Shown piece after piece: positions 1-64,000 of a DNA stretch of 64,000 nucleotides; within the stretch, counting starts at the first letter, position 1; each line of letters starts with the position of its first letter. The DNA is taken from assembly GCA_014729775.1 (NCBI GenBank), contig WJJJ01000007.1, positions 30,302 through 94,301 on the forward strand. The letters are read 5' to 3'. This DNA comes from Candidatus Omnitrophota bacterium. Lineage in GTDB: Bacteria > Omnitrophota > Gorgyraeia > Duberdicusellales > 4484-171. Under the pieces are notes generated by a model, which had not been told where the DNA came from, did not search any database, and saw only the letters and a list, made by a program, of their open reading frames with translations. Made by a program: the position numbers and the translations under genes.

Positions 1-210
1 GTTCGACAGAACGAAGCCGATATCGAACTTTATCAATATGCCCGAAAGATGTTCCGACAGCAGCTTGCCGCCCTTGTGCCGTCTCTGACGGCCGAACTCC
101 GCCGGTTTAAGCTGTCCCAATTTGCGTATGAAACAGTGTATGGGGGGGCGCTTTGGGGTGCACGCAAGTTTATTCAAGCCCTGTCGCGGCAGAGATCTCG
201 ACCGGAATGA
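1..210 (+). CDS. 3' end of an upstream gene (partial, no start in window); product unknown
   Basis: Frame +1 is open from the window edge to TGA at 208-210 (69 codons ending ...FIQALSRQRSRPE*). I recognise no family from this fragment. Confidence 0.3.
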   Translation, partial: VRQNEADIELYQYARKMFRQQLAALVPSLTAELRRFKLSQFAYETVYGGALWGARKFIQALSRQRSRPE

Positions 211-364
211 ATTCCCAGGGATGCGGGAAGGGGGCCAACGAGTTGAATTATCAATTTTTAACAGGAATACACAAAGATATAATCTAAAGTGTTTTTTTAA
301 ACTTCCGTTGACTCTTTTTAGGAAATATGATATCACTATTTTTGATGGGATATTGAGGACAGTT

Positions 365-628
365 ATGCCGTACGACCTTCCTAAACAACCAAATCAAGAC
401 CGGCCACAGATTATGACCCCTAAAGAAACTGCGCAGTATCTCGGGGTGCATTTGATGACGGTATATCGGCTGATTCATAAGGGGGAGCTTCCCGGATTTA
501 AGATCGGCGGACAATGGAGGATCAAAAAAGACGTGCTGGACACCTGGATTCTGGATCAAACCCCCAGAAAGGCTGAGAAAAGGGATCCGGTGGAGGGGGA
601 TGACCGACAATCGACGGATGCCGGATGA
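365..628 (+). CDS. Excisionase-family helix-turn-helix DNA-binding protein (MerR-superfamily HTH_17-like)
   Basis: Internal ATG at 365 in ORF 122-628. The sequence TPKETAQYLGVHLMTVYRLIHKGELPGFKIGGQWRIKKDVLDTWI is the classic excisionase/Xis-type HTH signature. The 5' extension from a TTG start carries no recognisable domain. Confidence 0.7.
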   Translation: MPYDLPKQPNQDRPQIMTPKETAQYLGVHLMTVYRLIHKGELPGFKIGGQWRIKKDVLDTWILDQTPRKAEKRDPVEGDDRQSTDAG

Positions 629-1116
629 ATATGCGGCGGCAATTCAGTATTCTGTTGGGCGTATGGTGTCTCGGCATTGCCGCGTGCGTTCCACCCCAGG
701 AGCAGCGGGTGAGGATTGGCGATGCGGTGTTTGTCGTGCAGACCGCTGCGTCTCCGCGTGCCCGGCGAACCGGGTTGATGGGAAGGCGGTCGCTGGATGA
801 CAATGAAGGGATGCTGTTTGTATTCGAGCGCTCGGGGCGGTATCCGTTCTGGATGAAGAATATGAAAATTCCGCTGGATATTCTGTGGATTGATGCGCAG
901 TTTCGCATCGTCCACATTGAACCGTCTGTTCCGCCTTGCACCATGGAGCCCTGCCCGGGATATCATCCTGCGCTGGCAGCGCGCTATGTCCTGGAACTGC
1001 CCGCAGGTTCGGTTGTGCGTCACCGGATCGGTAGGGGAGATACAGTGGAGTTTTTAGAAAAGCGAGATCCGCCGAAGACAGTGTTTCCCCGGGGATCTGC
1101 CGGAGTGATTCTGTGA
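625..1116 (+). CDS. DUF192 (COG1430) family lipoprotein
   Basis: Signal peptide with lipobox (LGIAAC). The conserved DUF192 core is present (GLMGR...EGMLFVF...FWMKNMKIPLDILWID...). The start overlaps the upstream stop in an ATGA junction. Confidence 0.7.
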   Translation: MNMRRQFSILLGVWCLGIAACVPPQEQRVRIGDAVFVVQTAASPRARRTGLMGRRSLDDNEGMLFVFERSGRYPFWMKNMKIPLDILWIDAQFRIVHIEPSVPPCTMEPCPGYHPALAARYVLELPAGSVVRHRIGRGDTVEFLEKRDPPKTVFPRGSAGVIL

Positions 1117-1179
1117 CGGAGCGCCGCACCTGCGTTCGGCGGCTCCAAGGGGGGAAGGAAAAGTAAAAAAAAAGATCCA

Positions 1180-3033
1180 ATGAGTATACGGGTGAGAACA
1201 AAAAATCAGGAACCGCGAGGGGTTCGGGGGGTCAGGAAATACTGGTATTTCCTGAAGATGATGCAGGTTTCCCCGTGGTATTTTCTGATACAGATCGTCT
1301 CTTCTTTGTGCGTGGCAGGGTTTGACGGATTGAGTTTGGGGTTGCTCGCCCCGTTACTCAAGGGAATTATTGAGAAAGATTTTTCGTTCCTGGGCAATAT
1401 CACTGGGGTTCCCTGGCTGATGCGCGTGACCGGGATTCATATTCAGGACGTGCCCAGCCGGTTCCTTTTCCTGGGACTTGTGGGGGTTATTTTTGTTTCC
1501 GCGTTGCTCAAGAACGTGGTGTTTTATTTGTCTCAGGTATATATGGTGAAGCAGCGGGAAGGGTCCGCCTTTTATCTGAAGAATTTCGTGTTCCAGCGGT
1601 ATTTGACCTTCGGGAAATTATACCTGGATAAAATCAGCCAGGGGTATATCCAATCGGATCTCCTTTTCGCGGATCGGGTGGTCCGTCTCCTGGATGCGTT
1701 AGGGAAATTGCTGATCGCCGGGTTTACGCTGGTCGTCTATTTTTCGATCATGGTCTTTGTCGAATGGCGGCTGGCGCTGTTTGCGGTGGTAGTGTTGCCG
1801 GCACTCCATTTTTCGTTGCGGTGGTTAATTAAGAAGATCAGGCGAACGGCGCAACTTCAATCCAGAGTCGCGCTGAAGATGGGACGGCAAGTGTTCGATA
1901 TCCTTTCCGGGATCACGGTAGTGCACGCGTACAACAAGGAAGAGCCGATGTTCCGGAGATTCCGACAGATCAACGATGATATCAAACGGCATAATATCAG
2001 TCAGGATAAAAAGTTGCGAATGATCCAGCCCTTTCAGGAAGTGCTGACGATGATCGCGATCCTCTTTTTCGTTTCAGCGGTGGCGTTTATTTTTGTGACG
2101 GGCCGGGCAGGGCAGGTGTCGGAATATTTTCTGTTTCTCATTTTGGTCCGGCGGTGCGCCCCGGTGTTGATTCAGCTCAACCGGGTGAAATCAGATGTGG
2201 CGCAGCTTGACGGTCCGATGAATCGTTTGCTGAAGGTTGCGGAGGAAAAAGATAAACATGTCGTATCTTCCGGAGAAGAAGAGTTCAGCGGGATCAATTC
2301 CCACATTGAGATCCGAAATCTGAATTTTCAATACCGTCAGCATCTGCCGGTGGTCCGGGGAGTGAGCTTTACGATCCCCAAAGGGCAGATGACCGCGATC
2401 GTGGGGCCGACTGGTTCCGGGAAAACGACGTTGATCAATTTGATTATGCGGTTTTATGAGTGTCCGCCGGGGACGATTTTCCTTGACGGGAAAGATATTC
2501 GAGAGTATTCGATAGAGTCGTTGCGACGAAGTATTTCATTGGTCTCACAGGAGGTTACGTTATTTAACGATACTTTGAAAAACAATGTGCTCTTTGGGAG
2601 CCGACGGGATCAACGGCCCGGAAACGAGGAAGTACTCAGCGTATTTAAAAAAGCCCGGTTGGATGAGTTCGTCGCGAAGCTGCCGCAGGGGATACACACC
2701 GAGATCGGGGACAGGGGGGTGCGTCTCTCCGGCGGCGAGAAACAGCGGGTATCGATTGCGCGGGCGTTGCTGCGCCAGCCGGACATTATGATCTTGGATG
2801 AGGCGACCAGTTCTCTGGATACGACGACTGAACGGTTGGTTCAGGAAGCGATCGAGGAAGCGGTGAAAGGGCGTACCGCGATTGTGATCGCCCACCGGTT
2901 ATCCACCGTGAAAAACGCGGATAAGATAGTGGTCATTGAGGAAGGACGAAAGATAGAAGAAGGGCATTTGTCGGAGTTGATCGAAAGACGGGGAGCGTTT
3001 TATCATTACTGGCAGGCCCAGCGGTTTGAATAA
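1180..3033 (+). CDS. ABC transporter permease/ATP-binding fusion protein (MsbA/lipid-exporter-like)
   Basis: N-terminal 6-TM exporter domain followed by an NBD. Walker A is GPTGSGKTT, the ABC signature is LSGGEKQR and Walker B is IMILDEAT. An alternative ATG start lies at 1255/1258. Confidence 0.9.
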   Translation: MSIRVRTKNQEPRGVRGVRKYWYFLKMMQVSPWYFLIQIVSSLCVAGFDGLSLGLLAPLLKGIIEKDFSFLGNITGVPWLMRVTGIHIQDVPSRFLFLGLVGVIFVSALLKNVVFYLSQVYMVKQREGSAFYLKNFVFQRYLTFGKLYLDKISQGYIQSDLLFADRVVRLLDALGKLLIAGFTLVVYFSIMVFVEWRLALFAVVVLPALHFSLRWLIKKIRRTAQLQSRVALKMGRQVFDILSGITVVHAYNKEEPMFRRFRQINDDIKRHNISQDKKLRMIQPFQEVLTMIAILFFVSAVAFIFVTGRAGQVSEYFLFLILVRRCAPVLIQLNRVKSDVAQLDGPMNRLLKVAEEKDKHVVSSGEEEFSGINSHIEIRNLNFQYRQHLPVVRGVSFTIPKGQMTAIVGPTGSGKTTLINLIMRFYECPPGTIFLDGKDIREYSIESLRRSISLVSQEVTLFNDTLKNNVLFGSRRDQRPGNEEVLSVFKKARLDEFVAKLPQGIHTEIGDRGVRLSGGEKQRVSIARALLRQPDIMILDEATSSLDTTTERLVQEAIEEAVKGRTAIVIAHRLSTVKNADKIVVIEEGRKIEEGHLSELIERRGAFYHYWQAQRFE

Positions 3034-3052
3034 ACGGAAAGGAGAAACAGAG

Positions 3053-4771
3053 ATGGAAACGCAGCAGGGAACCAATATTATTGCGCCGTACGGAGAGACG
3101 CTCGTTGATCTGGTGGCTGCCGGCGGGGAGCGGGATGAATTGCTCGCCCGGTCGCGGGAAATGCCTTCATTGCAAGTGTCATTCCGGTCGCTTTGTGATC
3201 TGGAATTATTAGCTACTGGAGCTTTTTCGCCGGTCGATCGATTTATGAGCAGTAAAGATTATCTTCGCGTAAAAGAAGAAATGCGTCTGGCCGACGGCAC
3301 GTTCTTTCCCATCCCGGTCACGCTTCCCGCCGAAGATGTCAGCAGTTTCAAAACGGGCCGTCCGGTATGTATCCGCGGACCTCACAACGATGTCTTGGCC
3401 GTTTTGGAAGTAGAAGAAATCTATAAGTGGGACCGTGAGGACGAAGCCAGGAAGGTGTTCGGCACGACCGATTCCTACCATCCCCTCGTTGCCGAAATGG
3501 CAAGCTGGGGGAAGTACTATCTTTCGGGACCGATGAAAGTAGTGAACTTGCCGTGTCACTATGATTTTGCCGGGTTGCGCCGTACTCCCGCGCAGGTGAG
3601 AGCGTTTCTTTCGGAAATGGATGTGGCAAATGTCGTCGCATTTCAAACGAGAAATCCTCTGCACCGGGCGCACGAAGAACTTACCAAACGCGCCGCAGAG
3701 AAAATTAACGGGGCGCTCCTGCTTCATCCGGTCGTCGGGGCAACGCGTCCCGGAGATATCGATCACTTTATCCGAGTGCAGACGTACAAAGCGCTGGTGG
3801 AGAAGTATTACGACCCGCGGAAAACAGTGCTCAGCCTGCTGCCGCTGGCCATGCGGATGGCCGGTCCCCGGGAAGCGGTGTGGCACGCGATTATCCGCCG
3901 GAACTACGGAGCAAATCATTTTATCGTCGGCCGGGGGCATGCAGGCCCGGGAAAAGACTCTCATGGCCGCCCTTTTTACGGGCCTTACGACGCACAGGAG
4001 TTGATGCAGAAGGCAGAGCCCGAAATAGCGGTAAAGATGGTTGCCTTTCAGGAAATGGTGTATCTTCCGGACGAAGAACGTTTTGAAGAGCGGGCAAAAC
4101 TGGATCCTTCGGTTCGGATTCAGACCTTATCCGGCACGCAGGTAAGGAATGAATACCTGGCAAAAGGAAAATCTCTGCCGGAATGGTTTACCCGGCCGGA
4201 AGTTGCCCGGATTCTGGCGCACGCCTATCCTCCCTGTGAAGAAAAAGGGTTTTGTTTGTGGTTTACGGGCTGTCCGAGTGCGGGCAAGTCTACCATTGCT
4301 CAGATCGTGCAGGTACTGTTGAAAGAAAAAGGCAAGGAAGTGAGCATGCTTGACGGCGACGTGGTACGGACGCATCTTTCCAAGGGGCTCGGCTTTTCCC
4401 GCGAGGACCGGGATACCAATATCCTGAGGATTGGATTTGTGGCGTCGGAAATCGTCCGGCATCGCGGTACCGTGATCTGTGCCGCGGTCAGTCCGTACGA
4501 AGAAACCAGGAATCAGGTGCGGAGCATGGTCGGCGACGACCGGTTCGTGCTGGTGTTTGTCGATACTCCCCTCGAAGTCTGTGAACAGCGGGATATCAAA
4601 GGATTGTATGCCCAGGCCCGGTCGGGAAAGATTAAGGGGTTTACCGGAATCGATGATCCCTATGAACGTCCCGAAGCGCCGGATTTGCGGTTTACTACGA
4701 CCGAACAGAGTCCCGAGGAATGTGCGCGCGAAATTGTGCGGTATCTTGTCCAAAACGGATTTGTACGGTAA
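3053..4771 (+). CDS. sat: Bifunctional sulfate adenylyltransferase (ATP sulfurylase) / adenylyl-sulfate kinase (PAPS synthesis)
   Basis: The N-terminal ATP-sulfurylase motifs are QTRNPLHRAHE and GRGHAGPG. The C-terminal APS-kinase domain has the P-loop GCPSAGKST. The RBS is aaaggag 9 nt upstream of ATG 3053; the ORF tracker began at an upstream TTG (3026). Confidence 0.9.
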   Translation: METQQGTNIIAPYGETLVDLVAAGGERDELLARSREMPSLQVSFRSLCDLELLATGAFSPVDRFMSSKDYLRVKEEMRLADGTFFPIPVTLPAEDVSSFKTGRPVCIRGPHNDVLAVLEVEEIYKWDREDEARKVFGTTDSYHPLVAEMASWGKYYLSGPMKVVNLPCHYDFAGLRRTPAQVRAFLSEMDVANVVAFQTRNPLHRAHEELTKRAAEKINGALLLHPVVGATRPGDIDHFIRVQTYKALVEKYYDPRKTVLSLLPLAMRMAGPREAVWHAIIRRNYGANHFIVGRGHAGPGKDSHGRPFYGPYDAQELMQKAEPEIAVKMVAFQEMVYLPDEERFEERAKLDPSVRIQTLSGTQVRNEYLAKGKSLPEWFTRPEVARILAHAYPPCEEKGFCLWFTGCPSAGKSTIAQIVQVLLKEKGKEVSMLDGDVVRTHLSKGLGFSREDRDTNILRIGFVASEIVRHRGTVICAAVSPYEETRNQVRSMVGDDRFVLVFVDTPLEVCEQRDIKGLYAQARSGKIKGFTGIDDPYERPEAPDLRFTTTEQSPEECAREIVRYLVQNGFVR

Positions 4772-4811
4772 GAACAGAATGGCCAGGAGTTCGTGAAACC
4801 GGGAGCGGGAT

Positions 4812-7647
<2,836 letters not shown>

Positions 7648-7677
7648 GCGAACGAGGCACCGAAGAGGACAGCGGTA

Positions 7678-9444
7678 ATGAGCGGTACAAAGATGTTGAC
7701 CGATGAGATTCCGCGGTATCCCGATACGCTTCCCGGAAGCGTGTGGGGGCTTACCACGTACTATAATCCGGCTCAATACCGGAACAAACTAGCGAATTAT
7801 CGAATATTTAGAGAACGGGTTAAACGGCAGGGATTATCTCTGATCACGGTGGAAATCGCGTTCGGCCGGCGGCCGTTCGAGTTAGAGAACAGTGACGCCG
7901 AAGTCCTGATTCAGCGGCGGACACGCGGAGTGTTGTGGCAAAAAGAACGAGCGTTGAACATCGCCCTGCAGGCTCTGCCGGATGAGTGCGATAAAATTAT
8001 CTGGCTAGACGCGGATGTGCTGTTTTATGATGACCGGTGGATCGTGCGGACGTGTCGCGCGTTGCAGGAATACGTCGTTGTCCAGCCGTTTTCCTTTTTC
8101 TTCCGGCTGCCGAAAGGGTTCGAGGATTTGGAGGAATATACGCGGAGATATCCGGATGCCTGCCGCCGGATTACCGCCGGATATGGGATCGGGTACGGGA
8201 TCGCGCATTTAGGACGGGAATTTTTACGGGAAGTTTCGGTGCGGGAAGCCGGAACGGTAGGTTTTGCCTGGGCGGCGCGGCGGAGCGTATTTTCGTCCGT
8301 TGGGTTTTATGACGCTTCTCCGGTCGGAGTTGCGGATGCCGTTATGGCCTATGGATTTTACGGTGCCCAGTGCCGGCCATACCAACGCTATTGGACGGAG
8401 TCAATGAGGAGAGACCAAGCCCTTTGGACGGAGGAGATTTATCGCCGGGTGCGGGGCAGTGTGTTTTGGGTCGATGGGCGGCTGGGACATCTTTGGCACG
8501 GGGATGTAGCTTCACGGATGTACGTACGCCGGCAATCGATTGAGAAGAAATGCCGGTTCAACCCGCGTACGGATATCAAAAAAGATGCGCAAGACTGCTG
8601 GATATGGGCGACGCGTAAAAAGAAACGGTTGCGGTTCTGGGTTCGTTGGTATTTCTGGATGAGGAACGAAGAATGCAACGCGGCGGTACGGTGTCTGCGC
8701 GGGGTTACGCAGATGGGTACGTATCTGGCGAGAGTTCTGTGGGCGGCGTTTCCCCGGAGGATAAAAACGAGGTATTGGCAGGCAAAGGAACGTGTACTTT
8801 TGCGCAGAGGGAAGTTCCCCGTGCAGACCGCCGGACTGGTGTCCGGACGGTATCGGTGTCTCTATGTGGGGGTTCCGACCAGCTCCGGTTCATCGTGGAC
8901 ACAGCGTCTAGCCGGAGATCTGGGGATGAAGTTTGAACTTTTTCCGGGCTGTTCGCGGTTTTGGGCCGTGACGGATATACGTGCGCGTGAATTCCACCGG
9001 TATTTCAAATTTTGTTTCGTCCGGAATCCGTGGGAACGGGCAGCTGCCGGGTATGTGGAAAATATTCGACCATTGCCGGGGGGGCCGTACGGCCGCGGCG
9101 GTGGCGGCCGGGCATTTCCGTTTTTCCGGCCGGGGATGAGCTTCGAGGAGTTCATCAGGGTCATCCACCGTATTCCTGATTATGCCGCTGAACGATGGTT
9201 CCGTTCAAATTACGCCTGTATTTGCGATCCGCAGGGAAGGAAGGTAGTCGATTTCGTGGGCCGGTATGAACACTGGGAACGGGATTGGGCAACGGTGTAT
9301 GCGCGGCTGGGGTTGGTGAATAGGTCTGCTCCCGGTAAGGACGTCCGGTGTCCGGAGTACCGGCACTATTATAATGAAACGACCAAAGCGTTAGTGGAAC
9401 AGCGCTATCGCCGGGATATCGAGTTGTTTGGGTATGAGTTTTGA
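7678..9444 (+). CDS. Two-domain protein: N-terminal GT-A-like putative glycosyltransferase fused to a C-terminal carbohydrate sulfotransferase (Sulfotransfer_2-like) domain
   Basis: N-terminal half: WLDADVLF (DxD-like) and GHLWHGD. Middle: a Trp/Arg-rich linker. C-terminal half: a 5'-PSB-like YVGVPTSSGSSW, a 3'-PB motif FVRNPWERAAAGY, and the C-terminal Y..D..LFGYEF typical of CHST-type sulfotransferases. Confidence 0.7.
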   Translation: MSGTKMLTDEIPRYPDTLPGSVWGLTTYYNPAQYRNKLANYRIFRERVKRQGLSLITVEIAFGRRPFELENSDAEVLIQRRTRGVLWQKERALNIALQALPDECDKIIWLDADVLFYDDRWIVRTCRALQEYVVVQPFSFFFRLPKGFEDLEEYTRRYPDACRRITAGYGIGYGIAHLGREFLREVSVREAGTVGFAWAARRSVFSSVGFYDASPVGVADAVMAYGFYGAQCRPYQRYWTESMRRDQALWTEEIYRRVRGSVFWVDGRLGHLWHGDVASRMYVRRQSIEKKCRFNPRTDIKKDAQDCWIWATRKKKRLRFWVRWYFWMRNEECNAAVRCLRGVTQMGTYLARVLWAAFPRRIKTRYWQAKERVLLRRGKFPVQTAGLVSGRYRCLYVGVPTSSGSSWTQRLAGDLGMKFELFPGCSRFWAVTDIRAREFHRYFKFCFVRNPWERAAAGYVENIRPLPGGPYGRGGGGRAFPFFRPGMSFEEFIRVIHRIPDYAAERWFRSNYACICDPQGRKVVDFVGRYEHWERDWATVYARLGLVNRSAPGKDVRCPEYRHYYNETTKALVEQRYRRDIELFGYEF

Positions 9445-9476
9445 CCCGCGGCAGGCGTGAGTTTCCGGGGAAACGA

Positions 9477-10364
9477 ATGAAGAAGATGAAAGTATCGGTA
9501 GTGATCCGCAACCGTAATGAGGCGAGGTATCTCGAGAAAATCTTATATGCACTTTCTTTGCAGCGTGTGCCCCCTGATGAAATCATCGTGGTTGATAATG
9601 CCTCCGAAGACAACAGTGCCGAAGTGGCCGCGCGCGCGCAGGCGAAGCTCGTTTCGATCGACACAAAAACGTTTACCTATGGCAGAGCGTTGAATAGGGG
9701 GATTCGGGAAGCGAGCGGCGAAATTTGTGTCGTGCTGAGCGCGCACACGCTGCCGGTGGGCAGGAATTTCATCGAAGAATGCCTAGTTCCGTTTGAAGAT
9801 GAACGCATTGCAGGGGTTCGCTGTGTTCACGGCGCCAAGCAGCGTGATCTGGAAGAATGGATTAGCCCGCAAGTGCTGCGTTCTCCCGTTGATCCTGAAA
9901 AAGTAATTGCGTACGGACCTGGATGCGGATACGCGATTCGCCGAAGCGTATGGCAGGAGATTCCGTTTGAGGAAGATCTGGAAATGATCGAGGACAAGGC
10001 CTGGGCTTGGGAAGTGCTGCGTAACGGGTATCATATCTATTCTGCGTGTCCCGCGGTGTACACTCATATTCGGCCGCGCCGAACCCTGGAAAAAATATGG
10101 CGAACGAATCAGGAAGGGCGGGCGGTATACCGGAGATTCGCCCGGCGGTTCCCGGTGCGATCCCCGATGCAAGCGATCGGGGGTATCGTTGCGGCCGTCT
10201 GCTGGCGGGCTCCCCGGGCGGCGGTGTCGGTACTCGTCACAACGATAGGGACACACATTTTTTCCTTGATGTTGCCGATTATAGCCAGGAAAAAAGCATC
10301 ACAGGGGTCGCGTCCGTTTTTCGAAGTGTCACGGAGCTGGAAGGGGAGCAAGAAGAATGAGTGA
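9477..10364 (+). CDS. Family 2 glycosyltransferase
   Basis: ATG at 9477 (the tracker began at TTG 9441). KVSVVIRNRNEARYLEKILYALSLQRVPPDEIIVVDNASEDNS is a canonical GT2 N-terminus. Confidence 0.8.
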   Translation: MKKMKVSVVIRNRNEARYLEKILYALSLQRVPPDEIIVVDNASEDNSAEVAARAQAKLVSIDTKTFTYGRALNRGIREASGEICVVLSAHTLPVGRNFIEECLVPFEDERIAGVRCVHGAKQRDLEEWISPQVLRSPVDPEKVIAYGPGCGYAIRRSVWQEIPFEEDLEMIEDKAWAWEVLRNGYHIYSACPAVYTHIRPRRTLEKIWRTNQEGRAVYRRFARRFPVRSPMQAIGGIVAAVCWRAPRAAVSVLVTTIGTHIFSLMLPIIARKKASQGSRPFFEVSRSWKGSKKNE

Positions 10365-11085
10365 CACGAAGTACCGGTGTGTCGCGATTATCCCGGCCAG
10401 AGGAGGATCGAAAGGGATCCCGCAGAAGAACCTTGTAAAATTACATCGCCGTCCGCTACTGGCCTACACGATCGAAGCCGCTCGACAGAGCGGTTTGTTC
10501 GAGAAGGTACTCGTGTCGACCGAGAATGAAAAAATCAGGCAAACGGCGCATCGCTACGGTGCGCAATCCATCTGTCGCCCGGCGAACCTTTCCGGCGACC
10601 GCGCCGCTACCGAGCCGGTGGTTCTCCATGCGCTGAACCGGCTGCGCAAAACCGAAAGATACCGGCCCGATGTCGTATTCCTTTTACAGGCGACGTCGCC
10701 GTTGCGGGACGAGGACGATATTCGCGCGGCGTATCGGCAGTTTTTGCGGCAGAAGGTCGATTCGCTCCTTTCCGTGGAAAAAAACACCGATTTCCTGTGG
10801 AAAGAGTCCCGCAGGGGACTGGCTCCGATCAATTATTCGTATTCTCGACGGCCTCGCCGACAGGATATGCCGGTGCAATTCAAGGAAAACGGGGCAATTT
10901 ACATCACGAAATACGAGATATGGATGCGGCACGGAAATCGGTTAGGCGGAAGGATCGGGTATTCGCTGATGGATCCGATGAACTCGATCGAGATCGATGT
11001 TCCGTTTGATGTCATTGTTGCCGCGGCAGCGGTGCGCCGCCGGGGAAAAATACGCAAGAAGAAAGGGGGGAGTCATGACAGATAA
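10357..11085 (+). CDS. neuA: Acylneuraminate (nonulosonate) cytidylyltransferase, CMP-sugar synthetase
   Basis: CVAIIPARGGSKGIPQKNLVKLHRRPLLAYTIEAARQS matches the CMP-NeuAc/CMP-Kdn synthetase family N-terminus. It overlaps the upstream GT2 by 8 nt. Confidence 0.85.
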   Translation: MSDTKYRCVAIIPARGGSKGIPQKNLVKLHRRPLLAYTIEAARQSGLFEKVLVSTENEKIRQTAHRYGAQSICRPANLSGDRAATEPVVLHALNRLRKTERYRPDVVFLLQATSPLRDEDDIRAAYRQFLRQKVDSLLSVEKNTDFLWKESRRGLAPINYSYSRRPRRQDMPVQFKENGAIYITKYEIWMRHGNRLGGRIGYSLMDPMNSIEIDVPFDVIVAAAAVRRRGKIRKKKGGSHDR

Positions 11086-11947
11086 AGTACAGATCGCAGA
11101 CCGATTGGTGGGGAACGGCGAATCTTGTTTTGTAGTAGCCGAGATCGGCATCAATCACAACGGAGATCTGGATGTCGCCCGGAAGCTTATCTCCGCGGCG
11201 AATCTGGCGGGATGTGATGCGGTGAAATTTCAGAAAAGAACTGTGGAAACGGTATATACCCAGGAAGAACTCGCCAAGCCGAGGGAAAATCCCTTTGGGC
11301 CGACCAACGGAGATTTGAAACGAGGGTTGGAGTTTGACCGGGAGGAGTATGCACAGATCGCCGAATATTGCAAGACAAACAATCTTGTATGGTATGCGTC
11401 TTGCTGGGACGAAGGGTCGGTTGATTTTATGGAACAATTTAATCCGCCGTGCTACAAAATAGCTTCTCCGTTGTTAACCGACGATAAATTGTTGCGGTAT
11501 CATCGGCGGTACAAACGGCCGGTGATTCTTTCTACCGGGATGAGCACAATGGATCAGATCGATCACGCTGTCGAGGTGCTGGGAACGGAAAGGCTGATTT
11601 TGCTGCATTGTACCAGCACGTATCCGGCGCAGGTAGGGGAGCTCAATCTTCGCATGATTCCGGTATTGAAACAACGGTACCGGGTGCCGGTGGGCTATTC
11701 CGGGCATGAGGTTGGACTTGCGACCAGTATCGCCGCCGTTGCGTTGGGTGCATGCATGGTAGAGAGGCATATCACGCTGGACCGGGCGATGTGGGGAAGC
11801 GATCAGGCGGCGTCGGTCGAGCCGCACGGCTTCAGCCGACTGGTGCGCGACGCGCATGTAGTTGAGCAGGCTATGGGAGACGGGCAGAAGAGGGTATACG
11901 AGAGCGAAGTCCCCATCATTAAGAAGCTGCGGCGCGTGGGGAAGTAG
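11075..11947 (+). CDS. neuB: N-acetylneuraminate synthase family protein (NeuB-like nonulosonate / 9-phosphate synthase), lacks C-terminal SAF domain
   Basis: The NeuB TIM-barrel signature CFVVAEIGINHNGDLDVARKLI...CDAVKFQK is present. The RBS is ggggggag before ATG 11075. At 290 aa it has no antifreeze-like SAF domain. Confidence 0.85.
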   Translation: MTDKVQIADRLVGNGESCFVVAEIGINHNGDLDVARKLISAANLAGCDAVKFQKRTVETVYTQEELAKPRENPFGPTNGDLKRGLEFDREEYAQIAEYCKTNNLVWYASCWDEGSVDFMEQFNPPCYKIASPLLTDDKLLRYHRRYKRPVILSTGMSTMDQIDHAVEVLGTERLILLHCTSTYPAQVGELNLRMIPVLKQRYRVPVGYSGHEVGLATSIAAVALGACMVERHITLDRAMWGSDQAASVEPHGFSRLVRDAHVVEQAMGDGQKRVYESEVPIIKKLRRVGK

Positions 11948-11967
11948 TGCAAGCGAAGCGAGGCGGG

Positions 11968-12471
11968 ATGATGGAGCAGGAAAAAAAGAAAATTCGGTTC
12001 TCCGAGGTCAAACTGTTGGTCCTGGATTTCGACGGGGTGCTTACCGATAATAATGTCTATGTATCCGAGGACGGAAAAGAATCGGTGTGTTGTTCCCGGA
12101 GCGACGGTCTGGGAATAGAAATGGTGCAGAGCCGCGGGATACCCGTGGTGGTTTTATCCAAGGAAAAGAACAAGGTCGTAAAGGCCCGGTGCCGGAAGTT
12201 ACGCGTCCGGGTCACACAGGGGATCGACGAAAAACTCAGTGAACTAAAGCGAATTGCCGCGAACGCGAATGTTTCTCCCCGGCAAGTTTGTTATTTGGGT
12301 AACGACGTTAATGACCTGGAATGCGTAGAGTTTGCGGGGGCTGGCTGTGCGGTAAATGACGCCCATCCCGCGTTGCGCAATGCGGCCGATTATGTGACCA
12401 GGAACACCGGCGGGCACGGGGCTGTCAGAGAGATTTGTGAGTGTATCCTTGAAAGAGCAGATGAGCGGTAA
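11968..12471 (+). CDS. HAD-superfamily subfamily IIIA phosphatase (KdsC / Kdn-9-phosphate phosphatase family)
   Basis: VKLLVLDFDGVLTDNNVY...LGNDVNDLECVEFAGAGCAVNDA is the YrbI/KdsC family signature. The RBS gaggcggg precedes ATG 11968; the tracker began at GTG 11947. Confidence 0.8.
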   Translation: MMEQEKKKIRFSEVKLLVLDFDGVLTDNNVYVSEDGKESVCCSRSDGLGIEMVQSRGIPVVVLSKEKNKVVKARCRKLRVRVTQGIDEKLSELKRIAANANVSPRQVCYLGNDVNDLECVEFAGAGCAVNDAHPALRNAADYVTRNTGGHGAVREICECILERADER

Positions 12472-13906
12472 TTCTTTCGACATCCCGAATATCATTCTTA
12501 TTATTCCCCGAGGGGAGGCGGTACGAAATTTCCTGTACTCCGATACCCTTGCGGTACTGAGCGCGCATGCCCGGGTTACGCTGCTCTCGATTATCGACGA
12601 TGCGCGGTTCCTTGCCCGGTTCCGTCCGGCCGCGGAAAAGATCGTGCCGTTGGTGTCTTTCCATGAGCACCGTGCCCTTGCCTATCTTCGGGGAGTCATC
12701 CAGGAAGCGCATTTTCGCTGGATGTGGAGTAAGGTTGCGCAAAACCACTGGGAAACAAAGGATGCGAGGGCTGTACGTCCGGGCGAACGGCTTAAGTGGA
12801 CTGCGCTTAAAGCGGCTGCCCGGCTGGCGGCCAATTCTCCGTCGCTCACCGCCCTTACCAGATTGGAAAATTTCCTTACCTGGGCGATGCGACCCGATGA
12901 TGCATATCGCCGGGTGTTCGAGGCGGTGAAGCCGGATATCGTGTTTAATACCTCGCAAATCCATGGTCCGGCCGGAGATCTTCCGGTGAAGATCGCTCAT
13001 CGCTGCGGGATCCCTACGGCGTGTTTTATCTTTTCCTGGGATAATCCGACGTCGCGCAGCCGTATTACCGCTCCTTATGATTACTTCTTCGTGTGGAACC
13101 GGCACATGTGCGGGCAGATTCTTTCTTTGTATCCCCAGGTGCACCGTTCACAGGTGTTCGTTACCGGAACTCCCCAGTTTGATTTTCATTTTAAGCCGGA
13201 ATTCTGGCTGGAACGCAGAGACTTGTGCCGCCGGATCGGGGCCGATCCCGACCGGCCGTTCATCCTCTATACTACGGGAATGGATCGGGATTTCCCCGAA
13301 GAACATCGTACCGTCGAATATATCGCCCGGATCTTGCATACGATCGATGTATCCCCTCGGCCGCAGTTGATTGTGCGGACATACGTGAAAGGAACGAGTC
13401 CGCAGATGAATGCTCTGGCCGGACGGCGTCTGCCCGGCGTAATTTTCCCTCCTCAGCTGTGGGATGAAAAGTGGCTGTATACGCCGCGGTATGAGGATTT
13501 AGCGGTATACACCAGTCTTTTGCGGGAGTGCAGTGCGGGCATAAATGCGGCATCAACGGTTTCCCTGGAATTGATGATGCATGATAAGCCGGTGATCAAT
13601 TTAGCATTTAATCCGCCGGGGAGTACTCTGCCGCATCATTTACGGTGGAGGCGGCACATCGAGTACGACCATTACCGGCCTGTAGCGGAAAGCGGGGCGG
13701 TTGATGTTGCACGGTTTCCGGAAGATCTGCCTGGAATGATCCGGCGGAGTATATTACATCCTGAAGCGGGGCGTGAGCAGCGGGAGCAGTTTGTCCGCCG
13801 GATGTTTGCCGATACGCTGGACGGCAAATCCGGCATACGCGTGGCGCAAAAGTTGATCTCCGTCGCCGGATCCGCACATGGGTCCAGCCGGCATGACGAT
13901 ACGTAG
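12461..13906 (+). CDS. Hypothetical soluble protein, possible GT-B-like (capsule-synthesis/CDP-glycerol-transferase-like) glycosyltransferase
   Basis: 482 aa with no TM segments and an alternating alpha/beta pattern (PDIVFNTSQIHGPAGD...FILYTTGMDRDF...). Its position directly after the CMP-nonulosonate genes suggests a transferase role. I recognise no confident motif. Confidence 0.4.
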   Translation: MSGNSFDIPNIILIIPRGEAVRNFLYSDTLAVLSAHARVTLLSIIDDARFLARFRPAAEKIVPLVSFHEHRALAYLRGVIQEAHFRWMWSKVAQNHWETKDARAVRPGERLKWTALKAAARLAANSPSLTALTRLENFLTWAMRPDDAYRRVFEAVKPDIVFNTSQIHGPAGDLPVKIAHRCGIPTACFIFSWDNPTSRSRITAPYDYFFVWNRHMCGQILSLYPQVHRSQVFVTGTPQFDFHFKPEFWLERRDLCRRIGADPDRPFILYTTGMDRDFPEEHRTVEYIARILHTIDVSPRPQLIVRTYVKGTSPQMNALAGRRLPGVIFPPQLWDEKWLYTPRYEDLAVYTSLLRECSAGINAASTVSLELMMHDKPVINLAFNPPGSTLPHHLRWRRHIEYDHYRPVAESGAVDVARFPEDLPGMIRRSILHPEAGREQREQFVRRMFADTLDGKSGIRVAQKLISVAGSAHGSSRHDDT

Positions 13907-13907
13907 T

Positions 13908-14900
13908 ATGAAGAACGGAAGCGGACTTCGTACCCGGATTTCCGTGGTGACTCCGACTCTTTTCCGTCCGGAGGAGGTCATGGGGCTGCTGGAGAACTTG
14001 TGCCGGCAGATTCTTCTGCCGGAGGAAGTGATCATCGTTGACGGCGCGCCGCAGGAGGAAAAATCTACGGAAGCGCGCGTGGTCCGGGCGCATGCGCGGC
14101 TCCCCTTTCGCTGTCATTATATCCGTGCCGGCGGCGGAACCGCGGTACAGCGGAATATCGGCATCGATGCTGCATCCGGAAACTTCCTTGCATTCATCGA
14201 CGACGATGTCCGCCTCGATCGGGATTTCTTTGAACGGATAGTGGAAGTGTTCGCAGACGATGACGGATGCCGGATCGGCGGAATTGCGGGGTATATCACA
14301 AATCAGTATTTTGATCCGCAGAGGTCTCTCCGTTGGAAGTGGTACCGGAGATTGAGGTTGTTGTCAACATATGAGCCGGGACGGTATGATTTCAATACAG
14401 GGTATCCCGTAAATAGGTATATGTATCCTCCTCATTCCGGCGTACGGAAAATCGATTTCATGGGAGCAAATTGTGCGGTGTGGCGCAAGGCGGTGTTTTC
14501 GCAAGGGTTCCGGTTCGATGAGTTCTTTGCTGATTACGGGGTGCTTGAAGACGTTCATTTTGCGCTGCGGGCCGGGAGAAAATGGGATCTGTATGAATGC
14601 GGGCGTGCCCGGTGTGTGCATTTACGCTCGCCGGGAGGACGGGTGAATTCCGGTCAAATGAATTATAAAACCGCCGTGAATTACCGGTACGTATTCGTTG
14701 ATGCCGTGCCTCGTCGTACCTGGAGGCAGGAGTGTGCCTTTTGGAGAATGCAGATTTTTGATTTGTGCCGACTGGCATACGTTGCGCTGCGTTCCGGGAA
14801 TCCGGCTGACTGGCATGCGGTCGGTGGAAAATGCGCAGGGATCAGGGACGCGGTCGGCGTAAGACCGCCGCCCCGGGGACCGGGGGAATGGCGCCGATGA
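13908..14900 (+). CDS. Family 2 glycosyltransferase
   Basis: RISVVTPTLFRPEEVMGLLENLCRQILLPEEVIIVDGAP...FIDDDV has GT2 motifs. Alternative in-frame ATGs lie at 13878 and 13893. Confidence 0.8.
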   Translation: MKNGSGLRTRISVVTPTLFRPEEVMGLLENLCRQILLPEEVIIVDGAPQEEKSTEARVVRAHARLPFRCHYIRAGGGTAVQRNIGIDAASGNFLAFIDDDVRLDRDFFERIVEVFADDDGCRIGGIAGYITNQYFDPQRSLRWKWYRRLRLLSTYEPGRYDFNTGYPVNRYMYPPHSGVRKIDFMGANCAVWRKAVFSQGFRFDEFFADYGVLEDVHFALRAGRKWDLYECGRARCVHLRSPGGRVNSGQMNYKTAVNYRYVFVDAVPRRTWRQECAFWRMQIFDLCRLAYVALRSGNPADWHAVGGKCAGIRDAVGVRPPPRGPGEWRR

Positions 14901-15667
14901 CAATTTTTGAGTGGGGGTATCTTTTTGGCGCACCGTTTTTATTGCCGTTGCACCGGACGGTGCGAAAATTGCTGCGGGAGGTGACGGCACAGTATCCGTA
15001 CCGTCCGGAGGTGCTTGATGTGGGAGGGAGACAGTCTCCCTATACGATCGGGATCCCGGCAGACATTACTATTACCGATCTTGCCCGGTACAGCGCATTG
15101 CAACACCGGCTTCGGTTGGGACTGACTCCGGAGCTCATCAATAGGATACGGAGGCGACGGAGCAACGTGCGGCGTATTTTTTTCGACGACATGACCTGCT
15201 CGTCGATTCCGGACCGCGTATATGACGGGGTTGTTGCCGTCGAGGTGCTTGAGCATGTGGGGGACGGCGAAGCATTCGTCAACGAAGTGTGCCGGGTATT
15301 GAAGCCCGGCGGGATGTTCCTCATGACGACGCCCAATGCCGAATACCTGACAAGAACCGGGGGGAAGGCGGGAATGAATCCTGATGATAAACGGGTGTAT
15401 ACACGTATGGAATTACGCATGCTCCTCTCTCCGGGGTTTGAAAAGATCAGGATCGTTCCGGTCATCAATAAAAAGAGCCGTTGGCATTCGTGGGGGCTGC
15501 GCTCGTGGTCTTTGCGTCATCCGGCCGTAACCCTCATGAGCGCGCTGGGAAATTTTTTGAATTTTATCGGATCTTCCTCTACCCGACACTGCATCCGTGT
15601 CGAGGACGCAGGGCATTTGGCCGTGATTGCGAAAAAACGTATCGAAAAAGAATGCGACTTGCGGTAA
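14897..15667 (+). CDS. Class I SAM-dependent methyltransferase
   Basis: ATGA overlap with the upstream gene. VLDVGGRQSPY (motif I)...VEVLEHVGDGEAFVNEVCRVLKPGGMFLMTTPN is typical of the Methyltransf_11/23 family. Confidence 0.8.
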   Translation: MTIFEWGYLFGAPFLLPLHRTVRKLLREVTAQYPYRPEVLDVGGRQSPYTIGIPADITITDLARYSALQHRLRLGLTPELINRIRRRRSNVRRIFFDDMTCSSIPDRVYDGVVAVEVLEHVGDGEAFVNEVCRVLKPGGMFLMTTPNAEYLTRTGGKAGMNPDDKRVYTRMELRMLLSPGFEKIRIVPVINKKSRWHSWGLRSWSLRHPAVTLMSALGNFLNFIGSSSTRHCIRVEDAGHLAVIAKKRIEKECDLR

Positions 15668-16812
15668 TTTCATACAAAACGTGTTGGATCAGCCCGCAGT
15701 CTCCTACCGGGTATGCGACCGACGGAGGGTTCCCTCTGCAAATGCAGGCGTTGGCACAGCTGTTCTCGGCAACCGAGGTTCTGGTTCCTTGTTCCGCCCG
15801 TCCGCCTGGTGCCGGAGAAATGCCGCTGAGCGGCAAAGCTCTGTCGGTAACTCCGCTTACAAGGCCGCCCGGCCGCGGCGGCGTGCGAAAAGGGTTATTG
15901 CTATACTGGCTGGTGCGCAACAGCGTCCGGCTGGTCCGGGCATTGCGCGCTGCCGATGCGGTCCATACCCCGGTGCCCGGAGATATCCCTGCAGCAGGAA
16001 TGATCATGGCTTTTCTCTTGCGTAAGCGGCTGTTCGTAAGGTACTGCGGGAATTGGTTCGTTCAGCGGACCTGGGCGGAGAAAATGATCAAGAAAGTAAT
16101 GGAGCGCACCGCGGGGGGGATTCGGGTGATGCTGGCAACCGGAGCCGGTGTGTATCCTCCGTCCGCAAACCGAGCGATACAATGGATTTTTGCGAGTACC
16201 CTCACTGAAAGAGAACTTCGGCAGGTGGGGCAACCCCGGGTGTATCCGCAGGACGGGGTCCGGCTGATCATCGTTGGGCGTCAGGAAACCACAAAAGGAA
16301 CCGACGTCCTGATCAGGAGCGTTCCGTTGCTCAAGCAGATCTATTCGCAAGTGTGCGTTGAAGTGGTAGGTGACGGCGCGGCGCTGGGTGACTTTCAGCA
16401 ATTGGCGCGGGAACTCTCTCTTGAGTCGGAGGTGCGGTTCCACGGACGGGTTGATCACGCAGGGGTACTCGCGCTGTTATCGCGGGCGACGGTGTTTTGT
16501 TGCCCGACTGTTTCGGAAGGGTTTCCCAAAAGTGTTCATGAGGCATTGGCCTGCGGTCTGCCGGTAGTCGCGACCAGGGTGGGCGCGTTGCCGTATCTGA
16601 TCGGACGCGGCAACTGCGGGGTGTTGATCGAACGGGCAGTTCCAGAAGAAGTTACGGCGGCAGTCCAGACAATCCTTGCCGATGAACAGCAATATCAGGA
16701 AATGTCAGCGCGTGCGGTGCGGACCGCTTCCGCATATTCCCTCGAGCGGTGGCGGGATCGTATCCGGGAGAGTTTAACCCAGGCCTGGGGGGCACTGAGC
16801 AAAACGGAATGA
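15652..16812 (+). CDS. Family 4 (GT-B) glycosyltransferase
   Basis: C-terminal CPTVSEGFPKSVHEALACGLPVVATRVGALP is the GT4 EX7E region. Internal ATG at 15652. Confidence 0.85.
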   Translation: MRLAVISYKTCWISPQSPTGYATDGGFPLQMQALAQLFSATEVLVPCSARPPGAGEMPLSGKALSVTPLTRPPGRGGVRKGLLLYWLVRNSVRLVRALRAADAVHTPVPGDIPAAGMIMAFLLRKRLFVRYCGNWFVQRTWAEKMIKKVMERTAGGIRVMLATGAGVYPPSANRAIQWIFASTLTERELRQVGQPRVYPQDGVRLIIVGRQETTKGTDVLIRSVPLLKQIYSQVCVEVVGDGAALGDFQQLARELSLESEVRFHGRVDHAGVLALLSRATVFCCPTVSEGFPKSVHEALACGLPVVATRVGALPYLIGRGNCGVLIERAVPEEVTAAVQTILADEQQYQEMSARAVRTASAYSLERWRDRIRESLTQAWGALSKTE

Positions 16813-17963
16813 ATATGCAGCAGGATCTGCGGGGAATAAAAATCGATTTTCTGTCCGGGACACTGGAGCGGGGCGGTGCGGAACGGCAGTTGTGGTATAT
16901 GACGCGAGTGTGCGTTCAAGCGAAGATGCGGGTGCGGGTCCTGACGTTGAACCGGGGTGGTCCCTATGAGAGGATGCTCCGGGATGAAGGGGTCCCGGTG
17001 CTTTGGGTCGGGCAACCTCGGTCGCGGTTTCATCGGTTGTGGTCGATTATCCGGCAGACCCGTGCACACCGGCCGCATTGTATCCACAGTGCACATTTTT
17101 ACTCGAACTTGTATGCGGTGTGTGCGGCCCGGCTGTGCGGTGCTGCGGATATTGGCGCAATCCGGACCGATGTGGTGCACGAAGTCTCAACAATGCCGTT
17201 TTTAGGCCGGGCCGGCGTTCATCTGCCGCGATACCTGGTGGCGAATTCCGCTCAGGCGATCGAAACGTTGCGGGCCCGCGGGTTAAGAAAAAGATCTCTA
17301 TTCCTGTTGGAGAATGGGGTCGATACCGAGAAGTTTTCGCCGGCTGAACCGAATGATGACGATCCCCGGGCGCAGACCGAAATTTGTTTCGTGTGCGCAG
17401 GGTCCTGTGCGTCACAGAAACGGATTGATCTGTTCCTGTCCGCGCTTACACAAGTACGGAAGTCAGGATACCCGCGCGTACGCGGGATCGTGGCCGGCGA
17501 CGGTCCGTTGAGAGGAGTGCTTCAGCGGCAGGCCCGGGAACTGGGGTTAGGCGAAGATGCGGTGCAGTTCCTCGGTGAAGTCGGTGATATCCAGGAGGTG
17601 TACCGCAAGGCGGACGTGTGTGTATTGACGTCCGATTATGAAGGGATGCCGAATGTGGTGTTGGAAGCGATGGCCTGCGGGTTACCGGTCGTTGCGACCG
17701 CGGTCGGCGCGGTGCCGGATTTGCTGACGGATTCAGTGAACGGCTACGTAGTTGAGCGGGGAAACGTGACGATGCTGGCGGATCGTCTACGACGGCTGGT
17801 CCAAGACCCACGGCTTTGCCGGGAGATGGGGCAAAGGGCTCGTTCTTCGGTGAAAACCCGTTTTTCTCTCGCGGCGCTCAGCGCACGTGCGATCTCGTTG
17901 TATACGAGTATTCTCGCAAGAGAAGGCTCCCGGGGCAGAAGCTGGCCGGCGTTACGCCGGTGA
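16809..17963 (+). CDS. Family 4 (GT-B) glycosyltransferase
   Basis: LTSDYEGMPNVVLEAMACGLPVVATAVGAVPDLL is the GT4 signature. ATGA overlap with the upstream gene. Confidence 0.85.
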   Translation: MNMQQDLRGIKIDFLSGTLERGGAERQLWYMTRVCVQAKMRVRVLTLNRGGPYERMLRDEGVPVLWVGQPRSRFHRLWSIIRQTRAHRPHCIHSAHFYSNLYAVCAARLCGAADIGAIRTDVVHEVSTMPFLGRAGVHLPRYLVANSAQAIETLRARGLRKRSLFLLENGVDTEKFSPAEPNDDDPRAQTEICFVCAGSCASQKRIDLFLSALTQVRKSGYPRVRGIVAGDGPLRGVLQRQARELGLGEDAVQFLGEVGDIQEVYRKADVCVLTSDYEGMPNVVLEAMACGLPVVATAVGAVPDLLTDSVNGYVVERGNVTMLADRLRRLVQDPRLCREMGQRARSSVKTRFSLAALSARAISLYTSILAREGSRGRSWPALRR

Positions 17964-17975
17964 GGAGGTGAACCT

Positions 17976-19370
17976 ATGCGTTTTCAGATAGAGAATATCG
18001 GAATTACTCCGCGGCCGACGTTGGCTTTTTTCCTCGTCCACATTGGGTTGGGATTGATGTTTGTTCTTGGGGGGCTGCCTGCTGCCGCCGCTGTCCATTC
18101 CCTTATTGTCCTTTTGCTGGGAGTTATGTGTGCCCTAAAAGGACGGGATGTGTGGGTTGCCTGTATCATAAGCTATATTATGGGTGCGGAGGTGCTTTGG
18201 CGGATGGGGGGCGGGGGGATCGTCTGGGAAATGGCAAAATACGGCGTGACGCTTATTTTGACGATCGCTCTCCTGATTAAGCCTTCCCGCATTCGATCGC
18301 CGGCCGCGCTCGTGACATATTTTCTCTTGTTACTGCCCGCGATTCTCGATGCTCCGGCGGAGTCATTTACCCAATGGAAAGAAGCGGTGAGCTTTAACCT
18401 TTCCGGTCCATTGTCGCTGCTGCTGTGCGGAATATTCTTTTCAAAAATGGAGTTTGAAACAGACGATCTCAAACGGTTTTTTTCATGGTTCCTGGCACCG
18501 GTCGCCGGGGTTGCTGCGGTTTCGGCCTTCTCTCTTACGCAGGCGGAAAATATTCAGTGGGGAAGAGCTTCGGTATACGCGGCCAGTGCGGGATTTGGAC
18601 CGAACCAGGTATCCAGTGTGTTGGGGACCGGCGCGTTTTTTTGTGTGATTGCCTATGTACTGTATACCCGGAAGCCGTTGATTAAAACGATTTTATTGGT
18701 ATCCGGAATATGGTTCATTACCCAGGCCTTCTTGACGTTTTCGAGGGGAGGGGTTATTCAGTCCATCCTGGCGGTCGGCCTGTTTTTTGTTTATTTAATA
18801 CGGGCCCGGGGCGGACGCTATTTTATTCCGATCACGATGTTAGCAGTTTCCCTGGTGTGTTTTGGGATATATTACCTGATCCCAAAATTGGATGAATTCA
18901 CTCAAGGGGGGCTTACGCAACGATACCAGGAACGTGAACAGGTCGGCGGCGTGGAATTACTTGATACTACCGGACGGTGGGAACTCGTCCAGGCCGATTT
19001 GCAGATTTTCCTTACGCATCCAATGGGGAGCGGGGTCGGGCGCTTGCGCTCGCTGCATAAAAAGATCCTGGGAACTCGTAAAGCGGCGCATACCGAATGG
19101 ACCAGGATGCTGGCCGAGCACGGCTGGCCTGGATTACTGGCGATTATCGCGCTCGCGGTGTGGGCATGGAAGCAGTATCGGGCAACCCGGGATCCGTTTT
19201 TGAAAGCCGTTAAAGCGTCATTCTTCTTCTCTGCGGCGGTGTTTATGGGGCATGCGGCGATGCGCCTGGTCCTTCCCGGTGTGCTCATTGGATTTCTAGG
19301 CGGGTGCAGGCGCGCGGAGGACGGTGTGCATGCTGAAAGAATATCGGAAGGGAGAACCCGCCGTTTATGA
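17976..19370 (+). CDS. O-antigen ligase / polymerase (Wzy_C) family integral membrane protein
   Basis: About 10-12 TM segments with a large periplasmic loop carrying the Wzy_C-type motif (LTFSRGGVIQS...HPMGSGVG). A strong RBS (aggagg) is present. Confidence 0.75.
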   Translation: MRFQIENIGITPRPTLAFFLVHIGLGLMFVLGGLPAAAAVHSLIVLLLGVMCALKGRDVWVACIISYIMGAEVLWRMGGGGIVWEMAKYGVTLILTIALLIKPSRIRSPAALVTYFLLLLPAILDAPAESFTQWKEAVSFNLSGPLSLLLCGIFFSKMEFETDDLKRFFSWFLAPVAGVAAVSAFSLTQAENIQWGRASVYAASAGFGPNQVSSVLGTGAFFCVIAYVLYTRKPLIKTILLVSGIWFITQAFLTFSRGGVIQSILAVGLFFVYLIRARGGRYFIPITMLAVSLVCFGIYYLIPKLDEFTQGGLTQRYQEREQVGGVELLDTTGRWELVQADLQIFLTHPMGSGVGRLRSLHKKILGTRKAAHTEWTRMLAEHGWPGLLAIIALAVWAWKQYRATRDPFLKAVKASFFFSAAVFMGHAAMRLVLPGVLIGFLGGCRRAEDGVHAERISEGRTRRL

Positions 19371-20359
19371 AGATTCTCACGGTGACCAGTGAATGGCCTA
19401 CCCCGACATCTCCGGGGCGCGTGCCGTTTCTCGTCCAGCGGATCAAGTACTTGCGGCGGGAAGGGGTGGAAACAAAAGTGTTCTTCTTCCGCGGAAATAA
19501 AAACCCGTTGAATTACCTTGCCGCTCATCGATGTTTGCGGCGGAAGTATGATCTCAGGCAGTTCGATGTGGTCCATGCTCATTTTGGACAGAGCGGGCTG
19601 GTCACGCTGCCGTCTCCGCGGCCGGTGGTGGTGACTTTTTACGGCAGTGACCTGCAGGGAATCGTCACACCGTCCGGAAGCTATTCATGGAAAGGAATCG
19701 CGAGCCGGGAATTGGGACGGATGATCGCCAGACAGGCGACGAAAGTAGTGGTCGTGGCGCGAAGGCTGGCTGAATATCTGCCTTCGGAAGTATCCCCGGA
19801 GGTCATCCCCTGCGGCGTGGATCGTGAATTGTTTTTTCCCGTTCCTCGGACAGAGGCGCGGGCCCGCTTAGGATGGTCTCAAGAAAAGCGCGTAGTACTA
19901 TTTGCGGCAGATCCGCGGCGGCCAGTCAAACGGTATAAGCTGGCCCAGGAGTCGATTTCCCGTGTGCCGGCGCTCGGCGAGGTAGAGCTGTGTGTGTTGG
20001 CTGACGTGCCGCATGAGCAGGTTCCGTGGTATATGAATGCGAGCGATGCCCTTGTGCTTACTTCGCGGCATGAAGGGTCTCCTACCGTTGTGCGTGAAGC
20101 TCTGGCGTGCGATCTGCCCGTGGTTTCGGTTGATGTCGGCGACGTGCGGGAATCTGTTCACGGGATCGACGGGTGCCATGTTTGTGAAGAGGCCTCTCCC
20201 GGATGCATTGCGCGTGCGTTATCCCGCGTTCTTGGCCCGCGACGGCGGGTGGACGGTCGGCCCGCGGCCGCAGTGTATGACGAAAAACGCTTGGCGCAGA
20301 AACTCATTTCGCTCTACCGTGCGGCGCAGAGTGTAACGAGGAGGCCTGAGGACGCATGA
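19367..20359 (+). CDS. Family 4 (GT-B) glycosyltransferase
   Basis: LTSRHEGSPTVVREALACDLPVVSVDVGDV is the GT4 signature. ATGA overlap. Confidence 0.85.
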   Translation: MKILTVTSEWPTPTSPGRVPFLVQRIKYLRREGVETKVFFFRGNKNPLNYLAAHRCLRRKYDLRQFDVVHAHFGQSGLVTLPSPRPVVVTFYGSDLQGIVTPSGSYSWKGIASRELGRMIARQATKVVVVARRLAEYLPSEVSPEVIPCGVDRELFFPVPRTEARARLGWSQEKRVVLFAADPRRPVKRYKLAQESISRVPALGEVELCVLADVPHEQVPWYMNASDALVLTSRHEGSPTVVREALACDLPVVSVDVGDVRESVHGIDGCHVCEEASPGCIARALSRVLGPRRRVDGRPAAAVYDEKRLAQKLISLYRAAQSVTRRPEDA

Positions 20360-21408
20360 ATCAGCCGTTTGTATCGGTGGTGATGCCTTGTGCAAATGAA
20401 ATAGATTTTATTTCTAAGTCTCTCGGTTCGCTGTTGCGGACCGAGTATCCGATGCACCGGTTGGAAATATTAGTTGTGCTCGACAGCTACAGCGACGACG
20501 GGACAAGAGCCGTGGTAAAGCAGCTGCACGAAGTTCATTCGCAAATACGACTGGTTGAAAATCCGTATCGGATTGTTCCTGTTGCGATGAACATCGGGAT
20601 TCGTGCGGCAAAAGGAGAAATTATCGTGCGGGTCGATGCTCATACTGAGTATCCGCCGGAGTATATTTGTAAATGCGTGGAATATCTTGAGAAGACCGAT
20701 GCCTGGTGTGTGGGCGGGCCGTTTTATAACGTTCCCGCCACGAATACATTGATGGCCAAGGTGATCTCCGCGGTGCTCTCTTGTCCGTTCCTTGTCGCCG
20801 ACGCCCGGTTCCGGACGAAGCAGAAACCGATGTATGTGGAGACGGTTCCCTACGGCGCATTTCGTAGGGAAGTGTTTGATCGTGTAGGATTTTACGACGA
20901 GCGCCTGACCCGGCATCAGGATTTTGAATTATGCCGCAGGATTTCACGGGCCGGAGGTAAGATTTTTCTTACACCGGAAATAAAAAATTATTATTATCCC
21001 CGCAAGACCCTCCGCGCGTTTCTGCGTATGGCGGTCCAAAACGGGTATTGGGATGCGGTGAGCACCGGGTTGTGTCCCCACTCCTTTGCCTGGCGGCACT
21101 TTGTGCCCGGGCCGTTTTTTTTGGGAACGGTTGCGGGAATCGGATGTGTGGTGATTGGCGCAGCCACCGGGGACCCGGTGTGGTTCCTCGGCGCGGCACC
21201 GGTAGCTCTTTACTTCGGGTTGGCGTGCTTTTTTTCCGCTTCTCTTTGCAGAATGCATCGATTCGGCGTTGCGGCGTTTTCCCTGATCCCGTTCGTGTGT
21301 TTTCTCTTTCATTTTTGGTTTGGTTTCGGACTGATCAAAGGGCTGGCGCAGTGGCTTTGTATCCGATGGCCGCGGGAACGCAGTGAAAGGGGAACGAATA
21401 CAGATTGA
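20356..21408 (+). CDS. Family 2 glycosyltransferase with C-terminal transmembrane anchor (possibly polyprenyl-phosphate sugar transferase, GtrB/DPM1-like)
   Basis: GT2 N-terminus (FVSVVMPCANEIDFI...VVLDSYSDDGT...RVDAHTEYP) followed by 3-4 C-terminal TM helices. ATGA overlap. Confidence 0.75.
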   Translation: MNQPFVSVVMPCANEIDFISKSLGSLLRTEYPMHRLEILVVLDSYSDDGTRAVVKQLHEVHSQIRLVENPYRIVPVAMNIGIRAAKGEIIVRVDAHTEYPPEYICKCVEYLEKTDAWCVGGPFYNVPATNTLMAKVISAVLSCPFLVADARFRTKQKPMYVETVPYGAFRREVFDRVGFYDERLTRHQDFELCRRISRAGGKIFLTPEIKNYYYPRKTLRAFLRMAVQNGYWDAVSTGLCPHSFAWRHFVPGPFFLGTVAGIGCVVIGAATGDPVWFLGAAPVALYFGLACFFSASLCRMHRFGVAAFSLIPFVCFLFHFWFGFGLIKGLAQWLCIRWPRERSERGTNTD

Positions 21409-22031
21409 TGAGTGATGTGCAGAGAGAATATCGTCTCAAGCGACCGGTTGATTTTTTTCTGGGGGTCCTCGCAGTTTTTCTCTCTCTGCCCCTATGGGGG
21501 TTGTGTGCCTACGCGGTGCTGGCGGAGGACGGCCGCCCGGTATTTTACGGACAATATCGGATTGGGCGAGCCGGGCGAAGGTTTCGGGTATTTAAATTCC
21601 GGTCGATGATCAAAAATGCCGAAGCGCTGACCGGGCCTGTATTCGCTCAGGAGAATGATTCCCGGTTGACCAAGACCGGCCAGGTCATGCGGGCGACCGC
21701 GCTGGATGAACTTCCGCAAATATTGAGTATTCTCAAAGGAGATATGAGTTTTGTCGGACCTCGGCCGGAGCGTCCCGAATTCGTGGCGACGTTTGCGGCC
21801 GAAGTGAGAAATTATATGATGCGGCATGCCGTCCGTCCCGGGTTAACGGGAGTTGCTCAGATTTTCGGGCAATACGATACCCCACCGCGGCATAAACTCC
21901 GTTATGATCTGTTCTACATAAGGAGGCAGAGTTTACTGTTCGATTTGGTTCTCATTACTATTTCTTTGTATCTGAGCATATGCGGAAAATGGAGGTTTCG
22001 CCGGCGAAAGTTTCCTCGGCGGTATCGATAA
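21408..22031 (+). CDS. Polyprenyl-phosphate sugar phosphotransferase (small bacterial sugar transferase, PglC/WbaP-C-like)
   Basis: One N-terminal TM then FKFRSM...DELPQILSILKGDMSFVGPRPERPEFV, the Bac_transf signature of initiating phosphoglycosyltransferases. Confidence 0.85.
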   Translation: MSDVQREYRLKRPVDFFLGVLAVFLSLPLWGLCAYAVLAEDGRPVFYGQYRIGRAGRRFRVFKFRSMIKNAEALTGPVFAQENDSRLTKTGQVMRATALDELPQILSILKGDMSFVGPRPERPEFVATFAAEVRNYMMRHAVRPGLTGVAQIFGQYDTPPRHKLRYDLFYIRRQSLLFDLVLITISLYLSICGKWRFRRRKFPRRYR

Positions 22032-22088
22032 AAGGTGTTGCGTTGTTTCATCTCTCCCCGTAGAATAATATCGGGGGGAGAAAGGGTT

Positions 22089-23219
22089 ATGAAAGAAATG
22101 TCAATTGTCATCGTCGGTGCCGGTCCGATCGGGTGCTATGTGGGGCAGCTTTTGACCCGGCAGGGATACCGTGTCCGAATTATTGAGGAGCACAATGAGA
22201 TCGGGAAACCGGTGCATTGTGCGGGATTAATCGGGAAAAAGGTGCTGGATGAGATGCGAATCCCTTTCCCCAGGGAGAGCGTACTCAACCGTATTGACGG
22301 GGGGATTGTGCATCTCAATGGGGATTGTTTCCGTCTCCGGCGAGAAGAAGTTGCCTATGTGATCGACCGGGAAAAATTCGATAAAGCTATGGGGGCGGGA
22401 TTGAATGTGACCTATGGAACCCGGTGTGTCGGGATTGAGGAGAACGGAAGAGGGTATATTCTTGAAACTGACAGAGGAGAAATAAAAGCGGACGCGATCA
22501 TCGGTGCTGACGGCGCGCATTCTGCGGTCCGGGAATACGTGCATCAGAAAACCCCGGTCGAATATCTGAAAGGGGTACAGTTCCGGATGGAGCAGGCTCC
22601 TTCTGATATCAATATGGTGGAGATCTTTCTCAAAAAGCCTTATTTCTTCTGGAGCATCCCTGAAAATGAGAAAATCGTCCGGGTCGGGGTTCTTTCCCGG
22701 AATCCGTACTATGATCTTCTCGATTTTATCAAGGAAAGAGGTTTTCAGGGACGGGTGATCGAGAAATTCGCGGGACTTGTGCCCTTTTCGCATTTTTCCA
22801 CGTTTTCCAAAGGAAACGTATTTTTGGTGGGGGACAGCGCCGCACAAATAAAACCGTTGTCTTACGGCGGTGTCTATCTGGGGATGCGCGCTGCGGAACT
22901 TCTCGCGGATTGCCTGTGCAGTGAAAGGCATCAAGAATATTCTTCCCTGTGGAAGCGCCGTTTCGGCAGGGAACTCGCGATTACACTGAAGGCCCGCCGT
23001 TATTTTCATACGCTGAGCGAAGAAGATTTAGAACGAATATTTTTCTTCGTGAAAGATAATACTTCTCTTATAGAGGAAAAAGCCGATTTTGAAAATCACG
23101 CGGTGATGGTTTGGGAGTTCTTAAAACGGCCGAACGTATCAAAAGAAATATTGAGCATATTGCTGAAACTCGTGAAAAACAATTTTTTTCAGAATGAAGT
23201 CAATTACGCTACAAAGTAG
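22089..23219 (+). CDS. Geranylgeranyl reductase family FAD-dependent oxidoreductase
   Basis: MSIVIVGAGPIGCYVGQ...IIEEHNEIGKPVHCAGLIG is the GGR-type dinucleotide-binding fold with the PxCGG-like motif. ATG at 22089 (the tracker began upstream). Confidence 0.8.
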   Translation: MKEMSIVIVGAGPIGCYVGQLLTRQGYRVRIIEEHNEIGKPVHCAGLIGKKVLDEMRIPFPRESVLNRIDGGIVHLNGDCFRLRREEVAYVIDREKFDKAMGAGLNVTYGTRCVGIEENGRGYILETDRGEIKADAIIGADGAHSAVREYVHQKTPVEYLKGVQFRMEQAPSDINMVEIFLKKPYFFWSIPENEKIVRVGVLSRNPYYDLLDFIKERGFQGRVIEKFAGLVPFSHFSTFSKGNVFLVGDSAAQIKPLSYGGVYLGMRAAELLADCLCSERHQEYSSLWKRRFGRELAITLKARRYFHTLSEEDLERIFFFVKDNTSLIEEKADFENHAVMVWEFLKRPNVSKEILSILLKLVKNNFFQNEVNYATK

Positions 23220-24498
23220 AATTATTATTCTCTTTGTGATTTTTACCATTTTCACGATCGGCATTTTCGTCGTGATTCAGCTGTCGCATGAGTTGAATTC
23301 GGTTAACCAGGAGATTGAGTACCGGGCCCGCGCGAATTCAAATGAAGTAGAGGAGGAATTCCGGGAGATTCTTCTCCGGTTCCCGGACCGCGCGGAGGCG
23401 ATCGAAGTGATGGGTGAAAAACTCCAGGCGCTGAAAACCTCCGGGTTTCTCGAGCGTGCCTATGTGCTTGATTCTTCGGGTGAAATTGTATTCTCTACCG
23501 AGGGCTGGTTTGGAGGACAAAAGGGGAGTTTTACCGATTTTAATATACTGCAAAAATTTTTCGCGGAGGATTCGAGACGGAGAGAGGCTGTTACCGATAA
23601 AAAGAGCCGGTTACTCTCGGTGTATATCCCTCTTGACCAGGAAGATGAGTTGCGTTATTTGGTGCGGTTGTTTTTCCCTCTGGGCGATATTTGGACGGCG
23701 ATGCGGCAGGTCTATCAGCCGGCGTTTGCGGTCGGGCTGTTGTTTATCGTATTGAATGTATTGTTCGGGATATCTCTTTCCCGGGCGATTATCGGTCCGA
23801 TTAAGGTGGTAAGCGAGGCGGCAAAAAAAATCGCCGCGGGAAATCTTGATTTACGCGTACGAATGTCCACGAACGACGAGCTGGAGGAGTTGGCCAATAC
23901 GTTTAATGTGATGACAGTTGAATTAGACAAGATGAAACGACAAGCTGAGGATGCCAATCCTCTGACAAAACTTCCAGGGAACGTATTGATTCGCGAAGAG
24001 ATCGAGATGCGAATTCAAAACAAGGAAAAATTCGCGGTCGTATATTGCGACTTGGATAATTTCAAAGCGTTCAATGACAAATACGGAATCGGTAAAGGAG
24101 ATGAGGCAATCAAGCTTACCGGGGAGATTTTCAAACGGGCCGTAGAGCACAAAGGGGAATCAGATGATTTTATCGGACATGAAGGCGGGGACGATTTTTT
24201 ATTGGTATGCCGGCTTTCCCGGGTGGAAGAGGTGGCCAATTACATAATTGAAGAATTCGATGTGCGCATACGGGATTTATACGACAAAGAAGACAAAGCG
24301 CAGGGCTATATTATCGCAACGGGACGGGACGGGGTAAAGCGGCAGTTTTCCATTATGACCATTTCTCTGGCGGGAATTACGAACGGCCGCCGGGAGCTGC
24401 ACAGCTACGGTGAAATCACCAATATTGCGGCCGAAGTGAAAAAGAAAGCAAAAAACCAGGAGCGCAGCTGTTTGGTGTTTGACGAACGGACCGGGTAG
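23194..24498 (+). CDS. Membrane-bound HAMP-GGDEF domain protein (diguanylate-cyclase family; signature motif is GGDDF)
   Basis: Two TM segments flank a ~150-aa periplasmic region, then HAMP (IGPIKVVSEAAKKIAAGNLDLRV). The GGDEF domain has LTKLPGN, YCDLDNFKAFND, and GGDDF at 24184-24198 in place of GG(D/E)EF. Confidence 0.8.
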   Translation: MKSITLQSRIIILFVIFTIFTIGIFVVIQLSHELNSVNQEIEYRARANSNEVEEEFREILLRFPDRAEAIEVMGEKLQALKTSGFLERAYVLDSSGEIVFSTEGWFGGQKGSFTDFNILQKFFAEDSRRREAVTDKKSRLLSVYIPLDQEDELRYLVRLFFPLGDIWTAMRQVYQPAFAVGLLFIVLNVLFGISLSRAIIGPIKVVSEAAKKIAAGNLDLRVRMSTNDELEELANTFNVMTVELDKMKRQAEDANPLTKLPGNVLIREEIEMRIQNKEKFAVVYCDLDNFKAFNDKYGIGKGDEAIKLTGEIFKRAVEHKGESDDFIGHEGGDDFLLVCRLSRVEEVANYIIEEFDVRIRDLYDKEDKAQGYIIATGRDGVKRQFSIMTISLAGITNGRRELHSYGEITNIAAEVKKKAKNQERSCLVFDERTG

Positions 24499-24508
24499 TG
24501 TATTAGTA

Positions 24509-24835
24509 TTAGGAGAGGTTATCTAAGAGACTTTCCGTAAGATCTTTATACGGGTTCAAATACGGATGCGGCTCGTCTAATGCGAAATCCGGGATGTTTT
24601 CCTTTTCCTGGATACGAGGCGCGGGGTTGATAATGTTGGAAATAATTTGTTTCCATTTAGGGATGTCCGTCGGGGGCTGGGGATCGTTGCGGTCTGCATG
24701 GTAATCGGGCGAAGCGCTGTTGTCTTCGGGCCACTCCACCTGCGATGGTTCGGGTTGGGCGAGCGCCCAGAAACCACCGGTTCCCAATAACAGAACTACC
24801 GCACATATGAAAATCATATCTTTGTGTATGCTCAT
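24509..24835 (-). CDS. Small secreted hypothetical protein (108 aa, Pro/Asp-rich)
   Basis: This is the only convincing minus-strand gene. The Met at 24835 gives MSIHKDMIFICAVVLLLGTGGFWALA|QP, a typical Sec signal peptide. It lies in the 425-nt gap between convergent and divergent + strand genes. Confidence 0.4.
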   Translation of the reverse strand: MSIHKDMIFICAVVLLLGTGGFWALAQPEPSQVEWPEDNSASPDYHADRNDPQPPTDIPKWKQIISNIINPAPRIQEKENIPDFALDEPHPYLNPYKDLTESLLDNLS

Positions 24836-24922
24836 CTCAATTAAAGGATACCATACCCTGCCCCCCGATGTCAATAAAATCGCCGATGGCGAAAAACCAT
24901 TGAAAATAAAGGAGAATACGTT

Positions 24923-26761
24923 ATGATGCGCCGAGTTTTCCAGCGCTCCGTGCTTACTCTGATCGTGGTTGTGGTGACAATGGGGACGTTTCTTTTTATT
25001 TATAATACCTATATGTTGGATCATTCTCTCTTTAATCTGAAGGTTTCGCTCAAACATCTGGCTACCGTGGAAAATCCCAGGGAAATGGAGGAAATCCGGC
25101 AAATCCTGGACGTTGTATTGGTCCAGGAAATTGCCCGGGATTCGTCCGACTTTTTAGCGGCGGCAAAACTGGAATTTTCCGGTCAGATTGCGGGGCGGAT
25201 GAAGCAATATCAGCAGATTCAGGATATCCGGTTTCTCTTGGGGGATATCGTGGAACAACGGGAGGAGCGACGCAATCCTTTTTTTGCTCTGCTGGACAGC
25301 ATTTTGATGAAACTCTTCCCCCATGTGCGGCAGGACCAGCCGCAGAAGATACGCGCAATGATCAGCGAAATGGAAAAGAAAATTCCCCTTTACGACGGAA
25401 TTAAGCTGCAGGCGCATTTAATCCGTCTGGCACAGATGAATATGCGTCTTCGGGAGTGGCCTGTCGCATTGGAGTTGTTGCAGCGGGCGGCTTCAGCCGG
25501 GCCGGAAAGTAAGGAGGGCCGTATCGCGAAGCTATATGTGGGAATCGTATATAAATTTACCGGAGAGTATGAGCGTGCCCGGAAAGTATTCAGCGAGCTT
25601 CGTTCGGTGTTAGAGAAAGATCTGAAAAAATACGCAATATATCAGGAAGCCCAAATCTTGTATGCAGAAGGGCGAAAGGGACAGGCCTTGCAGAAGTTAG
25701 AAGAGTTCTTTGATGATTCGCCCGGAGAAGAATTCCATCAATTCTCGCAGTTCCGGGCGGCATACGAGTATCTATACACCATACACGACCACCAGAAGGC
25801 GTATCAGTCGTTTCAAAAACTGCATGAATATGCACCCCAAAGCAAGTATGACGAATATGCGGTTACCTATCTCTATCCCCGGAATGCGGAGCCGTATGTA
25901 GAAGAAGGAGCAATTTTGTTGGATGAAGGGTATAATCTGGTGCGGTTGGCACATGAAAAAGAGGCACGCGAACGATATCAGGGTGCATTGAACCTGTTCC
26001 ACCAGGCGGTAAAAATTTGTCCGCCGGAAACCAATGATACCGTGGTGTCGATTATCGCCCGCAATTATCGGGAAACCGGATTCAAACTGGTCGAACAAGG
26101 ATATTTGTCTCAACAGGCGAACCAGAAAGCGGAAGCGACGTTGTTTTTTTCCGATGCGATCGAGAAATTTGATCTTGCAACGCAATTCTTCGACCGCGAA
26201 GCGTTAGCATACAGCGGGAAAGGACTGACGTTATTGTTTCTCGGGAAGCCGCAGGAAGCGCTGGATGCCGCGCGGGAAGCCGTCCGTCTCAATCCCGAGA
26301 ATGAAGAAACACTGGCTCATTTGGGGTATGTGTATTATCGGGTGGGAATGCTTGACGAAGCGATCGATGTGTATCGAAAATCGATGTTGGTATTACGAGA
26401 TTCTCCGCTATTGCATTATAATCTGGGGACAATGTTGGTTAAAAAAGGCAACCTTGTGGGAGCGATCGAAAATTTCAAACAGGCGATTGATGCTGATCCG
26501 AAATATTCGTACGCATATAATAACCTAGGATACATTTTGTGGGTAAAGGGCGCCTATCAGGAGGCGCAGACAAATTTGGAGCGAGCCGTGAGTTTGAGCC
26601 CCGATTATGTGGATGCCAGGTATAATCTCGGAGTCTTGTTTTTTACCATCGGAAAGTACGAACAGGCCCAGGAGCAGTTCCAAGTGATCAACCGTTTGCA
26701 TCCGGGGTTCAAAAAAAGCCAACAGTTTCTGAGAGCGATTGAAAAGAGAGCTGCACAATAA
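24923..26761 (+). CDS. TPR-repeat protein with N-terminal membrane anchor
   Basis: RBS aaggag 7 nt before ATG. An N-terminal TM (LTLIVVVVTMGTFLFIY) is followed by multiple TPR-like repeats (YNLGTMLVKKGNLVGAIENFKQAIDADPKYSYAYNNLGYI...). Confidence 0.8.
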   Translation: MMRRVFQRSVLTLIVVVVTMGTFLFIYNTYMLDHSLFNLKVSLKHLATVENPREMEEIRQILDVVLVQEIARDSSDFLAAAKLEFSGQIAGRMKQYQQIQDIRFLLGDIVEQREERRNPFFALLDSILMKLFPHVRQDQPQKIRAMISEMEKKIPLYDGIKLQAHLIRLAQMNMRLREWPVALELLQRAASAGPESKEGRIAKLYVGIVYKFTGEYERARKVFSELRSVLEKDLKKYAIYQEAQILYAEGRKGQALQKLEEFFDDSPGEEFHQFSQFRAAYEYLYTIHDHQKAYQSFQKLHEYAPQSKYDEYAVTYLYPRNAEPYVEEGAILLDEGYNLVRLAHEKEARERYQGALNLFHQAVKICPPETNDTVVSIIARNYRETGFKLVEQGYLSQQANQKAEATLFFSDAIEKFDLATQFFDREALAYSGKGLTLLFLGKPQEALDAAREAVRLNPENEETLAHLGYVYYRVGMLDEAIDVYRKSMLVLRDSPLLHYNLGTMLVKKGNLVGAIENFKQAIDADPKYSYAYNNLGYILWVKGAYQEAQTNLERAVSLSPDYVDARYNLGVLFFTIGKYEQAQEQFQVINRLHPGFKKSQQFLRAIEKRAAQ

Positions 26762-26762
26762 A

Positions 26763-26791
26763 TTGACAGCAGCATGAAAATATACTAAACT
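26763..26791 (+). promoter_or_regulatory. Putative sigma70-type promoter (TTGACA-17-TAAACT) giving a near-leaderless PilZ mRNA
   Basis: TTGACA at 26763-26768 and TAAACT at 26786-26791 with a 17-nt spacer. The predicted TSS is ~3-4 nt before ATG 26802. Confidence 0.45.
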
Positions 26792-26801
26792 TATCGTTGA
26801 G

Positions 26802-27377
26802 ATGCTGAAATCATTCAAGAAACATTTCTTCCGCAAGAAAGGCCGTGACCGGAGAAAATATGTCCGGTTGCGTGCGCATCATTTGCTGAAGTATAAAATT
26901 CTTTCTCCCCAAGAACATCTGACCTTTGTCCGCGATATCAGCGGCGGCGGACTCCTCTTTTTCTCGAGAGAGGATATTCCTGTGGGGAGTGTAGTGGAAC
27001 TTGCCGTTAATTTTCCCGCATCTCCCTTGCCGATTGAAGGGGTAGCCAAGGTGATCCGGACCCGGCATCTTAAAAAGATGGGCGGCTACGAGATCGCAGT
27101 CGAATTTCTCGAGCTGGACGAAGAAAACCGGGAACGGATTCAACGGCAAATAGCGTGTGTATATGAAAAAAAAGAACAAAGAAAGGGGGAGCGAATGGGC
27201 AGAGTAGCGAAAATATTCCTGGGACTCGCGATTGTCGGCGCGCTTTTCGGGACGGCAACGCGATTCTTTGATGTGAGTGTCCCGGTTGCCCCGCTCAGTT
27301 GGGTTATGTTGACCAATATGTTTTTGCTGTTCTCTATCGCGGTCACTTTGTTGGCAATTGCTCGGAAGATCAAATAG
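26802..27377 (+). CDS. PilZ-domain c-di-GMP receptor with C-terminal two-TM anchor
   Basis: Canonical PilZ motifs RKYVRLR (RxxxR) and DISGGG (DxSxGG), followed by two hydrophobic helices at the C-terminus. Confidence 0.8.
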   Translation: MLKSFKKHFFRKKGRDRRKYVRLRAHHLLKYKILSPQEHLTFVRDISGGGLLFFSREDIPVGSVVELAVNFPASPLPIEGVAKVIRTRHLKKMGGYEIAVEFLELDEENRERIQRQIACVYEKKEQRKGERMGRVAKIFLGLAIVGALFGTATRFFDVSVPVAPLSWVMLTNMFLLFSIAVTLLAIARKIK

Positions 27378-27418
27378 GTTCTTTTGAGGATATACGGGGC
27401 AGACGGAATTTTATTCGT

Positions 27419-28747
27419 ATGGGCAGGTGGATTACCACAGGAATATGCATGGTTGCGTGTGCTGTCCTTCCCGCAGCGGGATGGGGGGAAGTGACGAGGG
27501 GAGACCTTATCGACGGATATCTTAAATATTATCAGCTGGAAGAAAAAGAACGGGAAGAAAAGGAACGGCAGGAAGAGCTCCGGCGGCAAAAGGAAGAGGC
27601 TTTGATGCGGGAGCGGGAAGCCCGGCGGGATAAAAGCGAGCAACGTGCGAGAAAAATGAAAAAAGTGCTTGAGAGAGTAAAAGAGGATCTTTTGTTTGTC
27701 GCGGAACTCGAGAGTATTTATAGCGATAACGTATTTAAAACCAGCGAAGACGAAGAATCAGATTTCGTCACTTCTCTCACCCTGGGATTGAGCTACGAAC
27801 CAGAAATTGCATGGAGGAAGGGGCATACTTCGGTAAAATTCGATCTGGAAGGCGGTCCGAACATCACCATTACGGATAATGACGAGCTGAACGCGAACCG
27901 GTTCCTTGCCGCCGGTGCGGTCCAGCATGTCCGGGGGAAATACGGTGTCGGTATTGAAGGAGGCGCGGAACGGGATTTCTCTACGGCGAGCGATTTTACC
28001 CTTACGGGAGAAAAAAAGCTCGTGGAATTCTGGCGGTATCGGTACGGAGTGGAGCTGTTCGCCGACTGGGCATATCTCCCTTCCTCGCTTCAGTACACGC
28101 ACAAAACAACCGAACACGACGGAGAGTTTTCTGCGGCGGATTTAGACGAGGACGTCATTGAATTGACGACGAAAGTGAACGTTTTCCCCAAGACCGGAAT
28201 TAAATTTGACTATCAATATGGTTCTGACGAATATCCGAACCGCGGAAATAAAGACGGTACGTATCATTCGTTTCAACTCGGGCTGTCCGGAAAGATTTCG
28301 CCGAAGATCAAAGGGGATATCCTTGGAGGCATCAAGCAGAGAGAAATCGATGACGGCAGCGATGTCGAAGAAACTACGACGACGGTGGACCTTGTGTATG
28401 ATATCTCCGAACATCTGAGCGCCGCCTTCGAAGCAAGCCGGGATGTCTCCGCGACGGCGGTCATCGGAGAATCTTGGAGCAAAGACTGGGAGATCATTCT
28501 GGGGCTGGAATACCGGCCGCCGTTCAACCGAAGGTTAACCATGTTCGCCGGAGGGGAATATAAGAGTTCAGAGTATTCTTCCGCCCGGGAAGACGAATAT
28601 CTTGAGCTGTCTTTGCGGTCACGGCTCGCGTTGAATCAATGGCTTTCCTGTGAAGGTGCATATACGTTCGAAGACAGGACCTCGAACACTGCCCTGGCCG
28701 AATACACGCAAAACGAAATTACGCTGTCACTCACCGCGGAGTTTTAA
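27419..28747 (+). CDS. Putative outer-membrane beta-barrel protein with N-terminal charged coiled-coil region
   Basis: Signal peptide (MGRWITTGICMVACAVLPAAG), a K/E/R-rich low-complexity stretch, then alternating amphipathic beta-strand pattern. The C-terminus ...ITLSLTAEF ends in Phe, the OMP signature. Confidence 0.6.
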   Translation: MGRWITTGICMVACAVLPAAGWGEVTRGDLIDGYLKYYQLEEKEREEKERQEELRRQKEEALMREREARRDKSEQRARKMKKVLERVKEDLLFVAELESIYSDNVFKTSEDEESDFVTSLTLGLSYEPEIAWRKGHTSVKFDLEGGPNITITDNDELNANRFLAAGAVQHVRGKYGVGIEGGAERDFSTASDFTLTGEKKLVEFWRYRYGVELFADWAYLPSSLQYTHKTTEHDGEFSAADLDEDVIELTTKVNVFPKTGIKFDYQYGSDEYPNRGNKDGTYHSFQLGLSGKISPKIKGDILGGIKQREIDDGSDVEETTTTVDLVYDISEHLSAAFEASRDVSATAVIGESWSKDWEIILGLEYRPPFNRRLTMFAGGEYKSSEYSSAREDEYLELSLRSRLALNQWLSCEGAYTFEDRTSNTALAEYTQNEITLSLTAEF

Positions 28748-30088
28748 ATGAAGATGCGAACAAAAATCATAGGTGTGCTTCTCGTTTGCTTCCCGCTGGC
28801 TGTTTCCGCACAACAGGAGGAGGAGAACATTGCCGCAGGGGATATTCTCCATATTACCGTATACGGGGAGCCGGGGCTTGATCAAAAGGTCCAGGTGTCT
28901 GGTACGGGGGATGTCGAATTCGTTCCTCTCGGACAGGTTCCCGTGGCCGGGCTCTCTCCGGTCGGGGCGGGAGAGAAAATCGAACGGGAACTGAAAAATG
29001 AGTTTTATTTGGATGCGGAAGTAAGCGTGATCCGGAACCGGTCCGCCGGGGAGTCGACGCAGGAGCCTCTTCCTTATTTTTCCGGTGAGGATTCCGGAAT
29101 TCCCTCTGCGGAAGACGATTTGTTTTACCGGGTTGGTCCGTACGATACAATTGAGATATCCGTTTACGGAGAGCCGGATTTAAGTAAAACCGTCAAAGTT
29201 TCCGAGGTAGGAAATATCCGTTTTCCGCTGCTGGGAGACGTGCAAGTCGAAGGACTGACTGCTGAAGAAATCGCCAGAAAAATTGAAGAATTGCTTGAGG
29301 ACGAATATTTAGTGAATCCACAGGTGAGTGTGATGATCGAGGAATACGGAAAAGTCTATGTGTTCGGCGCGGTGAATCAGCCGGGGGAATACGAGTTAAA
29401 AGGGCCTCTTACGCTCGTTGATATCCTCGTGCTAGCCGGCGGGGCCCAAGAAAACGCCAATCTTTCAAAAGTAAAAGTGGTGCGAAGGACCGGAGGCGAC
29501 CGGGGGTACGTGGTGGACGTAGACGATGTGGGCAACCGTTTCTACCTGAAACCCTTAGATAAGGTGATTGTGGAAGAATACGGGGAGATATATATCGTTG
29601 GCGCCGTCGAGAATCCTGGAGCTTATAATCTCGAAACGAGCGACTTGACGCCGTTGGATGCAATCATATTTCTGGCCGGAGGAGCTGCGGAAAATGCGAA
29701 CCTTACCGCGGTGACCGTGATCCGGTCGGCCGAAGATGGGAAAGAAGAGATCGTCGTTGACACTTCCCGGCCCGATCAGGAGTTTTATCTTCAGGAAGGC
29801 GACCGGGTGGTGGTAACGCTGTACGAGGATGTTTCGGTGTTTGGTGAAGTGCGGGAACCGGGTAATTACCCGTACAAAAAGGGGATAACGGTGATTGATG
29901 CCATTAGCCAGGCTGGCGGATTTACCGAGGTCGCGAGTAAAAACGGCGTACGAGTTATTCGGCAGCAGGGAGGGGAAAAGAAAATTATCAAAGTGCCTGT
30001 CGGATATATTTTAAAAACCGGAGATAAAGAGAGAGACATAGAGCTCCAGGAGGGCGATGCGGTAGTCGTCCCGGAATCGTGGTTTTGA
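28748..30088 (+). CDS. wza: Polysaccharide export protein (Wza/GumB/EpsA-like; Poly_export + SLBB domains)
   Basis: Signal peptide and repeated SLBB motifs (VYVFGAVNQPGEYELKGPLTLVDILVLAGG; IYIVGAVENPGAYNL...LDAIIFLAGG). Confidence 0.85.
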   Translation: MKMRTKIIGVLLVCFPLAVSAQQEEENIAAGDILHITVYGEPGLDQKVQVSGTGDVEFVPLGQVPVAGLSPVGAGEKIERELKNEFYLDAEVSVIRNRSAGESTQEPLPYFSGEDSGIPSAEDDLFYRVGPYDTIEISVYGEPDLSKTVKVSEVGNIRFPLLGDVQVEGLTAEEIARKIEELLEDEYLVNPQVSVMIEEYGKVYVFGAVNQPGEYELKGPLTLVDILVLAGGAQENANLSKVKVVRRTGGDRGYVVDVDDVGNRFYLKPLDKVIVEEYGEIYIVGAVENPGAYNLETSDLTPLDAIIFLAGGAAENANLTAVTVIRSAEDGKEEIVVDTSRPDQEFYLQEGDRVVVTLYEDVSVFGEVREPGNYPYKKGITVIDAISQAGGFTEVASKNGVRVIRQQGGEKKIIKVPVGYILKTGDKERDIELQEGDAVVVPESWF

Positions 30089-30094
30089 GGAACG

Positions 30095-31933
30095 ATGATA
30101 CCTTCACCGGAAGTTAAAGAACTGACGCTCAAGGATTACGTCGACATATTGCTGCGGCGGGTGTGGATACTTATGCTTTTTTTGGTCGTTATCCCCTCGA
30201 TCGTCGCAATCCGCGATCTGCGCATGGAGAAAGTGTATGAAGTAGAGACGAAGATCCTGTTAAAAAGCGAGATGCCGCAGATTTCCGGTAAAGAAGGGTT
30301 ATTATACCGTCAGGGAATGCCTGCGAAAGAGGACCAGGTTAATCTGCTTCAATCCCGGGCGCTTGCCGAGCGAGTGATCAAAACCTTGAATTTATCAAGC
30401 GAAGAAGAGTTTTCCGGAGCTTCCGATCCGGCGAGGTCTTTGCTTGAGAGGGTGACCGTAGAACAGGAGGACCAGCGCCGAAGCAATGTGGTATGGCTGC
30501 GGGTGGAGGGGAGTGATCCTCTGAAAATTACTAATATCGCCAATACCTGGGCCCAAGAGTTCATCGAACTGGATGTCGAACAAAGGATTTCTACGGCAAA
30601 ATACGGGGTAGCTTGGCTGAAGGAGCAGCTCGACCAAACACTCCAGAATCTTCAGGCGGCCGAAAAGAATCTCAATGCGTTTATTAAGAAAAACAAGATC
30701 GTGGCCATCCCTGACGTGGGAGAGCAGAAAGAGACTTTGATCGAACGGTTGAAAGAGCAAAAAGTTGATCTCGAAAAAGAATTGTTCGAGATGTCGAAAA
30801 AATATAAACTGAATCATCCCGATATGCTCGCCCTTCGTTCTCAGCTGGAGGCCGTCGAGAAATCTTTGGCAAAAGAAAAAAAGGCGGTGTTCGAATTGCA
30901 GGAGAAATCGCTCGAATACAGGATCCTTAAGCGGAATGTCGCTGCGCATAAATCGTTGTATGACGATTTTCTAAGGCGCATCAATGAACTTGAAGTGACC
31001 AAAGAGATGGTCAATTCGAACATCATGGTCGTTGAAGAAGCGCATATCCCTTCGGTTCCGATCAGGCCCCGGTTTGCCAGCGACATGGTCAAGGCGATTC
31101 TCATAAGTTTGGCGCTTGGCGCCGGGCTGTGCTATTTTCTCGAATACACCGATACTTCGCTCAAGACTTCGGAAGACGTCGAATTCTACACCCGGCTGCC
31201 ATTTCTCGGCTATGTACCTTCGGCAAAAAAAGGAGGGAAACGGGGAGATCCCAGTGTGCTCATCTCTTCTGCCGAGCCGTATTCTCAGGTGGCCGAAGCA
31301 TTAAGGAATCTGCGCGTATCTTTGATTTTTTCCTTTCCGGAGGATCATCCTTTGCGGTCGGTCATGGTGACGAGTGCCGTTCCCCGAGAAGGGAAAAGCT
31401 TTATCGCCGCCAATCTTGCGGTGATTTTTGCTCAGGCGAACGAAGAAACACTCTTGATCGAGACCGACATGCGCAAGGGGAAGCTTTCAAAGATATTTGA
31501 GATTGACGCAAAACACGGGCTCAGCAGTGTGTTAGCCGGACTTTGCCCCCTTGAAGATGCGGTGTCGCCTACTTCCATTCCCCATCTTTCCGTGATGCTT
31601 GCCGGGCCGTACACTCCGAATCCCGCGGAATTGTTGAGCTCGCATAAACTTGTCGAAATTATGGAAGAAGCAAAAAAGAAATATAAGCGAATCGTAGTGG
31701 ACGCGCCGCCGGTATTGGGGGTTGCCGATACGGTATTGGTCGGCGATAAATGCGACGGTGTTGTGTTCGTGGTGAAAACCGCCAGTACTTCCCTGAAGCT
31801 TGTAGAAGAGGCAAAAAAAATGATCACCGATAAAATGAAGGTGATCGGGGCGACATTGAATAATGTCGAAATGGAACGCGACCGGTATTACTACTACCAC
31901 TACTATTCTTATGCACCCGAGAAAAAAGGTTGA
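30095..31933 (+). CDS. wzc: Polysaccharide co-polymerase / BY-kinase (Wzc/EpsB-like tyrosine autokinase)
   Basis: N-terminal TM plus periplasmic coiled-coil (Wzz/GNVR-like), a second TM, a cytoplasmic P-loop ATPase (VTSAVPREGKSFIAANLA; VVDAPPVLGVADT), and the terminal Tyr cluster RDRYYYYHYYSY. Confidence 0.9.
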   Translation: MIPSPEVKELTLKDYVDILLRRVWILMLFLVVIPSIVAIRDLRMEKVYEVETKILLKSEMPQISGKEGLLYRQGMPAKEDQVNLLQSRALAERVIKTLNLSSEEEFSGASDPARSLLERVTVEQEDQRRSNVVWLRVEGSDPLKITNIANTWAQEFIELDVEQRISTAKYGVAWLKEQLDQTLQNLQAAEKNLNAFIKKNKIVAIPDVGEQKETLIERLKEQKVDLEKELFEMSKKYKLNHPDMLALRSQLEAVEKSLAKEKKAVFELQEKSLEYRILKRNVAAHKSLYDDFLRRINELEVTKEMVNSNIMVVEEAHIPSVPIRPRFASDMVKAILISLALGAGLCYFLEYTDTSLKTSEDVEFYTRLPFLGYVPSAKKGGKRGDPSVLISSAEPYSQVAEALRNLRVSLIFSFPEDHPLRSVMVTSAVPREGKSFIAANLAVIFAQANEETLLIETDMRKGKLSKIFEIDAKHGLSSVLAGLCPLEDAVSPTSIPHLSVMLAGPYTPNPAELLSSHKLVEIMEEAKKKYKRIVVDAPPVLGVADTVLVGDKCDGVVFVVKTASTSLKLVEEAKKMITDKMKVIGATLNNVEMERDRYYYYHYYSYAPEKKG

Positions 31934-33231
31934 TGAGAAGAAACGGATCAGAGATTTTCTTTGAGGGTGTGATTTGGTTCCTTATCTTTTTCCCGCCTCT
32001 TTTCTCCGGGGGGCTTCCCTTTCTGCCCAGGGTAATCCTTTTCACCGTAATTTTTAGTTTAGTCCCGCTCGTATTGTTGCGCGCCGCAGTGCGGTCTGAG
32101 TGGAGTGTTTGTTTTCCCCGAGAAATTTGGATATTGGGGGGTTTTTTTGCGGTGTTGGTGTTCCAGCTCATTCCTTTACCTGAGGGAATGCTTGGATTTT
32201 TTTCTCCGGCAACGGCGGCTATTTACCGGACCTATGCAGCCGAAGTTTCCCCGCGGGTATTCAGCATAAGCATTTATCCGTATGTGACTCTTCTTGAACT
32301 GGTGTATTGGGCCGGGTATGCGGGGCTTTTCCTGGTGGCGGTCAATTTGTTCAATACGCGCAGACGTATGATGCGTGTGGTGTACGTGATGATTCTTTGG
32401 GCGTTTGTGCTCGGAGCGTACGGAGTGATTGAAAAGTATATCCTTGGGTGGAGTGCGGGGAGATTAACGTTCAGCACATTCGGGAATAAGAATCACTTTG
32501 CCGGGTACATGGTGCTTATCTCGCCATTGGCATTTTCATTTGCATTTTACGAAAAAGATCGGGCAAAAAAATTGGTGCTTGGGTTTCTGGGCGGACTGTT
32601 ATCCCTGATGGTATTTTTATCGTTTTCCCGGGCAGGGACGATCGCGCTTCTTGGCGCACTGGGTTTTATGGGGCTGTTGGTATGGCAGCAGTCCAAAACA
32701 GCCAAAGCAGTGGGCGGGGTGGTGGCTGCGGTTTTGCTGGTCGCGGGGTTGCTGTCGCTGGCCGGTATCGATCAATTTATTCAGCGTTTTTCGTCCCTTC
32801 CTTCCGGGTTATACACCCGAACGATGCTGTTCCAGGATGCCTTAGAAATTATCGGAGACTTTCCGCTTTTCGGAACGGGTGAAGGAACTTTCCGCTATAT
32901 TTATCCGATGTATAAGGATATTATTACTACGAGGTTTACTTACCATCTTCTGAATGATCATCTGGAATTGCTCTTGGAAACGGGTCTCGCGGGTGCCTGT
33001 GCGTATTTTGGGTTTTTGAGTGCGGTATTCGTCCGAATCGTCCGGAAGCTGTCCGAACGGAAAGATCCTTTTGCGAAGTATCTCGTGATCGGCGGCCTGA
33101 GCGGAACCGCGGGGCTTCTGTTCCATAGTTTTTTTGAATTCAATTTTTTTGTGCCGGCGGTGGCCTGTATGTTTTGGCTGATTCTGGGGATTACTTATAA
33201 AGGAGTGCATACGAGGTTCGCGAGGCAATGA
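31933..33231 (+). CDS. O-antigen ligase / polymerase (Wzy_C) family integral membrane protein (second copy)
   Basis: A >=10-TM protein with the Wzy_C-like loop (LSFSRAGTIALLGALGF...LFGTGEGTF). The TGATG junction overlaps the wzc stop. Confidence 0.75.
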   Translation: MRRNGSEIFFEGVIWFLIFFPPLFSGGLPFLPRVILFTVIFSLVPLVLLRAAVRSEWSVCFPREIWILGGFFAVLVFQLIPLPEGMLGFFSPATAAIYRTYAAEVSPRVFSISIYPYVTLLELVYWAGYAGLFLVAVNLFNTRRRMMRVVYVMILWAFVLGAYGVIEKYILGWSAGRLTFSTFGNKNHFAGYMVLISPLAFSFAFYEKDRAKKLVLGFLGGLLSLMVFLSFSRAGTIALLGALGFMGLLVWQQSKTAKAVGGVVAAVLLVAGLLSLAGIDQFIQRFSSLPSGLYTRTMLFQDALEIIGDFPLFGTGEGTFRYIYPMYKDIITTRFTYHLLNDHLELLLETGLAGACAYFGFLSAVFVRIVRKLSERKDPFAKYLVIGGLSGTAGLLFHSFFEFNFFVPAVACMFWLILGITYKGVHTRFARQ

Positions 33232-34202
33232 AGTGGAACGCGCAGCATAGGTGTGGGATCTGGGCTGCAGCCGCGTTTCTGTGTGCGGTATCCGCGGTGA
33301 CTTTTCTTGTTTCCTCTTACCGTGCCGCAGCGCTGTATGCACGGATCGACCGGGCGACCGTGCCGCAATTGGAACGGGAAAGGGTGCGGTACTATGCGAA
33401 ACTGGGGCAGTTGTTCGTCAGGGCAACCACGCTTCAGCCGTTGAATGCCGACCTGTTGGCCCGGCGTGCCGATTTTATTCTCCGTGCTGGGGTTTGGCTG
33501 AATGATCAGCGGCCGGAGGCCCGGCGTCTGCTGAGACGTGCCGTGGAGGAAAATCCCACCAATTTTGTGTATCATCTTAAATTGGGGATGCTGGCCGAAG
33601 AACAGGGCCGTTATGAGGCAGCCGAACGTTTTTACCGGCAGGCGATGTCGTTACACCCAACCGATTATCAGGGGTATTTTCGTCAAAGCGTATTGGCACT
33701 TAAACAGGGACGGCAGGAGGCTGCCTTTCGCAATTTTTTTACGGCGATGTATTGCGTCGGCGGCAGGCGAAAAAAACTGTTTATGATGTTTGATGAGCTC
33801 TCTGCGGCAAATCCGGAGAGGTCACGGTTATCGTTTCGGGAGGAAATCCGCCGCCGGTGGATAGAGTACCGGGTTGTGCCGCTCAAGGTGGCATATCATT
33901 TTGGCGCACACGGGTTTCCGTCCATCCGGCACTACGAGCGACCGGACCCGCAGTATCGCTATCTTTCGTTTGATGTGGATATCCAGGCGCAGGGAAGCGA
34001 AGCTGTCCACCGGATTACTTTTGAGAATCAGGATTCATTTGAACGGGAATTCTTGAGCCGGGATGACCGCTGGTACGAAGTCCGGCTCGATGAATTCCCG
34101 GCACGAACACCATTGAGTCAAAATGCGATTAAAACGTATCCCCCCGGGCTTATCGAAGAACTCGTTTTTGAAATCCGGTTTGAATATAAACTGCTAAAGT
34201 AG
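33228..34202 (+). CDS. TPR-like repeat protein, probably exported
   Basis: ATGA overlap with the upstream Wzy-like gene. N-terminal hydrophobic segment (WAAAAFLCAVSAVTFLV) and TPR-like helical repeats (YHLKLGMLAEEQGRYEAAERFYRQAMSLHP...). Confidence 0.6.
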   Translation: MKWNAQHRCGIWAAAAFLCAVSAVTFLVSSYRAAALYARIDRATVPQLERERVRYYAKLGQLFVRATTLQPLNADLLARRADFILRAGVWLNDQRPEARRLLRRAVEENPTNFVYHLKLGMLAEEQGRYEAAERFYRQAMSLHPTDYQGYFRQSVLALKQGRQEAAFRNFFTAMYCVGGRRKKLFMMFDELSAANPERSRLSFREEIRRRWIEYRVVPLKVAYHFGAHGFPSIRHYERPDPQYRYLSFDVDIQAQGSEAVHRITFENQDSFEREFLSRDDRWYEVRLDEFPARTPLSQNAIKTYPPGLIEELVFEIRFEYKLLK

Positions 34203-34205
34203 TTA

Positions 34206-34233
34206 TTGAATTTAGTCCAGAAATTGTTACAAT
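34206..34233 (+). promoter_or_regulatory. Putative sigma70-type promoter TTGAAT-16-TACAAT
   Basis: TTGAAT at 34206-34211 and TACAAT at 34228-34233. The TSS is predicted ~10 nt before ATG 34251. Confidence 0.45.
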
Positions 34234-34250
34234 AACTGCGCGGAGCGTAT

Positions 34251-34571
34251 ATGATCACATTTGAAGATTTTTCCAAGGTGAATCTGCGAACCGGACGCAT
34301 CGATGATGTGCGCAGCCACCCGCAGGCGGAACAGCTGTATTTGCTGACGGTTGATCTGGGAGAAAAAACGATCCAGCTCGTGGCCGGGCTGAAGAAATAT
34401 TATTCGCCGGATGAGCTTCGGGAGAAAAATATCGTCGTGGTCACTAATCTTGCCCCCCGAAAGATCAGGGGGGAATTGTCTGAAGGGATGCTGCTCGCGG
34501 CCCAATCGGGAGATACCGCGAGCATTCTCGCCCCGGAAAAACCGCTCCCGCCGGGAAGTTTGATACGGTAA
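34251..34571 (+). CDS. csaA: tRNA-binding protein (CsaA/Trbp111/EMAP-like OB-fold)
   Basis: FSKVNLRTGRIDDVRSHPQAEQLYLLTVDLGEKTIQLVAGLKKYY...RKIRGELSEGMLLAA matches the tRNA_bind domain family. Confidence 0.8.
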   Translation: MITFEDFSKVNLRTGRIDDVRSHPQAEQLYLLTVDLGEKTIQLVAGLKKYYSPDELREKNIVVVTNLAPRKIRGELSEGMLLAAQSGDTASILAPEKPLPPGSLIR

Positions 34572-34573
34572 CA

Positions 34574-34984
34574 GTGAATACGAGAGTAATTGAATTTAGT
34601 ACCAAGGGGAACACGCATATTTTGAATATCACTCCCGAGCTTGATCGAATTCTGCGGGAAGAAAACGTGCGGGACGGGATCCTGTTTCTTTCGGCCATCG
34701 GGTCGACCGGGGGAATTACTACTATGGAATACGAGCCGGGTTTGGAAAAAGACCTGCGCCAGACCTTTGAGCAGTTATTCCCTTACAAAACCAACTATGC
34801 GCACAACTCCACGTGGGCGGATGACAACGGTCATTCCCATTTGCGGAGTTCTTTCCTTAAAACCAGCAGTTTTGTGTCTGTGACCGGAGGGAAGCTCGAT
34901 CTCGGCACCTGGCAGCAGGTAGTTTTTATTGATTTTGATACGAGACCCAGAGACCGCAGGATCCTAGTGAAGATCGTGACTTGA
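34574..34984 (+). CDS. YjbQ/UPF0047 family protein (secondary thiamin-phosphate synthase-like)
   Basis: GTG start 2 nt after the csaA stop. The conserved HLRSSFL...GKLDLGTWQQVVFIDFD motif of the YjbQ family is present. Confidence 0.8.
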   Translation: MNTRVIEFSTKGNTHILNITPELDRILREENVRDGILFLSAIGSTGGITTMEYEPGLEKDLRQTFEQLFPYKTNYAHNSTWADDNGHSHLRSSFLKTSSFVSVTGGKLDLGTWQQVVFIDFDTRPRDRRILVKIVT

Positions 34985-35020
34985 AGCAGCTCTTACCCCG
35001 TCGCACACTTCTTTGTATGC

Positions 35021-35866
35021 ATGAATCTTGCGCAGACAATTGAACGCACGCCCCTAGTCTTCCTTGACCTGGAAACAACCGGATTGGATGCAGAAAAGGG
35101 GGAATGTGTCTGTGAGATCGGAGCACTTCGCATCCGGGAAAGTTCCGTGAGCGAAACATTCCATACCCTGGTAAATCCGGGGAAAAAAATGCCCGAAGAG
35201 GCGTTTCGTATTCATAATATTTCGGATGAAGATCTCCGATCCGCTCCTTTTTTTCCGGATGTCGCCGGCAAACTTAAAGCTTTTTTGGACGGGGTGATCC
35301 TTTGCGCGTATAATGCCAGATTTGACGTCGGATTCCTGGATGCCGAATTCCGGAAGATCGGACTGCCTCTCTTATCATTGCCCATACTGGATGTCTATCG
35401 GATGGCCCGCCAGACGCTTTTGCTCGACAGATACACGCTTGCGGCGGTCGCGACTCATTTTCACATTGAGCCCTCCGGTGCGCACCGCGCGGTGGAAGAC
35501 GCGTCGGTGACGTTTCAGGTGTTTGAGAAAATGAGGGAAGCGCTTGCGCTGCAGGGGGTATGGTCATTGAAAGATTTTCTCACGCTGTTCGGTCTGCCCA
35601 ACAGCGTGTTCTTTGCGCTTCAGGAAAAAAAAGTAGCCTGCATGGCCGAATGCATAGAAAAAGATCAACCGGCGAAGGTCCGCTGGTTTTCCCGAAAGGC
35701 GGGAGTGAAAACCGAGGTCATGATACCATCACGCATTACGAAAGAGGAATGCGCTTTTATTTTCTTGTTCCGCGCCGCGGGCGGGAAAGAGAGCCGGATT
35801 TCCTGTGCCTATGTGTTGGATATCGAAAAAGTGCATTCTGCCGAAGACCGGGAAAATACGCTATGA
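35021..35866 (+). CDS. DEDDh 3'-5' exonuclease (DnaQ/Pol III epsilon-like) with extra C-terminal domain
   Basis: Exo motif I VFLDLETTGLD, motif II YNARFDVGFL, motif III HRAVEDA. About 110 aa of uncharacterised C-terminal extension follows. Confidence 0.8.
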   Translation: MNLAQTIERTPLVFLDLETTGLDAEKGECVCEIGALRIRESSVSETFHTLVNPGKKMPEEAFRIHNISDEDLRSAPFFPDVAGKLKAFLDGVILCAYNARFDVGFLDAEFRKIGLPLLSLPILDVYRMARQTLLLDRYTLAAVATHFHIEPSGAHRAVEDASVTFQVFEKMREALALQGVWSLKDFLTLFGLPNSVFFALQEKKVACMAECIEKDQPAKVRWFSRKAGVKTEVMIPSRITKEECAFIFLFRAAGGKESRISCAYVLDIEKVHSAEDRENTL

Positions 35867-35954
35867 AGGAAGAATGTAATTTGGTACAATAAAAAGCGGA
35901 ATAATCGATGCAGAGGGCTAACGTCGCGCACGTGAGTGAAAAAGAGGAGGGAAG

Positions 35955-36437
35955 ATGGATGATATTTTGGAAATTCTGGAAACAAATGCCCGGGTTTCTC
36001 TCGAAGAGCTTGAGAGGCTCACCGGAAAAAAGAAAAAGGATATTTCCCGGGCGCTGAAAAAGTACGAAAAGCAGGGGGTTATTGTAAAGTACAAGACCCT
36101 GCTGAATAAAGAAAAACTGAAAGAAGAAAAAAGCGTAATGGCGATCATAGAGGTGCAGGTAAGTCCGCAGAAAGATGTGGGGTTTGACCGGGTCGCTGAA
36201 AGGATTTACCGGTTTCCCGAGGTGAAGTATTGCTATTTACTGTCGGGGACCTATGATTTGCTGTTGATCGTAGAAGGGAAAGATATACATACCGTGGCCC
36301 GGTTTGTGTCCGAGAAGCTGGCACCGCTCAGTTCAGTGAAAGGAACCGTGTCGCATTTCCTTTTGAAAAAATACAAGGAAGACGGCGTCACCCTGGTGAA
36401 GAATGAAAAGAATCAACGGCTGGCGATAACCTACTAG
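35955..36437 (+). CDS. Lrp/AsnC family transcriptional regulator
   Basis: RBS aggaggg. N-terminal HTH (ILEILETNARVSLEELERLTG) plus a C-terminal RAM domain. At 160 aa it is the typical Lrp size. Confidence 0.85.
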   Translation: MDDILEILETNARVSLEELERLTGKKKKDISRALKKYEKQGVIVKYKTLLNKEKLKEEKSVMAIIEVQVSPQKDVGFDRVAERIYRFPEVKYCYLLSGTYDLLLIVEGKDIHTVARFVSEKLAPLSSVKGTVSHFLLKKYKEDGVTLVKNEKNQRLAITY

Positions 36438-36445
36438 GAGAAAGA

Positions 36446-37612
36446 ATGATTGCTGATCGCGTAAAAAATACTCCTCCCTCGGGAATCCGGGAGTTTTTTG
36501 ATTTAGTGCTGGGAATGCCGGAAGTGATCTCTCTCGGCGTAGGGGAACCCGATTTTATCACTCCCTGGCGGATCAGGGAAAAGGCGATTACCGCGCTGGA
36601 AGAAGGGTATACTTCCTATACATCCAATAAGGGGCTTCGGGTATTGCGGGAGGGGATCTCCCGGCGGATAAAGAAGAGGTATGATATCTCTTATGATCCG
36701 GACGAAGAAGTTTTGATTACCGTGGGGGTGAGTGAAGGGCTTGATCTGGCATTGCGCGCGGTGCTCAATCCGGGAGATGCGGTGGTTGTGGTCAGCCCGC
36801 ACTATGTCGCATACCCGGCATTAGTGGCGATGAATCACGGAAAAGTGCTGCCGTTGATTACCACCGAACAGGAACAGTTTAAAATAAATCCGGACCGGCT
36901 TGAACGGCTGCTGAAAAAGAATCCCAAAGCCATTATTCTAAATTATCCTTCGAATCCCACCGGCGCAACCTATCGGAGAGATGAGTTGCGCACACTATGG
37001 AAATACCTCCGAAGAAAAGATACCGTGGTCATTACCGACGAGGCCTACGAGGATATTTCTTTTGATGTCGCGCACACTCCTTTTGCGGTCCTGGATTCCC
37101 GGGCCAGAGATCGGACGATTCATCTGAGTGGATTTTCAAAAGGGTGTGCGATGACCGGTTTCCGGGTAGGCTACGCCTGCGCTTCTCAAAAGTTTATCGG
37201 TGCGATGACCAAAATTCATTCGTTTTCCATGCTGTGCGGGCCAATTGTATCCCAATTGGCGGGGATTGAAGCGTTGCGGACCGAAAAGGAGATCGCCCAA
37301 ATGACCAAAGCCTACCGCCGTCGCCGGGAATTTATGGTGAAGGAACTGAACCGGATCGGTTTGCCCGCACACATGCCCCAAGGCACGTTTTACTGTTTTC
37401 CTTCGGTATCGGCAACCGGACTCACCGCGATGGAGTTCGCCAAACGCTTGTTGTTCGAAGAGAAGGTTGCCGTGGTGCCGGGAACCGCGTTCGGGCAGGA
37501 ATTCGGAGAATATGTGCGAATGTCCTGTGCCAATACATTGGACAGTCTTAAGGAAGCGGCGATTAGGATAGAACGGTTCGTGGGAAGGGTATGCTGCGAA
37601 GGAAAAAGATAA
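36446..37612 (+). CDS. Pyridoxal-phosphate-dependent aminotransferase, class I (aspartate/aromatic aminotransferase family)
   Basis: NYPSNPTGATY and the SGFSKGCAMTGFRVGY PLP-lysine motif are present. RBS taggag. Confidence 0.9.
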   Translation: MIADRVKNTPPSGIREFFDLVLGMPEVISLGVGEPDFITPWRIREKAITALEEGYTSYTSNKGLRVLREGISRRIKKRYDISYDPDEEVLITVGVSEGLDLALRAVLNPGDAVVVVSPHYVAYPALVAMNHGKVLPLITTEQEQFKINPDRLERLLKKNPKAIILNYPSNPTGATYRRDELRTLWKYLRRKDTVVITDEAYEDISFDVAHTPFAVLDSRARDRTIHLSGFSKGCAMTGFRVGYACASQKFIGAMTKIHSFSMLCGPIVSQLAGIEALRTEKEIAQMTKAYRRRREFMVKELNRIGLPAHMPQGTFYCFPSVSATGLTAMEFAKRLLFEEKVAVVPGTAFGQEFGEYVRMSCANTLDSLKEAAIRIERFVGRVCCEGKR

Positions 37613-37881
37613 AAATAGGGAAAAAATACATCCAAGGGTATCTTATCCCCCTGCAGAAAAACGTGTGTATCGTGTTGCGGGGATCGAACGGATACGTGAT
37701 GTGCGGTTACCTGGATATCCGTACGGCGAACAAGAGCCGAGAATGCGCCGTGAGGATATCGGGCGTCACTACCTTTGAGGAGGCGTTGAATGCGCGGGCT
37801 GAGTCGGTTTCCCGTGCCGCTGAATCAAGAGGGGTGAAGAAAAATCAGAGAATTCGCGAGATCCTGCCGCGCATCGTGTGA
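37591..37881 (+). CDS. Small conserved hypothetical protein (possibly DUF1805/YunC-like)
   Basis: ATG at 37591 with RBS ggaagg; it overlaps the aminotransferase 3' end by 22 nt. The motif VLRGSNGYVMCGYLDI...VRISGVTTFEEALNA resembles the YunC-like family, but the assignment comes from memory only. Confidence 0.4.
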   Translation: MLRRKKIKIGKKYIQGYLIPLQKNVCIVLRGSNGYVMCGYLDIRTANKSRECAVRISGVTTFEEALNARAESVSRAAESRGVKKNQRIREILPRIV

Positions 37882-37902
37882 GAAACCTGCATCCCCGGAA
37901 TA

Positions 37903-40269
37903 ATGAAACGAAGAGTCGACAAGACGCTGTGGTTTGCGGTCTGCGGGATTGTGCTTCTGCAGGGATGCCGCCAATTCGGATTACTCGACAAGATCACCCA
38001 CGCCTATCGAACGGTCACTTCCCGGTACGAAGCCCGTCTCGAACGGAATCCCCGGAATGATTCTCTCCGTTACGAACTTGCACAGTTCTATTACGCTTTT
38101 CGTGATTACGACCGTGTCAAAACGCTTTTGCGGGGATTCGCGAAGGAGGACGCGCAGCGGCTGCTCGCGAACGCGCACGTCCGTACCGGGGAACATACTT
38201 GCGCGCTGGCGCTGTATGAGCGGTCTGGTGCCGGGAGCGACGACGAAACTTTATACTTGTACGCGCGCGCCTGCGAGGAAAAAAATTTATTCTCCCGCGC
38301 GCTGGCGCTGTATGAGAAAACCGGAGGAAAGTTCCGCGCAAAAGCCCGGGAACGGATTCTGAGGATCAGGTCTAAAACGGAAGATCATCCGCCGGAGAAC
38401 GTGATCGATCTTCTGGAACGCGAAAAAGAGTTTATTGACCGGTACCGAGAGCATCCGGTGATCGTTTTGTATTCCGATGAATCGATGACCGTTTCCTCCG
38501 ACGGCCGTTCCACGTTCATGATTCACCGGATTCAAAAGATCATGAACGAAAAGGGGAAAAACGAAGCCGAAATACGGATTGGATACGATTCCACGTACGA
38601 AACCGTTGAGTTAGAGTACGCGCGGACCGTTACTCCGGAGGGACGGGTGATTTATGCCGGAGAGGAACACCGGAGAGATACCGCCAAATATGCGCATTAT
38701 CCGTTGTACAGCAATGCCCGCGCGCTGATCGTGTCAATGCCCGCGGTAGAAATCGGCGCGGTGATCGAATACAAGGTGAAAATACGCGCCTCAAAACTTA
38801 TCGCCGGCGGAAATTTTTCTTTGTTTTACCGTCTCTATGAAGCGTTCCCGGTCGCGCAGGCGCGGTTTACTCTTTCTGTGCCTCCGGCGTTCTCTGTTTT
38901 TTTTGACCCGTGTCACGAACCGGCCGCCGCCGGCCGGTCCCTTCTTCCAGAAAAAACTCCTCAGCCGGGCGGGGTGCGCTATCGCTGGGAGTACCGTTGT
39001 CTTCCCCCCCTCCTGCCGGAAGAACGGATGCCACCGCTGGCGGACGTGGTTCCGGCAGTGCATATATCGACTTTTTCTTCCTGGGAACAGATATACCAAT
39101 GGTGGAGCGGACTGATAGAAGGGAAGTTCTCGCTTACTCCCGAAATGGAGCGGCTGGTGAGCGAACGCGCTCCGGCCACCCTCCCTCCCCGCGAGCGGGT
39201 GAAAGCTCTGTATGAGTTCTGCGCCCGGCAGATACGGTATGTTGGCGTTGAATACGGGGAGAGCGGATATGAACCTCACGCCGCTGCGGAAGTGTTTGAG
39301 AACCGGTACGGTGACTGTAAAGATAAAGCGGTGCTGCTGACGGCACTGCTGCGCGAAGCGGGATTCGAAGCGGCGCCGGTGCTTATCCCCACAAGAGAAC
39401 AGTACCCTCTCAACCGAGAATTTCCCTCGGTAGATTTTAACCACGCGATCGCGCTCGTCCGGATAGACGGGAAGGAGATCTATATGGATCCTACCGCGTC
39501 CACCGTTTCCTGGGGCGATCTGCCCCTGGATGATCAAAACCGCAACGTGTTGATTTGCGCCCGGGATTCCTATAGGTTTGGAAAAACCCCGCTCAGAAGT
39601 GAAAACCGCATGAGGTATAGAACGGAAATCATGTTCACTCCCGAGGAGCAGGCGCGATTTACCCGTGCCCTGACCGCGACCGGAAATTTCGCCGCCTACC
39701 AGCGGTTTTATCTCGAATACACCCATCCTCAGAAAGTCGAGGAGGACATCCGGAAACAAATATTGGAACTGAGTCCGTTCGCTACGCTGACCGGATATAC
39801 CGTCGAAAATAAAGAAAATTTGTCAAAGCCCCCCGTCATAAGGTATTCTTTTTATGCGCCGGCCGTATTGCAAAGTGCGGGACGGATGAGAATTCTCTCT
39901 CTCCCCGACGATATTAAAATCGACACGGGATTCGCGGGGAAAGAAGCGCGGCGGTTCCCGGTGGAGTTTAAAGGATTGTTCCGGAAATTTTCGGAAGTGT
40001 CAGTTTCTCTTTCCGACGGGATGAAAGTTCTGTCTGCGCCGAAAAACGTCCGGGTAGACACGCCGTGGTTCGTGTTTGCCTCCGAAACTGAACGGAGCGG
40101 AAAAGTGTTCCGTATTGTCCGGGAGTTTCGCGTCAAAACGACGCATGTACCGGTGGACCGGTATAAGGAATTCAAGCAGCGCCTCGCGGAAGTGTATGCG
40201 TTCCTTCGCGCCGGGATTATTTTGGAAAAAACGGAAAAAGATGGCGGGGAGAAAAAAGAAAAATTTTGA
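37903..40269 (+). CDS. Lipoprotein with TPR repeats, DUF3857-like region and transglutaminase-like cysteine-protease core
   Basis: Lipobox LLQGC. N-terminal TPR-like repeats. Transglutaminase core motif YGDCKDKAVLLTALLREAGFEAAPVLI (Cys nucleophile), with downstream FNHAIALV...YMDPT (His/Asp). Confidence 0.75.
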   Translation: MKRRVDKTLWFAVCGIVLLQGCRQFGLLDKITHAYRTVTSRYEARLERNPRNDSLRYELAQFYYAFRDYDRVKTLLRGFAKEDAQRLLANAHVRTGEHTCALALYERSGAGSDDETLYLYARACEEKNLFSRALALYEKTGGKFRAKARERILRIRSKTEDHPPENVIDLLEREKEFIDRYREHPVIVLYSDESMTVSSDGRSTFMIHRIQKIMNEKGKNEAEIRIGYDSTYETVELEYARTVTPEGRVIYAGEEHRRDTAKYAHYPLYSNARALIVSMPAVEIGAVIEYKVKIRASKLIAGGNFSLFYRLYEAFPVAQARFTLSVPPAFSVFFDPCHEPAAAGRSLLPEKTPQPGGVRYRWEYRCLPPLLPEERMPPLADVVPAVHISTFSSWEQIYQWWSGLIEGKFSLTPEMERLVSERAPATLPPRERVKALYEFCARQIRYVGVEYGESGYEPHAAAEVFENRYGDCKDKAVLLTALLREAGFEAAPVLIPTREQYPLNREFPSVDFNHAIALVRIDGKEIYMDPTASTVSWGDLPLDDQNRNVLICARDSYRFGKTPLRSENRMRYRTEIMFTPEEQARFTRALTATGNFAAYQRFYLEYTHPQKVEEDIRKQILELSPFATLTGYTVENKENLSKPPVIRYSFYAPAVLQSAGRMRILSLPDDIKIDTGFAGKEARRFPVEFKGLFRKFSEVSVSLSDGMKVLSAPKNVRVDTPWFVFASETERSGKVFRIVREFRVKTTHVPVDRYKEFKQRLAEVYAFLRAGIILEKTEKDGGEKKEKF

Positions 40270-40633
40270 ACTGCGTTTTTACGAGGAACTCGCGGAAAAA
40301 ATTCCGCGGTTCCCCCACGTGCTTGTCTGTTTGGGCGAACTTTACACGCGGCAGGGATTTTACAGGGAAGGTCTTCGCGTAGATAAGCGGCTGGTGCGTC
40401 TCCGTCCGCGGGATCCGACGGTGCGCTACAATCTTGCCTGTTCCCATGCGCTGATGGGAAACATACCGGAATCATTTACGGAGCTGCGCCGGGCGGTGTT
40501 GTGCGGATATGAGGATTTCTCCCTGTTGCGGGAGGATCCCGATCTCGAGCGCCTCCGCGCATATCCGCCCTTCCGCGAATATATTACCCGGGCGTCGGTG
40601 TTGCTGGAAAGAGAAAAAAAGGGAAGCGATTGA
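40241..40633 (+). CDS. Small TPR-like repeat protein
   Basis: Internal ATG at 40241 (MAGRKKKNFELRFYEELAEKIP...). Helical TPR-like repeats (LGELYTRQGFYREGLRVDKRLVRLRPRDPTVRYNLACSHALMGN). It overlaps the upstream stop. Confidence 0.5.
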   Translation: MAGRKKKNFELRFYEELAEKIPRFPHVLVCLGELYTRQGFYREGLRVDKRLVRLRPRDPTVRYNLACSHALMGNIPESFTELRRAVLCGYEDFSLLREDPDLERLRAYPPFREYITRASVLLEREKKGSD

Positions 40634-42651
40634 TGAGCGAGAAGCGAAAATATATCCGTATCGCAGGGGTGCTGCCGGTTGAATTTTACGTGATCGACGA
40701 GTTCGGCAAGCGGATCACGCCCTGGCTCCAGGGGTTTACTCAGGATATCGGCAGAGGCGGCGTCTGTTTGTGCGTGAACGATCTATGGTGGGGGTTCTGG
40801 GATCGATTCCATCCCAGGGGCGTGAAACTGGTAGTGAAGATCGATCTTCCGTTTCGGACGGAGCCTCTGTACGCGCACGCGAAAGTCGCCTGGTCCGCGC
40901 AGCGTTCGCTCGCGGATTTCGTGCAGTACCGGTTTGGAGTGGAGTTTACCGGCGCCGCCGTCAAGAACGCGCAGGCACTGTTCCGTTACGCGGTCATAAA
41001 AAAGACGATGCCCGCGGCAGCGGGTATTCTTCTTTTCGCTCTCGTAGCCATCGCGGGATTTTCTTTTGTGCAGATGCGCATGGCTGCCCAGAAAAACAGA
41101 GAGATGGTGGGTGCCTACGCGCGGACAATAGACCGCCTTTCGGCTCTGAAGGATTCCATGGAAGAGGCGGAGGAAAGCGGCGTGTATTTTGCCCGCCGCC
41201 GTCAGGCGGTCGAAGAGAGTATCGGGGTATTCGAGCAGGAATTGGAACGTCTGCAAAACGTATATCTGGAGATAAGACGGGATCGTGCGCCCACGGCACG
41301 CGAGGAACAAACGCGGCTGGAGAAGCAAATACACACGCTTTCGACACGATTGGACGCGATGCAGCGCGAGAACCGTTTTTTAAAGCAAAAACAGCGCCGG
41401 CGGGCTTTATTATCGGAAGAGCTGAGAACAGAGGCGCGAGAATTGCGTCAGCAAAAGCGGCAGTCTTCTTCACGTATTATCGATGGGCTTTACCGCTGGA
41501 TCGCCAACCGGCAGAATTTAGTGAGCGGACTGGTGCTCAGTTACGAAGGGGACCGGAATCTTGACCGGGTATGTTTTACCTATGACCAGTCGCTGGCGGC
41601 GATCGTTTTTCTGCTGTTCGACGAGCAGGAGAAAGCGAAAAAAATCATGGATTTTTATTTGGGCCAAGTCCGGAAAGAGGGGAAGATTTACAACGCGTAT
41701 CATACCCGGGGACATGTGTACGAATATGTCAGGCATTCCGGACCGTATGCGTGGATTGGGATCGCGGCGCTGACCTACGTAAAAAAAACAGGGGACCGCA
41801 CCTATTTGCCGGTTGCCGAACATGTGGCGGAGTTCCTGTGGGCGATGATGGATGAAGAGGGCGGAATCAAAGGGGGGCCGCAGGTTGACTGGTATTCGAC
41901 CGAACATAACCTCGACGCTTACGCGTTTTTTCGGATGTACCGCGCGATTGCTCCGCAGGCGCGCTACCGTGGCGCAGCCGACAAGGTGAAAACCTGGATG
42001 AGCACCTACGCTTACAGCTCATACGGTCCGCCGGTAAAGCGCGGCAAGGGGGATTCTACGATCGCGACCGATACCTACTCCTGGTCGCTCACCGCGATCG
42101 GTCCGGCGCAGCTGCGGTCGCTGCAGATGAATCCGGAACGGATTATGGAGTTCGCGGTGAAGAACTGTGAAGTGGAAACGACCTTTTCTTTTGGCGGACG
42201 TCAGCACCGGGTGCGCGGGTTTGATTTTGCGAAATTCCGCAATTCGGCGCGCGGCGGGGTGATTTCCTGCGAGTGGACCGCGCAGATGATTCTCGCCTTT
42301 GAAATCCTCGCCGATTACTATCGGGAGCGCAGCGAAAGAAAATACCGCTACTATTATGAAAAAGCTGAAAGGTATCTCACCGAACTGCAGAAGATGATTA
42401 TTACTTCTCTGTCCCGTGTGGGAAGAGAAGAACCCTGTTTCCCTTACGCTTCGGCGGCAGCGGTTGATACGGGTCACGGGTGGCGGACGCCCAAGGGAGA
42501 CCGTACCGGGTCCCTGGCGGCTACCGCGTATTTTTTAATCGCATACCACGGTTATAATCCCCTTACCGGCGAATATTTGGGCGTGTCGTTTCTCACTCAA
42601 GACACGAACGAGATTCCGACTGTTCGCGAGGACCTGGGCGATGCCCGATGA
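40633..42651 (+). CDS. PilZ domain - TM - coiled coil - large C-terminal (alpha/alpha)-barrel glycoside-hydrolase-like domain fusion protein
   Basis: N-terminal PilZ motifs KRKYIRI (RxxxR) and DIGRGG (DxSxGG). One TM (AAAGILLFALVAIAGFSFV). A ~150-aa coiled coil (LERLQNVYLEIRRDR...). Then a ~380-aa soluble domain with aromatic-rich repeats (YDQSLAAIVFLLFDEQ...AWIGIAALTYVKK...) suggesting an alpha/alpha toroid; the fold is unverified. Confidence 0.7.
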   Translation: MSEKRKYIRIAGVLPVEFYVIDEFGKRITPWLQGFTQDIGRGGVCLCVNDLWWGFWDRFHPRGVKLVVKIDLPFRTEPLYAHAKVAWSAQRSLADFVQYRFGVEFTGAAVKNAQALFRYAVIKKTMPAAAGILLFALVAIAGFSFVQMRMAAQKNREMVGAYARTIDRLSALKDSMEEAEESGVYFARRRQAVEESIGVFEQELERLQNVYLEIRRDRAPTAREEQTRLEKQIHTLSTRLDAMQRENRFLKQKQRRRALLSEELRTEARELRQQKRQSSSRIIDGLYRWIANRQNLVSGLVLSYEGDRNLDRVCFTYDQSLAAIVFLLFDEQEKAKKIMDFYLGQVRKEGKIYNAYHTRGHVYEYVRHSGPYAWIGIAALTYVKKTGDRTYLPVAEHVAEFLWAMMDEEGGIKGGPQVDWYSTEHNLDAYAFFRMYRAIAPQARYRGAADKVKTWMSTYAYSSYGPPVKRGKGDSTIATDTYSWSLTAIGPAQLRSLQMNPERIMEFAVKNCEVETTFSFGGRQHRVRGFDFAKFRNSARGGVISCEWTAQMILAFEILADYYRERSERKYRYYYEKAERYLTELQKMIITSLSRVGREEPCFPYASAAAVDTGHGWRTPKGDRTGSLAATAYFLIAYHGYNPLTGEYLGVSFLTQDTNEIPTVREDLGDAR

Positions 42652-42752
42652 TCGATTTTTTTGTAAGACGGGTGCGGTCGGTTCGGATTGTGTTCATTTT
42701 GCGGGAGAGATCCGCGGCCAGAGGAAACAATATTGCTCCTCGTGCGAATCTT

Positions 42753-42761
42753 TGATAGAAT
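42753..42761 (+). promoter_or_regulatory. Putative extended -10 promoter element (TGaTAGAAT) for pyrK, leaderless arrangement
   Basis: TG-n-TAGAAT at 42753-42761, ending 9 nt before ATG 42771. The predicted TSS is within ~3 nt of the start codon. Confidence 0.35.
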
Positions 42762-42770
42762 AGCTGTTTC

Positions 42771-43589
42771 ATGAAAGAACGAGCAGTTGAAATTCGCCGG
42801 ATCACCCAGAAGAGGCCGGATATCTTTTTGCTTACCGTCCGTTCTGCCGCGCTGGCAAATCAGGCGCGGCCCGGTCAGTTCCTGCACGTCAAGACGGACG
42901 AGTGCACCACGATCTTACGACGCCCGCTCAGTATTCATCGACGGGAAAAACAGGACCTCTCGCTACTGGTAAAAGTAAGAGGAAGAGGGACCCGCGCGCT
43001 TCTGCGGCGCGCGCCGGGCGAACGCCTGAACGTCATCGGCCCGCTGGGTAACGGGTTTACCCTTTCTCCGTTTCCCGATGGGGGGACCACGATGCTCATT
43101 GCCGGAGGGATCGGGGTGGCGCCGCTGGTGTTTCTCGCCCAGCGGCTCACGGGGACCGCGAAAAGACCGAGTACGGGCCGAAAAATTGCCCTGATCGGAG
43201 CGCGCACCCGGGGAGAGGTGCTCTGCGCGCCGGAGTTTCGCCGGAGGGGATTTACCGTGAAAAAGGCGACCGAAGACGGCAGCGCCGGCCGAAAGGGAAG
43301 TGTCATTGAGCTGGCCCGCGACCTGCTCGCCGCTCGCGGCGATGCCCGGCCGTTACGGATTTTCGCCTGCGGTCCGGAACAGATGTTTTTTCGCCTCCGC
43401 GCCGCGATAAATGAATTATGTCCCGAGCCCGAACGGGTTCGCTGTCAGGTTTCTTTTGAACAATTTATGGGCTGCGGGGTCGGCGTGTGCTGTGCCTGCG
43501 CCATTCCCACGCGGCAGGGATACAAAAAGGTGTGTAAAGACGGACCGGTATTTTCCCTTCACGAATTGAAGGAACGCGGGACGGAATGA
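42771..43589 (+). CDS. pyrK: Dihydroorotate dehydrogenase electron-transfer subunit
   Basis: FNR-like FAD/NAD fold (RPLSIH...; GGIGVAPL) and a C-terminal 2Fe-2S cysteine cluster (CQVSFEQFMGCGVGVCCACA). Confidence 0.85.
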   Translation: MKERAVEIRRITQKRPDIFLLTVRSAALANQARPGQFLHVKTDECTTILRRPLSIHRREKQDLSLLVKVRGRGTRALLRRAPGERLNVIGPLGNGFTLSPFPDGGTTMLIAGGIGVAPLVFLAQRLTGTAKRPSTGRKIALIGARTRGEVLCAPEFRRRGFTVKKATEDGSAGRKGSVIELARDLLAARGDARPLRIFACGPEQMFFRLRAAINELCPEPERVRCQVSFEQFMGCGVGVCCACAIPTRQGYKKVCKDGPVFSLHELKERGTE

Positions 43590-44415
43590 GTACGCGGAGC
43601 GCTTTTGGTGCTTCACGGAAACCGTGCGGGATCAAGCACTGGCCGCACGAAGACCGGCCGCGCGAGAAACTTCTGCGGCGCAAAGAACACCGCTTGACCG
43701 ACGCGGAATTGCTGGCGGTGCTTCTGGGTACCGGGGTACCGGGAAAGAACGCGGTGGATTTGGCCCGGGAGGTCTTACGGACGTTCAAGACCTTTCGAAA
43801 CATGGCGCATTCGGCGCCGTCCCGGTGGAAACAGCTGAAAGGGCTTGGTCCGGCAAAGCTGGCCCATATCCGTGCCGCGTTGGAAATCGGCCGTCGGTTC
43901 CAGGAGGAGCCGTCTTCCCGCCGCCGCTGCATCCGTTCTTCCGCGGACGTGGCGAGGCGGTTCATGGCCAGGCTGAGAGATTTAAAAAAGGAAGTTTTTT
44001 CGTGGTGCTGGTGAATTCCCGCAATATGATTCTGTCGTGCGAAGAGGTGGGCCAGGGGACGGTGGATTGCGTGAGTCTGTTTTTGAGAGAGATCTTTCAG
44101 AAAGCATTCGAACAGTTCGCATCCGGCGTGCTGTGCGTGCATAATCATCCCTCCGGGGATCCGCATCCCAGCCGGCCGGACAGAGAATTCACCCGTCAGC
44201 TGAACCAGTGCGCGCAGGTGCTGCAGCTGCGATTTTTGGATCACGTGATTATCGGAGATAACACCTATTTCAGCTTTGCCGACGAAGGACTTCTTGTTCC
44301 GGATGCGGCGCAGCAGCGCGGCGCCGCGCCGCGCGCGGGATACCGTTCGCTTCGGCGGCGGTGCTCTCCGGTGCGGCCGGATCAGCTGCGAAAACGGAGG
44401 CGAGTATGTGGATAG
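43586..44415 (+). pseudogene. radC: radC (JAMM-motif DNA repair protein RadC family) interrupted by a 1-nt frameshift in an A6T6 homopolymer (or sequencing error)
   Basis: The N-terminal HhH part (EKLLRRKEHRLTDAELLAVLLGTG...) is in the frame of ORF 43586-44014. The JAMM part (FFVVLVNSRNMIL...LCVHNHPSGDPHPSRPD) is in the frame of ORF 43624-44415. The two frames meet at aaaaaaggaagtttttt (43983-43999), and one extra T would restore ...LRDLKKEVFFVVLVNS.... Confidence 0.6.
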
Positions 44416-44762
44416 GATATGTGACCGCGGGGCTTGCCGCGGGAATCGCGAGCGGTTTCTTCGGTATCGGCGGAGGTACGCTGCTCATTCCGGTGATGGT
44501 GTATTTGTTCGGTTTGACCCAGCATCAGGCCCAGGGAACGACGCTGGCGCTGATGGTTCCTCCGATCGGACTGCTCGCGGCCTGGCGGTATTACGTTGAA
44601 GGGAACGTGAATATTTCCATGGCCTTATGTATTTGCGCGGGGTTTTTCCTGGGAGGGCTCATCGGGGCCCATTACGTGCAGGAAGTGCCTGATCCGGTGT
44701 TAAAAAGAGTGTTCGGGGGATATTTATTAGTGGTTGCCGTAAAAATGATTATCGGGAAATGA
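44406..44762 (+). CDS. Half-size TauE/SafE (TSUP) family membrane protein (4 TM)
   Basis: RBS ggagg 5 nt before ATG 44406. The sequence GFFGIGGGTLLIPVMVYLFG...GTTLALMVPPIGLLAAW is one TSUP 4-TM repeat. Family members are usually ~250 aa with two repeats. Confidence 0.6.
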   Translation: MWIGYVTAGLAAGIASGFFGIGGGTLLIPVMVYLFGLTQHQAQGTTLALMVPPIGLLAAWRYYVEGNVNISMALCICAGFFLGGLIGAHYVQEVPDPVLKRVFGGYLLVVAVKMIIGK

Positions 44763-45697
44763 ACAGGCGCGGGCCGTCGATGAATGTGCGGGTGGGGAGA
44801 TGCAGATATCGGTCTCCCGTGATCTGCGCCTCTGGGACGTTCGGCTACGGGACTGAACTGGGTGCGCTTGCCGATTATTCCGCGATCGGCGCGGTCACGA
44901 CCAAGACCGTGACGCTCGATCCCAGGGAGGGGAATCGTCCTCCCCGTATTTTTGAAACAGCGCATGGCGTGCTGAATTCAATCGGTCTGGAGAACCCGGG
45001 AATTGAACGGTTCTGCCGCGAAATCGTGCCCGCCCTGCGGAGGATGAAAATTCCCTTTATCGTGAGTATCGGCGGGACTACCCAAAGCGAATACGAAGAA
45101 TTGGCGCGTATCCTGGACCGCGTTGCCGGCGTGAAGGCGGTCGAACTCAATCTTTCCTGTCCCAACCTGCGGCTTAAAAAGATGGTTTCTCAGGAAAAAG
45201 TATTGACCAAAAAACTTGTAGCCGGCGTTCGCCGCCGTACGACAAAAACGGTGATCGCCAAGCTGACCCCGGAAGTGACCGATATTACCGAAATTGCCCG
45301 CGCCGCTGAAGCGGGCGGGGCGGACGCGCTTTCGTTGGTGAACACCTATTACGGGATGGCGCTGAATGTGGAAACCGGCGTTCCCCGGCTGGGCAGCGTC
45401 TACGGCGGTTATTCAGGACGGGCGATCAAGCCGTTGAGCCTCTACCGGGTGTGGAGAGTATACCAAGCCGTTTCAATCCCGGTCATCGGCGGGGGAGGGA
45501 TTGAAACCGCGGATGACGCGATTGAATTTTTTCTGGCCGGCGCCTCAGCGGTGAGTCTGGGGACGGTCAATATGGTGTATCCGAAATGCGCCGCGGGGAT
45601 AAAGAAAGGGCTCCAGGCGTATCTGCGGCGGCGGGGGATCCCGCGAATCGCGCGGTTGACCGGAGAGGGACATGAGCGAGCAAAACGTGTGGGATAA
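44759..45697 (+). CDS. pyrD: Dihydroorotate dehydrogenase catalytic subunit (class 1B)
   Basis: SPVICASGTFGYG...NLSCPN...IGGGGIETADDAIEFFLAGASAV is the PyrD 1B signature. ATGA overlap with the TSUP gene. Confidence 0.9.
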   Translation: MNRRGPSMNVRVGRCRYRSPVICASGTFGYGTELGALADYSAIGAVTTKTVTLDPREGNRPPRIFETAHGVLNSIGLENPGIERFCREIVPALRRMKIPFIVSIGGTTQSEYEELARILDRVAGVKAVELNLSCPNLRLKKMVSQEKVLTKKLVAGVRRRTTKTVIAKLTPEVTDITEIARAAEAGGADALSLVNTYYGMALNVETGVPRLGSVYGGYSGRAIKPLSLYRVWRVYQAVSIPVIGGGGIETADDAIEFFLAGASAVSLGTVNMVYPKCAAGIKKGLQAYLRRRGIPRIARLTGEGHERAKRVG

Positions 45698-46364
45698 ATT
45701 AATCGTCGCGCTGGATATCGGACAGCGGGAAAGAATCACCGCGATCGTCAACGCGCTTGGTTCACGGGTGCAGAAGTATAAAATCGGCCTGTTTCCCTTC
45801 ACGCTGTTTGGCCCGGATCTGGTACGGGATCTTATCGCCGACGGCCGTGAGATTTTTCTTGATTTGAAAATGCATGACATTCCCCATACCATGCGCAATA
45901 CCGCCGCGGCGGTCACGGAAATGGGCTGTTGGGCCTATACCGTGCACATTAAGGCCGGACCGGAGGCCCTGCGCGCGGTCGTGGAGGAAACGCGCCTCGT
46001 GTCCGCGCGGCTCAACCGCCGGCCGCCGCTGATTTTGGGGGTGACTGAGCTGACCAGCACGGCGGCGGCACAGGCGCAGGTGCTCGATCTGGTCGGGCAG
46101 GCGGTGGATACCGGGATAAACGGGGTCGTCGCTTCGGCGCAGGAGGCGGCCGCAGTGCGCGCGTTGATGCAGCAGGCGGGGGCGGATATGAAAATCGTCA
46201 CGCCGGGCATTCGGGGAGCCTCGGACGCGGCCGGAGATCAAAAACGGGTTGCCACGGCCCGCTACGCGTGCGCGCACGGATCGGATTATATTGTGGTGGG
46301 GCGGCCCATTATCGAAGCTTCCGATCCTTCGGCCGCTGCCCGGAGAATATTGTACGAAGAGTAA
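45672..46364 (+). CDS. pyrF: Orotidine 5'-phosphate decarboxylase
   Basis: KLIVALDIGQRERITAIVNALGSRVQKYKIGLFPF (active-site DxK...K) and the C-terminal GSDYIVVGRPI. Confidence 0.85.
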   Translation: MSEQNVWDKLIVALDIGQRERITAIVNALGSRVQKYKIGLFPFTLFGPDLVRDLIADGREIFLDLKMHDIPHTMRNTAAAVTEMGCWAYTVHIKAGPEALRAVVEETRLVSARLNRRPPLILGVTELTSTAAAQAQVLDLVGQAVDTGINGVVASAQEAAAVRALMQQAGADMKIVTPGIRGASDAAGDQKRVATARYACAHGSDYIVVGRPIIEASDPSAAARRILYEE

Positions 46365-46383
46365 CAAGAAAAGGGAGGAAAAT

Positions 46384-46986
46384 ATGGATGTGAAGATCGA
46401 TCAGTTGATAGAACAGATCCGCCGGGAAGGGGTGGATGAAGCCCAGGCCAAGGCCGAGCAGATTCTCGCCCGGGCGGAGTCGGACGCGGAGGAAATCGTG
46501 CGCCGGGCGCGCGAGCAGGCCCGGCAGGAACGGGAAGAGGCGAAAAATCAGGCGGTACAGTTTGAACGGAGCGCGCAGGCGTCTCTCCGGCATGCCGCGC
46601 GAGATCTAGTGTTAGTGTTAAAGGAAAAACTGGAAAGTTTATGCGCCGGCGTATTCACCCGGCAGATCGGGGAAAGCTTTACTCCTGAGTTTTTGCAGGA
46701 AATGATCCGGAAAGTCGTGGACGGCTGGGCGAAAGGAGAATCGGTGGAGGCTCTCCTCAGCGAGCAGGATGCCGCTCGGTTAAAGGAGCATCTCCTCCTG
46801 GCCGTACAAGGCAAGACTTCATTTCCGGTGGAGATTAAAGTCGATAACCGGATCGAACACGGGTTCCGGATCGGAAAGAAAAACGAATCGGTATATTTCG
46901 ACTTTACCGAAGAAGGGATTTTTGAAGCGTTGCAGCAGTATGTCAGCCCCGCGTTGCGGGAAATCTTAAACCGGACCGATGGGTAA
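46384..46986 (+). CDS. atpE: V/A-type ATP synthase subunit E
   Basis: RBS aagggagg. The highly charged coiled-coil N-terminus (KIDQLIEQIRREGVDEAQAKAEQILARAESDAEEIVRRAREQARQE) is typical of subunit E. It is the first gene of the V-ATPase operon. Confidence 0.8.
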   Translation: MDVKIDQLIEQIRREGVDEAQAKAEQILARAESDAEEIVRRAREQARQEREEAKNQAVQFERSAQASLRHAARDLVLVLKEKLESLCAGVFTRQIGESFTPEFLQEMIRKVVDGWAKGESVEALLSEQDAARLKEHLLLAVQGKTSFPVEIKVDNRIEHGFRIGKKNESVYFDFTEEGIFEALQQYVSPALREILNRTDG

Positions 46987-47482
46987 TTATTACTACCTGA
47001 CCGCGCAGCTGCCGCTCCTGCAGTTTGCCCAGCAGCGGGAGGTGCCCTCCCGGGAGGAATTTCTTGAGGAGGCGCGGAAATGGCTCACCCCGCGGGATTT
47101 TTCGGTGCTGGAAAAAGTCGCGCCGGAGGAAACGCGTCTTTTTCCCGGGGAGCCCGGCGTGCTTCGGCAATGGAAACGCATGCGTGAACACATGCGGGAT
47201 GAGATCGGACGCTGGCGCCGGAGTAAACGGGAAGGGCGGGCATACAGGGAGGGCTTCCTGCCGCTGGGAAAGATCACGGCGCAGAATCCGCTTGCGCAGG
47301 AACAGGCGCTGCTGAAATTTCAATGGGAATGGATCGATGAGCGGTTAAGCGGGCACGTGTTTGATCTTGGGTTCGTGATCCTGTATTTTTTGCAGCTGCA
47401 GATTTTACTGCGGCTGAAGTCTTTTACACAGGAAGAAGGCATGAAAATCTTTGAAAAAGTCTGCGAGGTAAACCATGAATAA
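46979..47482 (+). CDS. Hypothetical protein conserved in minimal V-ATPase operons (between E and A; DUF2764-like)
   Basis: Its position and size match the uncharacterised ORF found between atpE and atpA in chlamydial and spirochaetal V-ATPase operons. Both ends overlap the neighbouring genes. Confidence 0.5.
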   Translation: MGNYYYLTAQLPLLQFAQQREVPSREEFLEEARKWLTPRDFSVLEKVAPEETRLFPGEPGVLRQWKRMREHMRDEIGRWRRSKREGRAYREGFLPLGKITAQNPLAQEQALLKFQWEWIDERLSGHVFDLGFVILYFLQLQILLRLKSFTQEEGMKIFEKVCEVNHE

Positions 47483-49220
47483 TCCACAGGGAAGCGTACG
47501 GTCGATCAACGGGAATTTGCTGGCGGTAGAGTTTGAAGAGAACATTCTACAGAACGAAGTCGGGTATGTGGTCTGCGGAGAGGAACGGCTGAAGTCGGAA
47601 GTGATCCGCATTCAGGACACTACCGCGTTTATGCAGGTATTCGAAAGCACCAAGGGACTGAAAGTCGGGGATCCTGTGGCGTTTTCCCGGGAGATGCTTT
47701 CGGTTCAGCTGGGGCCGGGTCTGCTGGGACAGATTTACGACGGCCTGCAGAATCCTCTCCCGGAGCTCGCCTCCCGGCACGGGCATTTCCTTCCCCGGGG
47801 CGTGACGCTGGATGCGCTGGACGCGGAATCAAAATGGGAATTCACGCCGCTGGTGGAACCGGGCGCGACCGTGCGGGCCGGTATTCCGCTCGGCCGGGTT
47901 CCCGAAGGGATTTTTACTCATTATATCATGGTTCCTTTTTCGCTGGCGGGGGAGTACCGGGTTGAAGAGATTGTTCCCGCGGGAGAGCGCCGGCTGACTG
48001 ATACAATCGCGAAGCTGAAAGATGCGCGGGGCAATATCCATGAGATTTCCATGGTGTTTGAATGGCCGGTGAAGGTGCCGATTCAGACGTACCGCCAGCG
48101 CTACGCGCCGGTGGAGCCGCTTACGACCAAGGTGCGGATTATTGATACTTTTTTCCCGGTTGCCAAAGGAGGTACTTACTGTATCCCTGGCCCGTTCGGC
48201 GCGGGGAAAACGGTACTCCAGCAAATTACCAGCCGCTACGCCGAAGTGGATATCGTGATTATTGCGGCCTGCGGCGAGCGCGCCGGGGAAGTAGTGGAAA
48301 CGCTGCGGGAGTTTCCGGAAATTACCGATCCCCGGACCGGGAAATCTTTGATGGAACGGACGATCATTATCTGTAATACCAGTTCCATGCCGGTGGCCGC
48401 CCGGGAGGCCTCAGTGTATACCGCGGCAACGTTAGGCGAATATTACCGGCAGATGGGGTTGCATGTGCTGTTGCTGGCCGATTCTACTTCCCGCTGGGCG
48501 CAGGCGATGCGGGAGGTTTCAGGGCGGCTGGAGGAAATCCCGGGAGAAGAAGCGTTTCCCGCCTATCTTGAATCGCGCATTGCCGAATTCTATGAACGCG
48601 CCGGATTGGTTGAACTGCCGTTCGGCGAAAAGGGAAGTCTGACCATCGGCGGGACCGTGTCCCCCGCCGGAGGAAATTTTGAAGAGCCGGTGACGCAGTC
48701 AACGCTCAAAGTGGTCGGCGCGTTTCTCGGATTGTCCCGCGACCGGGCCAACGCGCGGAAATTCCCCTCGATCCATCCGCTGGAGAGCTGGTCAAAGTAT
48801 CCCACGCTGGTGGAGTCAGCGCAGGTAAGCCGGGCCAAAAATATTCTTTTCCAGGGAAACGAAGTGGATCAGATGATGAAAGTAGTGGGGGAGGAAGGCA
48901 CTTCGCTTGACGACTTCACGGTATATTTGAAAGCGGAGTTCCTCGACGGAGTATACCTGCAGCAGAATGGGTTCGATGAGGTGGATGCGGTGACCTCCCC
49001 CCAGCGGCAGCAGTATGTGTTCGGCAAGGTGTTCGAAGTGCTCACCGCTGCGTTCCGGTTTGACGGCAAAGAAGACGCGCGGAAGTTTTTTTACGAACTC
49101 AGACAGCGGTTTATTGACTGGAACTACGCTCCCTGGGAGTCGGACGAATTCCGGGCTCAGGAGCAAAAGATTGAAGAGTTCTTGAGAGAAAGGATTGTCC
49201 ATGAAGAAAGTGTACAATAA
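47475..49220 (+). CDS. atpA: V/A-type ATP synthase catalytic subunit A
   Basis: Walker [10 protein letters not shown] and the non-homologous insert region typical of V/A-type A subunits. Confidence 0.95.
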
Positions 49221-50511
49221 AATTAAAAGTATCGCCGGGAACGTGATCACCGTCCAGGCTGAAGGGGTCAGTTACGAGGAGCTGGCGGAAATTTCTTCCC
49301 GGCGGGGGAAATCCCTGGCGCAGGTGATCAAGATCGAGAACGACCTGGTCTCTCTGCAGGTCTTCGCCGGCAGCCGCGGGATTTCGACCAATGACGAGGT
49401 GCGGTTTTTAGGCCGTCCGATGCAGGTGGCCTTTTCGGAAAAAATGGTCGGCCGGATCTTTGACGGTAGCGGCGCGCCGCGGGATAACGGCCCGGACCTG
49501 ACAGAGAATCTGGTGCCGATTGCCGGACCGTCGGTGAATCCGACCAAACGGATTATTCCCCGGAAGATGATCCGCACCAATATCCCGATGATCGACGTGT
49601 TTAATTCGCTGGTCGTCTCCCAGAAGCTTCCGATCTTTTCGGTATCGGGCGAACCGTATAATGAGCTCCTGGCGCGTATCGCACTGCAGGCCGAAGTGGA
49701 CATGATCGTGCTGGGAGGAATCGGGCTGAAACACGACGAGTATCTCTTCTTCCGGGACACGCTGGAGAAAGGCGGAGCGCTGCAGCGCAGTATCTTTTTC
49801 ATTCATACCGCGTCCGATCCGGTAGTGGAAGGACTGATGGTTCCGGATCTTTCGCTGGCGGTGGCGGAGAAATTCGCCCTGCAGGGGAAGAGTGTGCTGG
49901 TGCTGCTCACTGACATGACCAATTTTGCCGACGCGTTGAAGGAAATTTCCATTACCATGGAACAGGTTCCTTCCAACCGCGGGTATCCGGGCGATCTGTA
50001 CAGTCAGCTTGCCGCGCGGTACGAGAAAGCGGTGGATTTTGATGATGCCGGTTCGATCACGGTGCTGGCGGTAACGAGTATGCCCGGTGACGACGTGACG
50101 CATCCCGTGCCGGATAATACCGGATACATCACGGAAGGGCAGTTTTATCTGCGCAACGGCCGGATTGAACCGTTTGGTTCGCTCAGCCGTCTCAAGCAGC
50201 TGGTGAACAAAAAAACGCGTAAAGATCACCGGGCGATTATGGACGGGATGATCCAGCTCTACGCGGAGTACAAGGAAACCGAAGAAAAAAGGGCTATGGG
50301 ATTCCGGATGAATCCCTGGGATCAGAAGCTGTTACGCTACGGGGAACTGTTTGAACGCAATATGATGGATTTGTCGGTGAATATCCCGCTGGAGGCCGCG
50401 CTGGACAAGGGCTGGGAGATTCTTGCCGAGTGTTTTGAGCCCCAGGAGACCAGTTTCCGTTCGGATCTCACCGAGGAGTTCTGGCCGAAGACGGAGGCGG
50501 CATCGGAATAA
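49195..50511 (+). CDS. atpB: V/A-type ATP synthase subunit B
   Basis: High similarity to the regulatory B subunit ([19 protein letters not shown]...[22 protein letters not shown]). Confidence 0.95.
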
Positions 50512-50521
50512 AGAGACCGCG

Positions 50522-51136
50522 ATGGCGAAGGTACGGTTTACCAAAAACGAACTGAAACGGCAGAAAGACGGGCTGAAACGGTTCAGCCGTTACCTGCCGA
50601 CGCTGAAGCTCAAAAAACAGCAGCTCCAGTCGGAAATAATGAAGATCCGCCGTCAGGAAGAAGAGCAGCGGTCGGCGATCCGTGCGTTTGGGGAACGCGT
50701 CCGGGCATGGGCGGGGATCTATGCCGATACGCGGGTGCGGATCGCCGAGCAGGTCAAGGTGGAGCAGGTGTCCGTCGGCCGCGGCAACATCGCCGGGATC
50801 GATATCCCGGTGTTTGAGCGGATACGGTTCGGCCCGGCCGAATACGACGAGCGGACGACACCGCTTTGGGTGGATGCCGGCCGGGAGGCCTGCGAGGAGA
50901 TGATCACCTTGAGGGCCAAGGCGGAGGTGCTGCGCCGCCAGCGGGAAAAACTCCAGGAAGAACTGAGGGTTACCGTCCAGCGGGTGAATTTGTTCGAAAA
51001 GGTGAAAATACCCGAAACCAGGGAAAACATCCGCAAGATCAACATATATCTCGGCGATTTACAGACCGCGGCAGTTGTCCGCGGGAAAATCGCCAAGGCC
51101 AAGATCGAAAAAAAGAAAGCAGGCGCGCCGCGATGA
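50522..51136 (+). CDS. atpD: V/A-type ATP synthase subunit D
   Basis: MAKVRFTKNELKRQKDGLKRFSRYLPTLKLKKQQLQ is the canonical subunit D N-terminus. Internal ATG at 50522. Confidence 0.85.
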   Translation: MAKVRFTKNELKRQKDGLKRFSRYLPTLKLKKQQLQSEIMKIRRQEEEQRSAIRAFGERVRAWAGIYADTRVRIAEQVKVEQVSVGRGNIAGIDIPVFERIRFGPAEYDERTTPLWVDAGREACEEMITLRAKAEVLRRQREKLQEELRVTVQRVNLFEKVKIPETRENIRKINIYLGDLQTAAVVRGKIAKAKIEKKKAGAPR

Positions 51137-52929
51137 TTGTGCCGATGGAACAGGTCTATTTGATCGTGACCGAACGAGCCAAAGATGACGCTCTGCGGAA
51201 ACTGCGGTCTTTGGGCGTGGTCCACGTGTCTTCTCTGGCCGAGACGTCTTCGGCGCCGCTTGCCGAATACCGGCAGCGCAGGGAGCGGGTGAAGGAAGCG
51301 CTGCGTCTCCTTCCTCCGGAGTCTTCTCACCCGGAGAAAAAAACTTCCGTTGCCGACGGTGATACCGCGGCGGCAAAAGTCCTCGATGTTGAAAATGCCC
51401 TGCGGCAGGCGCAGAAGAGTCTCAGTGATTTGGTGCGGCAGAGTCAATGGTACCGGGAGTGGGGACGGGTTTCCCTTGAGTCTCTGCGGCGGCTGGCGGA
51501 CCGGAGCATTTTCGTGAAATTTTACCGGATCCCGGTGAAGAAATTCCCGGCACTTTCCGGAGCCGTGCCGGTATATAGAGCAAAAGAGGAAAGAGGGACC
51601 GTGTATGCGGTATTGATCACCCGGGATTCCGACCATGTCCTGGAGTTCCCCGAAGATCCTCCGCCGGGGGAAACCGCGCAGGAGCTTAGCCGCCGCAGCG
51701 ATCGGCTCCGTCAGCGGATCGCACAGCTTCAAAAAGAGAAACAGGCCTGCGCCTCGTGGCGGGACATTTTGACGGAGGCCGACCGTGCGATGGAGAAACA
51801 GATTGAATTTGCCCGGGTGCGCCAGGGGATGATGCAGGCAGCGGCAGTAGCCTATCTGACCGGGTATTGCCCAAAAGAGGCGGTCGCCCGTTTGCAGGAA
51901 GCCGCGGAGAAAGAACGGTGGGGATACGCCGGCAGTGAGCCGGCGAATCCCCAGGAGGTCCCGACGTTGCTGCGCAATCCCCGATGGCTTCGGATCGTCA
52001 ATCCGGTGTTTCACTTCATGGGGACCCTGCCCGGGTACCGGGAATTTGACGTGAGTCTGTGGTTTCTGGTATTTTTCAGCCTGTTTTTCGCCATGCTCAT
52101 CGGCGATGCCGGATACGGAGTGCTGTTTTTGGCCGCGGGGATCTGGGCGCGGCATAAATTCCGTTCCGCGCCAAAAGAGCCGTTCCAACTGCTCTACGTC
52201 CTCGCCGGCAGTACTATTTTCTGGGGCGCGATCAGCGGGACCTGGTTCGGGTACGAGGGGTTCGCCCGCCTGCCGTTGCTGGAGGCGGTGGTGATCGAAC
52301 GGATTGACAGTTTTGTGAGCGGGAATGAAGAGTTCCTGATGTATTTTTGTTTTGTGATCGGCGCGGTCCATTTGTCTATCGCCCATGCGCTGCGGGCGGC
52401 CGCCATGCTCAATTCTTTGCGGGCAGTGGCGCAGTTGGGGTGGATATTCATTGTCTGGGGGGTCTTTTTTGCGGCCAATGCGTTGGTGTTGGCGCAGCCG
52501 TTTCCCCGGGCCGGAGGATTTTTGCTGGCCGCGGGGGCGGGGCTGGCCGTGCTTTGTTCCTCGCCGCAGAAGAATATGCTCAAAGGCGTCGGTCTCGCGC
52601 TGGCCGATCTGCCGCTGAAGGTGATCAACGCTTTTGCCGATGTAGTGTCCTATTTGCGGCTGTTCGCGGTGGGATACGCCTCGGTGATCGTGGCCTCCAG
52701 CTTTAATCAGATGGCGCTGGGAACCGGGATGCATCCGGTTGCGGCCGGGTTCATTGCGCCGCTCATTTTGTTCCTGGGGCATTCGCTCAATATTATCCTG
52801 GGACTGATGGCGGTGATCGTGCACGGAGTGCGGCTGAATATGCTCGAGTTTTCCAGCCATCTGGACATGCAGTGGTCGGGCAAGCCCTACCGGCCGTTCG
52901 CTGAAGAGCAAGGCGCGAAAATAAAATAA
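51133..52929 (+). CDS. atpI: V/A-type ATP synthase subunit I (a-subunit, proton channel)
   Basis: ATGA overlap with atpD. A soluble N-terminal half and a 7-8-TM C-terminal half containing the conserved Arg region (VSYLRLFAVGYA). Confidence 0.85.
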   Translation: MIVPMEQVYLIVTERAKDDALRKLRSLGVVHVSSLAETSSAPLAEYRQRRERVKEALRLLPPESSHPEKKTSVADGDTAAAKVLDVENALRQAQKSLSDLVRQSQWYREWGRVSLESLRRLADRSIFVKFYRIPVKKFPALSGAVPVYRAKEERGTVYAVLITRDSDHVLEFPEDPPPGETAQELSRRSDRLRQRIAQLQKEKQACASWRDILTEADRAMEKQIEFARVRQGMMQAAAVAYLTGYCPKEAVARLQEAAEKERWGYAGSEPANPQEVPTLLRNPRWLRIVNPVFHFMGTLPGYREFDVSLWFLVFFSLFFAMLIGDAGYGVLFLAAGIWARHKFRSAPKEPFQLLYVLAGSTIFWGAISGTWFGYEGFARLPLLEAVVIERIDSFVSGNEEFLMYFCFVIGAVHLSIAHALRAAAMLNSLRAVAQLGWIFIVWGVFFAANALVLAQPFPRAGGFLLAAGAGLAVLCSSPQKNMLKGVGLALADLPLKVINAFADVVSYLRLFAVGYASVIVASSFNQMALGTGMHPVAAGFIAPLILFLGHSLNIILGLMAVIVHGVRLNMLEFSSHLDMQWSGKPYRPFAEEQGAKIK

Positions 52930-52958
52930 GTGAACTTTTACAACGAAAAGGAGGGAAT

Positions 52959-53411
52959 ATGTTTGAAGGGATGATTGCAGGGTTCGGCGACATGAAAGCG
53001 TCGCTGGTATTGGCGGCGATCGGCTCGGCATTCGGCACCGGGATCGCGGGCATGGCGGCGATCGGGGCCTGGAAAAAAGCGTTCGCCCAGAACAAGGACG
53101 CGCCGTTTATTCTGATCGCGTTTGTGGGCGCGCCGTTGTCCCAGACCATCTATGGAATGATTTTGATGAACGCGATCCGCAATGCGAATTTACCGCCATC
53201 GACGTATCTCTTGCAGCTGCTGGTGGGCGTTTTCGCGGGAGCGGCCATGGGGTTTTCGGCCTATTTTCAGGGCAAGGCCGGCGCCCGGGCGGCCGACGCG
53301 CTGGCGGAGACCGGCAAGGGGTTTGGAAATTACATTATGGTCGTCGGCGTTATCGAAACCGTGGCCCTGTTTGTGATGGTCTTCAGCATGACCACCCTGC
53401 CGCAGGGATAA
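52959..53411 (+). CDS. atpK: V/A-type ATP synthase proteolipid subunit K (c-ring)
   Basis: RBS aaaggaggg. A 150-aa four-helix proteolipid with Gly-rich helices (AAIGSAFGTGIAGMAAIGA) and the conserved acidic residue in the final helix. Confidence 0.85.
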   Translation: MFEGMIAGFGDMKASLVLAAIGSAFGTGIAGMAAIGAWKKAFAQNKDAPFILIAFVGAPLSQTIYGMILMNAIRNANLPPSTYLLQLLVGVFAGAAMGFSAYFQGKAGARAADALAETGKGFGNYIMVVGVIETVALFVMVFSMTTLPQG

Positions 53412-53572
53412 TTCTTTCGTGTATCCGCGCGTGCTTTTTTGAAAAAGGGTGGAGGGCTTGATTTTTTTTCAATATTTAGTAAGATAAGGTCTTTTCCCGT
53501 CCGGGAAGGCGTGTCAAGAAAGAATTTGAAAACACTGGTCATTCTTGATAGACTAATGTACGTTTATCCGGT

Positions 53573-53644
53573 GGGCGGTTGGCGCAGCGGAAGCGCATCT
53601 CGCTTACAACGAGAGGGTCAGAGGTTCGAATCCTCTACCGCCCA
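53573..53644 (+). tRNA. tRNA-Val (anticodon UAC)
   Basis: Manual fold: acceptor GGGCGGT/ACCGCCC, D-arm GCGC-AGCGGAA-GCGC, anticodon arm TCTCG-CT[TAC]AA-CGAGA, variable loop GGGTC, T-arm AGAGG-TTCGAAT-CCTCT, discriminator A. CCA is not encoded. Confidence 0.85.
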
Positions 53645-53685
53645 TTTTATTCCATTTCGAAGGAGGGTGATCCTGTGCGAGGGGA

Positions 53686-55473
53686 ATGGTGCGCGCGGGA
53701 GGGAAAACGGAGAAAAACGAGAACGGTATGGAAACATCGCAGGAAAAATTGCACTCATTGCGTCATTCGTGTGCGCATTTGCTGGCGTCATCGGTGAAAA
53801 AACTGTATCCGCAGGCAAAACTGGGAATCGGGCCGGCGATTGAAGACGGGTTTTATTATGATTTTGACGTGCCGGAACCGTTTACCGACGAGGATTTGGC
53901 CCGGATCGAGGAAAAGATGCACGAAGAGAGCCGGGAAAACCTGCCGTTTGAGCGGAAGGAAATGGACGCCGCAGACGCGGTGTCTTTTTTCCGTGAACGG
54001 AATGAGCCTTATAAAGTAGAACTTATCCAGGACTTGGGCCAAGAGCGGGTGTCGCTCTACCGGCATAACGGATTTATCGATCTATGTAAGGGCCCGCACG
54101 TGGCCCGGTCCGGAGAAATAGCCCATTTCAAACTGTTATCGACCTCCGGCGCGTATTGGCGTGGCGATGAGCGGAATCCCCAGCTGTTCCGCATTTACGG
54201 GACGGTGTTCCCCGGCAAAGACGAGCTGGATGCGTATCTCAACAAGCTTGAGGAAATCAAAAAACGGGATCACCGGGTGCTGGGCCGGACACTAGGGCTG
54301 TTCGAAATGTACCCGGAGCAAGCCGGCGCGGGACTGGTGTTTTATCTGCCCCGCGGCGCGCAGCTGCGGCGGACGATCGAAGAATGGGAACGCGCCGAAC
54401 ATCGGCGCCGCGGATATCAGGAAGTCATGACTCCGCATATTATGGATCAAAAGCTCTGGGAGAAAAGCGGGCATTTGGAGTTTTACCGGGAGTACATGTA
54501 TCCGATTGAGAAGGAGCATCAGGGATTCGTGCTGAAACCGATGAATTGTCCCGGGCATATTCTCCTGTATAAATCACAGCTTCGCAGCTGGCGAGATTTG
54601 CCGCTGCGTTTGTTCGAGCTGGGAACGGTATACCGGTATGAAAAAAGCGGGGTGCTCCATGGATTGCTGCGTGTGCGGGGGTTTACCCAGGATGACGCGC
54701 ATATTTTCTGCCGCAAGGAAGATTTGGAAGCGGAAATCGACGGGGTCCTGCAGTTCGTGCAGGACACCATGCAGAAATTCGGGTTTTGTGATTTCGACGC
54801 CGAAATCAGCACCCGGCCCGGGGAGTATATCGGTGAAGCGCAAGATTGGGATCTGGCGGAGAAGGTTTTGGAGGAAGTGCTCAAACGAAAGAGAATCTCC
54901 TACCGCGTCAATCCCGGAGACGGGGCTTTTTACGGGCCCAAGATCGACATAAAACTGAACGACGCGCTTGGCCGGCAATGGCAGTGCGCGACGGTCCAGC
55001 TGGACTATAATATCCCGAAGCGGTTTGATCTCACCTACCGATCGTCCTCCGGGGAAGACCTGCGGGTAGTGATGATTCACCGGGTACTGCTGGGGAGCGT
55101 GGAGCGGTTCATCGCCACGCTTATCGAACATTACGGAGGCCGTTTCCCGTTCTGGCTGGCGCCTGTGCAGGCAGTAGTGTTAAGCGTGAGCGAGGATACC
55201 CGGGAGTATGCCGGCCGCGTGAGGGCGGCGTTGACTGCGCAGGGCATCCGTGCCGAAGCCGACGTGCGGGACGAAACGCTCCAGAAAAAAATACGGGAGA
55301 ATGAACTGCAGAAAATTCCGTATTTATTAATCGTGGGCCGCCGCGAACAGGACGCGGAAAAAGTGTCGGTGCGGCGGCGGGGAGGGAAAAATATTGGGAC
55401 GATGACCCCAGAAGAATTTGTGCAACGGATAAACAAGGAGGAAAACGCGAGTGAAGTATGTGAGAGTCAATGA
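53686..55473 (+). CDS. thrS: Threonine--tRNA ligase lacking the N-terminal TGS domain
   Basis: It starts at the second N-terminal domain (LRHSCAHLLASSVKKLYP). Class II motifs and the anticodon-binding domain are present (FELGTVYRYEKSGVLHGLLRVRGFTQDDAHIF...). An alternative start lies at ATG 53728. Confidence 0.9.
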   Translation: MVRAGGKTEKNENGMETSQEKLHSLRHSCAHLLASSVKKLYPQAKLGIGPAIEDGFYYDFDVPEPFTDEDLARIEEKMHEESRENLPFERKEMDAADAVSFFRERNEPYKVELIQDLGQERVSLYRHNGFIDLCKGPHVARSGEIAHFKLLSTSGAYWRGDERNPQLFRIYGTVFPGKDELDAYLNKLEEIKKRDHRVLGRTLGLFEMYPEQAGAGLVFYLPRGAQLRRTIEEWERAEHRRRGYQEVMTPHIMDQKLWEKSGHLEFYREYMYPIEKEHQGFVLKPMNCPGHILLYKSQLRSWRDLPLRLFELGTVYRYEKSGVLHGLLRVRGFTQDDAHIFCRKEDLEAEIDGVLQFVQDTMQKFGFCDFDAEISTRPGEYIGEAQDWDLAEKVLEEVLKRKRISYRVNPGDGAFYGPKIDIKLNDALGRQWQCATVQLDYNIPKRFDLTYRSSSGEDLRVVMIHRVLLGSVERFIATLIEHYGGRFPFWLAPVQAVVLSVSEDTREYAGRVRAALTAQGIRAEADVRDETLQKKIRENELQKIPYLLIVGRREQDAEKVSVRRRGGKNIGTMTPEEFVQRINKEENASEVCESQ

Positions 55474-55954
55474 ACGGATTCTTGCCCCTACCGTGAGATT
55501 GATCGGTCCTGACGGGAGCCAGATGGGGATTTTCCCTCAGAAGAAGGCCCTGCAGAAAGCGGAAGAGGCTGATCTCGATCTGGTGGAGGTGGCCCCTCAA
55601 GCCAAACCTCCGGTCTGCCGGATTATGGATTTCGCTAAGTACCGGTATGAACAGGAGAAACGTGAGCGGGAATTGAAACGCCACAAGCGTCATTCGCAAT
55701 TGAAAGAAATCCGTATGCGTCCCAATATCGAAAGTCATGATTATGAGGTGAAGCTGAAGCATATCAAGGAATTCCTGTCAAAGGGACACAAGGTCCGCAT
55801 CCGTATGTTTTTCCGCGGACGGGAAATTACCCATAAAGAGATCGGGAAGCGGGTGCTGGAAAAAATCGTGCAGGATACCGAGAAAATAGGAAAAGTCGAC
55901 CGAGATTCTCAGATGATGGGAAAAGCGATGATCATGACGCTCGGGCCCAAGTAG
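55451..55954 (+). CDS. infC: Translation initiation factor IF-3
   Basis: GTG start 8 nt after the RBS aaggagg. VRLIGPDGSQMGI...DLVEVAPQAKPPVCRIMDF is the IF3 signature. It overlaps the thrS 3' end. Confidence 0.9.
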   Translation: MKYVRVNERILAPTVRLIGPDGSQMGIFPQKKALQKAEEADLDLVEVAPQAKPPVCRIMDFAKYRYEQEKRERELKRHKRHSQLKEIRMRPNIESHDYEVKLKHIKEFLSKGHKVRIRMFFRGREITHKEIGKRVLEKIVQDTEKIGKVDRDSQMMGKAMIMTLGPK

Positions 55955-55992
55955 GTGCCGGGCGATCTTTTGAGTAAAGGAGGGCGGACAAA

Positions 55993-56190
55993 ATGCCGAA
56001 AGTAAAAACAAGAAAAGCTTTAGCAAAGCGGGTACGGATCACGAAAAACGGGAAGGTGGTCCGGAAGAAAGCGGGTACCCGCCATTTGTTGAGCGGAAAG
56101 AACCGGAAACGAAAACGGAGACTGAAACAGCGGGATGTCGTTGCCCCGCAGGACGCAAAGATGATCAAAAGAGCGATGCCCTATGATTGA
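55993..56190 (+). CDS. rpmI: 50S ribosomal protein L35
   Basis: MPKVKTRKALAKRVRITKNGKVVRKKAGTRHLL is the L35 signature; RBS aggagg. Confidence 0.9.
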   Translation: MPKVKTRKALAKRVRITKNGKVVRKKAGTRHLLSGKNRKRKRRLKQRDVVAPQDAKMIKRAMPYD

Positions 56191-56230
56191 GGCGCGGCGT
56201 CGTATCAGGAAGAAAACGAAAGGAGAATAA

Positions 56231-56575
56231 ATGAAAACGTCGCATTCGCCGGCACGGCGGCGCAAGAAAAAGAAGGTGTTGCATTCAGCGAAAGGATACT
56301 GGGGCGACAGGTCGAAACAGTACCGCCGGGCAGTCGAAACCGTGCGCAGGGCGCTGGCCTATGCCTATCGCGACCGCCGGGTCAAAAAAAGAGAATTCCG
56401 GTCATTATGGATCACCCGGATCAATGCCGCGGCGCGGGCCGAAGGGCTCAGTTATCGGGAATTGATGCACGTGCTGAAGAAAAAAAATGTGCTGCTGTCC
56501 AGAGATATGCTGGCGAAGATCGCCGCGGAACAGCCGGACGCTTTCCAGCAGCTCGTACAGCAGGTCACCCAGTAA
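56231..56575 (+). CDS. rplT: 50S ribosomal protein L20
   Basis: RRRKKKKVLHSAKGYWGDRSKQYRRAVETVRRALAYAYRDRRVKKREFRSLWITRINAAAR is the L20 signature. Confidence 0.9.
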   Translation: MKTSHSPARRRKKKKVLHSAKGYWGDRSKQYRRAVETVRRALAYAYRDRRVKKREFRSLWITRINAAARAEGLSYRELMHVLKKKNVLLSRDMLAKIAAEQPDAFQQLVQQVTQ

Positions 56576-56590
56576 TACTATTCACACACG

Positions 56591-56986
56591 ATGAAGTACA
56601 TTGTAATCGTCGGCTGCGGGAGAACGGGGGCGGAACTTGCCCGCGATCTTTCTCCTTCCGCGAATGTGGTGATTATCGACAAGAACCTCAAAGCGCTTGA
56701 TAGTCTCGGGGAGGATTTTAACGGGAAAAAAGTGTGGGGCGATGGTCTTGATCTGCACACATTGGAAGAGGCCGAAATTAAACAGGCTCACGCATTATTC
56801 CTTTTGACCGGCAATGATAATCTGAATCTGGTAGTCGGGAAAGTGGTAAAACGCAGGTACCAGGTGCCGAGGGTGATCTTGCAGGTGAATGACGTGGTAA
56901 AGGAGAAGATTTTCCGGGAAGCAGGATTGACGATTGTCAACCGCACTTCGCTGTTAATTGATGTGCTGAAAAAGTACATTACGTAA
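56591..56986 (+). CDS. TrkA-N (NAD-binding) domain protein, K+ transport regulatory subunit
   Basis: MKYIVIVGCGRTGAELARDL is a Rossmann GxGxxG. It is a short (131 aa) TrkA-N-only protein. Confidence 0.8.
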   Translation: MKYIVIVGCGRTGAELARDLSPSANVVIIDKNLKALDSLGEDFNGKKVWGDGLDLHTLEEAEIKQAHALFLLTGNDNLNLVVGKVVKRRYQVPRVILQVNDVVKEKIFREAGLTIVNRTSLLIDVLKKYIT

Positions 56987-56996
56987 GGACATCGAT

Positions 56997-57662
56997 ATGT
57001 ATATTGTAATTGCCGGCGCCGGACGGTTAGGGCTGGTTCTCGCAAAGAAATTAAAAGAGGATCGCCATCAGGTGTGTCTGATCGACAAGCATGAAGGCTT
57101 GTGTAACAGGCTCGCCAGAGAACTCAAGGATATCCTTATTATCTGGGGAGACGCGACCTATCCGGAGATTCTCAAAGAGGCCAAGATTCACAAAGCGCGC
57201 GTCTGTGTGAGCGCGACCTCCAGTGACGAAGACAATATTATTATCGCCAACCTCGCCAAAGAACTGTTCGGGACCAAGCGCACGGTCGCGCGGGTAAACG
57301 ATCCGAAACATCTTTCCCTGTATAAATATATGGACGTGGATAATCCCGTTGATTCCACTTCAATTATCGCCCGGGTAGTCGAAGAAGAAGCGTCTTTTAC
57401 CGACGTGATGACATTGCTTTCGATCAAAAAAGGGAGGCTGTCGATCGTCCGCGTGGATATTCCGCCCGATTCTCCGGTAGTGAACAAAACGCTGACGGAA
57501 GTCCAGCTTCCGCCCAATTCCGTTCTGGTTTCGATCTTGCGCGGCCCCGATATTATTATTCCGTCGGGAAGCACGAAGATTTATCCGGACGATGAAATTA
57601 TTGCCGCGACCCTGATAGACGCGGAAAAAGATTTGATCAAAGCTTTGATAGGGAAGATATAA
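56997..57662 (+). CDS. trkA: Trk system potassium uptake protein TrkA (TrkA-N + TrkA-C)
   Basis: MYIVIAGAGRLGLVLAKKL Rossmann motif plus a C-terminal TrkA-C/RCK_C domain (RLSIVRVDIPPDSPVVNKTLTEVQLPPNSVLVSILRG). Confidence 0.85.
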   Translation: MYIVIAGAGRLGLVLAKKLKEDRHQVCLIDKHEGLCNRLARELKDILIIWGDATYPEILKEAKIHKARVCVSATSSDEDNIIIANLAKELFGTKRTVARVNDPKHLSLYKYMDVDNPVDSTSIIARVVEEEASFTDVMTLLSIKKGRLSIVRVDIPPDSPVVNKTLTEVQLPPNSVLVSILRGPDIIIPSGSTKIYPDDEIIAATLIDAEKDLIKALIGKI

Positions 57663-57692
57663 GGCCGGACTCCAAAACCATGATGAGGCGTA

Positions 57693-57779
57693 ATGAAAAG
57701 TATCGGCGGCATTCTTGTTGAGCTGTGCTTTTGCCTGCTTTGTCTGCTCGTAGGCTACGCGCTCACCTTCCTCTTTTAA
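57693..57779 (+). CDS. Candidate 28-aa hydrophobic micro-protein (KdpF-like single-TM peptide) upstream of trkH
   Basis: ATG at 57693 preceded by gagg 5 nt upstream. It encodes MKSIGGILVELCFCLLCLLVGYALTFLF*, a single TM helix. It was not in the ORF track because of the length cut-off. Confidence 0.3.
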   Translation: MKSIGGILVELCFCLLCLLVGYALTFLF

Positions 57780-57791
57780 CGAACACACACG

Positions 57792-59276
57792 ATGATCATA
57801 TCGCCGGAACGCAGCGATTTTTCTACGATTTTTAACATTTTGGGCAAACTTTTGCTCGCCCTCGCGGGATTTATGCTCTTGCCTTTGGCCGTCGCCTGGG
57901 GGCACGGAGAGATTTCACCTTTCTGGGATTTTCTGCTCAGTTTTTTCCTTGCCGCCTCGGCGGGGTTGGCACTGGTGATCCTGTTCCCTCTTCGGGAAGA
58001 GATCAGCTGGATCCACGCGTTTTTCACGGTGAGTATGGGATGGCTGGTGTTTTCTCTGTTCGGGGCCGTTCCCCTTTATCTTTCCGGTCATTTCCTCTGT
58101 TTTTTAGACGCGTGGTTTGAATCGATGAGCGGGTTCGCCACCACTGGACTGGTATTGATTCAGGATTTGGATCATCTCTCTTACGCGCACAACATGTGGC
58201 GGCACCTTACCATGTTTATCGGCGGCCAGGGGATCATCCTCGCCAGCCTTTCTATCCTGACCAAGGCCCGGCCGGTCGCGGTGGGGTTTTACATGGGAGA
58301 AGGGCGGCAGGAAAAGATTCTGCCCAACGTGATCGGTACCGCCCGGTTTATCTGGAAAGTGAGCTTCGTTTATCTTCTCCTGGGTGTCACCGTGTTCAGC
58401 GCAATTTTGATGGGAAAGGGGCTTGATCCGCTGAAAGCCGTATATCATGGTTTGTGGCTTTTTTTCGCCGCGTTTGATACCGGAGGGTTCGCGCCGCAAG
58501 CGCAAAATATCGCCTACTACCACAGTCCGGTGCTGGAAGCGGCAACCGTGGTATTTATGATGCTCGGCGCGTTCAATTTTAATCTTCATTTCTGGGTGTG
58601 GTTAAAGAACAAGCGGGAGATATACCGCAACTTTGAAGTGCGGATATTTCTGCTCACCCTGTTTTCACTTGCCGCATTGCTTTATTTTTCGCTGAAAGGA
58701 ATGAGCAATTTAGGGCTGTTCCGCACGGGTTTCTACCAGCTGATTTCGGCGCATACCGGATGCGGCTTTACCAACGTGTCTTCCGCGGAGCTTCCTTTAT
58801 TCCCGTCGCTGGGGCTGATCGCGGTGATTTTCGCGATGATGATCGGAGGCGGAGTCTGTTCGACCACCGGGGCGATCAAAATCATGAGGGTCGGTATTAT
58901 TCTGAAATCTCTTCTGAGCGAAATAAAACGGTGGATGATGCCTTTTAAATCAGTATACCGGGATCGGATCCACCACTTGCAGGATGTGATCCTTTCCGAT
59001 AAGCGGGTCCGGGAAGCATACGTGTATTTTTCGCTTTTTTTGATGTCATATATCGGCGGGGCGGTGGTAGGCGTTATGAACGGATATCCGTTGGTGTTAT
59101 CGCTGTTTGAATCGGTGTCCGCCGCCGCCAACGTGGGGCTTTCGGTGGGGATCACGGCACCTTCGATGCCGGCGGTGATGAAGGTGGTATACATTCTGCA
59201 GATGTGGACCGGCAGATTGGAATTTTTGTCGATTTTTGTGGCGATCGGATTTCTTGTATCCTATTTTAAACGATGA
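57792..59276 (+). CDS. trkH: TrkH/KtrB family potassium transporter membrane subunit
   Basis: A 494-aa polytopic protein with repeated M-P-M pore motifs (FATTGLVLI; FAAFDTGGF; NVGLSVG), typical of the Trk/Ktr/HKT family. Confidence 0.9.
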   Translation: MIISPERSDFSTIFNILGKLLLALAGFMLLPLAVAWGHGEISPFWDFLLSFFLAASAGLALVILFPLREEISWIHAFFTVSMGWLVFSLFGAVPLYLSGHFLCFLDAWFESMSGFATTGLVLIQDLDHLSYAHNMWRHLTMFIGGQGIILASLSILTKARPVAVGFYMGEGRQEKILPNVIGTARFIWKVSFVYLLLGVTVFSAILMGKGLDPLKAVYHGLWLFFAAFDTGGFAPQAQNIAYYHSPVLEAATVVFMMLGAFNFNLHFWVWLKNKREIYRNFEVRIFLLTLFSLAALLYFSLKGMSNLGLFRTGFYQLISAHTGCGFTNVSSAELPLFPSLGLIAVIFAMMIGGGVCSTTGAIKIMRVGIILKSLLSEIKRWMMPFKSVYRDRIHHLQDVILSDKRVREAYVYFSLFLMSYIGGAVVGVMNGYPLVLSLFESVSAAANVGLSVGITAPSMPAVMKVVYILQMWTGRLEFLSIFVAIGFLVSYFKR

Positions 59277-59797
59277 ATATGAGAGGACAGAGAGGAAAAT
59301 GGGTTATTCTGATCGCGGCCGCCGGAGTGCTCTGGGGGGTACCCCGGTGCGAGGCGGGACGTTCTCTGCGCAATGTATCCGCCGCTCCCGAGGAGTTTCA
59401 CCGCACTCAGGTGACGATTCAGGGAGAAGCGATCGGAGAACCGCTCAAAACAGTTGAAGGATTCTGGGTGAATCTGTCGTCCGAAGGAGCGCATCTCTCG
59501 GCGTGGGTCAAAGACCGGGAAGCCGTCGATAAAATTGTGCACTGGGGCCGGTATGGAATGCGGGGAGATAGGGTAGAGGTGACCGGGGTTTTTTATCGAA
59601 AATGCCCGGTACACCATACCAGCGGAATTCACGTCCAATCCTTGCGGGTGCGCGAGCGCGGGGGGCGCGTTTTTCATCCCGTGTCCGCGCGAAAAAAGAC
59701 GGGTACCCGCGCGGCGGCAATAATCTGTTTGACATTTTTTTTGATTTATCTTATAAAGGAAAGAAATCGCCGCCGGCAAGCGAAGGACATGTCATGA
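59273..59797 (+). CDS. Hypothetical exported protein with C-terminal membrane anchor (possible OB-fold/BOF-like)
   Basis: ATGA overlap with trkH. Signal peptide (WVILIAAAGVLWGVPRCEA), a ~110-aa beta-rich domain, and a C-terminal TM (AAAIICLTFFLIYLI). Confidence 0.5.
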   Translation: MNMRGQRGKWVILIAAAGVLWGVPRCEAGRSLRNVSAAPEEFHRTQVTIQGEAIGEPLKTVEGFWVNLSSEGAHLSAWVKDREAVDKIVHWGRYGMRGDRVEVTGVFYRKCPVHHTSGIHVQSLRVRERGGRVFHPVSARKKTGTRAAAIICLTFFLIYLIKERNRRRQAKDMS

Positions 59798-60834
59798 TCG
59801 CCCGGGAAGAAATCGCACAAATCGTTCAGGAATTTGAAACCGATCTTGCTCAGGCCGGGTCTGCTGAAGCCCTGGAGAAGATACGGATCAAGTATTTAGG
59901 ACGAAAATCCCGTCTTTCTCGGATGTTTGCGAAGATCCCTTCCTTGCCTCCCCGGGAAAAGGGGGTTTTGGGCAAGGAACTGAACGTGACCAAGCAGAAA
60001 ATCGCGGCAAAACTGGAAGAAAAGTCGCAGCAGAACGCGCAGGCGGAAGAAGGCATGGATCTTACCTTCCCCGGAGAAAAGATATCCCACGGCGGCAGGC
60101 ACTTGCTGAGCCGGGTGTTAGAGGATATTTGTACCACGTTTGAGAATTTGGGGTTCAGCGTCAAGGAAGGGGCGGAAATAGACGACGAGTGGCATAATTT
60201 CAGCGCGTTGAACATTCCGCTGGAACATCCTTCCAGAGACGTCTTTGACACGTTTTATCTGAATCTTCCCGCACAGGGAAAAGGGAAGCTGCTGCTGCGC
60301 AGCCACACGTCTCCTTCACAAATCCATTTTATGGAGGAGGCGTCCCCTCCTTTTGCGATCGTATCTCCGGGCAGAGTGTACCGGCCCGATCAAGTCGATG
60401 CGACCCACTCATTCATGTTTCATCAGGTGGAAGGCTTTGCCGTGAGCGAACATATCCGGTTTTCCGATCTGAAAGGAGTGCTTCTGCGATTTGCGAAAAC
60501 CTATTTCGGGCCCGGGGTGGAATTAAGGTTCAGGCCCCATTTTTTTCCGTTTACCGAGCCTTCGGCGGAGGTGGATATCTCGTGTTTCTCCTGTGCCGCT
60601 CGTGATTCGGATGAAAAATGCAGTATATGCAAGGGGTCCCGCTGGATTGAAATCCTCGGCTGCGGAATGATCCATCCCCACGTGCTGTCCGCGTGTAAAA
60701 TAGACCCGCAGCGATACCGCGGATTTGCTTTCGGCATGGGCGTGGAGCGGATCGCCATGCTTCGCTATCGGATTCCCGATATCCGTCTTTTTTACGAAAA
60801 TGATGTCCGTTTTTTGGAGCAGTTCCGTTCCTGA
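59794..60834 (+). CDS. pheS: Phenylalanine--tRNA ligase alpha subunit
   Basis: ATGA overlap with the upstream gene. Class II motifs are present (FRPHFFPFTEPSAEVD; GFAFGMGVERIAML). Confidence 0.9.
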   Translation: MIAREEIAQIVQEFETDLAQAGSAEALEKIRIKYLGRKSRLSRMFAKIPSLPPREKGVLGKELNVTKQKIAAKLEEKSQQNAQAEEGMDLTFPGEKISHGGRHLLSRVLEDICTTFENLGFSVKEGAEIDDEWHNFSALNIPLEHPSRDVFDTFYLNLPAQGKGKLLLRSHTSPSQIHFMEEASPPFAIVSPGRVYRPDQVDATHSFMFHQVEGFAVSEHIRFSDLKGVLLRFAKTYFGPGVELRFRPHFFPFTEPSAEVDISCFSCAARDSDEKCSICKGSRWIEILGCGMIHPHVLSACKIDPQRYRGFAFGMGVERIAMLRYRIPDIRLFYENDVRFLEQFRS

Positions 60835-60887
60835 TCCGGGGATTTTCGCCGGCGGGAAATATTTTCAAAATCCGAAGAGGCAGAACG

Positions 60888-62873
60888 ATGCGATTTAGTT
60901 TGAACTTTATTCGAGAAATGGTGCCGGTTTCTTGCGAGCCCCGGGAACTCGCCCGAAAGATTACCCTGCTCGGTTTGGAGGTGGAGAATCTGGAACCGGT
61001 GGGGGATGACTGGGTGTATGAGGTGGAGGTCACCTCAAACCGTTATGACTGGCTTTCTATGGTGGGATTATCACGGGAAGTCGCCGCGGCGCTGGGGACA
61101 CGGATCTCGCTTGAGTATCCCGAGATCCGTACCTCTCCGTCACTGGAAGGTTTTATCCTTCGGATTGATGCCCCCGACGATTGTCCCTGGTATCTGGGCC
61201 GACGGATCACGAACGTGCGGGTAAAGGAATCATCCGCCCGGCTGAAAGAACGGCTTCTGCATTCAGGTCTTCCGGCAGTCAATAACGTTGTGGACGCGAC
61301 GAATTACTGCATGTTGAAATGGGGGACGCCGCTCCATGCGTTCGACGCTGATAAAATACAGGGGAACGTGACGGTACGCTATGCCCGTGACCGGGAATCG
61401 TTCGTGGGGATTGACGGAAAAACAAGAACACTCTCGTCTCAGAACCTGGTGATTGCCGATGCGGAACGGGTAATCGCGCTCGCGGGCGTAATGGGAGCGC
61501 AGAATACGGAGGTGACCGGGGAGACCAAGAATGTATTTTTGGAAGCGGCCCTGTTCGCGCCGGTTCGTGTCCGCCGGTCCCGCCGGGCGGCCGGGATCGA
61601 GAGCGAGTCTTCATACCGGTTTGAACGTTCGGTGTTTCCCGATTATATCGAATACGCGTCGGAAGAGGCAGCGCGGATTATTGAACGGGATGCGCAGGGT
61701 GAATTTGCCGGCTGTGTCTGCGCGGGCCGCAAGCCCGAAGAAGGGAAAAAAGAAGTCATCCTTGCCGGAGAGGACCTTCGCCGGACTCTTGGCGTCCAGG
61801 TACCGGAAGAAGAGGTTGAAGGGATTCTTTCGTCGCTCGGATTTTCCTGCCGGCGCAATACCCCCGGTACGTTGACCGTAACTGTGCCGGCGTTTCGTCT
61901 CGACGTGGACAGGGAAGAGGATCTCTACGAGGAAATTATCCGGGTGTACGGGTATGAACGGATTCCCGCGACTCTTCCACCGATCCAGCCCGGGACGGGA
62001 AAAGAGTCCCTGTATTCATTTAAGCAAAAAATCCGTGTGATGTGTGCGCAGCTCGGATTTCAGGAAGTGGTGACCTACAGCATCGGTGAAGAAGATTCTC
62101 TGCGCGCGGTATGCGAACGGGATCCGGTGACGCTGGTGAATCCGTTGCGCGCCCAGGAAACCGCTTTGCGCACTACGTTGTTTCCCGCATTACTCCAGGT
62201 GCTGCGATATAACCGCAACCGTTCCCGGCCGGATCTCTCGATATTCGAACTCGCCGACCGTTACGGAGTGGAAAAAACGGGATTTTCCGAAATTCCGACG
62301 TTAGCGTTTCTCGTGAGCGGACAGCGTGAGGAGTTTTTTACGCTGAAAGGTGCGCTCCGGGAAATATGCGGGCGGTTGAATATCGCCGATGTTGAATTCC
62401 GGGAAATCACCCGTGCGCATTTTTCCAGTGCCCTGGAATTACGCGGGGGAGGTACTGTATTGGGATGGGCCGGGAAAGCGGGGAGAAAAGAGTGCGATGC
62501 ACAAGGAGTATCCGGACATGTGTTTTACGGCGAAGTTGATGTTGAGGCGCTTCAGGCCCGGCAACGTCCCCTGCGCTTTGTCCCCTTTAGTCAGTATCCG
62601 GCCGTGTCCCGGGATGTCAGTCTTATCATCCGTCCTCCGGCGAGATTTCAGCAGGTGCGCGTGCTGATCGAACGACGCGCGGGGTCCTATCTCGAAGGAC
62701 TTCTGGTCGTGGACCGTTACACAGGAAAAGAAATTCCGGCCGACGCCCAGGCGGTCACGGTCCGGATTTCTTATCAGTCACGCGAAAAAACCCTGACCTC
62801 CGAAGAAGTTGATGCTCTCCATACCGGCGTTCGAGAGGAACTGCAAAATCAAACCGGCATTCTTGTGCGGTAG
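60888..62873 (+). CDS. pheT: Phenylalanine--tRNA ligase beta subunit (short form lacking the B2 tRNA-binding domain)
   Basis: B1 (MRFSLNFIREMVP...ITLLGLEVENLEP) runs directly into B3/B4 (YEVEVTSNRYDWLSMVGLSREVA). B5, the catalytic-like core and the C-terminal anticodon-binding domain are present. 661 aa versus ~795 aa in E. coli. Confidence 0.9.
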   Translation: MRFSLNFIREMVPVSCEPRELARKITLLGLEVENLEPVGDDWVYEVEVTSNRYDWLSMVGLSREVAAALGTRISLEYPEIRTSPSLEGFILRIDAPDDCPWYLGRRITNVRVKESSARLKERLLHSGLPAVNNVVDATNYCMLKWGTPLHAFDADKIQGNVTVRYARDRESFVGIDGKTRTLSSQNLVIADAERVIALAGVMGAQNTEVTGETKNVFLEAALFAPVRVRRSRRAAGIESESSYRFERSVFPDYIEYASEEAARIIERDAQGEFAGCVCAGRKPEEGKKEVILAGEDLRRTLGVQVPEEEVEGILSSLGFSCRRNTPGTLTVTVPAFRLDVDREEDLYEEIIRVYGYERIPATLPPIQPGTGKESLYSFKQKIRVMCAQLGFQEVVTYSIGEEDSLRAVCERDPVTLVNPLRAQETALRTTLFPALLQVLRYNRNRSRPDLSIFELADRYGVEKTGFSEIPTLAFLVSGQREEFFTLKGALREICGRLNIADVEFREITRAHFSSALELRGGGTVLGWAGKAGRKECDAQGVSGHVFYGEVDVEALQARQRPLRFVPFSQYPAVSRDVSLIIRPPARFQQVRVLIERRAGSYLEGLLVVDRYTGKEIPADAQAVTVRISYQSREKTLTSEEVDALHTGVREELQNQTGILVR

Positions 62874-62881
62874 TACCCGCC

Positions 62882-62910
62882 TTGAAAATGCCCGGTGAGA
62901 ATGGTATAAT
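62882..62910 (+). promoter_or_regulatory. Near-consensus sigma70 promoter TTGAAA-17-TATAAT
   Basis: TTGAAA at 62882-62887, a 17-nt spacer, and TATAAT at 62905-62910, directly after the pheT stop. The predicted TSS is ~62917. Confidence 0.55.
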
Positions 62911-62916
62911 CGTAAC

Positions 62917-63082
62917 ACAAAAAACCCTGCTGGTCTCGTTGACAGGCATAAGTGCTACAGACAACACCTTTTCGAAGGGAGCCAAATCTTCCTTGTGCTT
63001 TGGCGGAAGGAACGCGGCGCCCACGTGTATGAGGAGAGGACTGATAGCAGCGGCCTGGGACGGACTCACAGCAGGGTTTTTT
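62917..63082 (+). ncRNA. Candidate ~165-nt structured small RNA (family unknown; end-to-end closing helix plus U-tract)
   Basis: Downstream of the consensus promoter, 5' CCCTGCTG (62925-62932) is the exact reverse complement of CAGCAGGG (63069-63076), which is followed at once by TTTTTT (63077-63082). There is no convincing ORF; a further 200 nt precede the rarA start. Confidence 0.4.
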
Positions 63083-63284
63083 ATTTCTTCCCTGTTCCCC
63101 CGTTTGCCGGAAGCGGTCCAAAGGGAATCCCTCTCTCATCACGGAGGGAGCGGAGAAAGGCTCTTCTTTTTCCCTCCAAGGAAAAAAGAGGGAGAAGCGA
63201 AGATTCGTTGCGCAGAGGTTTTGCAAAAGGTCCACACCCGGACTTCGGGGCCAGCACAGCCGTTTCTTTGCACGCATATAGGAA

Positions 63285-64000
63285 AAACAGATGAAAAAAG
63301 AGATTCCTTTAGCCGTACGCATGCGCCCCGTGACGCTGGATGAATTTATCGGCCAGGAACATATTCTGGGAAAAGAGCAGCTTCTGCGGCGGGCGATAGA
63401 GTCAAAAAAGATTCCGTCGGTGATCCTTTCCGGTCCACCCGGGTGCGGGAAGACGACCCTGGGAACGATCATTGCCCGGGAGCTCAGCGCGGCGTTCGTC
63501 CATTTGAACGCGGCGTTCAGTTCCGTGGCGGATCTGCGGAAGGTCGTCCGGGAGGCCCGCCGGAAAGAAGAAGAGCGGGGCGAAAAGACCGTGCTTTTCA
63601 TCGATGAGATTCATCGGTTCAATAAAACCCAGCAGGAGGCACTGATCCCCGATACCGAAAACGGCACGTTGGTGGTAGTGGGAGCGACAATTTATCAACC
63701 GACTTTTTATCTTATCCCTTCGCTGATTTCCCGTTCGATTGTCGCCGCGTTCCGGCCGTTGGGTTCGGCCGAGGTGGAGCAAATTCTGAAACGGGCCCTG
63801 CGCGACAGGGAACGCGGGGTGGGAAAGGAACCGGTCAATATTACCAATAAAGCGATTTCTTTTCTCGCCGAAGTATCCTCAGGGGACGCCCGCGCCGCGC
63901 TTACTGCGCTGGAAATCGGGGTGGCAAGTACTCCGCCGGGGAAAGACGGAAAGATTCTTTTCGATCTTAAGACGGCGCAGAACTGCATGCAGAAAAATGT
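63285..64000 (+). CDS. rarA: Replication-associated recombination protein A (AAA+ ATPase RarA/MgsA), 3' end outside the window
   Basis: VRMRPVTLDEFIGQEHILGKEQLLRRAIESKKIPSVILSGPPGCGKTTLGTIIA...VLFIDEIHRFNKTQQEALIP shows co-linear identity to the RarA N-terminus, with Walker A and B present. The reading frame runs open to the window edge. Confidence 0.85.

Follow-up and report, generated by a model that had tools for sequence, protein, structure and literature searches.

A PilZ domain joined through a single predicted transmembrane helix to an (alpha/alpha)6 glycosidase-like barrel in Omnitrophota

A gene in the window (the whole 64,000-nucleotide stretch of DNA analysed here) encodes a protein in which an N-terminal PilZ domain is followed by a single transmembrane helix, two long helices and a large (alpha/alpha)6 barrel with invariant carboxylates, and this fusion is conserved across the Omnitrophota. 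In the best reading of the data, to which we give only a little short of an even chance, binding of c-di-GMP in the cytoplasm controls a periplasmic carbohydrate-active enzyme.

Results

Gene, domain order and distribution

The open reading frame may start at TTG 40630 or ATG 40633 and ends at 42651 on the + strand; counted from the ATG, its product has 672 aa and matches, at 100% identity, a protein of equal length deposited from a Ca. Omnitrophica MAG. Its parts are:

40633..42651, + strand: whole gene, PilZ, transmembrane helix, probable helical hairpin and (alpha/alpha)6 barrel (open reading frame, 672 aa)
40639..40989, + strand: PilZ domain, aa 3-119 (PF07238 match; six-stranded beta-barrel 8-106 and the first part of the C-terminal helix)
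41014..41076, + strand: single transmembrane helix, about aa 128-148 (Kyte-Doolittle peak 2.44)
41077..41505, + strand: helical segment, predicted periplasmic, aa 149-291 (AF2 helices 149-215 and 220-291)
41278..41289, + strand: putative hairpin tip, aa 216-219 (between the two AF2 helices)
41506..42597, + strand: (alpha/alpha)6-barrel, glycosidase-like domain, aa 292-655 (confident model; family without a Pfam model)

The AF2 model of the full-length protein (pLDDT 87.5, pTM 0.81), together with the open reading frame, Pfam matches and hydropathy, bears out the domain order proposed in the original prediction, which was made from this sequence alone. More than 1000 full-length relatives were found, from ~400 species genomes, essentially all of them Omnitrophota, and their number and strong purifying conservation rule out a chance reading frame. 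PilZ was joined to the barrel in 75/75 checkable loci. Neither the domain nor the entire protein occurs a second time within the window. The searchable literature yielded no description of a PilZ-glycosidase fusion, in agreement with the earlier statement that this is not an established architecture.

Membrane helix, topology and helical segment

One hydrophobic peak was seen in 74/75 relatives (Kyte-Doolittle), and in the AF2 model helix 107-215 is unbroken, such that the transmembrane helix is continuous with the C-terminal helix of the PilZ domain. The lack of a signal peptide, the presence of one transmembrane helix only and the signal peptides found on stand-alone barrel paralogs make an N-in/C-out topology plausible. 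Since most of the paralogs bear such signals, the barrel family as a whole appears to work outside the cytoplasm. The barrel of the query protein has cysteines at positions 314, 512, 546 and 602.

The region between membrane and barrel had been described as a coiled-coil stalk. AF2 instead places two long helices of almost equal length here, and the corresponding segment in 171 relatives has length modes at 137 and 124 aa, with Pro and Gly enriched at its midpoint. These features indicate that the two helices probably form an antiparallel coiled-coil hairpin, which is likelier than a straight stalk. As a hairpin, the segment would leave the barrel close to the inner membrane.

An (alpha/alpha)6 barrel with invariant carboxylates

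The large toroidal C-terminal domain that had been proposed is confidently modelled as an (alpha/alpha)6 barrel, not as a TPR or HEAT solenoid, and it has strictly conserved carboxylates. Two methods gave as its best fold match MmpH, an enzyme for which experiments have tested the catalytic role of D47/D50 and E262. The conserved acidic residues are:

41584..41586, + strand: D318, where the first barrel helix begins (invariant in the family; 44/44 distant paralogs)
41902..41904, + strand: E424, motif W-Y-S-T-E-H-N-L-D (invariant in the family; 44/44 paralogs)
42052..42054, + strand: D474, in the same motif as D480 (41/44 distant paralogs)
42070..42072, + strand: D480, motif G-D-S-T-I-A-T-D-T (invariant in the family; 44/44 distant paralogs)
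42271..42273, + strand: E547, motif S-x-E-W-T-x-Q (invariant in the family; 43/44 paralogs)

In the AF2 model the four family-wide invariant residues (D318, E424, D480 and E547) are found at the N-terminal ends of alternate barrel helices, the usual active-site face; E424 opens helix 423-439 and E547 lies at the start of helix 546-563. Mapped onto MmpH and GH15 by helix order, not by superposition or residue-level alignment, E547 is a candidate general base equivalent to MmpH E262, D318 is a candidate counterpart of the MmpH acid D47/D50, and E424 may correspond to the general acid of GH15.

Gene neighbourhood

Two genes directly upstream accompany the PilZ-barrel gene:

37903..40269, + strand: lipoprotein of 788 aa with TPR, DUF3857 and transglutaminase-core regions, upstream partner (Pfam, synteny)
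40241..40633, + strand: small TPR protein of 130 aa with no export signal (weak, sub-threshold Pfam TPR matches)

The first of these had been noted as a transglutaminase-like lipoprotein, and it indeed has a lipoprotein-type N-terminus, Pfam matches to DUF3857 (2.2e-28) and Transglut_core (2.9e-10), and an intact triad (Cys472/His514/Asp529); a lipobox is present in most of 51 homologues. No functional data were found in the literature on DUF3857. The start of the small TPR gene overlaps the end of the lipoprotein gene and its stop overlaps the ATG of the PilZ gene as TGATG, so the three genes look translationally coupled. A scan of the operon for promoters and terminators singled out no site, the counts lying within ~1.5 sd of those expected from shuffling.

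The lipoprotein gene lies upstream of the PilZ-barrel gene in four long contigs from relatives and in most of the 61 loci whose upstream DNA extends for 3.2 kb or more (44 counted by distance window, ~52 by manual reading), and the small TPR gene is present in at least 38/71 loci and 3/4 long contigs. A divergent clade keeps the PilZ-barrel protein with no transglutaminase-like neighbour.

An EPS island is also encoded in the window (~17976-33231), and trimming of its product had been suggested as the role of the protein. Between the island and the PilZ reading frame lie ~7.4 kb without an evident polysaccharide role, in which genes for a TPR protein, RNase T, AsnC and an aminotransferase come first and the two partner genes after them. 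The four long contigs share a block of AsnC, aminotransferase, transglutaminase-like gene, (TPR) and PilZ gene; the 8-10 kb flanking it on each side contain no EPS genes, and no substrate-synthesis genes are conserved near the PilZ-barrel gene. Most of another 80 loci have this block too. On this synteny a functional link to the island, suggested by proximity in this window only, was rejected.

The same neighbourhood suggests a different arrangement, which we consider unlikely: a Lap-like inside-out module, in which the protein is mainly a c-di-GMP receptor whose barrel and hairpin bind, sequester or activate the lipoprotein as a putative cysteine protease, the barrel pocket being a binding site for glycan or protein and not a catalytic one. 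The LapD/LapG system offers a precedent for cytoplasmic c-di-GMP control of a periplasmic transglutaminase-like protease (PMC3032545, PMC3032553), a variant with another domain organisation has recently been described (PMC13090378), and here the lipoprotein with its intact triad is linked to the PilZ gene by the overlapping small TPR gene, in an arrangement conserved in the four long contigs and most further loci. Against this, the divergent clade retains the protein without the lipoprotein, which is itself no LapG-type BTLCP (PF06035 E = 0.13), and no LapA-like adhesin was seen nearby. The four carboxylates are also invariant among secreted paralogs from unrelated contexts, which suggests chemistry over partner docking.

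Family relationships of the barrel

The GH8, GH15, GH63 and GH127 families had been put forward for comparison, and by sequence the barrel falls outside all four as well as GH76. For the query protein, the barrel had no match in Pfam or NCBIfam. Matches of relatives to GH76, GH127 and GH88 were all sub-threshold, with no CAZy-type family reaching threshold; among 21 members, weak Pfam matches were to GH76 (16/21), C5-epim_C (8/21) and GH88 (3/21). Family and superfamily profiles run against the PDB did not reach MmpH or GH15, and weakly found GH76, AprG and BT_3782 only. Membership of GH76 was rejected: the helix-hairpin motif alone matches, and the GH76A dyad D136-D137 aligns to G370-P371. 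Most of the paralogs had no Pfam context, the exceptions being one subtilase fusion and weak GH88 or GH76 matches; paralogous copies of the barrel also occur in giant surface proteins of Omnitrophota, putatively predatory nanobacteria.

Under PilZ control the barrel might act as a carbohydrate-active enzyme other than a hydrolase: an epimerase or isomerase (AGE, C5-epimerase), a lyase or hydratase (GH88/GH105), a transglycosylase or a phosphorylase. The weak C5-epim_C and GH88 matches point in this direction, and AGE-type epimerases nearly equal the hydrolases in fold score. AGE-type catalysis, however, relies on conserved histidines, and none of the histidines here is kept throughout the superfamily (H425 is found in 25/44, H368 in 13/44 and H615 in 13/44 paralogs, positional equivalence being judged without superposition), where four carboxylates are conserved instead. 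As the best structural match is a hydrolase by both methods, we regard a non-hydrolase activity as quite improbable.

PilZ domain

PF07238 scored 22.1 bits on aa 3-119, just below its gathering score of 22.5; most full-length relatives carry a precomputed match to the same model, and a profile of the region weakly matched the PilZ protein YpfA (5vx6). In the AF2 model (pLDDT ~85-94) strands 8-21, 32-39, 43-49, 65-70, 79-92 and 97-106 make up a six-stranded beta-barrel, after which the C-terminal alpha-helix begins at 107. Two motifs can be located:

40645..40659, + strand: RxxxR c-di-GMP-binding motif, R5-K-Y-I-R9 (conservation of R5 and R9)
40744..40761, + strand: second PilZ motif, [D/N]hSxxG, here D38-I39-G40-R41-G42-G43 (Ser replaced by Gly)

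Both arginines of the RxxxR motif (defined in 10.1101/814665) are kept in 69/69 relatives possessing the N-terminus. In the second motif D/N38 (75/75), I39 (73/75) and G43 (75/75) are conserved, while position 40, the motif Ser, is Gly in 59, Ser in 10, Ala in 4 and Cys in 2 of the 75 relatives and Gly in the query protein. The domain had been called canonical. This description fits the intact RxxxR motif and the conserved D/N38 and G43, but not the Ser of the second motif. With the predicted binding motifs largely conserved, a PilZ domain that lacks c-di-GMP binding seems unlikely, and, judged by this pattern of conservation, the motifs are under selection. A HAMP-GGDEF protein is encoded within the same window.

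It is similarly improbable that the PilZ domain no longer senses c-di-GMP and is a mere anchor or protein-interaction module, perhaps for the TPR protein, with the enzyme constitutive or otherwise regulated: the loss of the motif Ser here and in most relatives, the sub-gathering Pfam score, the co-encoded signal-less TPR protein and the loss of binding in some PilZ domains known from the literature would all be compatible with this, but R5, R9, D/N38, the hydrophobic residue 39 and G43 are almost invariant at 45-55% overall identity, which is hard to explain without ligand binding, and PilZ domains within fusion proteins keep c-di-GMP binding according to a review of the domain.

Discussion

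If c-di-GMP does control a periplasmic carbohydrate-active enzyme through this protein, the following mechanism can be proposed. The protein would be a bitopic inner-membrane protein whose cytoplasmic N-terminal PilZ domain binds c-di-GMP. From the C-terminal helix of this domain, an element identified as the readout in the PilZ review, an unbroken path would lead through the single transmembrane helix into a periplasmic helical hairpin ~10 nm long. Ligand-driven repositioning or dimerisation of the PilZ domain might then alter the position, the oligomeric state or the active-site access of the barrel. The barrel itself would be a carbohydrate-active enzyme that depends on carboxylates. An inverting endo-glycosidase of the MmpH/GH15 structural type is the most probable form, with E547 as the candidate base and E424 and/or D318 as the candidate acid, and it would act on a glycan of the periplasm or envelope. 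Across much of the phylum the gene would be co-transcribed with those of the transglutaminase-fold lipoprotein and the small TPR protein, and this association points to remodelling of envelope glycoconjugates rather than to trimming of the nearby EPS-island product. For a periplasmic glycosidase under the direct control of a second messenger, via a single transmembrane helix, no precedent is known to us.

A more specific proposal, possible but distinctly tentative, is that the protein is a new type of inside-out device, core to the Omnitrophota, in which c-di-GMP read by PilZ directly switches a periplasmic (alpha/alpha)6 glycosidase-like enzyme, maybe acting with the transglutaminase-fold lipoprotein on envelope glycoconjugates. 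Known outputs of PilZ domains are cytoplasmic or membrane-embedded, and include synthases (BcsA, Alg44/Alg8), flagellar brakes and transcription factors; to our knowledge, LapD/LapG is the one route into the periplasm that has been well studied for c-di-GMP. A PilZ domain coupled by one transmembrane helix to a glycosidase-like enzyme would be a second, mechanistically different inside-out route and the first example of a glycosidase outside the cytoplasm that a nucleotide controls directly, and the barrel would represent a new family of (alpha/alpha)6 enzymes, marked by four invariant carboxylates and lacking a Pfam model. Because it is conserved in synteny across ~400 Omnitrophota species, the gene is a tractable entry to c-di-GMP signalling and envelope biology in a phylum that is uncultured and possibly predatory.

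Comparison with known systems

The closest fold, that of MmpH, a methylmannose-polysaccharide endo-alpha-(1->4)-mannosidase (PDB 7QSJ), shares 14% identity with the barrel and no sequence-level match; MmpH is actinobacterial, functions in intracellular polysaccharide recycling and has neither membrane anchor nor PilZ domain. Unlike the GH15 glucoamylases and glucodextranases (clan GH-L), the barrel has no PF00723 match and is without a starch-binding or N-domain. The GH76 alpha-1,6-mannanases are the sole family of solved structure that a sequence profile reached (E = 0.002) and the commonest weak Pfam match, but all scores are below gathering and the position of their Asp-Asp dyad is taken by Gly-Pro.

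Among c-di-GMP systems, the Bcs machinery uses the PilZ domain of BcsA to control a synthase, and BcsZ, a periplasmic GH8 cellulase, is a separate protein that is not known to be under direct c-di-GMP control; here PilZ and barrel are one polypeptide, with no linked synthase. Alg44, the alginate co-polymerase of Pseudomonas, shares with our protein an N-terminal cytoplasmic PilZ domain, a single transmembrane helix and a periplasmic domain, and its PilZ C-terminal helix has a part in dimerisation and signal transfer (PilZ review). The periplasmic part of Alg44, however, is HlyD/MFP-like and its partner is the GT2 synthase Alg8, whereas the present protein has a hairpin and an (alpha/alpha)6 barrel, no HlyD match and no synthase in its conserved neighbourhood. 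With LapD/LapG it has in common an inner-membrane c-di-GMP receptor (here putative) adjoining a gene for a periplasmic transglutaminase-fold, cysteine-protease-like protein. LapD consists of a LapD periplasmic domain, HAMP and a degenerate GGDEF-EAL in which EAL is the sensor, and LapG is a BTLCP (PF06035); here their places are taken by PilZ with a probable hairpin and an (alpha/alpha)6 barrel, and by a lipoprotein of the DUF3857/Transglut_core kind.

The PilZ-barrel gene is genuine and conserved in Omnitrophota

The gene encoding a PilZ domain, a transmembrane (TM) helix, two further helices and an (α/α)6 barrel lies directly downstream of two partner genes, as follows:

37903–40269, + strand, TPR/DUF3857/transglutaminase-core gene (the lipoprotein neighbour)
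40241–40633, + strand, small TPR gene (130 aa)
40630 (TTG) or 40633 (ATG) to 42651, + strand, PilZ-barrel open reading frame (ORF)

Counted from the ATG, the protein has 672 aa and matches a hypothetical protein from a Candidatus Omnitrophica MAG at 100% identity. It matched >1000 proteins at E ≤ 1e-3. The best 120 were nearly all full-length Omnitrophota proteins at 45–55% identity, and any name given to them was no more specific than 'PilZ domain-containing protein' or 'hypothetical protein'. These matches rule out a chance ORF; the gene is genuine and strongly conserved. A scan of GTDB species genomes yielded 406 loci with a relative, nearly all labelled Omnitrophota, the exceptions being a few auto-labelled 'Planctomycetia' and one short contig in a Methanosarcinales bin. 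This 5.2 kb contig (JAIWAR010000068.1, binned as 'Methanosarcinales archaeon') carries a transglutaminase-like gene and a PilZ-barrel gene of Omnitrophota type (60% identity) and was probably mis-binned; the bin is of note given that predation on Methanosaeta has been reported for one Omnitrophota species. When 80 loci were fetched, the PilZ N-terminus was joined to the barrel in all 75 with enough upstream DNA, and conservation of the architecture across the phylum is well supported.

PilZ domain and membrane topology

The Pfam profile PF07238 matched aa 3–119 with 22.1 bits, just missing its gathering score of 22.5, and most relatives carry a precomputed match to it. In an alignment of 75 relatives, R5 and R9 of the RxxxR motif were kept in all 69 sequences having the N-terminus, position 38 was D in 57 and N in 18, I39 was present in 73 and G43 in 75. 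In the refined motif, [D/N]hSxxG, Gly takes the place of Ser in the protein and in 59/75 relatives (Ser in 10/75). In the full-length AF2 model (pLDDT 87.5, pTM 0.81), aa 8–106 form six strands followed by a helix. Together, the near-threshold profile match, the arginines and this fold uphold the N-terminal PilZ domain of the original prediction, whose description as canonical holds for R5, R9, D/N38 and G43 but not for the motif Ser. A review of PilZ proteins reports that PilZ domains in fusions keep c-di-GMP binding and use the C-terminal helix as the readout element; with the motif conservation, this suggests that the domain binds c-di-GMP. Near the PilZ-barrel gene of a divergent Omnitrophota locus (L078), two small ORFs (3019–3384 and 12443–12865) begin like PilZ proteins, with RxxxR-type starts, which suggests several PilZ receptors per genome.

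A single hydrophobic segment was found at ~aa 128–148, and exactly one in 74/75 relatives, in agreement with the single TM helix predicted. AF2 models aa 107–215 as one uninterrupted helix, so the C-terminal PilZ helix would run on through the TM helix into the first periplasmic one; a break at 216–219 precedes the second periplasmic helix (220–291). Arms of almost equal length in the model, Pro/Gly enrichment at the midpoint of the helical segment in 171 relatives, and length modes of 137 and 124 aa in the same set, whose 13-aa step approximates one heptad fewer per arm, favour an antiparallel hairpin over a straight stalk of 20 nm. The long helices expected after the TM segment are thus borne out, but a hairpin appears likelier than the proposed stalk. 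Three points support an N-in/C-out topology with a periplasmic barrel: an N-terminal signal peptide is absent, the sole TM helix comes after a folded PilZ domain (hydropathy, AF2), and most stand-alone barrel paralogs start with signal peptides or lipoprotein signals, which indicates that this domain family functions outside the cytoplasm.

The barrel is a putative enzyme of an unclassified family

Residues ~292–655 of the protein itself had no sequence match in Pfam, NCBIfam or PDB. They folded confidently as an (α/α)6 barrel (pLDDT 88.6, pTM 0.90), the toroid anticipated by the original prediction, with the methylmannose-polysaccharide endo-α-(1→4)-mannosidase MmpH (PDB 7QSJ) as top match, in Foldseek too. 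The confident model and the Foldseek result rule out a TPR/HEAT solenoid.

With the barrel alone as query, 864 of 1.84 billion representative proteins were matched at E ≤ 1e-3, 97 of them at E ≤ 1e-30. Outside the PilZ context, the barrel occurs in stand-alone proteins of 370–500 aa, in multi-domain proteins, among them one joined to a subtilase (P0208, 889 aa), and in giants of up to 5959 aa. The largest (P0195, Omnitrophota) has six matching stretches, and further giants carry a paralogous barrel (P0182, P0204, P0214, P0242, P0258). A preprint on Omnitrophota giant genes predicted a GH76-like fold within a giant protein, with small pilZ genes close by; this fold may be the paralogous domain found here in giant proteins. 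On a fen Omnitrophota contig (L002/L003), a very large ORF without Pfam matches (>2474 aa, from 13555 and running off the locus) lies a few kb 3' of the PilZ-barrel gene, with a ParE/Phd toxin-antitoxin pair between.

Within the family, the barrel is much more conserved than the remainder of the protein, with many invariant polar and aromatic residues. Conserved acidic residues extend to 44 distant paralogs (30–38% identical): D318, E424 and D480 in 44/44, E547 in 43/44, D474 in 41/44 and D531 in 39/44. No histidine was generally conserved across these paralogs. In the AF2 model the conserved carboxylates all sit at the N-termini of alternate barrel helices, on the face that forms the active site in (α/α)6 enzymes. 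Mutagenesis of MmpH, which has been likened to inverting GH15 and GH125 enzymes, showed dependence on D47/D50 in the αA–αB loop and on the base E262 (PMC9883506). By helix order, D318 would correspond to MmpH D47/D50, E547 to E262 and W617 to W315, while E424 would take the place of the GH15 general acid.

Membership in a described GH family, GH127 included, did not hold up: Pfam matches in relatives were all sub-threshold (GH76 16/21, GH127 13/21, C5-epim_C 8/21), and the catalytic Asp-Asp of GH76 falls on G370-P371 in the sole profile-to-PDB alignment obtained. The domain is best described as an unclassified (α/α)6 family with a predicted carboxylate-rich pocket.

A transglutaminase-like lipoprotein, not the EPS island, accompanies the gene in most loci

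Of the 80 loci fetched, 61 had 3.2 kb or more of upstream DNA; in these the lipoprotein gene lay upstream in 44 by a script's distance window and in ~52 by reading of its table; the small TPR gene stood between the two in at least 38/71 loci, and AsnC and aminotransferase genes lie farther upstream in the closer clade. A lipobox in most of 51 neighbour homologues confirms the transglutaminase-like lipoprotein that had been proposed next to the gene, an assignment made from sequence; Cys472/His514/Asp529 are present in the copy from the window. The three genes run into one another in the window: the small TPR gene starts (40241) before the lipoprotein gene stops (40269), and its own stop shares TGATG with the PilZ-barrel start. 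In a divergent clade the transglutaminase gene is missing and unrelated housekeeping genes flank the PilZ-barrel gene.

The exopolysaccharide region upstream comprises:

17976–33231, + strand, EPS island (Wzx/Wzy-type, by gene content)
23194–24498, + strand, HAMP-GGDEF protein within the island (GGDEF match to profile positions 5–94 of 161)

The island holds two Wzy_C genes, GT4, GT2, an FAD oxidoreductase, a large TPR protein and exporter-type genes (Wza-like Poly_export/SLBB, Wzc-like Wzz/GNVR/AAA_31 and a BBP2 β-barrel porin). Its HAMP-GGDEF protein, the cyclase domain of which may be partial or degenerate, shows that the genome has genes for c-di-GMP signalling. The island is real, but the functional link drawn from its proximity is not supported, because most of the genes between it and the PilZ-barrel gene (TPR protein, RNase T, AsnC, aminotransferase, then the two partner genes) belong to a block kept elsewhere without EPS genes. 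Four long contigs (45–54% identity) had identical gene order and no EPS genes in the 8–10 kb shown on each side, and the island is not syntenic with the PilZ-barrel gene in relatives.

Downstream, a RadC-like gene (43586–44415, +) looks split over two reading frames, owing to a frameshift or a misassembly:

43586–44014, + strand, ORF with UPF0758 N-terminal domain
43624–44415, + strand, overlapping ORF with RadC JAB domain (aa 117–223, E = 1.3e-34)

A 133-aa ORF (44361–44762, +) has a match confined to the C-terminal half (profile positions 120–237) of the TauE/SafE sulfite-exporter family; the gene may be truncated or have a misplaced start. Each 2-kb bin of 1–64000 has positive GC skew, and almost all long gene-like ORFs are on the + strand, consistent with the entire window lying on the leading strand of one replichore.

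Proposed function and comparison with known systems

The best-supported reading, in which every functional step is inferred, is an inside-out device. Cytoplasmic PilZ would bind c-di-GMP, the continuous path from its C-terminal helix through the TM helix to the hairpin would relay this mechanically to the barrel, and the barrel, as a putative glycosidase-type enzyme, would act on a glycan of the periplasm or envelope; across much of the phylum the protein would be co-expressed with the transglutaminase-fold lipoprotein of the periplasm. In the main rival reading, the periplasmic part would control this lipoprotein, for which LapD/LapG offers a precedent by analogy; against this, one clade is without the lipoprotein neighbour, and paralogs in unrelated settings keep the barrel's carboxylates invariant. 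Further rivals are loss of ligand binding by the PilZ domain and non-hydrolytic barrel chemistry, of which the AGE-type epimerase version is disfavoured because a conserved His is missing.

No description of a PilZ-(α/α)6 fusion was found in the literature searched. What is known in the inside-out device is the PilZ receptor; what appears new is its extracytoplasmic output, a putative enzyme family as yet unclassified. The closest architecture is Alg44, which likewise has an N-terminal PilZ domain, one TM helix and a periplasmic domain, but differs in the nature of that domain and in having a synthase partner. The nearest folds to the barrel are MmpH and GH15 enzymes, and the nearest signalling logic is that of LapD/LapG.

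Follow-up and report, generated by a model that had tools for sequence, protein, structure and literature searches.

What is transcribed from the best promoter in the window, the 64,000-nucleotide stretch of Candidatus Omnitrophota DNA analysed here? The promoter points into a non-coding gap that we measured at 417 nt, from the pheT stop at 62873 to the next ATG at 63291. A sequence-only reading of the same DNA had put the gap at about 410 nt, named pheT and rarA as its flanks, and proposed that it encodes a stable RNA of the 6S, SRP, RNase P or tmRNA kind rather than an mRNA leader. That reading named an Rfam search and a covariation analysis of homologous intergenic regions as ways to check the proposal, and a protein-coding region in relatives, or poor conservation downstream of pheT, as grounds for giving it up. 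Both flanks were borne out: pheT is confirmed, and the downstream gene, partial here because the window ends inside it, matches RarA models. We find that the gap very probably contains the 6S RNA (SsrS) gene of this bacterium. The features from the promoter to the downstream gene are as follows.

62882-62910, + strand: sigma-70-type promoter, scan score 11/12 with TG
62882-62887, + strand: -35 element TTGAAA, followed by a 17-nt spacer
62902-62910, + strand: extended -10 element TGgTATAAT, with its TG at 62902-62903
62905-62910, + strand: -10 element TATAAT
62917-63082, + strand: very probable 6S RNA (ssrS) gene, about 166 nt, placed by RF00013, clade model R1 and the fold z-score
63291-64000, + strand: 5' part of a rarA-type AAA+ ATPase gene (NCBIfam PRK13341-series, E = 1e-76)

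Promoter and transcript ends

Scanning all 64 kb on both strands ranked the promoter at 62882 first, which agrees with the earlier view that TTGAAA-17-TATAAT is the best in the window. Only one other site reaches 11/12, at 59729, and it has no TG. The TG of the extended -10 element had gone unmentioned in the sequence-only reading. Across 47 homologous copies of the locus (described below) the promoter scores at least 10/12 in 40 and carries the TG extension in 43, with the -35 element being exactly TTGAAA in 36 and the -10 element exactly TATAAT in 30. The end of the -10 element lies 14 nt from the motif CCCUGC, which is the modal distance among these 47 copies and therefore places the start in the window near A62917, the predicted transcription start 7 nt past the -10 element. 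The conservation of TTGAAA-17-TGnTATAAT also shows the likely form of a strong housekeeping promoter in Omnitrophota.

At the other end, the presumed termination site is a U-tract (TTTTTT, 63077-63082). It directly follows an 8-bp helix between the two ends of the RNA, as the earlier reading had described: CCCTGCTG (62925-62932) is perfectly complementary to CAGCAGGG (63069-63076). At least 6 T are found among the 8 nt past the closing stem in 41 of 47 homologs. A simple terminator scan made no call at the RNA end (63077-63082), because the closing stem is a long-range helix and not a local hairpin; the only call of that scan was a weak, unrelated site at 63146-63165. The remaining spacer, 63083-63290 (208 nt), had no homolog in the relatives and is therefore not part of the element.

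Conservation and structure of the RNA

The PheT protein of the window is 100% identical to a Candidatus Omnitrophica MAG protein, its next relatives being only about 48% identical. By aligning PheT we collected 71 pheT loci, almost all from Omnitrophota, in species-representative genomes, and searched them with the candidate RNA using nhmmer, which returned full-length matches on the pheT strand at 46 of the 71 loci with E-values from 2e-24 to 3e-9. The nucleotide sequence of the RNA is kept across lineages whose PheT proteins are only about 45% identical, and its conservation far exceeds what the flanking protein genes would lead one to expect.

A covariance model built for the clade (R1) gave the window copy 163.9 bits on the + strand and found no second copy within the 64-kb window. 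Its reverse-strand echoes in relatives reached at most 35 bits, and the + strand scored about 130 bits above the reverse strand. The same model added a divergent copy in locus L059. Two tandem copies are present in L045, reminiscent of the 6S-1/6S-2 pair of Firmicutes, the copy in L052 is cut by a contig end, and in L027 nothing is left beyond the promoter and the first ~50 nt. Five loci (L056, L057, L060, L061 and L071) have a promoter and a tRNA at the post-pheT position instead.

Folded on its own, the 166-nt RNA (62917-63082) forms a closed rod of -71.9 kcal/mol, compared with -49.7 +/- 3.9 kcal/mol for 200 dinucleotide shuffles (z = -5.68), none of which folded as well. We drew a 45-pair structure by hand from the alignment and tested it on a structure-blind MAFFT alignment of 46 sequences, with its elements placed in the window as follows.

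62924-62931 with 63070-63077, + strand: closing stem P1 (5' strand A-CCCUGCU), supported by covariation
62933-62947 with 63053-63065, + strand: closing-stem extension P2/P3 (5' strand GUC.CGUU..CAGGC), supported by covariation
62953-62962 with 63039-63049, + strand: internal stem P4 (5' strand UGCUACAG.C), supported by covariation
62963-62976, + strand: 5' strand of the central bubble, AACACCUUUUCGAA, 14 nt, unpaired in the covariation-supported structure
62977-62983 with 63016-63022, + strand: bubble-flanking helix P5 (GGGAGCC/GGCGCCC), supported by covariation
62989-62998 with 63003-63012, + strand: apical stem P6, with loop UUUG at 62999-63002
63023-63038, + strand: 3' strand of the central bubble, ACGUGUAUGAGGAGAG, 16 nt, delimited by homolog lengths and the Rfam alignment

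In the MAFFT alignment 90.7% of the cells assigned to pairs can pair, compared with 35-49% after sliding the 3' partners 1-3 columns along, and double changes occur in 33 of the 45 pairs (149 cells). None of 500 column shuffles reached the observed value for any of five covariation measures; this control ignores the relatedness of the sequences, and the slid-partner control, which is fairer, is also clearly exceeded. A model-fitted alignment, which leans toward the structure by construction, gave 93.7% paired cells and double changes in 35 pairs and 197 cells. Covariation thus supports the structure. G-U pairing is common (UG 28 / UA 18 and GC 25 / GU 16 being two examples), which fixes the strand as +. 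An RNAalifold fold of the MAFFT alignment had yielded only 26 pairs, including a probably spurious helix at columns 29-31/39-41, and was replaced by the hand-drawn structure.

The support extends to every helix of the rod. In the closing stem P1 (alignment A2, columns 8-15/165-172), 97.6% of cells are paired and three pairs have changed on both sides; its 3' strand is AGCAGGG from 63070 on, together with U63077 pairing with A62924, and this copy has one extra pair, G62932-C63069. The extension P2/P3 (A2 columns 17-31/147-160) has 12 pairs, nine of them compensatory, with 91.9% paired, and all nine pairs of the internal stem P4 (A2 columns 38-47/131-142) are compensatory, with 92.7% paired. Distal of the bubble, P5 (A2 columns 63-69/106-112) is 97.5% paired with four of six pairs compensatory, its GGG/CCC core being almost invariant. 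The apical stem P6 shows compensatory changes in eight of ten pairs on the MAFFT alignment (77% paired) and in ten of ten on the model-fitted alignment (86% paired). Between P4 and P5, among 48 homologs, the 5' strand of the bubble measures 12-15 nt (mode 14) and the 3' strand 12-17 nt (mode 16), the latter opening with a conserved CCCAC that aligns on the CCCAC of the Rfam 6S model. The RNA is therefore a conserved rod composed of a closing stem, an internal stem, a central bubble, a GGG/CCC helix and an apical stem-loop.

Two local motifs of the sequence-only reading take on a different meaning in this structure. The sequence GGCGGAAGGAACGCGGCGCC, taken there for a hairpin with a GGAA-type loop, makes up the 3' side of both the apical stem and the bubble-flanking helix, the true loop being UUUG. 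The AGCAGC element, likened to SRP domain IV, lies in the 3' strand of the internal stem.

The 6S family and a predicted pRNA template

Positions 61000-64000 were searched for members of all 4227 Rfam families, with a permissive E-value cut-off (up to 10). The sole credible match was RF00013 (6S/SsrS), at 62921-63081 on the + strand, with 38.5 bits and E = 1.3e-5 for the 3 kb searched, covering model positions 1-187. Models for SRP RNA, RNase P RNA and tmRNA gave no match at E up to 10 in these 3 kb around the locus and none at gathering thresholds across the whole window, where ARAGORN likewise found no tmRNA. We accordingly rejected SRP (4.5S) RNA, RNase P RNA and tmRNA as identities, AGCAGC being paired in the internal stem and matched by no SRP model. 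The Rfam search that the earlier reading had called for thus singled out 6S among the stable RNAs it had named; 6S was one of the two, with 4.5S, that it could not fit by eye, and the 6S model aligns with the sequence end to end.

The gathering score of RF00013 is 46.4 bits. At 38.5 bits the window copy goes unreported at that threshold, so standard annotation would miss it; the only RNA reported in the window at gathering thresholds is a tRNA-Val. Six of 24 relatives pass (L065, 54.6 bits; L004, 51.9; L025, 49.7; L018, 47.7; L002, 47.5; L005, 46.6), and the other 18 lie below the threshold, at 36-38 bits or lower. Because the window copy is unambiguously homologous to relatives that pass, we place it in the 6S family, a membership that rests partly on transitive homology. 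In the Rfam alignment the closing, internal, bubble-flanking and apical helices fall in the same register, and the motifs GGGAGCC...GGCnCCCAC and AGCCAA are common to the window RNA and the model. The homologs are non-coding, form a discrete gene and span 161-168 nt, within the ~150-200 nt expected of 6S RNA. Canonical 6S RNA has an outer closing stem interrupted by small bulges, then a large central bulge, and finally an apical stem that ends in a terminal loop (PMC8414754), and the closing stem, central bubble and apical stem with its terminal loop are all present here. We read the sub-threshold score as limited sensitivity of the model and not as the failure of a biological criterion such as size or structure.

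6S RNA ranks among the best-known bacterial regulatory RNAs. As a rule it is a stable, abundant transcript that builds up in stationary phase; for the Omnitrophota gene, the first rank of its promoter among sigma-70-type sites in the window is an indirect hint that it may be strongly expressed. Compared with E. coli 6S/SsrS, which is ~184 nt long, the Omnitrophota RNA (166 nt here) falls in the same size class. As in the RF00013 consensus, a closing stem, an internal stem, a large bubble and an apical stem follow one another in the same register, a GGG/CCC helix lies distal of the bubble, CCCAC opens the 3' bubble strand, and the template segment is of the AGCCAA type. The RNA differs in that this copy and about three quarters of the clade fall below the curated threshold, and in having an extra covarying CAGG/CCUG helix (P3) in place of an internal loop of the Rfam consensus. 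The 3' end is also different, being set here by a closing stem that runs straight into the conserved U-tract, as are the neighbouring genes, which are pheT and rarA here and zapA and ygfA in E. coli. Against the 6S identity it may be said that the shape itself, a rod opened by one central bubble, is simple.

Further resemblance to 6S comes from the bubble. The predicted pRNA would start opposite C62965, with a conserved A62966 on its 3' side, and run antisense with the first letters 5'-GUUGUCUGUAG...; the 5' strand of P4 supplies most of its predicted template. In 43 of 48 homologs the start column holds C or U, and in 43 of 48 an A stands in the column next to it. Two templating columns are C in 38 and 46 of the 48, respectively, and the clade-consensus pRNA (5'-GUUGGCUGUAGCGC) would accordingly have GG at positions 4/5; the predicted pRNA of this copy (5'-GUUGUCUGUAGCAC) has GU, not GG, at these positions. 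A conserved adenine beside the start, with GG at positions 4/5, is the pattern described in E. coli, A. aeolicus and R. sphaeroides, and Lactobacillales pRNAs have GG at positions 5/6 (PMC8414754). The 5' bubble strand thus appears to bear the canonical pRNA template signature, as a pattern of sequence. When the alignment was refolded after blocking the template strand, no conserved release hairpin appeared, and the same treatment of the single sequence gave a 3-bp helix only.

We consider it very unlikely that the locus encodes a clade-specific stable RNA with merely the shape of 6S, whose partner would be some unrelated protein or, as with Ms1, the RNA polymerase core. The match to RF00013 spans the full model with helices in register and both motifs in common, six of the 24 homologs exceed the curated 6S threshold, no other Rfam family matches, and the length of 161-168 nt fits 6S, as does the pRNA-template signature, whereas Ms1, known only from Actinobacteria, is ~300 nt, about twice as long. 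In favour of such a look-alike, most copies including that of the window score below the gathering threshold, the distinction between its function and that of 6S is drawn here from sequence, and other rod-shaped polymerase-binding RNAs do exist. Ms1 is described as a rod-like RNA of 6S-related shape that binds RNA polymerase, and as a ligand of the polymerase core, not the holoenzyme (PMC9130861); the likeness to the RNA described here lies in the shape, with polymerase binding here only predicted.

Taking the RNA as 6S, a mechanism can be proposed from the established biology of the family together with the structure, promoter and U-tract observed at this locus. By analogy, we infer RNA polymerase binding and pRNA synthesis: the rod would mimic an open promoter and occupy the active-site cleft of the primary-sigma RNA polymerase holoenzyme, in competition with promoter DNA, damping housekeeping transcription under nutrient scarcity. 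Upon nutrient upshift the polymerase would template a short pRNA on the 5' bubble strand, and this synthesis would unzip the internal stem and free the polymerase. More tentatively, the long-range closing stem and the U-tract may end most transcripts, with termination at the U-tract probably depending on pairing of the 5' end with the emerging 3' strand, and read-through might supply the downstream rarA, in the manner of the ssrS-ygfA unit of E. coli, in which 6S and a protein gene are co-transcribed.

Read as 6S, the RNA adds a new and divergent member to a known family, and its clade-specific traits are modest, namely the extra P3 helix, the U-tract directly past the closing stem and the linkage to rarA. 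Our understanding of 6S RNA itself is unchanged by the finding, through which a 417-nt 'empty' gap in the genome of an uncultured phylum gains a gene and a likely function. Some of the homologs would already be within reach of Rfam-based pipelines; RF00013 misses 18 of the 24 clade copies tested, and the 48 aligned Omnitrophota sequences could extend its seed. A literature search returned no paper linking 6S RNA with Omnitrophica or Omnitrophota, the survey of Wehner et al. 2014 lying outside its scope.

The rarA neighbourhood

Downstream of the RNA, a rarA homolog follows on the same strand at 32 of the 46 loci, 13-636 nt away, and we found no locus that has rarA without the RNA. A gene of the PAC2/proteasome-assembly-chaperone family is next instead of rarA at 13 of the 46. 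At loci L021 and L032 the RNA lies 1.4-2.7 kb from pheT, yet 41-54 nt upstream of rarA. The earlier reading had tied the locus to pheT; rarA is the more faithful partner, as L021 and L032 illustrate. The gap between the RNA and rarA is only 13-27 nt in several Omnitrophota, which leaves no room for a separate rarA promoter and makes co-transcription by read-through plausible in these genomes; the rarA gene of the window may be co-transcribed in the same way.

This proximity raises the question of whether the RNA is instead a cis-acting 5' leader or attenuator of rarA that senses a signal, its terminal helix and U-tract acting as a conditional terminator. The position directly upstream of rarA on the same strand at 32 of 46 loci, in some cases with only 13-27 nt left before the start codon, the RNA's staying with rarA at the two loci where it has left pheT, and the U-tract at its end would all suit a leader. 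Against this, nothing has changed in the RNA, the promoter or the U-tract at the 13 loci with a PAC2-family gene, and the terminating helix joins the RNA's own two ends, with no local expression-platform hairpin or alternative anti-terminator. A near-consensus extended -10 promoter would be unusual for a low-abundance repair gene, the window has a non-conserved 208-nt spacer between the RNA and rarA, six homologs pass the curated 6S threshold, and co-transcription with a downstream gene fits 6S equally, as in ssrS-ygfA of E. coli. A leader or attenuator is thus an unlikely reading, and to our mind a most unlikely one.

The weakest reading, that the region is no RNA gene at all and represents a chance intergenic fold or part of one of three overlapping mechanical ORFs (62882-63343 on the + strand, 153 aa; 62849-63601 on the - strand, 250 aa; 62755-63069 on the - strand, 104 aa), is refuted and has next to no probability left, since stops interrupt every frame in homologs, with no frame open in more than nine of 46, homolog lengths vary by single nucleotides with indels that are not multiples of three, nucleotide conservation persists across lineages whose PheT is only ~45% identical, 33 of 45 pairs carry compensatory substitutions, and the fold z-score is -5.68. 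The conserved promoter and U-tract, the covariation and the lack of a conserved frame across the 46 homologs together support the view, already put forward in the sequence-only reading, that this is a discrete, independently transcribed and stable non-coding RNA, neither an mRNA leader nor a coding region.

The 6S gene adjoins rarA in Lactobacillales and in B. subtilis as well, in other orientations (PMC8414754). The Omnitrophota RNA resembles the 6S RNAs of these Firmicutes (Lactobacillales; B. subtilis 6S-1/BsrA) in its closing stem, 5' central bulge and apical stem, in having its own TATAAT promoter and a 3' terminator, and in this adjacency. The arrangement differs: 6S lies downstream of rarA in Lactobacillales and rarA lies on the strand opposite 6S-1 in B. 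subtilis (PMC8414754), whereas the Omnitrophota RNA precedes rarA and shares its strand. Unlike in Firmicutes, no hairpin can be made out opposite the 5' bulge, and the GG of the predicted clade-consensus pRNA is at positions 4/5 rather than at the 5/6 of Lactobacillales (PMC8414754).

Recurrence of the 6S-rarA adjacency in a phylum very distant from Firmicutes could mean coupling and not coincidence. With its downstream gene the RNA may form a dual-function unit, as 6S does in E. coli. We see a small chance that the RNA and rarA form a conserved unit of this kind, in which an ancient or functional coupling between 6S release and RarA-dependent replication restart extends across phyla. If so, release of polymerase from 6S RNA during outgrowth would be coupled to RarA-assisted replication restart. 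The adjacency in two distant phyla is, for the present, a small and testable curiosity.

Sequence flanking the RNA and pheS in the window

The 6S RNA is separated from rarA by a 208-nt spacer (window 63083-63290) that is GC-rich, has a strong predicted fold (-73.9 kcal/mol) and carries runs of purines and pyrimidines (CTCTTCTTTTTCCCTCC / GGAAAAAAGAGGGAGAAG); a homologue of this spacer was detectable in 0 of the 71 related pheT loci. The second-ranking sigma-70-type promoter of the window (59729-59757) reads TTGACA-17-TATAAA, scores 11/12 and lacks the TG. It sits a short way before the position near 59794 at which pheS probably really begins (MIAREEIAQ...); the listed pheS open reading frame of 410 aa (59602-60834) probably reaches too far in the 5' direction.

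A PAC2-family neighbour and a possibly shortened RNA

In 13 loci, including L007, L011, L013, L015, L019, L020, L023, L025, L030, L033, L035 and L037, the 6S RNA is followed not by rarA but by a gene of the PAC2/proteasome-assembly-chaperone family, which often begins just 2-40 nt past the U-tract of the RNA. The encoded protein has around 320-335 aa and matches TIGR00162 (E = 6e-23).

Example of the downstream gene
L007:6272-7258, PAC2-family gene

At L027:6001-6110, the promoter and the first approximately 50 nt of the RNA (to ...GCGCUACAGCCAACAUUAAUUU) directly abut the start codon of a PAC2-like gene, a fusion reflecting either a true deletion of the 3' two thirds of the RNA or a misassembly.

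Duplicated copies of the RNA

One relative, L045 (fen MAG PMCS01000029.1), has the RNA twice in tandem with rarA downstream, an arrangement resembling the Bacillus 6S-1/6S-2 paralogy. Copy 1 is a shortened form of 133 nt whose apical stem is reduced, and the canonical TTGAAA/TATAAT promoter is absent from both copies.

Tandem RNA copies in L045, scored with R1, the clade covariance model of the Omnitrophota RNA
6326-6458, RNA copy 1, 86.8 bits
6833-6993, RNA copy 2, 97.4 bits

A weak extra match to the 3'-terminal 46 nt of the RNA (L026:6428-6473; nhmmer E = 0.019), around 180 nt downstream of a full copy, may be the remnant of a duplication.

Other sequences after pheT

Within the first approximately 250 nt after pheT, five loci of a separate Omnitrophota clade (L056, L057, L060, L061 and L071) carry a TTGACA-17-TATAAT promoter and a tRNA in place of the 6S RNA. 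Ahead of its whole tRNA, L071 also has a partial 5' end of a tRNA (GACCCCATCGTCT), and a GC-rich, apparently structured insert of around 190 nt separates the two. Short direct-repeat arrays, which could be arrays of binding sites, lie in the first approximately 200 nt after pheT in L009, L016 and L039 (ATCTGCG-type) and in L006 (CATTACAC-type). The array lies upstream of a conserved gene starting M(V/L)ELKSKSLKNIE in L006, L009 and L016, whereas L039 has a different gene there, starting MKYERKDKYTKP....
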